Shown: positions 1 to 64,000, numbered from the stretch's first letter. The stretch is DNA of 64,000 nt from Rhodosorus marinus CCMP1338 (GCA_029953675.1 JAMWBK010000003.1:1922001-1986000), one strand, 5' to 3'. The notes: generated by a model from the sequence alone, not told the origin. Numbers and translations are program-made.

Positions 1-3000
1 CACACACACCCCCCCCACCTGCGGAGTCGCAGCTTTCTCAAATCTCCCCGACGGTAACTAGTTCACCTTTTTTCATTATTTGTAACCAATTATTTGACCA
101 TACCAGTAACAAAACTATTCACAACACAGAAATAACATTATTAATAATTTATATCGATAAATACCATATTATCGTTTCCACGGTAAAGATCCATCCATCG
201 TACCAAAAAGGTGTTTATTGTGTACAGTAATTATTTATATTTATGAAAATACTAATCTGGTATTTTATGTTATATTCATATCTTTAGTCGTAGAAACTAT
301 GTGTTATGGCGATATGAAGTGGATTTTCAGTTGGGCATGGATTCGTTTTCCCCCGGCGAGGGGGCATTTGGTGCTGATCGCAGCGGTAGGACCTGGATGG
401 AGATATGAACTGCAACATGAATTCTAGGTCAGTCAAGGACGTAGCGATTCGCGAGTAATGAGCTAGGGGGAGGAGCGCAGTTCTTGTCTTCTCGGGAGAA
501 GACGTGCCATGAAACCCGAAGCGGTCCTTTTTCTGTCAATCTTTTCGTCTTCTTTTCGTTCTTGAAGACTCGCGAACGGAAGCAATGCCCAGAAAGCACA
601 AGTGATTTGTTCAGAGAGTGATTCGTTTTCTTCTCGTGAAGGATGATGCTGGAAGATGAGAACGGGCTGGATCCGCTCGAAATAGTAGAACGAGGATGGC
701 AGAACCCTCGCTTCTCGGGACTAGTGCACAGTTCAGCGAATGCTTGAATTGTAGTAAGAATTGTCTTTTAGGAGTTCCCAATGTCGATTTAGGGGAATAT
801 GCTAACATTTTATGAATTCGCTTTCGGTAAGAGTGATGATCGAACCCTACCCTCAAAAGCTCCGACTTTGCAGGGAGCATGTACCGAATGGGACCACGAT
901 TTGGGTACCGAGCGATGAACGATTAGCATATGTGTCAAATTCCGTGCTTGGGCGCAAACAAGGAAGCGTAATCCGGCTCGAACGTCCTCATGGTGCTTTA
1001 GACCTGTCCTTGTTGGTATTTGGAAATAAGATTTTTCCAAGCACAGGGAGCTTCGACACTGCTGGTAGAAGATGAGCAAGGAACCACGTATGACCAAGAA
1101 GTAGATCCGTAGATATGACCCCACAACTCCTGGTCTATATGGTTCAGGCATTCACCTAAAATCAAAAACCTTCATTGACAAGGATTCCAGGTCGGACTCA
1201 AGGAGTTGCGACACAATGGTATGTTCTCAGTAGTAATGTGAATACACGGGGACAAGCTGACCTCTGCATGATGCCCTAGGGCGCAAATCATGACCTCAAA
1301 CCTGTTGTACCCAACTGAATGCAGTACGGCATCCACGAGATTTGGAGCACTACTTTTTGTTTGAAGAACCCATCATAGTCATCACTGGAATTCCCTTGAA
1401 ATTTTCCATGCTGTAGAAATCGTGTTGCAACGAATAACACACTTTCACCAAAATGCCGAAAAATACCACTAAAACTTGAGAGCTTCCGTGTTGATATTGA
1501 AAAAACTTTGCTGCGCTTGTGCTGCGGTATGGAGAGAGAAACAGAATTCGAAAACGAAGATTGCAGGCAGAAATCCTCACCTCCAACTATTTGGACGCAA
1601 TTCATTCGTCCGTCACTGGGAAAACATTTTCAGTACACTACCTAACTGTTCATGAAAACACAAGCTTTACTTAGTACCCGAGCTCGTATATACCTACCAC
1701 GTGGCTCACCACTCCAGAAGACGCGCACAGGCCGAGAGTTGAAGCCCTTACACTATTCACAAGGTTCATCCATTGGTTGTTGTTTCTACGAAGTTCCTCA
1801 GACCTCAGAGCTCTTGACCCTTGACGGGATAGAATCAAGTCCGGAATTGATTTTGTATATGTCTTCGACCTGTTTTCTAAACACGAGCAAGGGCTCAGAA
1901 CTCTGTTGTCCCAGAAACCGATCTTCACACACTTCATACACATCCTACTCTATACTGGATCATATTACACCCATTTCATCAAACAAGGAACCCACCCACC
2001 CCACCCATTCCATGAGATCAACGAGACCGAAACCCAATCAACGAATACAACAAAATCACATTTAACAAATACAAATCCTCAACAGGAAATTCTATTACCA
2101 CAAATATTCATTTAAACTTAATAATTAAAATCATTAACTCAATCTATGTGAATTCTACTATTCATGAATTGTAAAAAAAGATAGAGCCTCGTGACAACTA
2201 ACTATCATCGCGAATAATCTTGAATATTTAAAACAAGTCGATGTATAACTTTAAGCCTATGTCTAAGGGGGGGCTAGAAATAGATAGTTCGACAACGAAA
2301 ATTGTTTTTGTAATATTAAATTTAACAAATCGAATCTGTAGCTAAAATTATACCCCCCTAAAAATGAGGGTCGTGTAAAGTAGCATTGGCCGCTGATTGG
2401 TGATTTCATTTGGTGACTCCGAAATATTGAAATATCGTAGTTTTTAAATTTTTCCGTTGAGGAATTTGGGAATCGATCGATGCTTTGCTCTCTCGAGCAC
2501 TCTCGAGAATGATTGGAGGTCTCCAAATTTGGAGGGTTCTATGGTCAAGGGATGTAGAGACTAGGCTAAGGATGTTGACGAGAAGAAATTATAATCAGTT
2601 GGGTTCGATTCTACAGGGTTGAATTGGGTTCCCAATCCGTGCTGTGAAGCTTCAACGTTACAGAGAGGTCGATCTGGGCTCAGTTTTGGTGCTGTTTTTA
2701 GAGGCGTCAAGAGTGCTCACGGTAACCCTCTACATCTGCTATATTTTTGTTAGTTAACGAGTCCAGTTGTTGTCGCTGTCGTCTCCAATCCGTTTCATTA
2801 AGCTGTTTCAACGAAGAAAACGGAACGGTTTCGGGCACGGGTAGATGTGATGATAACATGGTCTTCGGTCCAGCGGCCTCTGACACTAGGGCGGCTTCCC
2901 TAGAAGAACAGCCTCAAGCTTTAGTTGGCTTTTGTAGTCCGGTTCATTCGGTTCATCCGAACCATTCTCATCGTGCATCGGCGAAGTTCTGAGCTGCGAG

Positions 3001-3273
3001 TCGACGACAGGGATCCTGCGTCTGCTCCTCGTTTCAAATGTGAAACGAGAGTAATTTACCCAACAACACAGGCCTGATCAATCTCGCTAGGGTGAATTCA
3101 TGCTCAACGAAGGCACAGGTTTATTCCTAGGTTCTGCCAGGCATAGCTCAAGTACTTAAGCAGGAGCTCCCTGGCCAAGACCTCGGAAAGTCATCTGGCT
3201 CTCCTCAACTTGATCATATAGAAGCAGTCTATACCCTAGCTCCCTTCATGTACGCCTGTTGAAAGTTGACATC

Positions 3274-4419
3274 ATGCATACGCGTTACTTTGCAAGGATT
3301 TTCCTGGTGTTCGCTGTTGTTGTGAGCGTCGTATCTGCGGCAACGATCAGTCTAGACTGTAGAAGGGACCTGAGAAGTCAGATCCGGAGTGCTCCATCGG
3401 GTTCCCGGCTGGTGGGTGATGGCAGGTGTTTGTGGACGACTCGAGACACCATTCGCATCACGCGGAGGATTTCCCTGAGTAACTTTCGACTGAAGATGGC
3501 TAGTGGAGTTGGAAGACGATTCGCCATGTCCATTGATTCTGATGGTGTTCGCGTAAGCGACTTCGAGATGATCGGAAATCTTGGTACAGTGCGGTCAAGC
3601 GCTAGACAGTCGCTCCTGCAGGTTTCAGGGAGCAATTTTCAGATCACGAACGGTAGATTTACTGATTCTTCGAGGGATGGGATTACTGTCCAGCCCAAGA
3701 GAGGACGTGCGATCAACGGGGGAACGATTAGAAACGTGTCTGGCAGAGGAAACGATCGGGATGTGGTGGCTCTAAACACTGAGCGAGCAGGCGCGATTGG
3801 CACCAGGAACATCGTCGTTGACGATATTGAGGCTTACAGCAGCCCTAGTAGAGGAGCTGTTGAGGTTGCAGATGGTGTTGAAGATATCACAGTCAGAAAC
3901 GTGTACGCGGAGGGCTGCTTATATGCAGTAGCAATACAAGATCACTCCCGCAGTCGCCTGGAGTCGATAAACCGCGTTAAAATCAGCGACATTACTGCGG
4001 TGAACTGCGGGTACGGCATCCTCGCCCAGACAATGGCTCTCAGGCATTCGGATATTTCCATGGAAAACATGACATTTCGTAGATGCCGGAGAGCTATGCT
4101 GGTTAAAAACTTGGACCGAGTTAAGGTCAGCGGCGTTAGGGTGTCACAGTCAACTAGTAGCGGAACGCAGGTTGACTTCCAGAGCTGCAATGGAATCGAC
4201 CTCCAGGGAATAAGCTTCAGCGACAGTTCAGCGAGGAAGACTGCAATCAGAATCTCTGACTCAACAAATGTCCGAGTCTCACGAGCAGTGCTTAGGTCCA
4301 GTACAAGCTATGACTTCGGCATGAAAATCTACCCCGCACGAGGGCGAGCGAGTTCCTCCCCCCAACTTCAGAGCAACGACCTTCGGGCTGCACGAGTTCC
4401 CTTAAGGATCTTTCGCTGA
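3274..4419 (+). CDS. Secreted right-handed parallel beta-helix (pectin lyase-like fold) protein, paralog 1
   Basis: Intronless ORF; first ATG at 3274 opens a signal peptide (MHTRYFARIFLVFAVVVSVVSAA); beta-helix-type periodicity (NIVVDDIEAY, DITVRNVYAE); family motifs NDRD, EVADG and IQDH shared with four other ORFs in the window. Confidence 0.85.
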   Translation: MHTRYFARIFLVFAVVVSVVSAATISLDCRRDLRSQIRSAPSGSRLVGDGRCLWTTRDTIRITRRISLSNFRLKMASGVGRRFAMSIDSDGVRVSDFEMIGNLGTVRSSARQSLLQVSGSNFQITNGRFTDSSRDGITVQPKRGRAINGGTIRNVSGRGNDRDVVALNTERAGAIGTRNIVVDDIEAYSSPSRGAVEVADGVEDITVRNVYAEGCLYAVAIQDHSRSRLESINRVKISDITAVNCGYGILAQTMALRHSDISMENMTFRRCRRAMLVKNLDRVKVSGVRVSQSTSSGTQVDFQSCNGIDLQGISFSDSSARKTAIRISDSTNVRVSRAVLRSSTSYDFGMKIYPARGRASSSPQLQSNDLRAARVPLRIFR

Positions 4420-5148
4420 GTAGCACGCTATGCAAGTTCCATGGTGCCCTCCATGAGGTTGCGCTCAATGTCGGCTGCTATGTCTGCTATAGAAAGCTAA
4501 TAAATCAAGCTCAGAATTACCGGAGCCGGGACTACGAAAAAGTAACCAAACGAGCGAGTAGCCGCCTGGGCACTGTGTTTTGATCCAACCCGTAACTACG
4601 TTTGATAAGAAACCAAGCGCTGGACGTTCTCATTGATGAGACCATTCATCCACCCATTCTTTGTCAATCCTATAAGTTCAATCCAAATTCAATATCAATC
4701 CATATCGTGATAAATGCTATACTGAACCAACAATTACATTCTGTGAGCTTCATTTCAATTTAGTTTTCAACGTTTGTATCGTTTTCAACAGTATAAATAC
4801 TTATCCTTGATAAAAACATTGATTTTAAACTATATCGTAATATTATACGGTTTAATTATTATGCTTTGTGATATTATTTGTAAAATCCCTTGAAAATATA
4901 AAATGGTTGTCAGAGAAATAATGTATATATTTAATTTGGGTTGCCGTTACTTTTGAATTCTTCTGGTACAAGGTTTTTTCATCATCGGTGCGTGGATGAC
5001 AAATCCAAGGGCCATGTGGTAGTGAACAAGAAGATGCTTATTCGACAGTCATGGAAAGATAAGGACTTAAGGATGCCTGGGGTGATGCTTAATGCAGAGA
5101 ACTGCTGATGATTTAAATGTGTGTGGGAAGACGGGAGGCTAGCAAACG

Positions 5149-6309
5149 ATGAAGCTGAGCGTGATTGTTCTGGTGGGTTTGATTCCCACTTTTGCGGCGG
5201 GTGTCATTGTCCAATTGGACTGTGCGAGGGATTTGGGAGAGCAAATTGAGACTGCCGAAGTGTTTTCGGAACTGCATGGAGATGGGAGCTGCACATGGTA
5301 TGTGTCGAAACCCATCAAAGTGTTGGTGCCAATGACCATAAGGAAGCTTCGAGTCGTTTTGAGGAGTTCAGAAGGGATCCCAATGATCAAAATCCTAGCT
5401 CGATCGGTGACGATGACTGAGTTTGAGCTAATAGGCAATAACAAGATGGTAGCTGGGACTGCAAGGGAAGCTCTTGTTCAGGTGTTCAAGAGCGCCTTTC
5501 ACATAGCCAGAGGAACTTTCAGGAATTCTACGAAGGATGGTGTTCAGGTTAGGTCGATTGCGGGTGCCCCTCCAATCACAGGAGGCGTCCTCCGGGATCT
5601 TGTAGGGAGACATAACCATCGGGACCTCGTTTCCCTCACCACTCTCGATGGCGGGAAGAGCCTTACAAGAAACATCGTCGTGGAGAACATCCGAGCTTAT
5701 GGCAGTAGGGATCGAGGAGCGGTTGAAATCAGCGATGGTGTTGAAGATATATTTGTTCGAAGCGTGTATGCGGAGAACTGCTACTACGCCGTATCGATTC
5801 AGGACCACGGTGTAAGCGAGCTCGAGACGATTAGGAGGGTTTTTGTGAGCAATGTCGTGGCGGTCAGGTCACACTTTGCCGTTGTTTCACAAGTCGAATC
5901 GATTCGACATGGCGATGTATCGATCTCCAGAGTCATTGCTAAGAACTGTGAGCAAGCTCTCGAGTTGAAAAACCTCGATTGGGTTAGAGTTGATGATGTC
6001 CGAGTCATTGCGGCCTCCACTACTGGTTACCCGGTCGAGATAAAAAACTGCAAAGACCTCAAAATTCGGGACGTATCCTTCGTTGGAGGGGGACAAGCAA
6101 GAGGCGCGATATTGATTGCGGACTCGACCAACGTTCGAATCGCAGGCATCACGCTCAGCGAGAAAACAAACGTTTTCTTTGGCATTACAATCTTCAGAAT
6201 GTTTGAGAGATTTCAGCCCGGGCTTCAGATCTCTCAGGTCGATTTGAATGCAGCGACGGGAAGGCAGATTAACATAAGAATTACTCCTCCACACCTAAGG
6301 GTGCCCTGA
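5149..6309 (+). CDS. Secreted beta-helix protein, paralog 2
   Basis: 386-aa intronless ORF; signal peptide MKLSVIVLVGLIPTFAA; motifs NHRD, EISDG, IQDH; N-terminal C-x16/17-GSC-x-W pair as in the other paralogs. Confidence 0.87.
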   Translation: MKLSVIVLVGLIPTFAAGVIVQLDCARDLGEQIETAEVFSELHGDGSCTWYVSKPIKVLVPMTIRKLRVVLRSSEGIPMIKILARSVTMTEFELIGNNKMVAGTAREALVQVFKSAFHIARGTFRNSTKDGVQVRSIAGAPPITGGVLRDLVGRHNHRDLVSLTTLDGGKSLTRNIVVENIRAYGSRDRGAVEISDGVEDIFVRSVYAENCYYAVSIQDHGVSELETIRRVFVSNVVAVRSHFAVVSQVESIRHGDVSISRVIAKNCEQALELKNLDWVRVDDVRVIAASTTGYPVEIKNCKDLKIRDVSFVGGGQARGAILIADSTNVRIAGITLSEKTNVFFGITIFRMFERFQPGLQISQVDLNAATGRQINIRITPPHLRVP

Positions 6310-6530
6310 TCCAGACCCAAGAGTAGCTGTCACGCGTGGTTGGAGGAGCGGTAAAAGAACCTAAGCAAAGAACCCATGCAAATAAGGATCAAGCCAGTGC
6401 TCCAGGCACTCATCTGCAGCTTTGTCGAGGCTGTACGAAACCGATGAGGGCAAAGGCACAACTTGACGACGCTCGTGTGGAACATTTCGGTCTATTAGTG
6501 TCGTATACTGATCGAGAAATAGGGATTATT

Positions 6531-6801
6531 TTTTTTTTGTCTATACCGACGCAAGTGGGTCATCTTCCGTCACTCTACTCCAACAATCTATAGAATAGTA
6601 ACAAACTAAAAGCAGACTTTGTAAGTAAATCCAGTTATCTTCTGCTCATACTAAAGGAACCGAAGAAAAGACTAGACTTTTTTTTGTTTACTCTGATGCA
6701 AGTTGGTCATCTTCCCGTGGCTCTGCCTCAACAATCTATCGAATAACAACCCAAAAAAAAATGTTTTTACGTAAAGCCAGTTCTGTTCAAACAAAAGGAA
6801 C
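6531..6801. repeat. Degenerate tandem duplication, two units of about 145 bp
   Basis: Both units contain T-tract..GCAAGT(G/T)GGTCATCTTCC..CAACAATCTAT(A/C)GAATA..CCAGTT..AAAGGAAC. Confidence 0.8.
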
Positions 6802-7783
6802 TTATTGCATCCCTGGGTTGAGGAGACTGCAGTTCACGACGGTGGGCAGAGGACACAAGCGCGAAAGGCTCCTTTGTCTTGAAACTGCTAGCGCAGCCTT
6901 GGAATGAAACTAATGGGGAACTCCAGCGAGGATAAGACAAAGTCTACCCAAACCGCTCTGGGAGAAACAGGACGGCTCAAGGCGGCCTATCCAAGCAGGT
7001 ACTAATGATATCCAATTTCCGAACTAAAAACGCTTGCTCTATTCATTCAGCAAAAGAGACAACGCTGGATCTCATCAGGCTAGGTAAAGTCCGTGCCCCG
7101 AATCACAATAAGAATATGAAAGTATCTGGTAGAAGACTCGGGACCAGACAGTTCACCGCTGTAAACGCCACAAGCCATCCAAGACTCCAGCAAGGTGCAT
7201 ACAATTGCTCCACCTGGAAAAAGGCAGCAGAATATGGTCGGTCCGGCTGTTCGTTCATCTCGTCCCTCAACCATTTTCACTCACGTCGATGTCTCTATAA
7301 CTCCGACATAAAACCTCCTTTTTTAAGAATATGACAGTTAAAATTTGTCCGTATTCATTTCTAAATTGACTCTTCCAATACGCGTTGCCCCGTGTAAATT
7401 CTACAATAATACATAAAAGACCTACCAAAATTTTATTTCATTTAGTTTTTAAAAACTACATGCACCCCATAAGATATATGAATTCATAACCGTAAATATG
7501 AATTATTAAAATAATAAACACTACACTCTAAATATTTCTTTTAGACAGTTCATAATTTGCTATAAATTGTAATATATTAATTGATTTATGAAAGAAAAGA
7601 AATTTTCTGAGGGGGTTGGATCTGAAATCTATGGCCCCCTACCCTTCACTTCTCTTGTCACTCAGGCGTTCTTTCTTTCTTTAATTAGTTTTTACCCCCT
7701 GGGAGCTCTCTATGGAAATTCCTAAGCAACAAGCTTCATTGGAGCATAACTGAGAAGAAATTATCGAATTGTGCTAAATGTAG

Positions 7784-8620
7784 ACCAGTAGAAACCATTC
7801 AAGCGGATACTCAGCGGAAGAGTATATCATATTCTAGAAATATAGGTCTTAGTTTAGAGTGATATTTTCTAGAATAGGACCTGTCCTGTGTTTTTTTCTC
7901 TAAGCAAGTTTGTCAGTTAGGATCAGCTGGCGGGAGGGCGGTTTTGGACGGCCTTGGCTACTACTGGCAAAGGGGTGGGTTTACGACAAAGGCAGTATAT
8001 TTAGAGTTGCCCGCTTCAGATACAGAAATAGAAAAGAGCGTTGTGCTCGTTGTTGAGAATCGTTTGACTCCGGTACTGTTTTTTTTTGCATCAGTCTTTG
8101 AAGGTATGGAAGCTAGAGTGCCGCGAAGGCGGGCTACTACGATGGCAGTGGCCGAGTGCCAGTTCCATGGGGGTGGTCGAGTACTAGTTCGATGGGAGTG
8201 GCCGAGGGCTACTCTGACGTCATTTGTTCTCCATGCTTTCGGTTGATTCTGAAGGAGCTCTTCAAGCCTCATCCCAGAGCGTCCACGTTCGAGACCTTTT
8301 CTCGTACTGTGTGCATAGCAGACTTCGCTCCTATTTGCCAATATCGGAATGCGAAAAACAAAAACAAAACACAGAAGTGGAAAAGAACACTGTGCACGTT
8401 GCTTAAGAATCATTTGGCCCTAGTATTTTTTCTGTCTCAGTCTTGGAAGGTTGGGAAGTCGTGGCACTTGTCCTGACTTGGGCCCCGCTCCCTGTTTCCC
8501 CCTGGGAACACTTCAGGTCTACTCAGGCTGCGCCACATAGAAGTCGGGAATTGGCTGTCTGCTGAAAATTTCCTACTGATTGATAGTTTTAGTGTCCACG
8601 TAGGGAAGTCCTTCCATTAA
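7784..8620 (+). CDS. Possible multi-exon hypothetical gene or leader upstream of paralog 3
   Basis: Several GT-AG junctions can be joined in frame (..AVLDGLGYYWQRGGFTTKAVYLELP..RLTP|SAAKAGYYDGSGRVPVPWGW..|LLEGWEVVALVLTW..). No start codon or family recognised. Confidence 0.25.
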
Positions 8621-8839
8621 CTTAGGTCGAATCGACATCTGTTTCAATCTGGTTGGAGCGAGCGACGTGCACTGTCTACATAGCAGACAGGGCGAATTGA
8701 TCTAACTGGTTGAGAGAAAGGCTAATGCTCGCTCTACAGTGGTACTTATTTAAACCGAGATTCTTCTCCATCCAGCGTTTCTGGAGGGCATGGAAGGGAG
8801 AGGTCAGAGAGTCGACGCGAGGTGCTTCGATTCTGTATT

Positions 8840-10006
8840 ATGGACGTTAAAGGGAAAGTTCTGGCTGTGGGTCTGCTTCTAGTAGTTCTTCTATCCACAG
8901 GGGCTGAAGGATATTGGAAGCGTCTGATATGCGGTACGAGTCTAAAGACACAAATCGATAATGCTCCCGCGGGTGCCTATCTCCTCTCAGATGGAAGTTG
9001 CACCTGGAACGTACGATACACCATCATGGTGCGAAAACCGATAACTCTGCGCGGGGTGAAGGCAAAGCTTGTTGAAGGAATTGGTGGCAGGCCTCTTATG
9101 AAAGTGTTTGCTGAACGTTTCTACCTTTCAGACTTTGTTTTTATTGGAAACCGGCAAAGCGTGGAGCAGTCCCAAAGGGCGTCCTTACTGTACATTTCCC
9201 AAGGCGGGTTCAGAGTTCGAAGAGGAAGTTTCATTAACTCGACCAGAGATGGAGTGTCCGTCTATCCCGACCGCAGCGTAAAGAACCCGAAACCGATCGT
9301 CGGAGGGGATATCAGACACATCATCGGGGATGGCAATGTTCGGGATGTAGTTTCCCTCTCTACTGCAGGAGATGGAAGAATCTCGACTTCGAACATCAAA
9401 GTTCGGAACGTCACGGCCTTTGATTGCAGTAAGAAAGGGGCTGTGGAAGTGAGCGATGGCGTGCACAACATCGATATCAGAGATATTTCAGCCGCTAGGT
9501 GCATTTATGGTATTTCGATTCAGGATCACGGCAGAAGTGGATTTGAAACCAACACCCAAATCCAAATATCGAATGTAACTGTAGTCGACAGTCTATACGG
9601 TGTCTTGAGCGAGACCAGCACCAACGAGCATTCGAATATCTCGATTACGGGGGTGAAGCTTGTGAGATGTCACAACGCAATGCTGCTGAAGAACATTCAA
9701 CAACTTGAGGTAGACGACGTGCAAATCTTCTGGGCGAGAAAAGCAGCTGAAACACAGATAGACGTTCAGGATTGCAGTGGTTTAACAGTACGAAAACTAA
9801 CTTTTGATAGTGGAGGGTCAACTGATACTGCCATCAGGATCGCGGGATCGAAGGATGTGACATTCGATGGATTGAGAATTGCCTCGAGGTTTAAGTCGCT
9901 ATACGGAATCACCTTTTACAGAACATCCTTTGACGGTTTATCTAGCCTGCGAGTATTCAACATGGACGTAGAGACGACGCTCGAGCAACGCGTAAAGGTG
10001 GTCTGA
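8840..10006 (+). CDS. Secreted beta-helix protein, paralog 3
   Basis: Intronless ORF; ATG at 8840 opens signal peptide MDVKGKVLAVGLLLVVLLSTGAEG; motifs NVRD, EVSDG, IQDH. Confidence 0.87.
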   Translation: MDVKGKVLAVGLLLVVLLSTGAEGYWKRLICGTSLKTQIDNAPAGAYLLSDGSCTWNVRYTIMVRKPITLRGVKAKLVEGIGGRPLMKVFAERFYLSDFVFIGNRQSVEQSQRASLLYISQGGFRVRRGSFINSTRDGVSVYPDRSVKNPKPIVGGDIRHIIGDGNVRDVVSLSTAGDGRISTSNIKVRNVTAFDCSKKGAVEVSDGVHNIDIRDISAARCIYGISIQDHGRSGFETNTQIQISNVTVVDSLYGVLSETSTNEHSNISITGVKLVRCHNAMLLKNIQQLEVDDVQIFWARKAAETQIDVQDCSGLTVRKLTFDSGGSTDTAIRIAGSKDVTFDGLRIASRFKSLYGITFYRTSFDGLSSLRVFNMDVETTLEQRVKVV

Positions 10007-10015
10007 TCCGCTCCA

Positions 10016-10074
10016 AGATACTTTGCTCCGTTCCACTATGAAGGGCGGCAGTAGGGGAACGGAGCAAAGTATCT
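10016..10074. repeat. Perfect 19-bp inverted repeat (hairpin) just after the stop of paralog 3
   Basis: AGATACTTTGCTCCGTTCC (10016-10034) and GGAACGGAGCAAAGTATCT (10056-10074) are exact reverse complements. Confidence 0.9.
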
Positions 10075-10282
10075 ATCCTCTGTTCATACCTTTTTTTTTT
10101 AGTCTCGTTGAAGCGACGCTCACCATAAAGAAACACCGAAGATTTTACTCTGCAACCTTGCCCCGGGGCTTGATGGAGTTCGTAAGATCCAATGTCCAGC
10201 TTGGCACCCTACGTCCCGCCCGAGTGACCGAAGCGGTTGACCTGCGTGCACAGGTCTTGGAAGCCGGTTTCTTCAGGAGTGA

Positions 10283-10331
10283 TTAGCGCATTTGCGTAGG
10301 GTAAGTATACCCTATGCAAAAAATGCGCTAA
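10283..10331. repeat. Long imperfect hairpin
   Basis: TTAGCGCA-TTTGCGTAGGGTA-agta-TACCCTATGCAAA-aaa-TGCGCTAA: about 21 bp stem with one G:U pair and one 3-nt bulge. Confidence 0.8.
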
Positions 10332-12000
10332 AACTGGCAGGCATTCAGTGAGCAGTAGTGAGTTCAAACCGCAAGGAATTCCCGGAGAAACGCCTACGGG
10401 CGCTTTATTGGCTCTTTGATCATCATCGACTATCATTCAACTATCGGAAAAAGCCTTCAAACTATCGGAAACGTCTGCAAACTCTCGGATGGATTATGCA
10501 GATGGACTCGGATAGGCTATAGGCAAATGGCAGCAGGGGTTATGTTAGTGTTGGCCATGCAGAGAGAAGAACACTCTTTGGGATCCATGACTCGCGACAA
10601 AATTATAATTATTCGACAAGCACGCTGTACTGAAAGTTAAGTACAAGCGATACTACATGCCGTTCCGTAACGGCTAGTTGTGTCTTACCAGTGGGGGCCC
10701 CGTGCGACAGTTGAGAGGGACCTCCAAAGGGAAACCGGGATACTCTCTATAGAGTGCAATTCCCTTTTGCCACCACTTCGTATGGAGCTGTGTGCGAGAC
10801 GCTCTCTAGTGTTGTCGGAAGCACAAATGCTTTGGAAGCTTTTTAGAGGTGAACTACTTTGCGAACGTTTCATCCTCCCAGAGCAAGACTACAATAAGCA
10901 ATTGAAACTATGGAGAAATCGATGACTCTATCCAAATACGTGCATAGAAACGCTTCCACATATGTGTACCCCTGCGGCAGCTGAGACGCAACACGAATTT
11001 CTGAACTATCTAGGTTGTCAATAATACCCCCTCAAAAAGGCTTCCGGAACATCACAAGTGGCAACGTCGGCTTACAAATGACGTCGGCTTGTAAATTTCG
11101 AAACGGATATCAACCTCAGGCAAATCTCTATTGGGTGGAAAGTACCAACTTGAACTAATTCGTTCTCCGAATCCCCCAAAAACACGCCATCGCCTTTTGC
11201 CCTGCCCCACAAAACCCCCTCGTAAGGCACCCAGTCCTCCTTTTTTTCCCAAGATCACCGCCATTCCAGCACCTCTTCTAACAAAGGAACGTTACGTACT
11301 CTAAATAACAAAATTAGAATTCATGAAAGCAAAAAAAAAACGTTGAATTTCCTTCGTGCCTCTTCACGGGCTTGACTAGGTAGTAAGGAGTTGAGGGAAC
11401 TCTAAAGCAGAGCATTCACCAAACTACGCTTGCACTATCATCCCATCCAAAACCCGCCGTCTCCCTCCCCCCCACAAAACCAAATAAAACCATAAAAACT
11501 TCTCGCTATTTGTGATCAACATGAATAAATTTACTTTTGAAAATAAATTCGCCTGCTTACAGAAATTTACAACCGAACTCTTCGAAATGAAACGGTCATT
11601 CTAGAATTATTGAATAATAATAGTTTTTGGGAGAGAATAGTGGATCTGGACTATTAGCGTCGAAATAATATATCGCATATATGATACTTGATATGGATGA
11701 AATTGAAACATTTATATATAATATAGTATATATGGTATAAATATTGTTTTTAGTGTATGGGGATAGTTGGTATGGAGATGAGGTGGTTCGTTTAATGTCC
11801 TCTAGTGGATACTAGCGGTTGAGAAGAGGTGTCCAAGGTCTGGTGAGAGTCATGTGTGAAGAGTGAGGTAGTGAAAGGCGTATTAGAGAACGGGAGTGAT
11901 TGAGTGAAGGTGTAAAGCAAACTTTACGATGCTTGTGGTGTCTTCTGGTATGTCCTGCAGGTAGAAGGGGTATTTAGGAGTTGCCTTGGGAGGTTTCAGA

Positions 12001-13143
12001 ATGAAGCGTCCGGGAGTATTGGTTGTTCTGGTGGGGTTGTGGTTGATATGTGGAAGTCATGGAAAGGCTATTGTGCTCAAGTGCGGGAGTAGCCTGAGAG
12101 AGGAGATCGAGAAAGCTGATAAGTATGACATTCTTGTTTCGAATGGGGGATGTAAGTGGGAAGTGAGTAAGGCCATTATAATCAACAAGCCGCTCACTTT
12201 GAAGGGCATTCACGTGACTTTGCAATCTGGAGTTGTGGGATCTATCTTCTCTCTGAGGTCAAATAGGATCACTATTTCTGACTTTACAGTGATCGGTAAC
12301 CGAGATTCTGTAACCAAGGGCCAATCACTGATTAACGCATACAGAAGTGGCTTTGTCATTGAGAATGGCGCCTTGAAATCGTCCTCGAGCCACGGGATTA
12401 GAGTCGCGCCAGTATCAGGAGGGTTAGAAATTGACGGAGGAGTCATAAGGGACGTGGTTGGCCATAGAAATATCGGCAATGTTGTACTTCTTTCGACATC
12501 CAGGGGCGGGAAAACCTCAACAAGGAACGTCCTGGTTGAAAACGTTCGGGCCTACGACAGCAAGTTCAAGGGTGCTCTCGAAGTTTCGAACGGTGTTCAG
12601 GATATTTTCGCGCAAACTTTGTATGCAGAACGATGCGTTTTCGCCTTCGCTGTTCAGGATCAAAGCTTAAACCAGCAAAGCATCAGACGTGTATTCCTGA
12701 CCAGCGTTGTCGCGAGGAAGTGTGATTACGGAGTTTTAAGCAAGGGTGGTGTACGGCACTATGACATCTCTATCTCCGGTGTGATCATTGAGAACTGCAA
12801 AACGGCAATGACCCTTCACAACCTCAACTGGGGGAGGGTCTATGATGTTAGAGTTATCGACGCGGGAGACGGAAAGCCTCAGATTGGCATCCTGAAGAGC
12901 GACAATCTGACGCTTCGGGACGTCTCGTTTATGGGAAAGAGTCAGTCGGGATCGGCCGTTTTGATCAGGGAATCCAACAAAGTTCGAGTTTCAGGGGTTA
13001 TGCTCAGCGAGACCACCTCCTTCACTTGCGGCATCCTGTTCTTCGAGACCTCCCAATCCAAGTTGATCACCGCTGATATCTCGGGGATCGATCTAGGGGC
13101 AGCCCAGGAAGATGTCAGAGGAATCGAATACAAGGGTGATTGA
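12001..13143 (+). CDS. Secreted beta-helix protein, paralog 4 (candidate catalytic residues substituted)
   Basis: Intronless ORF; ATG at 12001 opens signal peptide MKRPGVLVVLVGLWLICGSHG; aligns with the paralogs but reads NIGN, EVSNG and VQDQ at the conserved motifs. Confidence 0.85.
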   Translation: MKRPGVLVVLVGLWLICGSHGKAIVLKCGSSLREEIEKADKYDILVSNGGCKWEVSKAIIINKPLTLKGIHVTLQSGVVGSIFSLRSNRITISDFTVIGNRDSVTKGQSLINAYRSGFVIENGALKSSSSHGIRVAPVSGGLEIDGGVIRDVVGHRNIGNVVLLSTSRGGKTSTRNVLVENVRAYDSKFKGALEVSNGVQDIFAQTLYAERCVFAFAVQDQSLNQQSIRRVFLTSVVARKCDYGVLSKGGVRHYDISISGVIIENCKTAMTLHNLNWGRVYDVRVIDAGDGKPQIGILKSDNLTLRDVSFMGKSQSGSAVLIRESNKVRVSGVMLSETTSFTCGILFFETSQSKLITADISGIDLGAAQEDVRGIEYKGD

Positions 13144-14564
13144 ACGCAAGCAACCATTGTATCAGAAGTGACGTTAAACTCTAACAAAACCCGCAGTGCA
13201 GAGGACGAAATCAAAACTAACTGTCTAGTTCACAGCGGAAGTTCTCGCGTGGAAACGGTCTCCGCACAACTCCGCGTCCTCAGCCATGTTTTCGCCTTGT
13301 TTTCTTCTGTGCGTTCCTAACATAGCCAAACATGATTTCAAAAAGGGAAGCAAAGCAACGTAATTCTCGTCGTTCCTCAGTAGAAAGACATGACCAGAGG
13401 TCGACATATCACAACAATCACCAATCACCTTGTCCTTTCCAACCCCCGCCAAAAGGAGACGTAAGTTCAACCGCCGTACGCACTTGGCTTGAACGCAGTA
13501 CTATGACCTACTGGTCATAGTTCTCAGGGTGCGTCCTGGGTGGCGCTTCAAGGCCTAACCCCAGACTACCGCTACCTCTGCAGGGTGAGGAAACACGATC
13601 AATCGATTATTTTCTCGGCAATACTCCTGTTCTTTGAGCGTGAGAGCAGTTCAAAGAACCATAACTGATTCTTATAGCATGCTGCTGCATCCTTGTTGCC
13701 TCCAAAATGCATCCTTGGAGCTATTGGCAACCTCAACGAAGCCTAGCATAGAGCTTTACAGGGTTTCACTGTTGAATGCTCGATCTCATACAGCTCAAAT
13801 CCTTAAGACTGAGAGCCTTAATTCTTTGCAATTGAGCATAGCTATCAGAGCTCGGAGGCTCATCTGGCTGGTACCTGTACACCAACGTCAACGCCATTGA
13901 GATGGTCGTGACTTGATCCCGAGCTCAAAGCGAAGGAGAACGTTGCCTTTGCGGAGAAGGAAAGCGCTTGGAAGTCAGCAGAGAACTCTTGTAGCGACTG
14001 CTGATGTCCAATGCTGAACACACACGACCCTCGCTGGGTGGTCTCCCCAGCTCGTTCAATGGGTCTATTCGAATTCGAGGGGCTGCAACCTTTGGAAGCT
14101 CGATGCAAACCCTCCAGCTAGCACAGTGCGAAGGGTTGCAGAGACCTCTGGATAATGAAAGTATTGCACATCGAATAAATTCTATGAAACAACCCCGCCG
14201 ACCCTCGCTTCGTCCGTACCTGCCACTTCGGATCTATCGGACTGTGGTGCGGGTACTGCCCTTGGAAGCTCAAACCACCAGAACGCGAAGCGTTAGTGAC
14301 CTCCTGAGAAAAACCGAACATGTTGGACAGTAAACGGTCACAATGAAAGAACAAGTACGGCCATGATTGCATCTGTACTACCCCTTCAAATACTCTAGGC
14401 TGACTTCTAATAGGCACAACCTCTGCTGGATGCATCCCCCAATGCTGGGCGCTAACGACTTTTACATTTGACAGAGGGGTAGCGTGACGACTGGTGATGG
14501 TCTAGTAACGGTCTGGTGACGAACCCTGCTAGCGAGGCGTATAACAACGGACAACTGGCAAGCT

Positions 14565-15688
14565 ATGACAGTCGGATTTCTATTCCACACGGCTGTGAAG
14601 CCATGTAGGAGAGACAAGCATGTCGTAAACCTATCGATTTCGGGTGCAGTAGCCGGCTTCTTCCTGTCGAGGGTGAGTATCTCCCCTCTGCCGCAGCGAT
14701 CTGAGCTTTCAGCGGAGCTGATCGTCGAAAGGACATCGTCTAAGACATCCTTTGGGGTAAGTTTTCGGCTTATATGGTATACACGGACCGGTTTGTGATG
14801 TTTCTCATGTGATTCCTTCGTTTCCTTGCTCAAGGTTAAACCTAGTGATGTTCTGGTTACCCCTCACCTCGAGCCAGCAGAGAACAAAGTTAGCATTCCT
14901 CGAGTTGGGGTCTTCCGCAGAGAGGATTTCTTGTTGTTTAGCACTACGGGGATCGCAATGGTTTACACAACCAAGAAGCTTTACGATCAGCACTACTTCC
15001 CAGTCGGAAAGCGACCGATTGACTTTCCAGATTCCAGGGTATTCAGTATCGTTACCCTACAGGTAAGAATTGTTCCGTTGGTTCGACGTCCCATTGAACA
15101 GCTCCAGCATCTTGCAGTAGCTTCTTGAAGGCCTGATCACCTCAGCGCATCCCGGTTTCACCTTTCTTTGTGCAGTTGGCGTTTGAGGGCGATGACCGAG
15201 AACATGTAAGGAAGAGGGTAAAACACATCTGTCAGAACACCAAGCCGACGTTTGTGGGCCTCGCTGGAGCGCTATCGAAGCTATCCACGGCGATCCTGTT
15301 TAGATCTCGTTTTGCGAGTAGAGGTCACTGCGATGTCCGCAACGCCGAGAATGTCGACGATGCGAAGATGCAATACGAAAAAGCTCTAGAGGAGGTGAAA
15401 CAACTCTGGGAACAGCACATGGAAGACGAGATAGATGAAGGAGAGCAGGAGTTGTGCACGGTGATAATTCTCGTCGTGGCCGTCACAGACGACGTATTCT
15501 CGAACAAGCCGCTTACAACGGTACCAGAGGTTCTTCGCGCCCTCCAAACTGTAAGAGCCGACCAGTTCTGCGGGATGGAGGCCATGTGCTACCCTACCGA
15601 GGAAGACGACTGGCTCACGAAATCCCAATTGCACAGAATGTTCCCTCTCCTCGATGAGAGCGAGCCCGGGGTCCAAAAGAAAGTTTAA
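14565..15688 (+). CDS. Plastid-targeted DUF1517 family protein (FLAP1-related), 3 exons
   Basis: Exons 14565-14756, 14835-15062 and 15176-15688 join in frame across GT-AG introns. Transit-peptide-like N-terminus. SIVTLQLAF, VIILVVAV and EAMCYPTEEDDWLTKSQLHRMFPLL match the DUF1517 pattern (V-LQVAL..IVVTILVA..EVLWTPQ..D-LS..ELL..YP-L). Confidence 0.75.
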
Positions 15689-15845
15689 CCAAATCCATAG
15701 CTATGTTCATATTACTACCAAAACAAAAACCTGTTCCTAACCCAGAATCTAAATGTATAGATCCGAGTCTCGTACCTACTCTATGTGCTCAGATAACATC
15801 TGCAGATCCTCCTAATAAGGAAGAGCTAGCAAAGGTGAAAAGAGC

Positions 15846-16766
15846 TTATGTATACCTACTGAGCTCTATTCTAAACTTGTTTTTTGAGGTCTTGGAGACG
15901 TTCTCAACTACCACCCTGCCTTTCCCACGGAAGGTAATCATATCACCTTCCTTTACAGATGAGCTGCCGTTCTTGACCTGCTTCCAGTTCACCAAAACGT
16001 TTCCTGTTTTGATCTCATCGCCTATCTTCGTGCGACTGATCCCAAAACCAGCTGATCCTACAGAATCAAGTCGCATGGACTTCTCAACGGTGTTGATGCT
16101 CCTCTTCTTAGGCTCTTTGTAGTACAGCTTGTCCCATTCGATGGGTTGCACCGTTACAGGCACTGATCTTACTTGTGATAGCACTGTCTGGAGCGGATTG
16201 ACTATATCAGGATCAACGATGACATGAGCTCCTCGATCACCGAGGAGGATGATATCTCCAATGAAATCTCGATCGATCCCAGCTCCGGTAATCGCCCCAA
16301 GGAAGTCTCCGTGACGTGCCGGATCGAATAGGAAGTTTCCTCGGATTTCAATCGGCGTCAAGAAATGCCGATCCTCCTCTTCTTCAATTAAGAGTGAAAG
16401 ATCTACGAGTTCTACGGGGGAGAGGACCATCCTCTTCCTCTCGGCCTGGGGAAAGCCACCGGCAGTGGTGACCGTCAGGTCCGCAAGCTTTCCCAAAGCA
16501 TTTCCGAGCTCCAAACTCTCTACCGGGCGCAGAAAATGGGTGGGAATTACAGAAAACTCCTTAAGAGCGCGTTCCGCGACATCAACCACCCTCGCCGCAA
16601 TATTCTCCTCCACGCCGTGGTGCCGGGCGTGCTTCAAGATGTCGTCACGGGGCACCAACCCACGACCAGCTGCCACTCGAACCGAATTTACATTTCTCCC
16701 AATACAACATCGCCTTGTACCGAAATGAGGACTACGCTTGATCAAAAACAGGTCAACAAACCCCAT
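15846..16766 (-). CDS. Photosystem II S4-domain RNA-binding protein (YlmH/Sll1252 family), plastid-targeted
   Basis: First ATG at 16766 (MGFVDLFL..). Motifs TTAGGFPQAERKR, HGDFLGAITGAGIDRDFIGDI and the C-terminal S4 domain SMRLDSVGSAGFGISR..VKEGDMITFRGKGR. Confidence 0.9.
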   Translation of the reverse strand: MGFVDLFLIKRSPHFGTRRCCIGRNVNSVRVAAGRGLVPRDDILKHARHHGVEENIAARVVDVAERALKEFSVIPTHFLRPVESLELGNALGKLADLTVTTAGGFPQAERKRMVLSPVELVDLSLLIEEEEDRHFLTPIEIRGNFLFDPARHGDFLGAITGAGIDRDFIGDIILLGDRGAHVIVDPDIVNPLQTVLSQVRSVPVTVQPIEWDKLYYKEPKKRSINTVEKSMRLDSVGSAGFGISRTKIGDEIKTGNVLVNWKQVKNGSSSVKEGDMITFRGKGRVVVENVSKTSKNKFRIELSRYT

Positions 16767-18098
16767 TCCTCGCACAAAACCCGCACTGCAAGCCCCCAAA
16801 AAACTGAACAACACAAAAAAAAGGTGCCCTGACCAAAAACCTTCTTCACATACAGAACAATCCAACAACAAAACTCATTCTTCTCACAGACGCCTCCCAA
16901 TCTATCCCAAAATTTCCAAGCTACTTGAATACCACCACCATTCCTCACAGACTCAGACTTGGCTTCAACATAGTCGGCAATAAATGACTTATCAATCCAC
17001 GACCATTGCAAAGCAAAGTTCGCATCGTTTTAAGGACAAACATACACACAACGGGAGATTTTTAATTCTAAATTTTGAAAATATCTATAATTTAGAAATA
17101 GATACTTGAAAATTAAGGATTTATGACGGATATTTCTAATTCTTAGTGTGTTTGAATGTTGATTTAGTCTCTTTGCTTTAGGGGGTGGTGGTCATGTTCT
17201 TCCCACGCAACAGGATGAGGAGCACGTTACGAGATGTGGTAGTGTCAATACAGCACAATAAGAAATATGAAAATTCCAGGTTATTCGAATGTTTTGAATA
17301 GCTTTGGGTCGTCCTTGTACCCAAATTGAGAGCGCGAACCTATTAGGAGTGGGTGACCAAGCACAAAGGGATAGACGATGATAAGTGGAGGTAGGCGAGG
17401 GTCCTGCCGACTTAAACAGAACGTCTTGGAAGTTGAGCAGGCGGATGACACTACTGCCTACCTGCCCGGCGATCTGAAGGAGGAAGTCCGCGTTTTGGAG
17501 AAAGACTCGTAGTCGACGGAGTCTTCACGGTTTGTAAGCTCACTGAGTTCTGCTCGCTGCTCCAGTCCTCAAGGACAACAACCCGACCTTCTCCGCGGCG
17601 CAAAGTGTGTTTTGATTTTGTTAATGTTACAAAGCCAGGTATTTACTTTACTCGGTGTCCGCTGTCTTCGTTACTGTTGCCCCATCCTTCATCCTCTGGG
17701 AGGATTCCGTCTGTCTCTTTTCTGGGCTAGTACTTCTAGGTCGTCCTCGCAGCTTGATTCGGGGTCCACAGTCTTCGGTCCCATGTACTCTGCTGACTCA
17801 GCGTAGTCAGTGGCCTTTTGGAAGTCAGCGACAAGTGCACCGGAGGAAGACCACGCCAACGATGTGCGGAATTCTCATGTGTTGCGAGAGGAATAGAAAC
17901 CATCTGATCTAGCTCGGCGACTCTCACAAAACATAGATAAGACATCCTAGTACAAGAGCAAACCTACCAAAAGACAAAGCGATGCGCAACGACCGATTCA
18001 AGTACCCGAGCGTCTATAAGAGCTGCAGTGCAGATATTCAGCTTATGGCAGCGCATGGTAGGAGCAGCTGCTCCACGGCGCCGCGACGAGGCCGGTAG

Positions 18099-18302
18099 GT
18101 AACGTTCGCGAGTGGAAAAAGGTTTAGTTTGGTGTATGGCATCAATCAAAAGCTCACCGAGCACTCAATCATGCGTATGCAGTTCAAGAGGCTCCACCGG
18201 AAATGCGAGAAATGTGGACTGAACATCCACAAGACAGCGCAGTGCAATGCATCAATCAAATGCCGCAAGTGCATCCAGTATGGACACTATCAAAGGGAGT
18301 GA
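18099..18302 (+). mobile_element. Decayed retroelement Gag/ORF1 fragment with tandem CCHC zinc knuckles
   Basis: Frame from 18099 reads ..KCEKCGLNIHKTAQCNASIKCRKCIQYGHYQRE*. The first knuckle is an exact CX2CX4HX4C; in the second the last Cys position is TGA (18300-18302). An upstream in-frame TAG is also present. Confidence 0.7.
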
Positions 18303-21300
18303 CGGAGCAAGAAAGTCCACCACAACAGCAAGAAAGTCCACCGCGAACAAGGAACTTTCTTCGCACTCTGTGCCCATGGCCTAGAAACAAGAGAAATCGA
18401 AGCTCTACTTGCTGTTTGTATTAGGGGTTAAACTCCCATTCCACAAATTTAATGGAAGAACCGACTAGGGGGGTCGAAACGTCTACCGATATTCAAAATA
18501 AAATAAAATAAATCTCTATTTTTATGTTTGTCATAAATATAATTCAGGGGTAATATCCAATTCCAGAAATTCAAGTGTGGTTGAAACTAAGGACGGGGGT
18601 AGGGATTTCGTTTCCAAAATTGTATGAGGGTTTGCAATGAATGATGGAGCAGTAGGGTTCAGCGTGGCCACCTGCTTACTAAGAGCACTGCATGCTTTCG
18701 TCAGAGTTTTATTGCTTCCCAAACCGTCAAATTAGAGAGTTGAGAGAACGAAAGCGGACGAGTGACTTTAAAAGACGGCTGATCATCATGGAAGTACAAG
18801 CAGCGACCCCAATGGTAGTTTCTGATCTGTAGCTAGATCGAGCGTTTCCATAGGAAAGGGCGAAACGGAACGGGAACTGATAGAGCGAGAAGCTTCAGCG
18901 GAGGAAGACGACGAAATACGGGCGCCGACGATTCCAGCTTTGTTGGTTGGAGAAAGAAAAACTGGGACTTAGAATCTGTATGCGCTGGGGTCGCGTCTAT
19001 CACAGGCTATATTCTTCCCTCGGGGTCCGCCTAGGAACTTTGTCTAGTTTCCGCCAAAACTAGAAATTAAGCGGTGGTTGGAACTTAGGAGGGAGGAATC
19101 TCGTTTCAAAAATTGCTTTAACTGCTTATCTTCATGTAAACAGCGATTAAGCGCACCTCTACCTCGAGATTCCGCCCCGACCTCGCCGTTAGCTGGTTGT
19201 TCCCCCACACCGAAACCCCATTTTGGCAGTCTACTTGAAGGACTTCAGCGCTATAAAGCTGTCACGGAAGACCGCTGAATCTCCTGAAATGCTGAAATGC
19301 TGAACAGTTCCCAGTAAATTCTACCCCTCCATATCCACACGGCTGCCAGAAATCTTCTGAAAAAAATCGAATCGAATACTCCTCTCCTGTCAACAGGCAC
19401 CCGCTGTCCAGAAATCCAGGGCTACTAACCCAATTTCAGGTCTAGAGCACCCTGGTCGCATGAGCAGTCCGCCAGGAGCTGCCGGCGCCTCTTAAAGGCC
19501 CAACAAATTTCCAGGTAACCCAGCAGACAACGTGGGCAATAGAACAAGCAGGAGTTGTCCTATTTCGCCAGAGAACCAGATTAGGACATGACTACAAGCA
19601 TCTATAGCTCATGGGCGGGGTGCAGGGAGGGGGGAAGCGTTGAGATGGTGTAATAGAACATTTTTGGGATAATACTGCCAGCATGTCCGTTCCAAGTCCC
19701 TACTGAACACCACGTCGATAACTCCAATAATGCCAAATCTTAACTTAAATCCAACGTTCCAATAGCATTCGCTTAACAAATAAAACCATGTAATTGTTAA
19801 TAAAAACAAAATATTAGATCATATTAACGATAAAAATTGTAAAAATCGATCTACGGACAGAACTGTACGTTGGCTCAATTCAAAGTGTCAGCAAGATGGT
19901 CAAATATTACTGAAAACTTATTTTGTGGGGTCTGTCGGTACCTGGGGAACGCCGACAGGCAACCCGTCAGGTGTTTCCCACTGAAGGAATGGGCTGGATC
20001 TGCATCGTCGTGAGCTTTGATAAGGTATTAATATTATATATGGACGGTTTATGATTTTGATCTGATGGGGTGAGAGTGCTCTCATCAGCTGGTTAAGTGA
20101 AGAACGAGCAGGATGAAGTTGTTTGTATTTCTGTTGGCGGTGATTGCTGTCGCCACAAGTTGCGCGGACGTTATTCCGCTTGACTGTGATAAACCTCTGA
20201 AAACTCAGATAGAAGGTGCTCCTATACACTCTGAGCTTGTGGCCTACGATTCCTGTGTATGGATGGTTGATGAGACGATTCGAGTTAGGAACCCGGTGAC
20301 GATTCGTGGAGTTACCGCGAGGCTGCCAGATGGATTAGGAAACGCTCCACTTCTCGAGGTCCGGACGGAAGGGTTCACCATGACCGATTTTGAGTTCATT
20401 GGAAACATTGAATCCGTGGAATTCGAAGATAGAGAATCCCTCGTGGCCGTGGCTATGGGAGGGTTTCATATCGAGCGGGGAGTTCTGAGAAGCTCATCCC
20501 AGCACGGAATCCTTGTCCGTCCAATGGGTTTTCATAAACACGACATAGTGGGTGGTGTGCTCAGAGATCTTGCGGGATATGGCAACCGAAGAGACCTTGT
20601 ATCAATTACGAGCATGAGGCAGGGCGAATATATCTCAAGGAACATCGTTGCTGAGAACCTTCGAGCGTACAATCAATGGGAACGAGGAACCATCGAAGTC
20701 ACCGACGGAGCAAAGGACGTGTATATAAGCAACGTCTACGCCGAGAACTGTTTTTACGCCGTTGATATCCAGGATCATGACGAAGGCAACGACGAATCGC
20801 TTGCTCATGTGAACAGAGTGTTCGTTAGCAATGTCATTGCAATGAACTGCACTTGGGCTATCCACTCTGAAACGTTTGTCGCTGGCCACTCAGACATATC
20901 AATCTCAGGCGTTGTTGCCACGGACTGCATGAACGCCGTGCTACTGGACAGAATCAACCGGCTCACGCTAACCGATGTCAAAGTTGTCAATGGGAGGAAC
21001 GAGAGCACCCAAGTGGACATAGCCCACGCCAAGTACGTGAACATGAGAGAGCTTTCTTTTGCTGGCGGTGTAGGCGAGTCCAGTGCGATCACGCTTCGGC
21101 AATCTGAGAAGGTCAGAGTCCAAGACGTCACTCTCGCAGATGATACAAATTTCAAGTACGGAATAACTGTGAACGCGACAGTTCCAGAGCAAGAAGCTTT
21201 CGCGACGCTCAGCTTCACAGGCAACGATTTAGAAGCGGCGAGCGAGGAGGAGATTCAGTACTACTTTTTCCACGAGTCGCTTTAACTGGATTTCCATTGA

Positions 21301-21614
21301 CCTACAGAGCCCTGTTGTGCCTCATGGCAGCTTTTCACATATTCGTCAAAGAGAAACGTATCGAATTCTATGCAGCTGTACGGGAGTAGTGGGCCGCAGA
21401 TGAGCTCGGAGCCAAGCCGTCGACACTATAGTCAGATCGCAGAGTGTCGGAGGGGGCTATCTGATGAGTTTCCGTCTGTACATATCAGTCATTTATACAA
21501 GTAAAAACGTTTCTCAAAAACTTGGGAGTACATCGCCCAAAACCCAGAAACCTGAAACCACCTTCATAGTTCGACGGCGGGACAGTGCTTCCGCTGCTCA
21601 TCTCTTATTGTCGG

Positions 21615-23187
21615 CTAATCGAGATCAATGACTTCGGGCATGTATTCCCGCAAGTCCCTATAGACGGCCCGGTTTCGCAGCTTCGAAAGTGATCCATTTA
21701 TAATCTGTCGCGTGCGTTCAGGGCTGAGTTTCAACGCCTTGGAAATCTGTTTCATTGTTCTTTCTCCACCATCATCAAGCCCGTAGCGAAGTCGGATCGC
21801 CGCGCGCTCACGGGGATCAAGGTACTTCCTCAGCGCCTTGTCGCAGTCCATTTTGAGCATGCTCTCCACAAGCTCCTCATCAAGGTCAACTTCGGCTTGC
21901 AAAACATCCCCGACCGTCAAACCTTCAGCTTCTCCAGTCAACGCCAAGTCGGTCGACACAAAGCTCTGGTTAACGGTCTCTACAATCATCTGCATCTTCC
22001 CATCAGTCATGCCAACTAGTCTGGCCAATTCATACTCCGTCGGTCCACGTCCGTGAGCTTTCACGTACTCCTTATGAACCTTCTTCATCCTCGTGTAGTG
22101 CTCATGAACCCTCGTTGGGATCCTCACCGGTCTTTCAATTCTATGCAATGCTCTCGACGTAAGGGACTATAGGAGTAGCTTCTGAGTCAGCCAGGAACCT
22201 CCGTTCATCAGCAAGCTTGGAATTCGAAGGAGGACCTACCCTAACCCAGTATGTAGCATACGTGGAGAAACGGAAACCCTTTCCTGTATCGTACTTCTCA
22301 GCTGCTCTCATAAGTCCGAATACGCCTTCCTGCATCAAATCCTGCTTCAGAGAATCATCGATCATGCCGTAGGGTCGTGTAGATTTGTTCACAATCGACT
22401 GTACAAGTCGAAGATTTGCACTCACAAGAGCTTGCTTAGCTGATATCCCAGAGATCATGACTTCCTTCAACCGTTCAACATCCTTGTTTTGGGCAAATCA
22501 ACAACCGAAAGCGTGAGCAAAAGGGTCAAGATGAGTCAACGGGTGGCTTTGTTATCTGAGGAAGCGGGCTTTTTCTTACCATCTCAAGAATTTCTGCCCA
22601 TTCTTTGAAAGTTGGGTTTCGTCCTAAAGTTGCTCGGAGTCTTCAAAGTAGAAGAGGAAGGGGAAGGGGAAGGGAATGGTTAACGTTCTCTTGAGGTCGA
22701 TTTGTCCTTTTCAGGTCGCGGGTTAAGATGCTAATGGCACTGACTTTTCTTTACAAGCCTGGAGCTTTGTATATTTCTCGATTCTTCTAGCCAGATCTAG
22801 CTCTTCTGAACGGGTCAATAGATCTACTGTCCTTACATCAGTGATGTAACGAACCAGGGAACTAGTGATGTATAGTGGCTTCTCTCTCGACTTCCTAGAC
22901 GCATTTTTCCTAACTTTGATCTCGCTCTTGACCTCCTCAACCTCCAAATCAAGCCCTTCAACCTCAGAAACCTCAGAAACCCATCCCTCGACACCATCCA
23001 ACCTCGAAAAATCAAACTTTTCAACCGACGGATTCTTCGCCCGCTCAACCTTCCTCGACCTCGGCCTCTTACCAACCTTCACATCCGCCTCCTTAACTAC
23101 ACAAGCCGCAGGCTTTCTATCCTTTACCACCTCCACTCCACCACCTCCTCCCCCAACAAACCCGGCAAAACCCATAAACTCAGCCAT
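21615..23187 (-). CDS. SIG: Nuclear-encoded plastid RNA polymerase sigma-70 factor, 4 exons
   Basis: Transit-like N-terminus MAEFMGFAGFVGG; region 1.2 (LLTRSEELDLARRI); region 2 (ANLRLVQSIV, DLMQEGVFGLMRAAEKYDTGKGFRFSTYATYW); region 3 (RPVRIP); region 4 HTH (LSPERTRQIINGSLSKLR). GT-AG introns restore the frame. Confidence 0.95.
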
Positions 23188-23464
23188 CCAAAATCCCTAT
23201 TGACAAACCCAAAGCACCTCTCCTATCTCTCCATTCCCATCATCCTAATAATGCATATCAAAAAATCACAGAATCCATCCTACAAGAACCTTCTCCTCCA
23301 CCATTCCCCACCCAAAGCCCCTTCTCATCAACTCAACTCTTCCCTAAAACCTCCCTGTCCCCCTTCAACGAATATTGCCTTAATCCCCCTCCCCCTCCAT
23401 CCTCCCCTCTAATCTCCCTGTCCTTAACGAACATCGCCTTATATGTCCAGCTCCATCTTCCCCT

Positions 23465-23516
23465 ACCCCTTCCACTCCACCCCCTCCCCCACCCCTTCCA
23501 CTCCACCCCCTCCCCC
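23465..23516 (-). repeat. Perfect 26-bp tandem duplication, G-rich on the sigma-factor sense strand
   Basis: ACCCCTTCCACTCCACCCCCTCCCCC occurs twice in tandem on the + strand. Confidence 0.85.
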
Positions 23517-24215
23517 ACAACTCCTGCCCACAAACTGCCGACTGTCCACCTTCCCCCGAAACGTCGTCATAAAAGCGGCTCCTCATCGCCACAAAATTCC
23601 CATTTTCTCGTTCCGTTTTTCCAACCTCAAAAAACAAAAACAAAACAAGAAATATATACATGAAGTGTGTTTTTCATTTGTCGTAAACTTTTTAACAATA
23701 ACGACAAAAACGAAAAAAATCCATCCTTTTTTTGAGGGTTCCAAGATTATGTATAAAAGAAGAAATAGAAAAACATTTTAAAATATCCAAATAGTTATGT
23801 ATAATTGGTAAATCTTAGATCTACATATTCATGTTTTATGAATTAAAGAAAAAAATGGAGGAAAATAGTTGGGTGTGGTTGGTTAATCTATTGTTTAATT
23901 GTTTTAGTAACTTGCATGGGTCCGCTATGTGTTGGATTTGGTGGCTGATGTTTGGTGATTGGGCATGGTAGATGTAGAATCATTGGTTAAATGGAAATGG
24001 ATGTTGCAAAAGGGGGATTCAATTGGTTAAGGGAGAAGTTATTTGGATTAGTTTTATGTGGTTGGACAAATGGTGAGTATTGATTTGTGTATGGTTTATT
24101 GAATATTAAAACAAATACTGAATGTCGATTGTGGGGGGGAATCGGGGGGCTTTAACCGGATGCGGTGGAAGACGTATGGTCCTTATGGGACAAAGCCATT
24201 TCTCTCAATTACCTA

Positions 24216-24557
24216 GGTTCACATTCCGTTAGACCGAGAGTCGTTTCAAGATAAGAAAAGGTTGAAGGCAACTTGTGTTTATCAAATGTTCGCGGAAGAA
24301 TTTGTGGAGATTGCGAATTGACCCTTTCCGTCATGTGGTCGACACTCCAATCCCACGAATGATTGCGCTCCATCAAAGCGAGACGGGGTTCACATTCCGT
24401 TAGACCGAGAGTCGTTTCAAGATAAGAAAAGGTTAAAGGCAACTTGTGTTTATCAAATGTTCGCCGAAGAAGTTGTGGAGATTGCGAATTGACCCTTTCC
24501 GTCATGTGGTCGACACTCCAATCCCGCGAATGGTTTCGCTCCATCAAAGCGAGACGG
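24216..24557. repeat. Near-identical tandem duplication, 2 x 171 bp
   Basis: GGTTCACATTCCGTTAGACCG.. starts at 24216 and again at 24387. The minus-strand ORF 24209-24601 repeats a 57-aa unit. Confidence 0.92.
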
Positions 24558-25021
24558 GGAAGATTGTTCTTACAATTCTTCAACAGCACTTGGTTGGGCA
24601 CGTAAAACTATTCTTATTGGGACTGTTACAAGTCCGAAAGGCAATGGCTCTTAGTCAGGCGTAGTCCAAGCAAGCCACGTGTAGCTGTTCAGGATGCCGC
24701 TCCCACTGGTTTATCTTTGCTTCGTCCTTCGCCGCAGTCGGAGAGGGGTTCGAACTGAGGTGCTCTCATGAACCCAACTACGTTTTGCTATGGAACCGGA
24801 TTCTACGGAAAGAAGTGGCTTCTGAGTGATTCGGCCGTGCGAGGATGCTAAAACTCAGATCTTCAACTACCCAGTGCTACAAAAATATTGTTCCTTGATT
24901 TAGGTCCTACGCTGTGTCTGTCCAGTTGAGGGTTAGCCCTCCATACTCCAAACCATATGTTTCTATTTGCAAACCAGATCGTCGGAATTTCTGGCCCCAG
25001 TGTGCACTCGATACCTACACT

Positions 25022-28000
25022 CTACATCCGCCTTTCCGCAAACGAGCTGCTGCCAAAGGATGGGGAAGTCGAGAAGCTGTTGTTGTTCGTCGAGCCAAAC
25101 CCACTCTGCTGTTGTGAACCACCACCAAACCCACTGGGCTGTTGAGGATTGCTTCCGAATCCTGTCTGCTGGGAGTTTGTGCCAAACCCAGAAGTTGATT
25201 GCGCTTGACTTGCCAGCGCGGCAAATCCGCCGCCCCCACCACCCCCAGAAGAGCCAAATCCTCCACCTCCAAACCCGGACGTAGCTGTAGGTGTCTGAAA
25301 GGCAGAGCCTGAACTCGCTTGTCCACCTCCGAATCCAATCGATGCCGGTTGACCAAATCCGCCAGCACCGAAGGGGGAAACCGAGGCTCCTAAAGATGAC
25401 TGCTGGCCAAACTGAAACGGCGCAGGCAAAAAAAAAAGCGGAAACAAAAATTAGAAAATGAAATCAGAAGCGGAGCTGTTTGGTTCAAGCACCGGTTTTA
25501 GTCTGTTCCCACTCACCGCTGTGGACTGTGCAGCAGCAGGAGATCCAAAGCCACCCTGTGGAGGCTTGGAAAGTGCCACACAAAGTAATAAACAGCCTGG
25601 GTTGAGTTGCTTGTGCTTCAACAACCAATATCGTTTGAAAGCTGGTGTTGGATTAATGTACCTGTCCTCCGAAAGCGGAAGCCTGGGGTGAAGTCTGGTT
25701 GCCGAATCCTCCGGTCGAACTACCGAACCCTGTAGAGCCGAAGCCTATCGTACTTGTTCCAAATCCAGCTGCAGGCTGTGAAGGGCTGCTCCCGAAAATT
25801 CCACTTCCAGTTTGCGCTGATTGAGTCACCGTACCGAAAGGAGATGGCTTACCAAAGGCGGTACTAGATGACTGCCCAAATCCTCCCACGTTTTCGGTCT
25901 GCGGCGACGAACCAAAAGGAGTCTTCGCCTCCGTCGGCTCCTGGAAAGAAGATGACCCAAAACCAAACGATCTACCAGCATCAGGCTTGGAGTCACCGAG
26001 ACTCAAAGATGTGCCCATCGACCCCATTCCGAATGCGGACGACGATTGTCCAGAAGAAGCTTCCGCTACCGTGGCACTAGCAAATGGCTGCCCTTGAGCT
26101 GGCTTGGATCCGAACGGCTCACTGCTTTCTTCGGTAGTTGTAGAAGAACCAAACAAAGACTTGGTCGGAGCAGGAGCAGTGAACTTGATCACTGATGGCG
26201 AGGAACTCGATTGACCACCTCCGGCAGCCAAAGAACCGAAAGGTGAGGTACTTACAGTATCCGCTGTACTCGGCAGCGCCGGACTGGAATCTGACGCCTG
26301 CGAGAAGAGGCTATTTGCGGTCTGCTGTAGAGATGCCGACGGTGTTGCCTGACCACCAAAGGTACTTGTACCAAAGGATTGGTTGTTCTCCGCTGCCTGC
26401 TTAGATAAAACCATCACGCGAGAGAGCAGATCAGAACGAGCCAAGGCCGGCTTTCGATATCGAAAGAACAATCTCTAAAGAGTGAACACCATACCGTGAT
26501 TCCTCCCTGGCCGGGGGAAGCTGATGCGAAGAGAGTGGCTTTTGGCTGCTCAGTAGCACCACTCGCCCCGCTCGTGCCAAACAAATTCGGCTTCGACGAT
26601 TCACTCGTACTTCCCGATGGAAACAAAGCCTGAGATCCGGAACTGACTGTTTGAGGCTCTTTCGGCACTCCGAATAGTGGAGTAGAAGCTTGATTTTCCC
26701 TCCCTGTTCCGAAGAGTGTTGAGGTAGGCTGTGGCTGGTCCCTCTCCGATCCAAATGGAGGTAGCGAAGCCTTTGGTTTGTCCTTCACAGACTCCATGGG
26801 GGGTAGCGCAGCCGTTGGCTTGTCCTTTTCAGATCCCAACGGCGGTAGTGACGCTTTGGGCTTGTCTTTTTCGGATCCAAGAGGTGGGAGAGACCCTTTA
26901 GACTTGTCAGCGACTGATCCGTTGGACGTCATTGATGCTTTCGGGGTGTCCTTCTCAGAACCCAAAGGCGGAAGAGAAGCCTTCGGGATCTCCTTCTCAG
27001 AGCCCAAAGGTGGAAGAGAGGCCTTCGGGGTCTCCCTTTCAGAACCTATCTGCGGCAACGATGCCTTCGGGGCGTCCTTCTCAGATCCAAATGGTGGCAG
27101 CGAAGCCTTCCGGGCGTCCTTCTCAGAACCCATTGGCGGCATTGACGCCTTCGGTTTGTCCTTTTCAGATCCCATCGGCCGCAGAGATGCCTTTGGCCTG
27201 TCCTTCTCAGATCCCAGCGGCGGCAGAGACCCTCTCATCTGGACACCAGAAGAAATTCCAGCAGAAGAGGAGGTTGACTTCGGACCTAGCAAATCACCGT
27301 CCCTCGCGGAAACCTCAGTTTCTTTCGAAGACTTCTTTCCGAGAGTGTCCAGGCTCGCCGAGAGCGAAAAGTTGGCTTTCTCCGGTCCATCGCTGGCAGT
27401 GGACGGAAAAGACCATTTCTTCGTCGTCTGAGCGCTGCTTGTGGAGCTCTCCCCAAAAGACCCCGCAGCACCGAAATTCCACTTTGCAGCAGAAGCCTCA
27501 CCCTTCGATTCATCCACAGCTTGAGCAACGGGTTTCGGAAGGCCCCACAATCCCTTCGTATTCTGTTTGGATTCCAGATCATTTCCCTTTGAGTACGCGC
27601 TGACGTCCGTTGTTGGATCTGGGAAGCTCCACTTTGGCTGCATCGGGTCCTCCTCAAGAGGCTTCGAATCCTTTTCTTTGGCAGGTTTCCCAAAAGCCAC
27701 GTTTGGATTTGCGAAGCTCCATTCAGGCTTCGTCTCAGCCTTTTCCTCTTCAACTGCATCTTGGTTCGAACTCTGTGTCTCGCTTGTAGTTCCGAAGGAC
27801 GCAGGCACAAAAGCAGCTCCATCTGCGCCTGGTTTCTTGGATGTCTCTTCCGGAGGCACGTACGGGCGAGCTCCAAAGACCGACCCCGTATTAGCTGCAC
27901 TCGCTGCTGCCTTTGGATTTCCTCGGGCAAAGCCACCCATTGCCGCATCCGGCCTAACTACACGCACGTTTCCAAACGGAAACATACCCCCCATTCCTCC

Positions 28001-31000
28001 CATCATCGACATCAACTGAATTGGATCCATTCCAATTGGGAGGCCGCCACCTTTCCTCGGATCCGGAATGTTAAGCTCCTCGATTTCTTCTTCGTCGTCA
28101 TCAACAGCAGCGTCCTCTGCCACCTCTTCCACCTCTTCGAGCACTTCGCCACCCACCACCACTTCTGCCGCAGCTGATTGTCGTTTTGGAATTTGGAACT
28201 GCGACCGAAGATAATCCGACTCACCACCAAAACGAACAGAGCTATTGACAGGTTGTGTTCTAGGTGGCTCCTTTTTTAGTGGCTCGTCATTCGAGATTTC
28301 CCTTTGAGACTTCCTAAGCAGATCAGGTTCCAAGGCGGTCTCTTCAGTCGGGAGGTTCCCAGTCATCGTTATACTCTCACGACCGCAACGCATTCCCGCA
28401 GAGCTCAGCGCTTGACGGAATTCCTCAGAAAACTGGATACTGCTTCCATGATCGAGGGAAACATCCGCTTTTGTTAGTCCTGGTTTTCTGTCCGATTCCA
28501 CGTATCTCCCGTTCTGCAGAGAAATCTTGCTTAGCCCGAACTTGTCCGCGAGGATATTTACAGATTCGTCCTCAACGGCCTACAGGACGAACAACACAGT
28601 AGATGATGCGAGTTGTTTAATCACTTCGGACCGTAGTATTTCTCTACTCCAACCGAAAGGGTCGCCCTTACTCACCTCAATTTGCGCACTAACCTGTTCG
28701 GTGAGCGAGCTCTGCAGAGCTTCTATAGCTCTTAACCTAAGTCCGTGAAGGCTTAGCGTCGAAAACATCATTTGGAGTCTCCTAGCTGAGTCCCACCCAT
28801 TAGACTCTGAGCTCCTCTCAAGCTTTTCAATTCTCAGGCGCTCGAAGAGGTCATCAACACCCGCCATGCTGTGGCGAACATCTTTGTCCAGCTCCCTCAG
28901 GTTTGCATCGAGCTTCGAAGCCTCGTCGCTGAGAGGTCGATTTGCACCATCTCCATCCAGGGAAGTGAGCCAGAATTTTCCCTCTTCTAATTTCCTGTCT
29001 ACGTCCACTAGACCTCCAATGGCTTCCTTGAGTCCATTCCGTTCCTTGAGTTCCGCAATGCTAAGATTCCTGTACGCATCCTGCAGTCTTTGTGTGCATT
29101 CCTTCGTAGCCTTGAGGTCTGGTCTCGAATCAGCTACCGCAGCCGCAAGCACTTCATTGCTGTCGCTTACGAGTTTCTCCATGGCCTTGAGGTCCTCTTC
29201 CACCTCTGCGATCATCTTCATCATCAAGCCAATTTCCCCCCCAGCATCCTTGTATTGATGCGCCTGATCGTTCCGAAAAGCTTGGTCGACCGTGAACTGA
29301 GGCTTTCGATCATTTGCAAACGGCGGCAATTCACTTTTGACCTTTGGCTTCTGCTGACGCCCTTGATCGTTGCCAACTGGACTGATCTCGAAGAGTCCAT
29401 TGCCGGTGGGGATCTTCTCCGCGGCAACGGAAGAGAACGTTGAGCTTTTCACCGTGGTTGCCTGCTGAGCAACACCCGTCCCTTTCCGAAAGATCCCACT
29501 CTGGGTAGGGACTTTTTCAGCAGAAATGGACGTGATGCCGCCACTCTTCGCTGTCGGCATCTTCTGGGTGATACCGCTCGCTCCTCCCAGGTCGAAACCA
29601 GCTGGACTTGTCTGAAAGAGCCCAAACTGAGGAGGTGGTCCTCCTCCTTCGGCAGGACTGGACATAAAACTTTGCGAAAATTGTTCGTTCTTCCCTGCCC
29701 TTGACGTTGGTGTGGTTGATGATCTTGAACCCTCCGCCGAAGTAGGCTGGAGCTTGAACGACTTCGGAGATCCGGGAGAAAATGCCTGCTTCAACCTGTT
29801 CGCAGGGTCGGGGAAAAAAGCGGTCAAACACAAAAAAAAAACATATACCTTAGATATGCTGTCAACAATCCCCCGTTGCTGAAGATCGGCTTCTTACGCT
29901 GGAGACAAGTCGGAACCCAGTGTAAACGAAAACGAGCCTTCTTGCCCAGGAGTTGATTTCTTGCTGTTTCCGCTCACTGAGGCGTCCCGGGATGTTGTTC
30001 CATCGGTTCCTATATCATCCTCACTGGGTAGATGATACCATTACATCAGATCTCTTCCCACACAGTCTCCCCCGCAGAACACGGGCTATGAAGGGATACA
30101 CTTACTCTGAGCTTTCGGCTTCTGGCTCTGTCCTTCCTAGATCAAAGCGAACGCCCCCCGATGCACCTTTCGGAGCGGAAGCCTTTGTTTCGGTGCTTGG
30201 AGGTCCAAATGACAAGCCGGTTGGTGTGCTGCCGAAAACTTGAAGTCCTTTCGGACCAGCAGCTGGCGATCCGGCTTCCTGTGCTCCAAAGTTGAACATC
30301 CTGCTCTGACTTTCTTCGAGCTCTTGCTCAAACGGGCCAGGTTTGCTTGGAACCTAATAAGGAGAAGGCCGTCACATATTAGAGCTCTTCCGCAGGAACG
30401 TTTTAACTTTTTTCTCCGTTCTAAGCAGTCTTTTCACCAACCTTCGGGGGCTCCTCTCCTAGGCTTTGTATAGGTTTTTGGAGTAGGGGAGCGGGCCCAC
30501 TTTCTCTTATCACATCGCAGCTTGCTCCCTCTCTGTCGTCGGCGAGCACAAATTTTATCGCCAAGCCCTCGTTGTTCAATACGTACACCCTGGGCATTGC
30601 GTTGATATCGTCCTCAGACGTATCCTTCGAAGGCACCGTCGATGTATTGGCCATATCAAGTGCTATCCCGATAGGGAAGGTGTCCTCGTCATCTCCATTC
30701 ATGGGGAGAGTGGCTGTCGCGTCGTCGTTCAGTTTATAGTTGACCCAATGCCTGTAACATCCCAAGGTAGCCTTTCAGCTTAGCATTACGTTCTGATCGG
30801 TCGACAAGTAGGAATGAATCCCCTGGCTCACCTTCTCTCTGAATCTAGCACGACCAGCTCAATCTCACTACTGACAGAAGTTGCAATCGCGAAAACATTC
30901 CATGCCGGCACCTTCGACACAAAAACATCCGGCGATCCACCCTCCTCATCCGTAGGGTCTCCGATCCCGAAGCAGAGTTCCCCAAGAACAGTCGAAACCA

Positions 31001-32266
31001 CTTCCCCGCTCTGGAAAAGTAGGAATGCTTTGACTGTAAAAACGAAACTATCGTTTATGAGCGGGACCAGAGTCTAAGCTTACCCCTTCAAGTTCATAGA
31101 CAATATGGTTCAAGTCCATGTCTCTTCCGTACGAGGCTAGTACCGAGTTCTCTCCGATCTCATTGATTGCTAGCACTGACCACTCTGACTCGATACTGGG
31201 GATCGAGGTAATAGATTTTCCCTTAAATACATCAACAATTTTGATCTCACCAGAGCTTGTCCCAATGCAAGCGACAGTTCCACGCCTCGTAACCGCCATG
31301 GAAGTCGCTGCGTCATTTCCGGGCTCATACAGCATGCTCTGCTGAAAGCAGAAAAAGAGCAACCCTTCACTGGCTGCTAAAAAACTCGGAAGATGAGGAT
31401 CTGTCTTACCTCGGTCTCCATCGATGGCAAACTGAGTCTCCTTACATCTCCCGAGCTAGAAAGCGCTATAATATCATAGCTGTCATCATCCTTTTCGCAC
31501 ATTTCAACCATTCTAAATCCTTGGGATGCATCAAGCGAGCTCCTGTACAGTGGTTTAACTTCGGAACCCACATCGGTGATTCCTATTAAAAGCGTTGAAA
31601 TGTCATAAAGTGTGATCTCGTCGGCCTCTGGAAGTTTCGCCCCAATCTGAGAACTACTCAGGACTAGTAGAGTCCTTTCATCTGATGAGAGCTTCAAGAA
31701 ACAGGGCTGTCCGGACATCGGCAGCCTCCGAATAGTACCGGTTGGAGGTTTTGGGAGCGGGTTCTGCTTGCGCAAGAACGTCAAATGAGATGTAGTTTAA
31801 GAAATTTGTGGTATACTTTGAGTCAGTTCAAGCAACCCTGTGAAGGGGTTACGACATGACTAAATGCACCAAGGTCGAGGTTGCAACCCTGGTCTAAGGC
31901 TTCAGACAGGGACACAATTGGATGCTGAGAACGAACCTCCCGAATCGCTGAAGCTGATCTGTACCTTAAACTTTCCTCACGAAAACCTGAGAGGAGCATA
32001 CAGCAGAGTTCCATCCTACCGCCTGCTGCAACCAGCCCATACTTGCTGCTAACTTCCAATAACCTACGAGAGGATTCATATTGGGGCGGGGGCATCCCTT
32101 TCATAAGCTATCCGTCTCCCGAACAAGCAGACCGTCACCCTTGATCTTACCTCTTCGGCCGAAACGTGTTATCTGCCGGTCTAATATCAACCAAGCGAAG
32201 CCGACCATCCGGAACAAACCGGTAAAAGTCGACATCCCGTGGCTCCTCCACTTTCAAATCTTCCAT
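25022..32266 (-). CDS. NUP214: Nup214/Nup159-like FG nucleoporin, multi-exon
   Basis: Start MEDLKVEEPRDVDFYRF at 32266. N-terminal beta-propeller with LLEVSSKYGLVAAGG (Nup159/214-type motif); central coiled coil (EIGLMMKMIAEVEEDLKAMEKL..); C-terminal FG repeats (SPFG, GFGS, PSFG) ending at 25022. Internal exon boundaries approximate. Confidence 0.82.
26733..27236 (-). repeat. Coding tandem array of 12 x 42 bp (14 aa, consensus KASLPPLGSEKDxP) inside the nucleoporin
   Basis: Read directly from ORF 26414-28501. Confidence 0.9.
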
Positions 32267-32512
32267 CCTTCGTCGAACAGATCCTCACTTTTCGTTCCCC
32301 GGAGAGTTGTCGATCCTCACAGTCCTAGAAACCGTCTATGTTACACATGTACAACTTCGTTTCATCTTCGAAATCAAAGAAACAAAAAGACACAGAAGAA
32401 ACGCTCCCGTTCTTCGCAGCATCTCTTCCGGTCCGCCTTCCTCCCCGACCAAAATACCCCGCACCACCTTTCATGGAGATACGCCAAGCATACCTGATTC
32501 CTATACATTATA

Positions 32513-32638
32513 AGAATCCGATCAATATAGATAGAACTATGAAGCTTTTCGGTACGCATAATCTGTATTGGAATCTGACAGATTCCAATACAGATTATCA
32601 GATTGTATTGAATTCCTATAATATCGTATCGGATTCTG
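32513..32638. repeat. Perfect 41-bp palindrome nested inside a 10-bp inverted repeat
   Basis: ATAATCTGTATTGGAATCTG-A-CAGATTCCAATACAGATTAT (32558-32598), flanked by AGAATCCGAT (32513-32522) and ATCGGATTCT (32629-32638). Confidence 0.9.
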
Positions 32639-33166
32639 GTAAATAGGTGTTGGCCAGTTTACCGTTTCTGTTGGAGAGCTGTTTGTCTGAAGACTTCTAC
32701 TAGAGGTCGTGGAGGATCTTGTGATGGGTTGATTGATTCCTACGGATTCAGTCGGTTCGCGGTAAATGAGAGATATGGAGGAATCCCGCTGGAAAGCATT
32801 GGGAACTAGTTTTGTATTTCTCCTTGATGCGCTGCTGCACGAATGGGTGCCCCTGCTCAGTATTTATTCGTTTTTGTCGTGTGCCTTATCATCAAGTAAG
32901 CGGAGCCGATCGGACTTGTGCCAGAACTGGGCTTCTTCAGAGCCTGTGCTTCATACACAGCAACCGTTTCTAACCAGATTCCTTGCCTAACAAGCTCAGG
33001 AATCATATGCTTTAAAATAGATCAGAGGAATTCAACGCAGATGCCGCGAGGTCTTAGGTTGCCTAATCCGACTGGTACGATTACGCGCAAAATCAAGCAG
33101 AAGAACAAAAACATCCGTTGATGGAGATGTAAGTTTCGGGGTTCCATGGTATCGCCCAATGGGCGA

Positions 33167-36002
33167 TTACATGCCTCGGTCAGATTTGATCTTGTTGAGA
33201 GCTGATCCGGCCTTGAACCACGCGATCTGGTCGTCATTGAAGGTGTGATTTACGGTTACATCGAGCTCCTCTCCGGTCGGTTTCTTGACCTTCATCGTCA
33301 AGGGAACTCCTGGCGTGAATGTCGTAAGTCCGACAATCGAGACCTTGTCCTCAGGGTTGATCAAGTCGTAGTCACTTGGATTAGCAAACGTCAGGGGCAG
33401 CATTCCCTGCTTTTTCAGGTTCGTCTCGTGGATTCTGGCGAAAGACTTGACAATAACAGCGACGCCTCCGAGGTATCTATTGTATATAGAGCAGCTCAGA
33501 TTTCCCGAGTAAAAGTAGATTGTGGACTCACTCGCAAATGCCTTACCTGGGCTCCAAAGCAGCGTGCTCTCGGCTCGAACCCTCTCCGTAGTTTTCATCC
33601 CCAAGAACAATCCATCTGATGCCCTTCGCCTTGTAGTCCCGCGCGGTGTCAGGAACTGCACCAAATACTCCGGTGGTCTGGTTTTTAACCTCATTAGCCT
33701 TGTCGTTCTCGGCGTTGATCGCACCAATCAGCATGTTGTTGGAAATGTTCTCAAGGTGTCCTCGGTACTTCAGCCATGGACCTGCCATCGAGATGTGGTC
33801 GGTGGTGCACTTGCCCTTCGCCTTCAAGAGAATGGTCAAGTCGTCATAGTCCTTCCCATCCCATGGTTTGAAAGGAGCCAGGAGCTGCAGCCGGTTTGAG
33901 TCTGGGGCCACAGCAACCGTGATGGAATCCGGATCGTCCGCTGGCTTCTGATAAGTGTCCATACCAGGGTCAAAGCCTCGGTTCGGAAGCTCCTCACCCG
34001 TTGGCGCCGACAGTTTGAAATCAGAACCGTCCGTTCCCTAAGAACAACAAAATATGGAACGTCTAAGTAAGACGCAGTAGATCTTCCCAAACGGGAATTC
34101 TTATAAAGTGCATCGGATACCTTCAGGGTGTCGACATTCGGGTTGAAAGTTATGGATCCTGCGATGCTCATCGCTGTGACTATATCCGGTGATGCGACAA
34201 ATGCATGTGTAGCTGGATTGCCATCGTTCCGCGAAGTGAAGTTACGATTGAAAGAGGTGATAATCGAGTTCTTCGTTCCCTTTGGCACATCATCACGCCT
34301 CCACTGTCCGATGCATGGTCCACATGCATTTGCGAGTACCGTACCACCGGCTTTTTCGAAAGTATCGATTATTCCGTCCCTGGCAATAGTTGCCCGTACT
34401 TGTTCAGACCCAGGTGTGATGTTGAACAAAGACTTCACCTTCAGTCCGTGTGACTGTGCCTCTCGCACGATGGAAGCTGCTCTGCTCATGTCCTCGTACG
34501 ACGAGTTGGTACACGAACCAATGAGCCCAACGGTCAATTCCTCCGGCCACTCATTCTTCTTAACGGCTTCGGCAAACTCGGAGAGCGGGTGCGCAAGATC
34601 AGGAGTAAAAGGCCCGTTGATGTGCGGCTCGAGTTCGCTAAGGTTAATCTCAATTATTTGATCGTAGACTGCATTCTCGTCCGCTTTCAAGTGTTCCTGA
34701 GTAAGAGAAAGCAAACAGGATTAGTTTTTGAAGCTCCTTTTTCCGCACACTTTCTTCTCCAGTTTGCAGTTCTACCTTGAAGGTGTCGGCAACGTTTGCG
34801 AGACTTTCCCTCTCCGTTGCTTTGAGATAGTCCGCCATGCGAGCGTTGTACGGGAAAATAGAGGTCGTGGCTCCAATCTCAGCACCCATGTTACAGATCG
34901 TGGCCATACCTATGTTGAAAACAAAAGAAACAACCCCAGAGGATCAGCGAATTTGCTCCGATCCGTAGTCATGAGCACGGGCTTAATCCGAAGAGCAGGC
35001 TCTCCTGTCTTACCGGTGCAGCTCATAGAATCAACCCCATCGCCGAAGTACTCTACAATCGCTCCAGTTCCTCCCTTTACGGTCAGAATTCCGGCAACCT
35101 TTAGAATGACATCCTTCGGACTCGCCCAGTTGCTCAACTTTCCAGTCAATTTTACGCCGATAATCTTCGGCGCCTTGATTTCCCAAGGCAAGCCGGCCAT
35201 GACGTCTACGGCGTCGGCACCGCCTACTCCCACAGCGACAATGCCAAGCCCTCCAGCATTCACAGTGTGAGAGTCGGTTCCGATCATCAGGCCGCCGGGG
35301 AACGCATAGTTCTCCAGGACGATCTGATGAATAATGCCGCTTCCGGGCTTCCAGAACCCTATCCCATATTTCTTTCCAGCACTCGCGAGAAAGTTGAAGA
35401 CCTCTTCATTCTCTTCATTGGCAACTTCGAGATCTTCAGCGGCACCGAACTGTGCAGCAATGAGATGGTCGCAGTGTATTGTGGATGGCACTGCCGTCTT
35501 TGGTAGCCCCGCAGAAATGAATTGTAGCACCGCCATCTGAGCTGTAGCATCCTGCATCGTGGACAAAATAAGTGGGTTTTGATAAGACAAAGGAAGACTG
35601 GAATCCGTTACCTAACCATAGGGAACCTACCTGCATAGCCACACGGTCCGGTTGGACCTTCAGATAGGTCTGTCCTCTCGTGACCTTCGTTGTTGGATCA
35701 ATCAGATGTCCATAGACGACTTTCTCCGCCAACGTCAAAGGCCTGTTAAGTGTCTTCCGGACAACATCGAGATTCTTCGCCGTATTCGCGTAGCTGTCTT
35801 CCACGTAGACCCCGGTGTCAAAGTTACTCAACGGCGTCTTCGTTTCCGCGGACCACGCTAGGCCTCTTCTCGAGCTCGCGCGAAGCACCCGCTGTCGGTC
35901 ACCACTGCTCGTCCATCCTGCCAAGCTCCGCCCAACACCACAATCAGATAGAACGCCCCCCGAGCGCCTCACCACTCCAGCAAAACACAATCTAGACTCC
36001 AT
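33167..36002 (-). CDS. ACO2: Mitochondrial aconitate hydratase (animal/fungal ACO2 type), multi-exon
   Basis: [126 protein letters not shown]. Confidence 0.97.
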
Positions 36003-36994
36003 TCCTATCGCTAGTGTTCCCTACAACATCTAACATCACAATTTCACATCAACATCCAAACCTCCTCCACCCCCCGCCCATCCACCACCAAATTCCTTCC
36101 AACAACAAAAGCATTACCTTCTTCCTCTTTTGTCCATCTTTGCCCTAGCGGCGTCTTCAAATAGCATTTCCAAAATGGCATGACTCGGCAACGTAGCTCC
36201 ATTATTATTAGAGATATATATACACGGATCCAACCTACATAGCCAATTTCCAAACGAATCCGTTGATTCATCAAAACACTTTATCTGTCATATTCATTAA
36301 TTCTATAATTAAACACTCTAATCAATAATAGTCTTTTATTTAAATATTTTATGCCCATATTGCAGGGTTGATTGCCTTCAATATAGTGACAGTTAAATAG
36401 ATTAGACATGCATACCTGTGTTCCGCCAATAATACTTCGATACTACCGAGTTCGACACGTGCTATTGTTTTGTTAGTTGATGGCTAACGGTACAGAGTTT
36501 TAATTGGTAACTGGAAGTACTCCTGTTCATATAAATATTGTTTGCTGTTGTCCTCAGCCAACGGTCGGTTTGTTTTGAGGAAAAAATCGACCTTAGTTAG
36601 TGTCATGCTTTGGCATGAACTAAGGTACATGTACCAAGCTAGAGTCAAGAAGTTCTAGAAAAAGGTATTGTCTTAAATGAACTGATCGAAAAACATGAAA
36701 AATATGAAGTGTCTTTAGAAAAAATACGATATCTTCAAACCAATGCCATTAATTACGCGGAGAAAGTGCTTATTTTTTTGTGTTTTTGTTGAAGTATCGT
36801 ATCGTAATTATCAATGGCGGCTCATGATGGCCGGCAAAACCCCCCCCGGAATTGGTCATTGAAATGCTGCCATCGGCTTGTCCGCCCTCCACTATTGAAG
36901 GAGCTCGATTCCGGAAGTTGTAAAGGAAGCCGAAGCGACAACATCGGTGGGCGACCACTGGAGGACCGCTTTAGCAAGGATATAGGTTGTCGTT

Positions 36995-37160
36995 CGCTTC
37001 TTGGGCTCTTTCGGAACAACCCAGGGGGTCTTGATAGCCTCCTCACGGAGCTGTCCTTGATCCTGTGATGTTCCAACGCTGCTTTATTGTTGGACGCGAA
37101 TCATCGGCGTCTTGTTTCTCGCTTCTTAGGGTAGTTAGGCTCTGAATAAAACGGATGATG
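36995..37160 (+). repeat. Dispersed repeat, copy A (homologous to 55570-55830 in inverted orientation)
   Basis: The 41-nt core 37020-37060 matches the reverse complement of 55766-55806 at 39 of 41 positions. A second block (AACGCTGCTTTATT..CGTCTTGTTTC..GAATAAA) matches 55570-55660. Confidence 0.85.
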
Positions 37161-38787
37161 TACTAGCCGAAACAAAGGGTCATAAAATAATGCTGATTCA
37201 ATATTATGCTCGGGCAAATGCGTCGTATTCTTGGAATGATGCTACTAGTTTCAATCTAGCCGCACTCAGTGTGGTTAACGGCACTCCATTTAGCCTAGAT
37301 GAGAGTTAAGTAGTGAAATAATCTTAGGGTAGAAATACGGTTCCATGGAGGGGATGCAATGATAGAGTAGACTGGGAGGGAATTCTCTCCCGGAGGGGGT
37401 GTGCCTTTTCGGTTCTTTCTGGACTGGATTTTTCCGTACTACATCGTTTTTTTATTATGCATACCCATTTTTTGTGATATGGTGGTTGCATTAATTCCCG
37501 ATCCGTGATTTAAGGAAACCGATTGTACAAGAAAAGGAACGGGAGCCAATCCGCCAGTGCCGCAGGAATGAACTTTCATCTAGCTCTCATTCTCGATAGA
37601 TTTTCGAAGAAATGTCTTGCTCCTTAGCCTCGTCTCTAAAACCGTGAACAGGCTCTGACGCTCGTACGCAGGCTCTGCCGCGGAGGAGGCAACCGAGTTC
37701 TATGCGCCCAAGTCTATAAACTAGTAGATAGAATCCATCTCGGCGCTCCTCCCGAAACCCGGACAGGTTTGCCCAAAGCGGATATGCGATTGTTGATGAA
37801 CAGACGACCGCAAATTCTAAGCTTGCTGAAGGTAACCCTCCGCGGGCGAGAAAGCCGAATTCCATGAGCTAGGAACGAGTGCACGAGCCTTTCGGGGCAT
37901 GACATTCGAGGGTATGCGCGTGAAGAGTGCACAGCGGGTCGGAGCTTGATGCTGATGATTTAGCCCCTGCTGCTCAGCGTGCGGTGGATTTGGTGGTCTG
38001 ACTGCTCGCAGGAGTGAGTATCTTAACTTGCCTATTACATTTCCTCCAGACTGCGCGACATCTTCCTACACGTGGGCGCAACTTCGTGGTGCTGCGCCGC
38101 TGGTTTAACGCGACGATTGAAGCATTCTCAATGCTCTAGGCGACTATCGATTACCCAATCTTTCGGGACTGAGCACTGCATCATCGGTCTGTACTGCTCA
38201 TTATCTAGTGCTTCGGTCTTTATACAGTGTTGATTTTCGCTGGCTTCGTCGCAGTGCCCCGAAGCGTATTGACAGCCTCCTGAAGGTCTCACCAGTACCC
38301 TAACTAGACCCCCCAAAAGTCCATTAACAATCAATATCAAGCGACAACAATCAATATACGGGTGCTATACGAATCATACATAGCCACATGTCCTAATCTT
38401 TTGTATCAAAAATTCCTACTTGGTGGCAAGCAGTCGCGAGGAATTCAATCATCATCTGAAGTACTCAATCCATGTAAATTTGCATCTAGCGTATGTTTTT
38501 TAAATTATTTTCTTGTTGTAAGGAAGGCGCTGTTGCGCGCTATTTAAGGTGTTCAGAAAAGGCTAATGGTGGGATAGACAACGACACTAGGGGTGCGGAG
38601 CTGTGGGGAAGGCGGGGAAAGCGGGTGACGTTGAGTTGAGTTTCAAGGAAGGGTGTTTTATGCTGAGTTTATTAGTTTGTTTAGCTTTCTGGAGAGCTTT
38701 GTGTTTGGTGCGGAGGAAGCTCTTCTATTTGAGTCCGTGGGTGATTTTTGGGGTGCCGAATTAGGGTCTGGTTTGTGTGTCATAGGC

Positions 38788-39648
38788 ATGGACGGAGCTG
38801 GCGTTTTAGTTTGCGAGGCAGGATGCTGTGAGACTGAGGTCTGTGATAAAGTAGAAAGGAACCCTCTGTTTACTGACTTGTCCACAGTTCGGACGTTATT
38901 TTTCGATTGTGATGATACTCTTTATCCGAGGTCATCAGGCGTTGACGTTATTGTTCGTAACAACATTGCGCTGTACATGGAGCGGGAATTGAAAATTCCA
39001 AAGGACGAGATTCCTAAGCTGCGACAAGATTTGTATGTGCAGTATGGTACAACACTCCGAGGGCTGCAAGAGGAGCATGATGTGGACCCCAACCACTATT
39101 GGGAATGTAAGACGGGCAACCACTTATCTTCTTTCTTCGCAGACAGTTGATACTTTGCATTCACTGACCAATCCTTTTTTGCGTTTTCAACTTTCACAGT
39201 TGTACATGGAACTTTGGACTACAGGAATCTGCTTCAACCAAACCCGGGGCTTGCGAAGATTTTGAAATCCTTGCCACAAAAGAAATGGGTCTTCACCAAC
39301 GCGAATGTTGAGCATGCAGAAGCATGCTTGAAGCAGCTGGGCCTTGACAACGGCATATTTGAAGGAATTATTGATGTGCGAGCTATGGACTTTGCAAACA
39401 AGCCGTCGCCCGCGTCTTTCATATCAGCCATGCGCATATCTGGAGAGGCTGATGCCTCCAAGATTCTGTTCTTCGACGACTCAAGTAAGAATCTTGAAGG
39501 AGCTCGGAAGCATGGGATCCACACTGTTAGAATCAGTGACGACAAGAGCAGAACAATCCTGGACGTCGCCCAAATGCAGGAGATCGATGAAATTTCGCAC
39601 AGCCTGGCCGACCTCTGGAAGTACAACGAGGGCTTGCCCAGTGTCTGA
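38788..39648 (+). CDS. HAD-superfamily pyrimidine 5'-nucleotidase (SDT1-like), 2 exons
   Basis: Motif I LFFDCDDTLYP; LYVQYGTTLRGL; WVFTNA; KPSP; motif IV LFFDDSSKNL. One GT-AG intron at about 39107-39199. Confidence 0.92.
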
Positions 39649-39989
39649 GCGTCGTCCCTTTTTATTCAATGTATTCTAATATATCTGTAAAATCTGCGTG
39701 TAAAACTTTGCCTTCGTAGGGAAACTCGAAACATACCCGCACGTTTCTTCGAGGTCCCCACAAACGATGGGACACACGCAGTGCGTGATGGTACACATGA
39801 AATAAAGAATGGCTAAATTTTCATAAATGTTTAATAAATAAATGGTACATTTTCATGTAAACGCGAATAAAAACGCCATCCAGCGCTCGCATCACCCTTC
39901 CATTGGTCAACAACTTTACAACGCGTCGATGATTGGTTTATCTTGATACGGACTGAATGTGGTTCCCTTGATCTTAAAATGGAGGGTTC

Positions 39990-40935
39990 TTAATGAAATC
40001 CAATCAATTGATTCAAATTTCCAATGGAGCCAGACGCTGTTGGAGGATCTCTCCGAGTGGTTGGGTGCAGGACATAGTTAACGGACCTCGTTGAGGATGA
40101 AGCTGGGTAAAACTCTTTGATCTCATCGTAATCTCTGCGAATCAAAACGAGCCGCTACCATAAGCATGTCTTAGTATCTTTTTAGCCGCAGTCATGCTTG
40201 ACACCTGTTGAGGTGAGTGTTAATCATGAGTGCGATGGTATGGAGCACGGCTGCGGTTTTTCGAAGGATTCGCACATAGTTCCCACAAGAGCCGAGAACA
40301 AAAGTACTCACGAAGGGCTGAATAATTTGTGAAAACGCGGAAATTCCTGAGCTTGTTTCGACCTATTAACAACAATGCGTACAGGGGACGATCGTCAATA
40401 GTACAAGGCTCGGTCACGTATAGCTCGACATCGAACACTGAACTTCGAGTGCAGAATCGGAAAGATTAGTCCCCAATGTCCAACAAAATAGACCCAAAAG
40501 ACTTTAAAAACTCCGCTCTTTAACGGTATCTCTTAGATCGCCAGTCACACATGTTGCTCTGTGGACAGAAAACTCCTCTTTCTTTCACTCTGACGGAAAA
40601 TTCAACTGAGGCCAACGTCCCCCGTCAAACAGGTTACTCGAACCAGTCAAAAAAACCTTCCTAAAAAAGCAAATCACGCTCGGGAAAAACCCCCAAATTC
40701 CGGAATTCCGAGCTGGAATTGGAAACGCCAATATTTTTTCTGAACTAAAGTGAAATCGGGCTGAAAGAAGACGCTCGGCGAAAATTCTTTTGTTTATATT
40801 TTTCGGTGGGTGCAATCTTAGAAAAGTTTCGAGAGATTGAAAGGGTTGGAAGGTCGCGGTCAAGGGAAAGAAGGTATGAGAAAGCTCTCTGGTAGTGGGA
40901 GGTGGGGAGGTCGGGGTGGAGTTGGGATCAGACAT
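39990..40935 (-). CDS. Hypothetical protein, probably 5 exons, head-to-head with SufS
   Basis: GT-AG junctions join in frame into MSDPNS..LETFLRLHPPKNINKRIFAERLL..IPARNSGIWGVKERGVFCPQSNMLFDVELYVETSSGISAFSQIIQPFVSSMTAAKKILRHAYGSGSFLIRRDY... Family not recognised; 3' end uncertain. Confidence 0.5.
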
Positions 40936-41026
40936 GAATGTATTTAGGAGTAACCCATTGAGGAATTTTCTGAGAAGGTTTGTATAGGATTAAGGGTTGG
41001 GACTGTGTTGGTTGCCTGTGATTGGG

Positions 41027-42632
41027 ATGGCGTTTGTTGGTGGCTTGGGCGTGGTGGGTGGTTCGAGGAGTCCTGGGTTGACTTGTCGGCCAAGGAGGAG
41101 CAGAGCGATTGTATGGAACGTTGCCGTGGAGGGTAAGCCTGCGATAGATCGAGGGGCTTTTCCTATTCTAGAACAGGTATGTAGTTTGGGAGAGGCGGTT
41201 CGTGTTCTGAATGTGGCTGTTTATGGTTTTTGCTAAGCGACTGTGGGTGGGTTTCTCTTGCTTTGTTTCCTAGGAGATAAATGGAAAACCGTTGGTGTAC
41301 TTTGACTCCGCGGCTACATCTCAAAAACCTCAGTCCGTTATTGATACTCTGCTCGACTACTACAAGAGTGCAAACTCAAATGTCCATCGTGGGGCCCACT
41401 CTCTATCGGCTAGAGCTACAGATCTCTACGAGGGTGCAAGGGATGATATCAGAGATTTTGTTAATGCTGAACATCGGGAGGAAATAATTTACACGAAAAA
41501 CGCGTCGGAGGCTATAAACCTTGTAGCTGTGTCGTGGGGTTCCCAGAACATTTCAAAGGGGGATGAGATCATCTTGACCGTAATGGAGCATCACTCAAAC
41601 CTTGTACCCTGGCAGTTTCTTGCAGAGAGGACCGGAGCGGTTTTGAAGTTCGTCCCGCTGAACAGCACGGGCTCTGGGATGGATATGGAGGTGTTCCACA
41701 GCCTTCTTTCTGACAAGACAAAGCTGGTTTCGTGCGGGCACATATCGAACGTCCTTGGCTGCTGTAACCCCGTGGAGGAAATAATTGCTGCCGCTCACGC
41801 CAAGGGAGCGAAGGTAGTGCTGGACGCCTGTCAGAGTGTTCCGCACATGACGGTTGACGTGCAGGTAAGGGTTGGGTTTCGCCGGAGTATCAGCGTCGAG
41901 TTGATTGGGAAATTAAACGCCCATGAGTCCGTTTTTCTCGTAGGCGCTGGATTGTGATTTTCTCGTAGCTTCTGGCCACAAGATGTGCGGGCCAACAGGA
42001 ATCGGGTTCCTGTACGGCAAGAAGGACATTTTGGAAGAAATGCCTCCATTCATGGGAGGCGGTGAAATGATAGCTGATGTGTTCATGGAGTATTCTACGT
42101 ATGCGGAACTTCCCCACAAGTTTGAACCTGGAACACCTGCGATCGGGGAAGCCATCGGTCTCGGTGCTGCTGTGCAATACCTGAATAAGATTGGCATGGA
42201 TAAAATCCATCAGTATGAGACAGAGATTGGGGAATATCTCTACAAGCGCCTGTCGGAGTTTGAAGAGGTGAAAATCTATGGTCCAGAAACCCAGAGAGCA
42301 GCTTTATGTGCGTTCCAAATTGAAGGCATTCACCCAAGCGACTTGTCAGTGATGTTGGATTTGGAAGGTACGTCAGATCAATGTCAAGGGAGACAGAGGT
42401 TGTGCTGAAGTCGACAGGATCTCCTCACCTACTTTTGGTCTGTTCTGTGCCATCAGGTGTGGCGATCAGAGCCGGTAATCACTGCACTCAGCCCCTGCAC
42501 ACTGCGCTGGGCGAAGCCGGTTCGGCACGTGCTTCGTTGTACTTTTACAACACATTCGATGAGGTTGATACGTTCATTGAAGCCCTGAAATCAGCAGTGG
42601 ATGTCCTGGGCGGGAAATTAACGAAGAAGTGA
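41027..42632 (+). CDS. SUFS: Plastid cysteine desulfurase, SufS/CpNifS type, 4 exons
   Basis: Transit peptide [12 protein letters not shown]; [50 protein letters not shown] (PLP lysine), [12 protein letters not shown] (catalytic Cys), [10 protein letters not shown]. Confidence 0.96.
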
Positions 42633-43204
42633 AGGCGCGAACGGCTTGATTATGTGTCCCAAAGCCTGTGAGCCATGACATTCGAAAGGGCAACAGCGAG
42701 GCGACGCAGTATATTGAGCTCAGGAGTTATTGGGTTTGACCGCGCGTCCCATCTGCTCGAGCGAGAGCTGCCACAACCTAGGCAGAGTGCCCGTAGGCGG
42801 ATTGTACCAATAGAAGGACGAGGTATGATTTGTTGGTCTCGTTCAACCGAGACCATGTAGATTTACGAACTAACACAGTCAGTACAAATGAAAGAGGGTG
42901 GCCCTTTTTCCATATACTGTAGTCTGTGAAAAGCTCGAGTTGAGCTTCAGTGCCTCGCGAGGTAAATGCTTGTTTCTTAAGATGCGTTCGCGCAACCAAG
43001 AGGATACGAATTCCTCGGCCTTGCCGGGCCACCATATGACTGGACATCCTATTAAACAGCGTCGTGTACGTACTCGAATCTCGCCACCCCCCTTGTGGAA
43101 ATCTTCGCCCTGGGGTTAAGTCCGTTACCAAGTGGCGATCGCAGTTGAACGTTTAACGACAGGTTGATGACGATAGCGGATGGGGAGCTCATCTTTTGGG
43201 ATAG

Positions 43205-43501
43205 GGAAGGCTTTTGCTTGTTGTCCTTCCGCGCAAGGGAGTGGCACTCCCACCTTGCCGAGTAACCACATAAAACTGTATATAAAAGGGTACAAAAAGT
43301 TTTGAAAACGACTCTTAGGTAGAAGCGCATAAAACGCTTCTGCCTCAAGGGCATCCCATAAAAATTGGAGTGCCCCTGTACAATAGTGGAAGACACTATT
43401 GTACAAACCACAATTCCCGTTTCTGTACATAGTTTCCTGTTCTACAGGCATTTCTTGCCCGATCATCAACCAGTTCAGAAAAGGGCTGGAATATTCAGCC
43501 C
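43205..43501. other. Cluster of six stem-loops with repeated CATAAAA loops and TGTAHATA motifs; candidate structured RNA or 3'UTR element
   Basis: Stems at 43205-43230, 43237-43251, 43317-43345, 43349-43375, 43377-43405 (12 bp perfect) and 43483-43501. CATAAAA at 43269, 43328 and 43357. Confidence 0.5.
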
Positions 43502-44382
43502 CTTCCAGTGGTAAAATATTGAATCATAGATATATAAATAAACTTATCGAAAGTCATGAGTAGTAAAGGGGGGGTATAAACAAAGATGTCACGAGAGTTC
43601 CCGCTATTCGCCCCCCCCAAAAGCTCAAGATATTACGAGACAGTCAAAATCTAATAAAAAAAGAAAAAGCACTCATTCACAATTTAAAAGGCTTTGGGCT
43701 CTAGTAAAACTACTAAAAAAAACAAAAACGAATGCGAATTTGCACATTGCTTTCAATGGAGTGCTACGTCAACTGAAGTTCAACTGCTTCACGAATTTAC
43801 TAGATTTCAAACTGTAACCAAGTAGTTTATATTCGAAAACTTTTGGTGACAATAACACGTGTCATAATTTAATTAGTATAAAAGTAGCAACGTAGTAAAA
43901 AGCTGTCATTGGAGGGAAAAAAAGGGTTGGAGGATCGAGCTCTGCTGTTCGAGTTATTACTGCTTTCCCTCAAGCTTCCGCTTGCGACGGGAAATATCTC
44001 AAGCTGATCAAGCTGAAGAGTCATCAGTAGACACCGTGAAAGAGAAGAGGATCCCTGAGAGTAGGATAAAGAGTTGTCTTAAAGAGAAGCAACTAGGGCT
44101 TTTGGTTCACGGACGAAGACAGGGTATAAGAGATCTTGGGTTTAATGGTGTGCGTTATTGTCGCATCATCTTGGGGGATGGAATAGCTCAGCTGGGAGGG
44201 TACGTTAGGATATTTTAGCGGATTTCTGTTGGTTTTGGCAGGGGCTGGGTGAAGGAGGGGACCCAGGGGACCTGGTAAAGGTGGTGAGGAGAGAGTTTGG
44301 TTTTGGATAGTCGTCTTGTGTGTTTTGTGTGTGTTAGATCTCTCGGTCTGTGTGTTTAGGTTGGATTTTTAAACGGGCGGGA

Positions 44383-45450
44383 ATGGAGACTTCTGCAGAT
44401 GAGATCGCACCAAAGGCACCGGAGTTGCCGAAGTTTGACGAGACGGTGGGAGGTGCTTCTGGAGATGATGTACCGACGGAGACTTTGAGTAAGTGATAAA
44501 GATGGTGTAAATAATTTTTTTTCTTTTCTTGCGTTTTTGGAAGTAGAATCGCGGTTGTTCTGGTGGTTTGTTGATTCTGGTTTTCCTTCGGTGGTCTCAC
44601 TATTCGTTTTTCATATGTATTTTTGTGATTTAGTTGAAAAGATAGTCTTATGGAAAGACCTGAAGCTTTCTGGAGCGATTTTCGGGGCTGTGAATTTGAT
44701 CTGTATCTTGACGCTGTTTCTCAAGTATTCATTCCTCTCAGTATTCTCCTTCCTCGTGATGCTGCTTTTGACTGCGAGCTTCCTCTTTGAGAACGGAGCC
44801 AAACTTCTTGAAGGTCATTTGGGCAAAGAAAATATTCCCCAGCCGAGCTTTGGTCTGGAGCCATTCAATGCTGATGCCCTCCAAGCCAAGGTCCCGCAAG
44901 TAGTTGACTTTTTGAACGAAAATATCACCAAACTAAGGGATATCGTAACTTGCAAGGACAACAAGACAACGCTGCGAGCGATTGGCGTTGCATTCGGTTT
45001 CTATCTCCTGGGTAGAATTTTCCCGGATCTGGTACTGTTCTATTTACTCTTTCTTTCGGCCTTTATCCTCCCGAAAGTCTACGAAATGAACAAGGAGGAG
45101 ATCGACGCAGCAGCTGCACATGCACAGGAGCGGATCGCTGAGGTAAGAAGCACCGCGAGCATTTGAGATATTACGGGTCCAACGACAACCAGTGCACTTG
45201 CTCACAGTGGGAGAGCTCGATCTTACACGTTCTTCAGGAATCCGCAAAGGCGTACAAAATCGCTGAGGAAAGGACAAAAGAGTATTCAGAAATTGCGTCT
45301 AAGAAGTTTAATGACACTGCGTCGCCATATTTGGAAAAGTATCAGCCGCAGTTGGATACCCTCAGGCAGAGATTCTCCAAGGCTTCCGTTCAAGCCCCAG
45401 CAGACATTGCGAGCGCTGCTGCTTCAGATGTGACTAAGAAGGCGGAGTGA
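44383..45450 (+). CDS. RTN: Reticulon family protein (RTNLB-like), 3 exons
   Basis: IVLWKDLKLSGAIF, two long hydrophobic hairpins, FILPKVYEMNKEEID. GT-AG introns at about 44492-44633 and 45143-45237. Confidence 0.9.
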
Positions 45451-46277
45451 GACGCCGAACGACAGAATGAACAACACGAAGCGAGGATACGCCTATGCCC
45501 TCGGACGATCGCAGAGTACTTTTCTTATGCTTGATATCGGTACAGCGCAGTTTTGTAAGACTATGGGTAGAAAGTCGCCAACGCGGTCAAGCAGAAGACA
45601 TTCTTGACGCAGCTGAGTAAACATTCGTCTCCGCAAGGTCTATGCCCGGACTGGATTCACAGCGAGGTTGTCAAGTGGTCCAAGCAAGAGCAGAGCGCGA
45701 CTGACGAAGGAAAATAATTCTAGATTGCTTTCAAAGAGACGGCAGCTTCCCGGAAAGCTAGCCACTCGAGTAAGAATTGGAGGTCTGAGCATGAGCAATA
45801 GCTCTCGGTGCAACGGCTAGGACACAAGACTACCAACCCCTCTTCCTAGTTGTTCGCGTATTCCCTGATGCTTGCCTCCACTTCAATACGAACCATCCAC
45901 CACAATCAGAATCTCACAATGGCCAGGATTTCGCGGTTAATGGAAAGATCTGTTCGTGGGTCCAGCAGTGCCTAAGAAACGCCGCGGTATTCCGAGGGTT
46001 ATGCTGCACACATGTGCATTCTTACTAGTCAAACTGAATAAATCATTGGAAGAAAATCATCAAACCCCAAGAACCACTGGAAAAGATCGCGCCCGTTTAC
46101 GGATTTACGTGGACCAAGATCACAGAAACAAAACCATGTCGCCCATGACTGATATGAAAGCACTGATCGATCGCTTGAGCAACCTCTTTCACCCTCGCTA
46201 GCGTAAACCCAACAACAAATTGCCAGAAACCAAAAAAAAACCACAACTAAAAGATAAAAGCGAAGAGAATGCAAAAA

Positions 46278-46361
46278 TGATGAGAGTGGGATTCGAACCC
46301 ACGCCAACAGATGTTGACTGCGACCTGAACGCAGCGCCTTAGACCGCTCGGCCATCTCACC
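46278..46361 (-). tRNA. trnL-CAG: tRNA-Leu, anticodon CAG
   Basis: GGTGAGA/TCTCATC acceptor stem; A box TGGCCGAGCGG; anticodon arm CTGCG-TTCAGGT-CGCAG; long variable arm; B box GGTTCGAATCC; TTTTT Pol III terminator immediately downstream. Confidence 0.97.
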
Positions 46362-48216
46362 ATTACCCAGTACCACCGATTTTAATATATAATATATTTA
46401 AAATAAACCTGGAATTTTTGAGGGCCAAACTCTTGTTGGGCATGTGGTTTGGAAGCCGAAGAAAGCTTGCACCAGAATTATGAACAGTACCAATCCAAAG
46501 CCGAGACAAGAACAAACGATCCAGGAAGCACGTCACTCGGCAGGTTCTTAGCTCGGAAGTCGTTCCTTCCTTCAGATAGTCTGCCAAAGGATAGTATTGG
46601 CGACGGAAGTGGGTTTCGGAACTTGATGCGTTTGACATTTTCGCCTTACCAGCCGGTGGGGCCTTTTTGCGGGTAATTCCTTAGGGTGGGACCCGAGTAA
46701 GTGGTGGTACACACCTTACGAGGTCGAATTTCGGAAGGAAAGAGGTTGAGCTCCTTGGGATCCGATCCGGATTTCTGAGGGTTTGTTTCAGATTGAGGAG
46801 GCGACGGTGGAAATTGTCAGTCAGCTGAAGTTGCCAGGCATAGTGAAAAGGGCTACGGTCCGTTATGGAACTTCTAGCGTACTTTCGAACCTTCACCAGT
46901 GAATCTTTATGGGTTGCGGCTCCGTTGAAGCGAAGGGAGGCAAGGTGTTCGAGGTAAACTGTGTACGCTTTTGAACGTTTGAAGATGCTGCTCACCGCGG
47001 GGAGAGAGGCCTTGCACTATTTTAACGGATTGGAGGGTGGTGTGACCACCCACGCGTCCGTTTTCAGGACCGTTGGCATAGTATTCTTCCGACTGCAAGC
47101 CACGTGAGGATACAAGAATGAATTGCAAGTTGCTCAACGCTCCAAGCGATGTGAACTTGCTATAAGGTGTAAATTTCTGTGAAGCTTCGAGGGAATGGTT
47201 TTCGGCACCTTTTCGGTTTGGAAGAGGGTAGACCGTGGGATGAAAGCAGACAAGGGCAAAGCGGATAACGTCCAAGCTTCTGCGAGCAGAGATGAGCGGG
47301 TGTGCTCTTGAACGGACAGAATGCACGAGAATATTCTCGGATGACTATTTCAAATCCTTCGCCGAGCTTGTGGACGGCTTACCGACAACAAAATCACGCA
47401 ACTCGCCCCTCCCCCGCCCCGGGAAGTGCTAATCAACAAAGAGGGAATCCAGATCATGGAAGAACAACCTTTCCACAAGCAGAGTCTCCTCACAAAATTC
47501 ATTTTGCCAACTAGATCCATCCATTCACATTCTGTAGCCTCCACATCCGACATCCATCGATCACTAACGCCAAAACTCGATCACGCAATCCATCTCCAAA
47601 CTATCACAAAACACACAGCCAGTCTTAAGTAACATATTAAGCAAAGCTCCAAAATCCTTCCGTTGAAGTGAAACACTTGTAACCCTTTTTCACCTCTCAA
47701 AATTGAATTGGAAATTTTTTCACAGATTTTTTTTTGTTTTGGGTCATCCCGATCGCTGCGGTCATCCCGCAAACAAACATTCCTATTAATATTTAAGAAT
47801 AAAACATGAATGAGATTAACGTATCTCTACATCACAAAAATAATGGAAATACTATATTCAGCAATCCGGCATTGAATAATGATTCATGTTTTTTAAGAGT
47901 TATTACTCGTGATATTTGTATTTCAGCGGAATATCTTCTTTTTTGGTAATATTTGTAAGGAATTGGATGGGTTTGGCGCGGCGGTTGGGCTTTGTTAGAG
48001 AGTGGATGGAACTGGATGGAGTTGGATCGAGGTGAGGAACTGGTTTCATGACTATATAAGGCAGACGATCACTGGATTATTGAGCAGTTCCGAGTCTGGT
48101 ATGATACTTATTACAACGTATGTGAAGATTGGACAGAGAATGTGGTCAAGAGTTTTTTGTGGGTACATAGTGAGTTAGTTAAAATTTTCGGATTTTGTTT
48201 GTTCGAGGTTTGACGA

Positions 48217-49173
48217 ATGGAGAAGACAACGTTGATGGTTATCGGTGCGAGTGGAAAGGTTGGCACAGCAACGTTGGAAGCCTTGTCTGCCATGCATGAC
48301 CCGGAGACTACTATGATTCTCGCCGGGGTTCGAAACGTGGGAAAGGTGGAGGCGCTGAAGGCGTTGCCCGGAGTTGAAGTTCTGCATGCTGAGATGGGGG
48401 ATCCAAAACTGGCGACCACTCTCATCGGTGTGGATTCTCTTTTCATAGTCAGTCCATCGACGACAGACTGTGCTCCGCTCGTTTTGAAGACTATGAAAAG
48501 TGCCGCAGCAGCTGGTGTAAAGCACGTCATGGTTGTGTCGGTGATGACCGCCGGCCGTGATTCGATCTACGGCAGACAGTTCGGGTATATTGAATGTGGC
48601 ATCAAGTTGCTGGGTTTCGAGTACACAGTTCTTAGACTCCCACTTTTCATGGAAAACTACTACGCGTCCAGGGTAAGCTCGAGCAAGGTTTTTATTGGTA
48701 GTAGGTCGTCCAAGCTCACCAGTTCTCTCCCGATTTGCTTTCAACAGGATGGAATTGTTTCGGAATCGGTCCTCTACTCGCCAGTAGATCCTTCCAAACC
48801 ATATGTGCCTGTTGTTGTTGCTGACGCAGGGAAGATGGCGGCGAAAATTATGCTTAACCCTCATCCACACAATGGGAAGATTTACAAGGTGACGGCCCCA
48901 GCGCACACTTTTGGGGAGGCCGCCGCTCAGTTCAGTGCTGCCCTGGGGAAGGAAGTCAGCTTTGTACGGATTCCATACGAGACAGCTTTGCAGGCCTATA
49001 TGGAGATTGGCTTCGAGAAGTGGCAGGTTGTGGGTGTGCTTGAGCTCTACCGTGACATCGATAACGGCAACTCGATAGCTACCACTTACAGTCCGGACTA
49101 CGAAAATGTAGTGGGTGCTCCTCAGACCGACCTAGCAACATGGGTGAAATCAGCAGCCCCCTATTTCACCTAG
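48217..49173 (+). CDS. NmrA-like / NAD(P)H-binding Rossmann protein (atypical SDR)
   Basis: VIGASGKVG glycine motif; GVKHVMVVS; YTVLRLPLFMENY; GKIYKVTAP. A probable 75-nt in-frame intron at about 48673-48747. Confidence 0.88.
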   Translation: MEKTTLMVIGASGKVGTATLEALSAMHDPETTMILAGVRNVGKVEALKALPGVEVLHAEMGDPKLATTLIGVDSLFIVSPSTTDCAPLVLKTMKSAAAAGVKHVMVVSVMTAGRDSIYGRQFGYIECGIKLLGFEYTVLRLPLFMENYYASRVSSSKVFIGSRSSKLTSSLPICFQQDGIVSESVLYSPVDPSKPYVPVVVADAGKMAAKIMLNPHPHNGKIYKVTAPAHTFGEAAAQFSAALGKEVSFVRIPYETALQAYMEIGFEKWQVVGVLELYRDIDNGNSIATTYSPDYENVVGAPQTDLATWVKSAAPYFT

Positions 49174-49329
49174 ACCATATCTACTCAGTAGACAACAGGG
49201 CGTTGAGCCCTGTATAGATCACGATGCAAAAGCACGATGTACAGATTATTGAAGAAAGAGTGATAACACTATGCAGGAAGCATCTACTTCCACTCGGAAT
49301 CTGGTTCCCTATGTCTAAGCAACAGCGGG

Positions 49330-49770
49330 GAGAGCTTTATGAGGTCCTCTATTTGGCCGAGCTACAATCCGGGACGGTTGGCTTTACACGCTTGCAGACT
49401 GCGAGCTAGTCAGCTCCATCCAGCATGAAACATCAGAAGTCCTTGTCGGAGACAACTCGGTGAGTATCGCGATGTGGACAGTATAGCATGCAGTTGGCGG
49501 GTAAAGATCACTAGACGAGATGGAGATACAGAATCTCCGTGATGAAATGAGTACCTCCCATTCAGAGAGCTAACAGGGCAACCGATGTATTTAGCTCAGC
49601 TCACGCCACCAGATATTCAGTTCGCGGTACGGAAAAGTTGTCAGCTAAACTCGGTAACCGAAAGCAGAGGGATTCGGTTCAGGCGAAATATATCTTCCGG
49701 GCACCTGAGCGATACGAAAGACATCGAAAGCAACAGCCGAATACTCTCCGAGCATTCAGAATCAAACCCC
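49330..49770 (+). mobile_element. Degenerate Ty1/Copia reverse transcriptase C-terminal remnant
   Basis: PFRELTGQPMYLAQLTPPDIQFAV (49558-49629) resembles the Copia motif PYRELVGSLMYL..TRPDIAFAV. With frameshifts it continues as QAKYIF/GHLSDTKD, resembling AKRILRYLKGTKD. Confidence 0.65.
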
Positions 49771-50141
49771 TCCAAAAACAAAAATATATATATATATATA
49801 TCAAGGACACCCTGTCCAAACACAATGACAGTCTGTCCTTTTCTCATAAAGACGGCCTGTCCTTCGAAATTTCTTCGTTCAGAAAAGATGCTTCTGGAAA
49901 ACGATATTTTGCTGTTGGGACGATTGGCAGTTCGGGCGAGGAGAGAGTGGAGGGGTGGGGAGGGGGGAAGGATGGAGTTGAGGGAATGTAAGGATGACAA
50001 AGGGGTTTGGAACAGAGTTTGATGTATTCTATGTTTATGGATGGAAGTAGGAATAGACTAAGCAGTTGTTTTCGTTGCTTAGGGATTAGGATTTTTTGTT
50101 TTGGTGGTGTTATCTTGGTTTAGAGTCTTTCTGTTGAAGTG

Positions 50142-51208
50142 ATGGCGTATAAGGTGCCTGTTCAACAGGGTCCCTCTTTTGTGGATGATGTTCTAAAGAA
50201 TGTTGATACGTTGCCTCAGACTTTGAGGAATGTATATGGGCAGATTAAGGATTTGGATGTTCAGTTGAAGCGTAAGCTTTTAGGCCCGTTGATTTCTTAA
50301 GCTTTCGTTTTGGGGCTTCGTGAGATGCTGAATTCGTTCTTTCATGTCGTTTGGAATGGATTAGAAATTGAGGAAGAAGCTAATGAGTCTTTGGGTAGTG
50401 CTGCTGAAGGGGCGACACTAGCAGATCATGAGGTCGCTCAGGAGGAGTTGAGGAAGAGCGCGGACGTCGTTCATGCCAACTGCGCAGAGGTAAGGAAGCG
50501 CAAATTACTCGTCATGCTCTGGGTTGCGGTCCCCAGGAGACGACTAACTCGGAGGTGAAATTTGTTTGGTTCCCTAGTTGGCGGACAAAAAGATTGCCCT
50601 CGCCCAAAATGCGTCGGATATTATCGCCACTGTAATCCGAGGAATAGATGACAAGCTGTTGAGGTTTGAGAATCAGCTGCGTAAGGAAGGTCGCTGGCCC
50701 GCGGACGCGCCGCCGACGAAAGTACCAAAAACTGTCGCAAGAACTATCCCGACGCCAGAGGTAAAGGCAAACGCCCCAAGAAAAGCGAGCGTTCTCGTTC
50801 ACCCACCACAAGGCATGCGAAGCTCTGGATCTGGGCTTGCAGATGATAACGTTGTCGACCCGAACGAGTGCGTTGATCCCACAAAGTTTTGGTTCACTAA
50901 GAGCTCAACACTGTTCCTTGAGATCGCTAATAACCTGTCCTGAACCTTTTTTTTTCCGGTTAGGCCCCGCTATTGCAGCTGCAGACAGGTCTCATTCGGG
51001 GAAATGATTGCTTGTGAAAATGCGGAGGTACGTTTCATAGCTCAGATGACTCCCACACCCAGAACACACGCATTTCTTCTAAATCGGTGTTGTCATGAAT
51101 GGAAAACTACAGTGCCCGTATGAATGGTTCCACGTCCAATGCGTGGGCCTCACCCAAATACCTTCAGGTACATGGCGGTGCCCAGATTGCAGAAGGTTGA
51201 GACACTAA
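50142..51208 (+). CDS. ING: ING family (inhibitor of growth) PHD-finger protein, multi-exon
   Basis: N-terminal ING domain (FVDDVLKNVDTLPQTLRNVYGQIKDLD; ADKKIALAQNASDII). C-terminal PHD: [47 protein letters not shown]. Confidence 0.93.
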
Positions 51209-51395
51209 CTCGTTGACAACCACTGGAGATGCTCATAAGATCATCTCACCAGCTCCAAGAAAAAAGCCGTAAATAATATTTAAAAGATTAAAACCAATCA
51301 CCTCCTACGATTTGCATACAAAAAAATGATCGAAAGCCTTCCAACCTGATGAAAGCCTATCCTCAGGCCGTATGACAGAGGAGCTAGGCGCCTTT

Positions 51396-51647
51396 TTAAG
51401 ACTCCGAATCAGCGCCGTCCGTCTCGACCCAGTCGTTCTCAATAAACTCGACGTTGTTCCTTAACCTCCGTATCTTCATATCTAACGCTTTTGCATCTTC
51501 CCTCATCATCCAGATCTCCATCTCGCGGTTGGCAATCTCCATATCTACTCTCCTCTGTCTCTCCTTGGCTTCAAGGATTTCCAACCTTACCCTCTCCACT
51601 TTACGGTCAAGGTCTGCTACTTTCTCAACTTCTAAATCGTCCATCAT
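51396..51647 (-). CDS. Small coiled-coil ORF; possibly the last exon of a larger unknown gene starting near 52415 or further upstream
   Basis: 83-aa ORF with heptad/charged pattern (LDRKVERVRLEILEAKERQRRVDMEI). Upstream exon-like segments at 52415-52095 (MLSYLHRCSRDSGYIALGG|VESYENMEQEG..) have canonical splice sites. Confidence 0.5.
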   Translation of the reverse strand: MMDDLEVEKVADLDRKVERVRLEILEAKERQRRVDMEIANREMEIWMMREDAKALDMKIRRLRNNVEFIENDWVETDGADSES

Positions 51648-53892
51648 CTTTACACAAAACCAAAGAGCACATCCGTGAGTTGAGAATTGGGTACTGCGCT
51701 CAAAGAGTACCGGACCTTCTAGATAATGTGACTAGAAAACCTACGTGAAGCATACATAACTTTGCTAAAGGCACTCGTGTAGAGAAAAAAAATTAAAAAT
51801 CTCTAGGTGCATAGTTGACAACGTAACAATTCCGCGCGGAGAAGACTGGGAGCTGCCCGAAAGCGGTTGGCGTTTGAGACGGAGAATAATACCTCTAAAA
51901 GTTCTGGAACTTCGTTGGAGCCTCTTGTGACGGTCTTCCTTATAGCTTCCATTCTTCTCTCACACCAAACATGTGCGTACGATCGATTTCGCTGTGGAGC
52001 ACCTACACAAAAAGACCGCCGCCCCGCCCGATCGACTCGAACTCAGATTCTAGTGTATTTCAACAGGAAGAAAATCGGTAAGTCCTCGCTCACCTTGATA
52101 CCCCGGCGCGCCCCCACTTGACACTCCGGGAGAAGATATTGGATGTTGCTGGTCGTAAGGAGCTTCTGCCCTTCGAGTAGACCAAGACGAACCGGCATCC
52201 ATTGATGTAGGACTCGACCTCGATCCTCCACCGCTTGACCTCTTCCGGAACAAGCTCGGATCATTATAATCTCCTACTTTACCTTCTTGCTCCATGTTTT
52301 CATATGACTCCACTGCTTAGCTTCACATCGAACCACTTGCGAATACTCTTTCCTCACCGCCCCCAAGCGCGATATAACCAGAGTCTCTGGAACAGCGATG
52401 TAAGTAGGACAACATGTCCTGAGGGTTGCTTACGAGGGCTCCAGATGGCTGAAAGGTACTCAGTTAAGATTGTTTTGAAAAGGACTGAGCTGTCTTAAGT
52501 AGACGGGAGGAAGATGGAGTACAACAAGTACCGCAACGCTTGCTCCTGAGTTGAAAAAGAGAAAAATAAGAAAAAAAGGAAAAAAGTGCGCAGAGAAAAC
52601 CGATTTGGGACAATATGTCCAGGTCGGCGGGGTTTGGATTGTAGGGACTACCTGGTGAAACGTAGTCGATACGGCGAAGCGTTTATCACGCTTCTTACGT
52701 AGCTGGCCCCGTTGTCTCTCAGTCGCATTTACACTTTCCGAGTCAAACTGCTCTAATCTGATTGTAGAAAGGCTCGTTTTATCCTATAGATCGATCCTTG
52801 TATTTTTTTCTTTCGTTAACCCCAGTGTTTCCACCAACAGCTTGGATGATGTGGAGTACCAGGCCACCGCAGCTTCTGAACGACCATAGAGGAGGCCCAG
52901 CACTCTGTAGCGCTTCTTAAAGAGTTCTGAAGGAACAGAGAGAGTTCTGAGGGTCAACCAATCCCTTGTCTCTCCGCGTCTAGGCCAGGAGCACCCAAAA
53001 GGTCTTGGGACAATTTACTGGTCGACGAATCGATGGTCCGGTTTGCAATTGGCGCATGGGCTCAATGGACGTTGCTTTCCCAGAGACGAATCGTCATCAG
53101 CGGGCCTTCAAAACCAAATGCTGAGTCTTGATGGCAAGCAATCCCCGAACGACGAACGTAGAGTTTGACAGCGGGTTTGGGACGTTCTGTCCCACACTCA
53201 CGCAGCAGCTTGGATGGATAGTACTGTGACAATCTGTTTTGCGTTTCAGCCAATTCTCTTTTAAGACTCTCTAAACGGCTGGGCTCTACACCTACTGTTA
53301 TATATCATGTGACAACAATGGTACGTGGTAGTTCGGATAGACAGTTTTAAAGGACTGTTTCGCATTCCGATGTGAAGAAGAATCCGTCGTCGAAACTCAG
53401 CTTTGATATAGTGGGCAACGAGCGAGCGCCTTGCCGGAACCTTAGCAGGTTGGGATGTTCGTATGTAATGAAAGGCTCCTCACTCTCTGCCAATGCAAAA
53501 CAGAGTCGGAAGCTCCTCCGCACGGGAGGTCTGTAATGACATCTAACAGATAATCCTACGTTTAGGACGGACCGACGCTTAAGCAGGGCAGCGTCACGGT
53601 GGAGGGGCTGAATCAAGCAAGTCTGAAATAACGAAGAACTTAGTTTTGAGAGTAGCTTATTAGCGTCCTGCCAATGAACAAGCTACCAGCAAGCTAAAAG
53701 CCAGATTGGCTGGAAAATCCAGGGCTGGGGCAGTCGGATGACCTCTGCGTCTTGATGCCCAAGCCATCTTTCGATGCTCATTTCTGCGATGAAGCATCCT
53801 TATGAGCTCTAAAATCTTGGCGGATGTCTCCATATCATGAACATTTCACGTTTAATTGTGAGAGGCTGGGGACGACTAAACAGTCTCCCTAT

Positions 53893-54579
53893 CTAAGCCG
53901 AATCGGCCTCGATTGCCAGGATAGCTGTGCGCTTGCTCGACATGGGATTCTGCCCCGTAATCAGTTTGCCATCAGCAACTGCATGTTCTGACCAAGCCTC
54001 CTTGATGTCGACACATCCTCCCAGCTCCTTCAGTTTCTCGTCGAGGAAGTAAGGTACGATCGACTGTAGACCGACTCCTTTCTCTTCCTCTGCTGTAAAG
54101 CCAGTTACGGTCTTGTCCTTAACCAGAGGCGTGCCATCCTCATTGGTCAACCCCAGAAGCGCTGCGGGTCCATGACACACCGCTGCGACGACGTTTCCCT
54201 TCCGATACACGCCTTCAAGCAGCTTCTTCACAGCTGCGGAAGTGGCGAAGTCGACCACGGTTCCATGTCCGCCAGCCGCAAACGCAATATCATAACTTTT
54301 ATCTTCTGATAGTAGCTGATCAACCGACAAAGAACTCTTCAACTTTGCCATACCAACCGAGTCTTCCATGAACTTGGTACCATCTGGAGTTATAAAATCC
54401 TTTGATATCGAGGACTGATCCATTGGCGGATCACCTCCCTTCACGCTCACGATATCGACATCGTATCCAGCTTCAGTGAATAGATAGTAAGGAGTTGCCA
54501 ACTCCTCCAGCCAAAATCCAGTAGCGTGTCCATTCATGTCATTCGCAGAAGTCAACAAGATGAAAACTGTCTTGCCCAT
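53893..54579 (-). CDS. DJ-1/PfpI family protein (Hsp31/glyoxalase III-like class I glutamine amidotransferase fold)
   Basis: Intronless. GFWLEELATPY, AGGHGTVVDF, AAVCHGPAAL (nucleophile elbow), LITGQNPMSS. Confidence 0.93.
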   Translation of the reverse strand: MGKTVFILLTSANDMNGHATGFWLEELATPYYLFTEAGYDVDIVSVKGGDPPMDQSSISKDFITPDGTKFMEDSVGMAKLKSSLSVDQLLSEDKSYDIAFAAGGHGTVVDFATSAAVKKLLEGVYRKGNVVAAVCHGPAALLGLTNEDGTPLVKDKTVTGFTAEEEKGVGLQSIVPYFLDEKLKELGGCVDIKEAWSEHAVADGKLITGQNPMSSKRTAILAIEADSA

Positions 54580-55569
54580 ATTGAAGTATTCAAAGTTGAT
54601 CTAGAAAGCCGCTTCCTCAGTTCTCTCCTAACCAATCCTTCAAAGTAACTCTGGTCGTCCTCAAGCTTTCTCGTGAGCTATAGCCTTCGTCAATAGTCGA
54701 GGTTTCAATTCACCCGAGCCGTGATTGCTGCATGGCTATCCCGCTCTTCAAAGTGTTTCGTTGGTGACAAGGTTTGGATGGTGAGCGGAAGAACACTTAT
54801 GGCTCCGGAAGCTGGAAGAATTGTTTTTAATTGTCAGACCAAAAGGTTGAACCGCTGTCTATAAGATCCGATACAGTGTTTCATGAGGTCGTCAGATGCC
54901 AGAATCGATGGCATATCATTTTAGAACTTACTTCCCATCCGTGGAGATCGGATGGAGAGGTGAAAGGAGGGGACCTAAGACGCGTCATCAGTCGATCGGG
55001 TTCAAGGCTTAACAACCCACGAGTGCATTTTCCTACGTCCGTCTTGCGAAAGAAAAAGTTGGACATCGGAGACATGTGGTGATTTGTTTGCCACACTGTC
55101 TCTTCCGCTCAGAACACCAAGAATACGGGTCCCTAGGAAGAGGTATCCGTCCTCGGAGGGAGTTTTGCGGACTTTTGTAGACAGGTAAAGCACAAACCTA
55201 AGCAAGGAATTCTCTGCATTATCCAAACTATGAGCTTCCGACCAAACCAGTCCCGCATCATCTAAGGCGTCTCCGACGTAACAGTTTCAGCAGGCGATAT
55301 CGGGACATATCGGCCTTGAAGCGCTCTCAGGAGAACGGGTTTACCAGACATGCAAGCACCGTCATCCACAGCAACGTCAGCCTTCAGGCAGAGGCTACAC
55401 GGTGGGCTGATTCCGGCGAATCTGGCGATCTAGTATTCTGAACAGACTTGTGAACGATGAGATCCTCCACAAGAGCTTATATCAAAAACCTGTGGCAGTT
55501 GACTTGCTGAAACAGTCGAGGAGCTGAACTGCTCGTCGTTGCCGTTGTCTTCGCTTCTGAGGAAGATAT

Positions 55570-55830
55570 CACCATCTGTTTATTCCGAGGCTAACTATCC
55601 CGAGAAGCGGGGAAACAAGACGCTGATGACGCGCGTCTAGAAATAAAGCAGCGTTTGAACGCAAGAGACGCGCCCTATAGAGACTGTATAGGCTCCACTA
55701 CGGATAATCTCGCATGGTGTCCGGACCCTCTAACTACTTATCAATTACTCGAAAATAAGATAGACTCAAAGACAGCTCCGTGAGGAGGCTATCAAGACGC
55801 CCTGGGTCGCCACGAAAGAGAGCACAAAGG
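55570..55830 (-). repeat. Dispersed repeat, copy B (homologous to 36995-37160) with an insertion of about 100 bp
   Basis: Two homologous blocks separated by extra sequence at about 55660-55765 that is absent from copy A. Confidence 0.85.
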
Positions 55831-56015
55831 CAACTAGATCCTACACTATCCACCAGATGAATGTCTCGATTGTAGGAAAGCATTGCCAACATCTTCAAGG
55901 TGACGATGGCAACGAGATTGGGATGTTGAGGTTGGAGTTTGAGTGCTGTGGTGAAAGGCTGTAGTAGAATCAAATATAGTAAATAAAAATGAATGAACGA
56001 ACCAGACTAGTGGAG

Positions 56016-57011
56016 ATGGATAAGCGAGTTTGTACGAACTGTGGAAGGAGAGTTCCAGAGTGGTCGAGGCAGGTTCATACTGTTTTGTGTTGGAGAGGAA
56101 CAGGACGGGTATTTGAAGAAGTATCAGGTACAAATATCGTTACGTGCATTTTTTGCGAAAGGGATTTCGGCGCGAGTGATGTCGACCAGCATCTCTATCT
56201 GTGTAGCGCAAAGACTAGTCTGTGTAGGAGGTGCGAGAGATTTGTGCTCCGTCGAGATATGACAGAGCATTCAGACAGCAAATGCGAATATGGCGCAACG
56301 AGAGAATCTGATTTAGATGTGAGGTAGAGCGTTTCTCCGTCTATTACATTCCCGGTACTTACAGAAACCTGACGTGTGTGTTGTTCATTGTGCAATAAGG
56401 CCGAGTCCGGTTTTCTGTACATAAACGAAGGAGGCCGATGCGTCTATTGTCGCAGTCACGTCACGGAAGAATTGATTGAAAGTCATCTTCATAACTGTCC
56501 TGGGAGACTAGAAATTTGCAACTTGTGTTTTAGCCTGGTACACCTGCGAGAGATGAACTCGTAAGCTCCTCCCGTGTCTATTCTGGATGATGACAGCTGC
56601 TGATTCATGAGTTTCACGCTGCTTGCTAGGCATGATCAGAGCAACTGCGAGAGATACATTGCAGGCCGCGCTTTCAGGATGAAGGAGGTGCGTCTTCTTC
56701 CGCTCGGCTTGAATCTGTCCAGCCTGAAGAGGTGAGCAGGCCGAGAGGTAATTACCCTTTTTTTAAAGCCAAGACTGAAAGAGGACTGCACGTTTCAACC
56801 TCCCACAGACTTGCTCCGTGGATCGCAGTCACTTTCGTAATCGTCTTCATAGCCTGCTTTTCCACTTACGAAGCAATCCAGTATATGTCGACCCCCGTAC
56901 CAGAAAATTTCCACCCATAACCCTAGAGAGTGTGGTAATGCCGACAGCATCAGTGACGTTCTCATACTAACCTAGGACACTATGTATCGTAAATATGGAC
57001 CATGTCCTTGA
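56016..57011 (+). CDS. TRAF-type zinc-finger repeat protein (XAF1/TRAFD1-like), multi-exon
   Basis: CTNCGRRVP..HTVLC, CIFCERDF..HLYLCSAKTSLCRRCERFVLRRDMTEH, CVYCRSHV..HLHNCPGRLEICNLC. Exons join across GT-AG introns to ..DTMYRKYGPCP*. Confidence 0.75.
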
Positions 57012-58568
57012 CGATATCAGATTCATGGGGTGCTTTACCCGGGGCCAAGGTCTCGCAAAAACATTAGTAGAACAAAAACAAATAAGTAGGTAAGTGCAAC
57101 GGTCTCTCTCGACTGCAGTCAAAAAAAACAAAACACGGTTTTGTGGAGGTCCAACCGATGAGTCTTTTCCTCCTTGGAGAGCTCAATTTTCTCTCCGAAA
57201 AACCTAGCCGGGAACTACGAGCTGTCCGAAGCGACGTAGATTCAAAGAGTGGGCGAAGATCGCTGTTTTTGTTCAAATTTTAACACTAGAATGAAGCTCA
57301 GGGGAGGATCAGACAGCGACGAAGGGTTGTGTCAAGCGGGTGTTTCTGAATCATCGGCCAAGCACCTGTTCTTTCCCCTAGTTACAGTCTACCCCGCAAA
57401 AGGGCAATAGTTGATGCATCCTATGAACAAGAATTAAAAATATCTTGGAAGACAATAAACATCAACCCCTCTCCCTCCCCCCTCCGCCCCCCGCCCCCTC
57501 TCCTCAGCGTGAAGAGGCCACCTCCGCTGGAACTCACCTAAAACGCTATCATTTTCGTCAACTCCTCCTTTCACCCCGGAAAACTCTCCTCGTCATCTAC
57601 ATTTAATTCCTACGAAATAAAATATCCTTCTCAAAAACAACTCTCAATGCAGTTCCATCATCGGATTCCCAGACCAGATCGTATCGCTAATAAGAAATTC
57701 CCTTCGAAAAGTATCCGCCGCAAACTCGATTAGTGTCAGCCGGTCAACAGCAATCCTATCGAAAATGATTTATTCAATCAATATTTGATTGAAGTTTCGA
57801 CCCCCCTTGGTCGAGTTGCTTTTTTTAATTTCCTCTTCCAATTTCGTCAGACTAGAGACCCCTATTATCGAAGTATTTGATTCCCGACTAACTGTTTCAT
57901 AAAAAAAAGTTTTGACGAATGGAAAAAACTATATATGATTGGAAACCCCCTTTGACTATATCGATTCGGAACCTATAGAAAAGCAAAATAAATAGAAAGG
58001 GCTGGCGCATTGTTCTAAAACAAAATTTTAGGTTTCAAGTCGGCCGCCTTGGGATTGAGATGGACATCCGCACGAAAGCCCTGCAACCGCACGTGCTTAA
58101 CGCAACCAAAAACCTTCGTGCTCATTTAAGCGTCGCCTATAGATAAAGAACCGATTGTATAATGATTGAAAATTTCTTTGTCCAAAGGGGGGCGGTATAA
58201 AACTAACTCTGTTTGGATAAGGGAGGTAAATATGTATGTTTTTGTATATAATAGTTTTTCTAAGGGTGGTTTTCAATGAAGGTATTTTATTTTTTGACTG
58301 ATGTATTTAACTATTTTGGGAAAATTAGAAGGTGACGATTAGATGTAATTTTAGTTTCACCTGCGCCAAGCTGTTTGTGGTTGATTACCTTGGCGATCCA
58401 TTTGGCATATCGAAGTTGCGACCTGAAAATTTACGTTCTTTTTCCGCTGCTTTTCGTCGTTGGAGGGTGTCCTAGCGCTCTGATTGATGATCGTCGTAGG
58501 GTGCAGGTAAACACATGATTCAGACAGAGAGAGCGAGAGAGAGCGAGAGACAGAGAGGGAGGGGAAAT

Positions 58569-58574
58569 CACGTG
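58569..58574. promoter_or_regulatory. G-box (CACGTG) upstream of the bHLH gene
   Basis: Exact CACGTG next to a GA-repeat in the upstream/5' leader region of the bHLH gene. Confidence 0.35.
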
Positions 58575-58881
58575 GGAGGGGCTGTAGATTTCGGATTCTG
58601 TTCGGGTGATTATTGATAGAGGTGTTATTGAACTATATCTTGTAGCGAAGCAGTTTGTTTTTGACAAGGACGATAGCTGCTTTTTTTTTTTTATGGGTGC
58701 ACTGCTTTGTTAGTATATTGATGTGAACAGGCTACTTTCCAGGTGTTTCTGTGATGAGTGACGTGTTTGGGAGCTTCGGGTTCTCATTTGGTCATCGGTA
58801 AAAGCCTGGTTCTGCTCGTCTGGAGTGAGATGGATCGGTGATGGATTGACAGCTTAACGTGGGCTGTGAGAATATCCCGCG

Positions 58882-59795
58882 ATGAGCTCCACCACTCCGG
58901 GAAGGGAAGAAAGCGACGACTTTAATTCGAGGAAATATCCGCCTCCTCCACCGGAAAAGCCCAGCCTGTCCATTCGAAAACGAGATTCCGAGAGAAGGCG
59001 AAGGGAGGAGATACATAGTAAGTTTCATTCGCCAGGTTTCTAGCCCAGGATTCATCTCTAGTTGACCTTTGCTTCTCCTGTATATCGCGCTGCCTGAACT
59101 ACAGCGAGCTTTAAGAAGCTTGAGGATGTTCTATGCCGGTCGCGAGGCGAGGATGTCATACACGGAAGGAAGTGGGATAGAGAGAAGATCGTCCATGGCG
59201 CGACCGAACATATTAAGGAGCAGGAGGAGAGGCTTGCTTCACTGAGATCCGAGCTCTCAAAGATCGCTGCTCAAGTCGATGACATACGCAGTGAGAAGGT
59301 CGAGCTCAGGGCGGACAAATTGTATCTTAAGGAGGAGCTCGAAAAGCTGCAGGAGGAAAATCAGCGATTGAGGCATGACAATAAGATATTGATTCAGTCA
59401 ATGAACAAGGAGGTGCGTGATCTGGAGCCAAACGGACCCCTCGGGTGTAATATCTACATCGCGAAACTGATCGCATGCTTGAAACTCCTTTCGCCCTACA
59501 GCAACACTGGCCATCGCCAGATATGACAGACTTCCAAGCACCGGAACCCGCAACAATGTACGAAGTTGCTCCTCCTCAGGAACCTGTGTCTCATCCTCAA
59601 CCGGGAAGCGTGGTAGACCCAACTCAAATACCACAAGCAAGGCCGCCAGCTGTCCAGAACAATCAACCGTTGATAGGAATGCAGGGCAACGCGAGAGGTA
59701 CTCAGGACCAGTTCCAGCAGCCGCGGCATCAAGTCGAACACGAAGAAAGCGAGCATTACAACTGGGATGCTTTCGATGGATCAAATCTCCTCTAG
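58882..59795 (+). CDS. bHLH-leucine zipper transcription factor resembling plant subgroup IVb/IVc (ILR3-like), 3 exons
   Basis: Exons 58882-59017, 59105-59412 and 59502-59795. RKRDSERRRREEIHTSFKKLEDVL..WDREKIVHGATEHIKEQ, then the zipper DIRSEKVELRADKLYLKEELEKL; Pro/Gln-rich C-terminus. Confidence 0.8.
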
Positions 59796-60474
59796 TTTCG
59801 AAGAGGGGCTCTGTTCTACGAGACTGCCACAAAATTACAACTCGACCAGCTGGGGCAGGACGACGCTCGTCGGAGAGACAATGTCTTAGGCCTCCATGTA
59901 TACAACATAGACACTTAGGATTAATTCCAATTTGATAATATCAACTAACACAACGTAGAGAGTGTTTTAATGAACGGCTGGCTTAGCCAAAATCTACACG
60001 CCTCTCCAATTTTTGTGTAGCCTTCTGCCTAGTGTTCTTCCTGTTTGGTACGACTGCGACAGGCTGGCGTCGGGCATCTCTAGATACCGACACTGTTGAA
60101 GTAATTTATATGTTACCTACTACTCATCCCCACCCCTCTTCTCCTCTGTTGAAAAGTAATCGCTCATCAGACTGACCCGCTAGCCGGGACTTTGTCGTCT
60201 GTAACTAAACGCCTGGAAAGGGAACACTACGGTCAGGCCGAAAAACCTTTCACATCTACATCATCATCATGGTGAACATATCGTATCTCCCGCCCCGGGG
60301 TACTGCCCACTGGCACCACGACCATCATCATCCTACCGCGCGGTCCTCGAAACCCGCTCCCCAAAGCCTCGACGCCACAAACGTGCCTTACTGTGCACCT
60401 ATGCCACTCCTCAAGCAAAAGCCCACGATTGTGGTTATGACCGCCCTGCCCTTGAGAGTGGCGTTGGTAGGCCT

Positions 60475-62028
60475 TCATATAAGATGATTTTCCTCGTAGT
60501 AGTCCTGGAAAGTCACCAGTAGCTCGACGTGATCCACAGGGTCGATCTGGAATCCAATGCGTAGAATTCTTGACGTCGCCAGCGTTGAGACCTGCTCAAC
60601 CGTGTATAAACCATCGTCGAGCAAGGTTAACAGAGCTAGATGCAGCGGAGGCGTGAGGTGGCTGGAGTCCATGGGTACTGAATAGGCACTCGCGTCCAGT
60701 ACCTCTTGGGTCGCGTCATGTTCATTGACGCTGACCAAGGAAATTTTCCCCGCCACACCGTCTGTTTTCGCTGATTCGGAGTTGAGCGCCTTCTGTACGG
60801 CACAGTTTAGCTCCTCCCAGAGGCCACCTTGTTGCATCTCCCTCTGCGTTTTTCCACCACTCCTCCTCGACTTTACCATTGTGTTCGTTGAACCCCGGGT
60901 GCTGTAGTTTGATAGTGCCGGTTGACCACGAGCCAAATGCATCGAGAAAAGGTCCTTAATCAATGGATTCGCAAGGGTAGCACTTCGAGTGGGTCCATCG
61001 AAGCTCATTAAATACAACGGCAGGACTCTCGAATTCTGAGCTTGTACAATATCCACCACCGTTCCAAAAGTTGCTCCAATGATGTTCGAGAGTACGTTCA
61101 TCCCAGCGCCGACCACTGGAATCGCACCAGCGCCGACTACTGCCAAGGGCGTGTTTGGCGTCCCCTTTTCGCCCCAAGAACCACTCCCAAGGTCTCTGAG
61201 TTTCTCGTTGATTACTAGGGGGGGTTTTAGAGCAATTCGCCTAGATCCTCCTCCATCGGCAGAAGACGATTTCTCGAGTCTTGACGGAACCTTCTTTAGC
61301 TCGGTGAGCACATTGTCCATTTGCAAATTGGCAGGGATCTGATCTGAAGCAGACTTGGCCGCGTTCTTCGCAGCTTTGACAACTTGCTGGGCCCTGTAAA
61401 AAGCAAGCCCCTTTTTCGCGCTTTCAACACACTCCTTCATGCTCAACTTGTACTCTTGTCTTCGCATGTTGATAAGCTGCATCAGCGCGTCCGGGTCAAG
61501 CAGTTTTCTCGACGTTTTGGACAGCACTTGCCATTGAAACGAACGCATCAAGCTCTTATCCGCGCGCTTCGCCTTCTTCGATGGAAACCAGCTTTGAAGC
61601 TTTTCGGCTTGGTCAACCAGCATCAAATCATGTTCCTCTTCAGTGGTTTGCTGCCCCGAGCCGAGTGTGAACTCATTCCTGATCGAGGCTCCTAGGCTCT
61701 TCGCGCCGTCCACTAGACTGTGCAAAACCGTCACCACGACGCCAGCCCCGAGCCGCACTGCACTTCGGCCTCGAATGGACGCCTTCTCAACCTCATCCAG
61801 GCCCTTTCTAACTTCCTTCGCGGTCTTTTTTGCAGTTTTACTCTTCAAGCTCACAGTAGCCCCAGTTCCCTGAACAGTGGATTGAATCCAGTCCACGGTG
61901 ATCCCGAGATCTTTCTTCGCGCGCTCAACGACAAAGTTCTCACTCTTTCGCGCACATACTCGCGCCTTGCTTCGTTTCCTACATGAGCTGAAACTCGGCG
62001 CATCCGCCACAAAGCCCTGCTCAGCCAT
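60475..62028 (-). CDS. Hypothetical plastid-targeted protein, intronless, about 517 aa
   Basis: Long ORF; first ATG at 62028 gives MAEQGFVADAPSFSSCRKRSKARVCAR (transit-peptide-like). No family recognised. Confidence 0.75.
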   Translation of the reverse strand: MAEQGFVADAPSFSSCRKRSKARVCARKSENFVVERAKKDLGITVDWIQSTVQGTGATVSLKSKTAKKTAKEVRKGLDEVEKASIRGRSAVRLGAGVVVTVLHSLVDGAKSLGASIRNEFTLGSGQQTTEEEHDLMLVDQAEKLQSWFPSKKAKRADKSLMRSFQWQVLSKTSRKLLDPDALMQLINMRRQEYKLSMKECVESAKKGLAFYRAQQVVKAAKNAAKSASDQIPANLQMDNVLTELKKVPSRLEKSSSADGGGSRRIALKPPLVINEKLRDLGSGSWGEKGTPNTPLAVVGAGAIPVVGAGMNVLSNIIGATFGTVVDIVQAQNSRVLPLYLMSFDGPTRSATLANPLIKDLFSMHLARGQPALSNYSTRGSTNTMVKSRRSGGKTQREMQQGGLWEELNCAVQKALNSESAKTDGVAGKISLVSVNEHDATQEVLDASAYSVPMDSSHLTPPLHLALLTLLDDGLYTVEQVSTLATSRILRIGFQIDPVDHVELLVTFQDYYEENHLI

Positions 62029-63197
62029 CACATCCCTGGACACCGAGACACCAGGACAAGCTCAGCGAACACCAGCTTCCCAATCCGTAATAAACCGATC
62101 ACTACATGTTCCAAACCGAGTCTAGGAGACGCTTTCAGGACCACTCTCCATATCATTCCCTTACACCAGACAAAAGCAACCTGACCATCTACACTGTGAC
62201 GCTCCACCAACCCTCCCTCCCTCTACATCACATGAATGCCAGCGGCATCGATCGGCGAGGCAAACACCAATCCCAACTCTAGCTCAATGCTCCACGTAAA
62301 CAAACCAATGCGGCGCAGCGGATATTCAACTTATTCACAGGAAGAAACTGTTTCTAGTGCACATCACTAGAGGCATATAGCAGTGAAATCGATGGAATAA
62401 TCTAAATCTCTACTAATGTCTGAATCCATCCAACGGAAAGGGTGCAGCCACCGCTCCAGGACTCGTGTAATTCATTAACTAGAAGCCGCGAGAACTCAAA
62501 AATACTATTCGGATCACAAACACCGTTTCCATTGAAAATGATTCTTCCTCTGTGAGACGATCTTCTAATTCTAAAGAATGAAAGAGTTTAAAACGAACTT
62601 CAAATGAATGAAAACCTACAACGACCTCAACTATGAAACAAGATGTTAGTCTTCCATCCAACGGTGTCCAGTCAGGAAGGCCGGCAAAAACGCCTCCTTG
62701 TCCCGCCTCCCCCGTCCCCTTTTGCCCTCTTCATATTACTTTATATTGCAAATCTCTCCTTGAAGGAGATATAATATATTTTCATAATAAAATCAAATAA
62801 ACGCCAATTTTCTTTGTTCCCCTCTCAATCGAATTGAATTGGAAAAACGCCCGCCTCCTGGGCCAAATTAATTTCAAAAGTTCAACAAATGACAGTCTTT
62901 TAAATTTTTGGATTTTTGGAAAATATCTTTCCTCCCCTTTTTTTGGTCCCATTTCTCATAGTATTGCGACGTAAACAAGATACTAAATGTGTATCCAATC
63001 GTTTCGTGCTTGCCCGTTTTGTAATCTTGATTTGCTTTAATGTTTGGAGACAATCACCGAATAAAATATAGACACGCGTCTTTTATAGAGTTGTTTTTAC
63101 GAATGGAGAATCGACGCGTGTCGTCTCTGGGGAGGGCGAGGAGTCTGTTGAATGTGAGGGGGCGAGCTCTGGAGTCAGGTGGAGAGTTCTTACAAAC

Positions 63198-63200
<3 letters not shown>

Positions 63201-63243
<43 letters not shown>
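63201..63243. repeat. (AG)21 microsatellite
   Basis: Uninterrupted AG dinucleotide run. Confidence 0.95.
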
Positions 63244-63248
<5 letters not shown>

Positions 63249-63808
63249 GTACGAGCGGCAAGGTGAATAGCTTGTTCAGGATTCGTCCAATAGCTATTTT
63301 GGCCTGCGAGATTTTGGGGACAATCATTTTCCCAAAAGCTCCGGGTTACATTTGGCAAACAATGCCGAGACAAAGAGGGCGTGGATAAGCGTTCCAGAGT
63401 GATAGCCATCCACCGCTGCTGCGTGTGTCATCTCGACATTCACCAATAGTCGTTTTCCGGGTTGAGATTGAGCTTGCCGAGCATAAGACGCGAATAGCGA
63501 ATCTTGATAGACGGCTGGCACCTTCTGCTTGGGAGCCAAAAATATATTCGAAAACTAGAGATTTCGGGTTACTGCTGGAAGCTGGAATGTTCTTCCCCCC
63601 TGTCGAGAAGCACGGGCCAGTGAGAGTAACAGCCGACCATGGTTTTAAAGATTATGGGGTGTGATGGAGAGTTCTTATAGTTCCAGGCCTTTGGCCAGCG
63701 TCTTTTTTTGTCTGACGACAGAGCGGTGGGGCTGCGTTGGAGCTGCGATTACCAGCTCTGTGGACGGGTTTGGGTTGGTTTGAACTTTTGGGGCGGTTGT
63801 GTACAGAT

Positions 63809-64000
63809 ATGGACGCCGTTTCCGTTTTTGAACTTTTGGTACTATGGATCGTCGGGTACGGGACATACAAGTACCTGAAATTCCGATTGAATCCGCTTTA
63901 CCTTGCTGTAGGCCCCCCAGTGAAGGTTCCCATTGTGGGGCACCTGAAGGAGCTGGCTTTTGAGGAGGCGACTGCTCCGATGCTGAGGTGGGCCAAGGAG
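63809..64000 (+). CDS. Cytochrome P450, 5' fragment running off the window end
   Basis: Not in the ORF track. Reads MDAVSVFELLVLWIVGYGTYKYLKFRLNPLYLAVGPPVKVPIVGHLKELAFEEATAPMLRWAKE: membrane anchor, basic linker, GPP-x-x-x-P-I-V-G-H-L proline hinge and RWAKE, typical of eukaryotic P450 N-termini. Confidence 0.8.
   Translation, partial: MDAVSVFELLVLWIVGYGTYKYLKFRLNPLYLAVGPPVKVPIVGHLKELAFEEATAPMLRWAKE

Follow-up and report, generated by a model that had tools for sequence, protein, structure and literature searches.

Diverged right-handed beta-helix proteins in the red microalga Rhodosorus marinus, most likely acquired from bacteria, as candidate secreted depolymerases of sulfated glycans

The window analysed here, a 64,000-nucleotide stretch of contig JAMWBK010000003.1 of the Rhodosorus marinus assembly GCA_029953675.1, carries five uninterrupted plus-strand open reading frames (ORFs) that encode an unnamed family of right-handed beta-helix proteins. 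On balance, we favor the explanation that these are secreted, unclassified depolymerases of anionic sulfated glycans that were derived from a bacterium and amplified in the alga, where enzymatic activity and substrate are inferred. As no activity is known for any family member, function is assigned from the fold, the gene context and the conserved residues only. The genes and features (window coordinates, strand) are:

3274..4419, plus strand: paralog 1, 381 aa, catalytic type; ORF and annotated single-exon gene
3757..4047, plus strand: conserved polar stretch of paralog 1, encoding residues on four consecutive helix rungs of the model
3757-3762, plus strand: R162-D163 of paralog 1
3862-3876, plus strand: E197 through G201 of paralog 1
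3937-3945, plus strand: Q222-D223-H224 of paralog 1
4045-4047, plus strand: H258 of paralog 1
5149..6309, plus strand: paralog 2, 386 aa, catalytic type; predicted signal peptide ~aa 1-18
8840..10006, plus strand: paralog 3, 388 aa, catalytic type; predicted signal peptide ~aa 1-24
12001..13143, plus strand: paralog 4, 380 aa, degenerate type
14565..15688, plus strand: DUF1517 family gene with an intron (called gene, Pfam match), unrelated, interrupts the array
15846..16766, minus strand: YlmH/S4 RNA-binding family gene, unrelated, interrupts the array
20113..21285, plus strand: paralog 5, 390 aa, catalytic type; predicted signal peptide ~aa 1-18
21615..23187, minus strand: sigma-70-type (plastid) sigma factor gene, outside the family

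The public gene models for all five ORFs have one exon each and are equal in length to the ORF, in agreement with a preliminary description of this DNA that reported five same-strand intronless ORFs of about 380-390 aa. The paralogs are 33-40% identical to one another (BLASTP E values of 1e-55 to 1e-88), and tblastn across the window found no additional copy and no remnant beyond these five. The five-gene cluster of that description is real in its genes, but they are not contiguous (the DUF1517 and YlmH/S4 genes stand between paralogs 4 and 5) and the array runs past the window edge, as a sixth paralog lies ~3.9 kb upstream of paralog 1, just outside the window. Further Rhodosorus members occur in an anciently duplicated cluster on contig 7 and as two-domain forms, so that the family comprises at least 12 genes in this alga and its tandem expansion is larger than first described. 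The sigma factor gene was duplicated in one segment with paralogs 2, 4 and 5; the collinear DNA blocks on contig 7 are 67-72% identical, and paralog 2 is 73% identical to a paralog in the contig-7 cluster. The expansion had been judged old, and this judgment stands: no DNA-level repeats are present in positions 1-23000 of the window, and synonymous sites are saturated in the comparison with the contig-7 copies. Purifying selection acts on the copies, catalytic residues included. Transcription of family members is seen in sister strains; paralog 3 is 55% identical to the Rhodosorus MMETSP0315 transcript P0031, and an orthologue of paralog 5 is expressed, since the R. marinus MMETSP transcript P0002 (whose cluster has a member labelled MMETSP0011) is 89% identical to it.

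The five proteins have no specific family in Pfam or NCBIfam. Of the five, only paralog 1 exceeds the cut-off of the generic Beta_helix model PF13229 (28.8 versus 25.9 bits); paralog 2 falls under it and paralogs 3-5 have no match; together with the AlphaFold2 (AF2) fold discussed below, this places the family in the pectate-lyase-like right-handed beta-helix superfamily. A search of all PDB chain sequences with the family profile returned nothing below E 0.04, the Foldseek matches are generic (best E 2e-6, TM about 0.5-0.6), and no paper on the family was found in the literature searches. The suggestion that the family is undescribed thus agrees with the libraries compared, and we call it unnamed with respect to Pfam, NCBIfam and the PDB; a review of fucanases names GH174 and GH187, CAZy families with no solved structure. 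The copper-binding/maturation protein NosD was rejected as an identity, with 22-34 bits versus a TIGR04247 cut-off of 300 and a match limited to the N-terminal cap.

This is a small family: among 1.84 billion (1.84e9) entries, 440 cluster representatives belong to it at E<=1e-3 and 115 at E<=1e-30. The bacterial members are mainly from Planctomycetota, Verrucomicrobiota and Kiritimatiellia, with others in Lentisphaeria, Maribellus and Hydrogenedentales. All named eukaryotic members are from Rhodosorus marinus (the genome and two MMETSP transcriptomes), a distribution that applies to the protein collections searched, outside which other Stylonematophyceae genomes perhaps lie. In a distance-based neighbor-joining tree rooted on a distant acidic group, the Rhodosorus clade is nested among bacterial sequences of several phyla, and it is monophyletic in 294 of 300 bootstraps once the divergent C-terminal domains and one rogue sequence are removed; monophyly is 38-53% with the long-branch domains kept, and the bacterial sister group is not resolved. 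This patchy eukaryotic distribution, the monophyletic nested clade and integration into the host genome support the earlier proposal of acquisition from bacteria, and the transfer is most likely old and in the direction from bacterium to alga. Bacterial homologues and a lack of introns could also point to bacterial contamination or an assembly artefact, but the array lies within a 3.35 Mb contig between eukaryotic, intron-containing genes (nucleoporin, plastid sigma factor, DUF1517), its GC3 and codon use match those of neighboring host genes, its proteins have a predicted signal peptide and a Cys pair as eukaryote-specific features, orthologues occur in independent transcriptomes of other strains, and a paralogous collinear cluster lies on a second contig. 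An artefact is effectively refuted by these observations and we give it virtually no credence.

By inspection, all five N-termini have a basic n-region, a hydrophobic core of 12-13 residues and small residues at -3/-1, consistent with the signal peptide previously claimed for each, and the predicted signal-peptide segment has low pLDDT in the AF2 models. This pattern makes them candidate secreted proteins. In paralog 1 the predicted signal peptide spans ~aa 1-22 and the mature protein has a pI of ~10.9; paralog 5 is acidic (pI ~4.8). The conserved N-terminal Cys pair noted before (C29/C52 in paralog 1) is invariant across the five copies and absent from all four aligned bacterial relatives, which suggests that it is alga-specific; it would form a disulfide.

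The AF2 models are stacks of repeated strands, that of paralog 1 a right-handed beta-helix (pLDDT 91.6, pTM 0.89), and the best Foldseek matches are all right-handed beta-helix proteins; the model of paralog 4 is similarly confident (pLDDT 89.4), so the original beta-helix assignment appears correct. The candidate active-site residues of paralog 1 are N102, R111, R162-D163, R193, E197, D200, Y217, Q222-D223-H224 and H258, with R or K at position 193 among the four catalytic-type window copies. Each key residue occurs in at least 92% of 71 bacterial members, and every catalytic-type Rhodosorus copy retains the set although overall identity is only about 35%. Judged by position against the model strands, not by distances, the key residues appear to lie at the short-strand ends of successive rungs, and the set would cluster about the short strands of five or six rungs in a row and share one groove. 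In beta-helix carbohydrate enzymes the substrate cleft is located around that short-strand face, and the four catalytic-type copies are therefore read as putative endo-acting depolymerases of an anionic glycan. The pI exceeds 8 in 14 of 22 Rhodosorus domains, versus a bacterial median of 6.3, which fits polyanion binding.

Several known systems resemble the family at the level of fold. The GH28 polygalacturonases and rhamnogalacturonases are right-handed beta-helices about as large as the family proteins; in both, successive rungs bear acidic, His, Arg and Tyr residues. GH28 enzymes act on uronic-acid polymers, as the family is presumed to do; Foldseek E values are about 1e-5 to 1e-4, and hhalign against a GH28 neighbor gives a probability of 85% over 164 columns, in the C-terminal rungs only. 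However, the family has R-D, E-x-x-D-G, Y..Q-D-H and H where GH28 has N-T-D / D-D / G-H-G / R-I-K. These GH28 motifs are absent from the alignment, as had been remarked, and none of the five proteins matches PF00295 at E<=1; GH28 membership was rejected. The GH82 iota-carrageenase has a beta-helix fold and cleaves a sulfated galactan of red algae, a polymer of the kind that the family is proposed to act on, but it is a weak structural match (1h80, E 1.6e-4, TM 0.30-0.42) with no sequence match. PL1, PL6 (chondroitinase B / alginate lyase) and PL9 have the beta-helix fold in common with the family, but Foldseek matches to PL families are weak (1dbg and 7o7a, both E 5e-4) and there is no PDB sequence match. 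Membership in GH82, GH87, GH110, PL1, PL6 or PL9 was rejected on the same PDB chain threshold (E 0.04), the likeness being fold-level in Foldseek only, at 9-16% identity.

Gene context in bacteria points to the breakdown of polysaccharides. Sulfatase is the commonest Pfam among the 83 nearest neighbors of bacterial members, and of 35 bacterial loci at least 10 contain a sulfatase gene. A Novipirellula operon with a family gene contains five sulfatases, BNR sialidases, a NanA-like lyase and NanM-SSF; a metagenome contig carries an alginate-lyase-like gene, a sulfatase and GFO/IDH/MocA oxidoreductases beside the family gene; and a Kiritimatiellia locus has PL8 and heparinase II/III-like genes. 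The Maribellus operon reads GH88, sulfatase, GH2, a family domain fused to a sulfatase, sulfatase, GH28, sulfatase, and the fusion partners known for the family domain are sulfatase, F5/8-type-C, 3-keto-disaccharide-hydrolase, DUF1961 and DUF6250. These neighborhoods are mixed (sialic-acid, GAG-like and pectin-like genes), with no single substrate indicated and many loci without an informative neighbor. Because bacterial members adjoin or are fused to sulfatases in marine polysaccharide degraders, the family members are most likely enzymes that cut sugar polymers; the neighborhoods and fusions lend indirect support to the idea that they act on sulfated or acidic glycans. As for the chemistry, a lyase (beta-elimination) is slightly preferred over a hydrolase. 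The beta-helix lyases of PL1, PL6 and PL9 have a Ca2+ site and an Arg/Lys base mechanism, with which the family's Asp on one rung, E-x-x-D on the next and conserved Arg would be compatible. GH88 needs lyase products, and the Maribellus operon has a GH88 gene but no recognized lyase was found in its 21 kb; GH88 is present in only one of the 35 loci.

All structural matches are weak, and the best of them is a C5-epimerase rather than a depolymerase. The A-modules of AlgE4 and AlgE6 are among the top Foldseek matches (E 2e-6 to 1e-5, TM 0.51-0.59; 2PYG and 5LW3, 12-14% identity), and the conserved Tyr, two His and several Asp recall enzymes, epimerases and lyases alike, that remove the proton at C5. 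Brown-algal mannuronan C5-epimerases form a large secreted multigene family of presumed bacterial origin, which the Rhodosorus expansion would parallel. Instead of cutting a polysaccharide, the proteins might alter it, acting for instance as polymer-level uronate C5-epimerases on the wall polysaccharide of the alga. We consider this quite unlikely, since the bacterial relatives, unlike AlgE enzymes, have a catabolic context (sulfatases, GH88, GH2, PL8) and not a biosynthetic one, and matches to GH28, GH87 and tailspikes score equally in Foldseek. AlgE-type mannuronan C5-epimerase membership itself was rejected: the RHGA/epimerase model PF12708 matches none of the five proteins, the structural match is weak, and the AlgE catalytic motif Y-G-F/I-D-P-H-D/E is absent, the sequence in its place being Y-A-V-x-I-Q-D-H.

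If the proteins are depolymerases, their target could be foreign (bacterial capsules, biofilm matrix or dissolved polysaccharide as a carbon source). Phage tailspike depolymerases are similar in fold and give weak profile matches (PHROG 2234, E 1e-5; BFVD, E about 1e-7), a generic beta-helix likeness at 10-16% identity, although the family consists of single 380-aa domains with predicted signal peptides and has no trimerisation or head-binding domains. Strong diversification (33-40% identity, pI 4.8 to 10.9) would be expected if many substrates were targeted, and the source bacteria consume algal and other glycans. On the other hand, sulfatases accompany the bacterial homologues, and it is algae and animals, not bacterial capsules, in which sulfated polymers are typically found; foreign targets are suggested indirectly, and purifying selection on the copies and catalytic residues, also set against them, does not discriminate between substrates. 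Foreign polymers are an unlikely target, but one that deserves some weight.

The preferred course of events, leading to an endogenous target, would run as follows. Bacterial family members would help to degrade polysaccharides that carry sulfate and uronic acid; a Rhodosorus ancestor would have acquired one copy from a bacterium, and the gene would then have gained a signal peptide and the N-terminal disulfide pair, after which tandem and segmental duplication would have raised the copy number to at least 12. The four catalytic-type window copies would be endo-acting, and their likeliest substrate would be the alga's own cell-bound mucilage, a sulfated, glucuronic-acid-containing galactan that would have to be loosened as the cells grow and divide. 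A survey (PMC9031348) records cell-bound polysaccharides in Stylonematophyceae, and every red microalgal EPS in it has galactose, xylose, glucuronic acid and sulfate; the polysaccharide composition of Rhodosorus itself was not found in the literature searched. A bolder version, which we put forward only tentatively and regard as somewhat doubtful, is that this is a new PL/GH family with its own constellation (R-D / E-x-x-D / Y..Q-D-H / H) by which sulfatase-rich marine bacteria open a sulfated uronic glycan, captured by a red microalga for wall and mucilage remodelling, with dead copies kept as binding modules. To our knowledge almost no enzymes exist for red-microalgal sulfated polymers; if true, the alga's proteins would be the first known case of endogenous enzymes that depolymerise such a polysaccharide and would give a handle on these polymers.

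The motifs N-x-R-D, E-x-x-D-G and Q-D-H had been called invariant, but only paralogs 1, 2, 3 and 5 keep all three; at the corresponding sites paralog 4 reads N-I-G-N, E-V-S-N-G and Q-D-Q (R111G, R162G, D163N, D200N, Y217F and H224Q). Its fold is modelled as in paralog 1, and in comparison with its contig-7 copy pN is 0.26 with pS saturated. Because the motifs are lost yet the protein is predicted to fold and is under purifying selection, paralog 4 is probably non-catalytic and serves as a binding protein or pseudoenzyme. In the two-domain relatives, the C-terminal domains have likewise lost the Arg, Asp and Tyr (and in some the His) while staying folded and conserved, and these and paralog 4 are probably non-catalytic polysaccharide-binding units. 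This retention of the scaffold without the polar constellation, the basic nature of many copies, and the use of beta-helices as adhesins (e.g., PfbA, a Foldseek match) would also suit a family of non-enzymatic wall or adhesion proteins, structural or lectin-like components of the mucilage. For the family as a whole this is improbable, as eleven polar residues persist in both the bacterial members and the catalytic-type copies of the alga at an overall identity of about 30%, and bacterial copies lie in degradative operons, one of them fused to a sulfatase. The contig-7 copy shares the substitutions of paralog 4. So does P0052, whose source is unconfirmed and which clusters with the Rhodosorus copies, apart from H224, which it retains.

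The genes of the five window paralogs, P1 to P5, which encode secreted-type β-helix proteins (residue numbers below are those of P1), are arranged as follows:

3274-4419, + strand, P1: uninterrupted ORF of 381 aa, annotated single-exon gene
5149-6309, + strand, P2: uninterrupted ORF of 386 aa, annotated single-exon gene
8840-10006, + strand, P3: uninterrupted ORF of 388 aa, annotated single-exon gene
12001-13143, + strand, P4: uninterrupted ORF of 380 aa, annotated single-exon gene
20113-21285, + strand, P5: uninterrupted ORF of 390 aa, annotated single-exon gene

The preliminary description of five intronless ORFs on the same strand agrees with the annotation in GCA_029953675.1 (apparently the chromosome-level assembly published for strain CCMP1338; PMC10250338), where an exact sequence match puts the window on contig JAMWBK010000003.1 (contig 3) and all five are single-exon genes with the same lengths as the ORFs. 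Pairwise identity among the proteins is 33-40%, and with BLASTP E values of 1e-55 to 1e-88 this likeness is far above chance. The DUF1517 and sigma-factor genes near the array contain introns, so the absence of introns in the family genes is a genuine local contrast; red algae are generally intron-poor. The cluster is interrupted: a 7 kb gap containing two unrelated genes, DUF1517 and YlmH/S4, splits P5 from P4. Repeats or mobile elements were dropped as drivers of the array, as none remain in its DNA. No sixth copy or remnant was found by tblastn inside the window, but family genes also lie outside it:

L038:4867-6078 (about 650-1860 bases upstream of window position 1), same strand as the array: sixth paralog, closest to transcript P0029
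L039, contig JAMWBK010000007.1 (contig 7) 1151312-1172487: cluster collinear with window 5284-22460, same gene order
L040:6134-8491 and 10001-12394, contig 7: two adjacent two-domain genes (785 and 797 aa)

The sixth paralog, a protein of 403 aa encoded ~3.9 kb upstream of P1, is of the catalytic type, in which the family's polar constellation is kept, as it is in P1, P2, P3, and P5. The tandem array thus begins before the window, and the count of five holds for the window and not for the array. The contig-7 cluster contains a P2-like gene (73% aa identity), a P4-like gene (59.5%), an inverted P5-like gene (50%), and KAJ8903424 (66% to P5), after which comes a sigma-factor gene, as in the window; P3 has no counterpart there, and the inverted P5-like copy is extra. 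DNA blocks shared by the two regions are 67-72% identical with their order preserved, and the saturated pS (0.72-0.81) together with a pN of 0.18-0.33 indicates that the segmental duplication is ancient and that purifying selection has acted on all copies from then on. These values bear out the suggestion that the expansion is old. In each two-domain protein a Pro/Thr-rich linker joins a catalytic-type domain to a following degenerate one, which, like P4, has lost the constellation. The genome total is at least 12 family genes, with KAJ8901153 (the contig-3 array has six, the collinear contig-7 cluster four, and the other two are the two-domain genes).

In Pfam, P1-P5 match only the generic Beta_helix model, whose threshold is passed by P1 alone, and have no match to GH28, from which they had already been distinguished by their motifs. 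NCBIfam gives only NosD-cap matches that are far sub-threshold, and the family profile found nothing below E 0.04 among PDB chain sequences. The AlphaFold2 models of P1 (pLDDT 91.6, pTM 0.89) and P4 (pLDDT 89.4) are both right-handed β-helices of about ten regular stacked rungs, the architecture that had been predicted. Foldseek comparison with the PDB gives fold-level likeness only (9-16% identity), with AlgE4/AlgE6 epimerase modules, GH87, GH28, phage tailspikes, GH82, and chondroitinase B as top matches, and comparison with viral models (BFVD) likewise gives fold-level matches, to tailspikes. By modeled fold, P1-P5 belong to the pectate-lyase-like β-helix superfamily; in these sequence and structure comparisons they do not qualify for GH28, GH82, GH87, PL1/6/9, the AlgE epimerases, or NosD. 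The NosD N-terminal cap, DUF4957, HPE1, and tailspike PHROG 2234 were rejected as family assignments because these matches (Pfam, NCBIfam, PHROGs, PDB sequences) are generic to β-helices or sub-threshold, and mapping of GH28 catalytic residues through an hhalign alignment to a GH28 neighbor was abandoned because the alignment covers C-terminal rungs only. An exhaustive HMM search over 1.84 billion cluster representatives found 440 members at E<=1e-3 and 115 at E<=1e-30, so the family is small and distinct; a literature search found no paper describing it. We rate it as an unclassified β-helix family with its own conserved constellation, in a comparison with Pfam, NCBIfam, PHROGs, and families of solved structure (CAZy families such as GH174 and GH187 lack structures). 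It is notable besides for its apparent transfer into a red alga, its large expansion there, and the probable pseudoenzymes among its copies.

Twelve positions are at least 92% conserved among 71 bacterial domains (N102, R111, R162, D163, R193, E197, D200, Y217, Q222, D223, H224, and H258), and all catalytic-type Rhodosorus copies keep them, except that position 193 is R/K and one copy has E in place of D163. Each rung of the P1 model has one long and one short strand; the conserved residues lie just before, within, or just after the short strand in six successive rungs (102/111, 135, 162-163, 193-200, 217-224, and 258), and in the short strands E197 and Q222 alternate with hydrophobic residues. 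The substrate cleft of β-helix glycosidases and lyases shows such an arrangement, and as far as register goes the model supports the earlier idea that the conserved residues share one groove.

The three motifs that had been called invariant (N-x-R-D, E-x-x-D-G, and Q-D-H) are not, as P4 has N-I-G-N, E-V-S-N-G, and Q-D-Q in their places. The changes R111G/A, R162G, D163N, D200N/S, and Y217F are common to P4, its contig-7 paralog, and P0052 (an 84% identical protein that groups with the Rhodosorus copies), and H224Q is present in two of them as well. R111, R162, and D163 have likewise been lost from the C-terminal domains of the two-domain proteins. The degenerate copies are intact, conserved, and predicted to fold. 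They are probably non-catalytic derivatives and likely binding modules, and in the two-domain proteins the degenerate domain is placed behind the catalytic-type domain just as a carbohydrate-binding module would be. An unlikely rival explanation, that the family proteins are purely structural, would suit the loss of the constellation in these copies but not its retention in the others. Catalytic-type and degenerate copies that are adjacent or fused in one protein would constitute a natural experiment in the passage from enzyme to binding module. Once the degeneracy of P4, the interruption, and the extension beyond the window are allowed for, the preliminary description is essentially right.

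By inspection, the N-termini of P1-P5 have a basic n-region, then a hydrophobic core of 12-13 residues, and small residues at positions -3 and -1, which looks like a signal-peptide pattern; the N-terminal segment is of low confidence in both AlphaFold2 models. The conserved N-terminal Cys pair reported previously (C29/C52 in P1) is indeed invariant across the five copies and is missing in all four aligned bacterial relatives. We infer a disulfide between C29 and C52, and the presence of the pair suggests adaptation to the secretory pathway of eukaryotes. Four of the five mature window proteins are strongly basic (pI 9.1-10.9), and pI exceeds 8 in 14 of 22 Rhodosorus domains vs a bacterial median of 6.3, which fits proteins residing in a polyanionic matrix. 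Unlike the other four, P5 is acidic, as is its MMETSP orthologue (pI about 4.8-4.9), and it may have another substrate or compartment.

All named eukaryotic members are from Rhodosorus marinus, both from the genome (KAJ8903424, KAJ8903138, KAJ8901153) and from transcripts (MMETSP0011, MMETSP0315), one of which is 89% identical to P5; the transcripts indicate that several paralog types are expressed. Bacterial members are found in Planctomycetota (Novipirellula, Rhodopirellula, Pirellulales, Thermoguttaceae, Phycisphaerae), Verrucomicrobiota (Opitutales, Pelagicoccus), Kiritimatiellia, Lentisphaeria, Maribellus, and Hydrogenedentales. A distant acidic group (P0119, P0124, P0126, P0131-P0170; median pI 4.6) that looks to be from haloarchaea or their viruses was used as outgroup only; one of its proteins, P0131, has a tailspike PHROG match. 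Three distant members with eukaryote-like signal peptides (P0095, P0125 in locus L036, and P0146, which has a C-terminal membrane anchor as well) are on metagenome contigs full of ORFans, and the 113 kb contig of P0095, which carries a thymidylate kinase gene, is possibly from a large virus.

In a neighbor-joining tree of 112 domains rooted on the distant acidic group, the Rhodosorus sequences form one clade among bacterial sequences, and no bacterial group emerges as its clear sister. Support for their monophyly is 38% with all sequences, a value due to one rogue N-domain and to the long branches of the C-terminal domains; it is 53% without the degenerate C-terminal domains and 98% (294/300) when the rogue N-domain is also left out. 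GC3 and codon use of the five genes are those of surrounding host genes, and eukaryotic genes flank them on a contig of chromosome scale (3.35 Mb); this shows integration into the host genome and full amelioration, and contamination is excluded. Recent transfer is ruled out by the host-like composition and by duplications saturated at synonymous sites. The tree, the host integration, and the patchy eukaryotic distribution together support a single old bacterium-to-alga transfer followed by expansion, as had been cautiously proposed, although the tree is distance-based and other Stylonematophyceae are perhaps missing from the protein collections. If true, the family would clearly exemplify an algal cell wall shaped by genes gained from bacteria, with the brown-algal C5-epimerases as a parallel.

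The bacterial gene neighborhoods bear on function. In Novipirellula artificiosorum the family gene belongs to a same-strand run that also includes five sulfatase genes, two BNR sialidase-like genes, a NanA-like DHDPS-family lyase gene, and a NanM-SSF transporter gene; on another contig it is beside genes for an alginate-lyase-like protein, a sulfatase, three GFO/IDH/MocA oxidoreductases, and a heparinase-II/III-like protein, and in a Kiritimatiellia MAG beside genes for a PL8 lyase and a heparinase-II/III-like protein. Sulfatase is the most frequent Pfam family among the 83 nearest neighbors in 22 further loci, and 10 of 35 loci contain homologs of one sulfatase query. A Maribellus MAG encodes a fusion of the family domain to a sulfatase, an 888-aa protein (L009:9800-12463) whose gene lies in an operon with the order BNR_4, GH88, sulfatase, GH2, the fusion, sulfatase, GH28, sulfatase; other fusions are to F5/8-type-C (galactose-binding-like), 3-keto-disaccharide-hydrolase, FG-GAP plus DUF1961, and DUF6250 domains. 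Such neighborhoods and fusions are hallmarks of an enzyme attacking sulfated, uronic-acid-containing glycans. The preliminary interpretation, in its hedged form of a candidate carbohydrate-active family, is supported. Co-occurrence with GH88, PL8, or alginate lyase was dropped as a general rule, each being present in one of 35 loci. GH88 enzymes act on the unsaturated ends produced by lyases, and no recognized lyase is present in 21 kb of the Maribellus operon, so there is a slight lean toward a lyase rather than a hydrolase, from GH88 in that one locus.

To our knowledge, very few enzymes that cut red-microalgal sulfated polysaccharides are known; these polymers are of commercial interest, and solving their structures is difficult unless specific enzymes are at hand. 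A family present in bacteria that degrade such glycans and expanded in an alga that makes them would offer candidate tools for cutting them and solving their structures. All surveyed red microalgal EPS, Rhodosorus not among them, contain galactose, xylose, glucuronic acid, and sulfate, and in Stylonematophyceae, the class of Rhodosorus, the polysaccharide stays cell-bound (PMC9031348). The most economical reading of the sequences is that the catalytic-type proteins would be secreted enzymes with which the alga loosens or trims its own sulfated mucilage as it grows and divides, and that the binding derivatives would accompany them there. Attack on foreign polymers, a less likely rival, would fit the likeness to phage tailspikes and the strong diversification of the copies, but sulfated polymers, to which the sulfatase associations of the bacterial homologs point, are more typical of algae and animals than of bacterial capsules. 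Polymer-level modification of an epimerase-like kind is likewise less probable: the AlgE modules are among the closest Foldseek matches, but the bacterial homologs lie in catabolic loci and P1-P5 do not qualify as AlgE epimerases.

Elsewhere in the window, a minus-strand gene at about 25022-31000 has a NUP159/NUP214 β-propeller match and FG-rich stretches, and within this nucleoporin-like gene a 42-base (14-residue) tandem repeat of ~11 copies, with S-L-P-P-L-G-S-E-K-D-K-P-K-A-like units, occupies 26732-27229. A 171-base unit is present twice (96% identity) at 24216-24559, in the intergenic DNA between the sigma-factor and nucleoporin-like genes. The sole tRNA gene detected in the window is a tRNA-Leu(CAG) gene at 46277-46362 on the minus strand.
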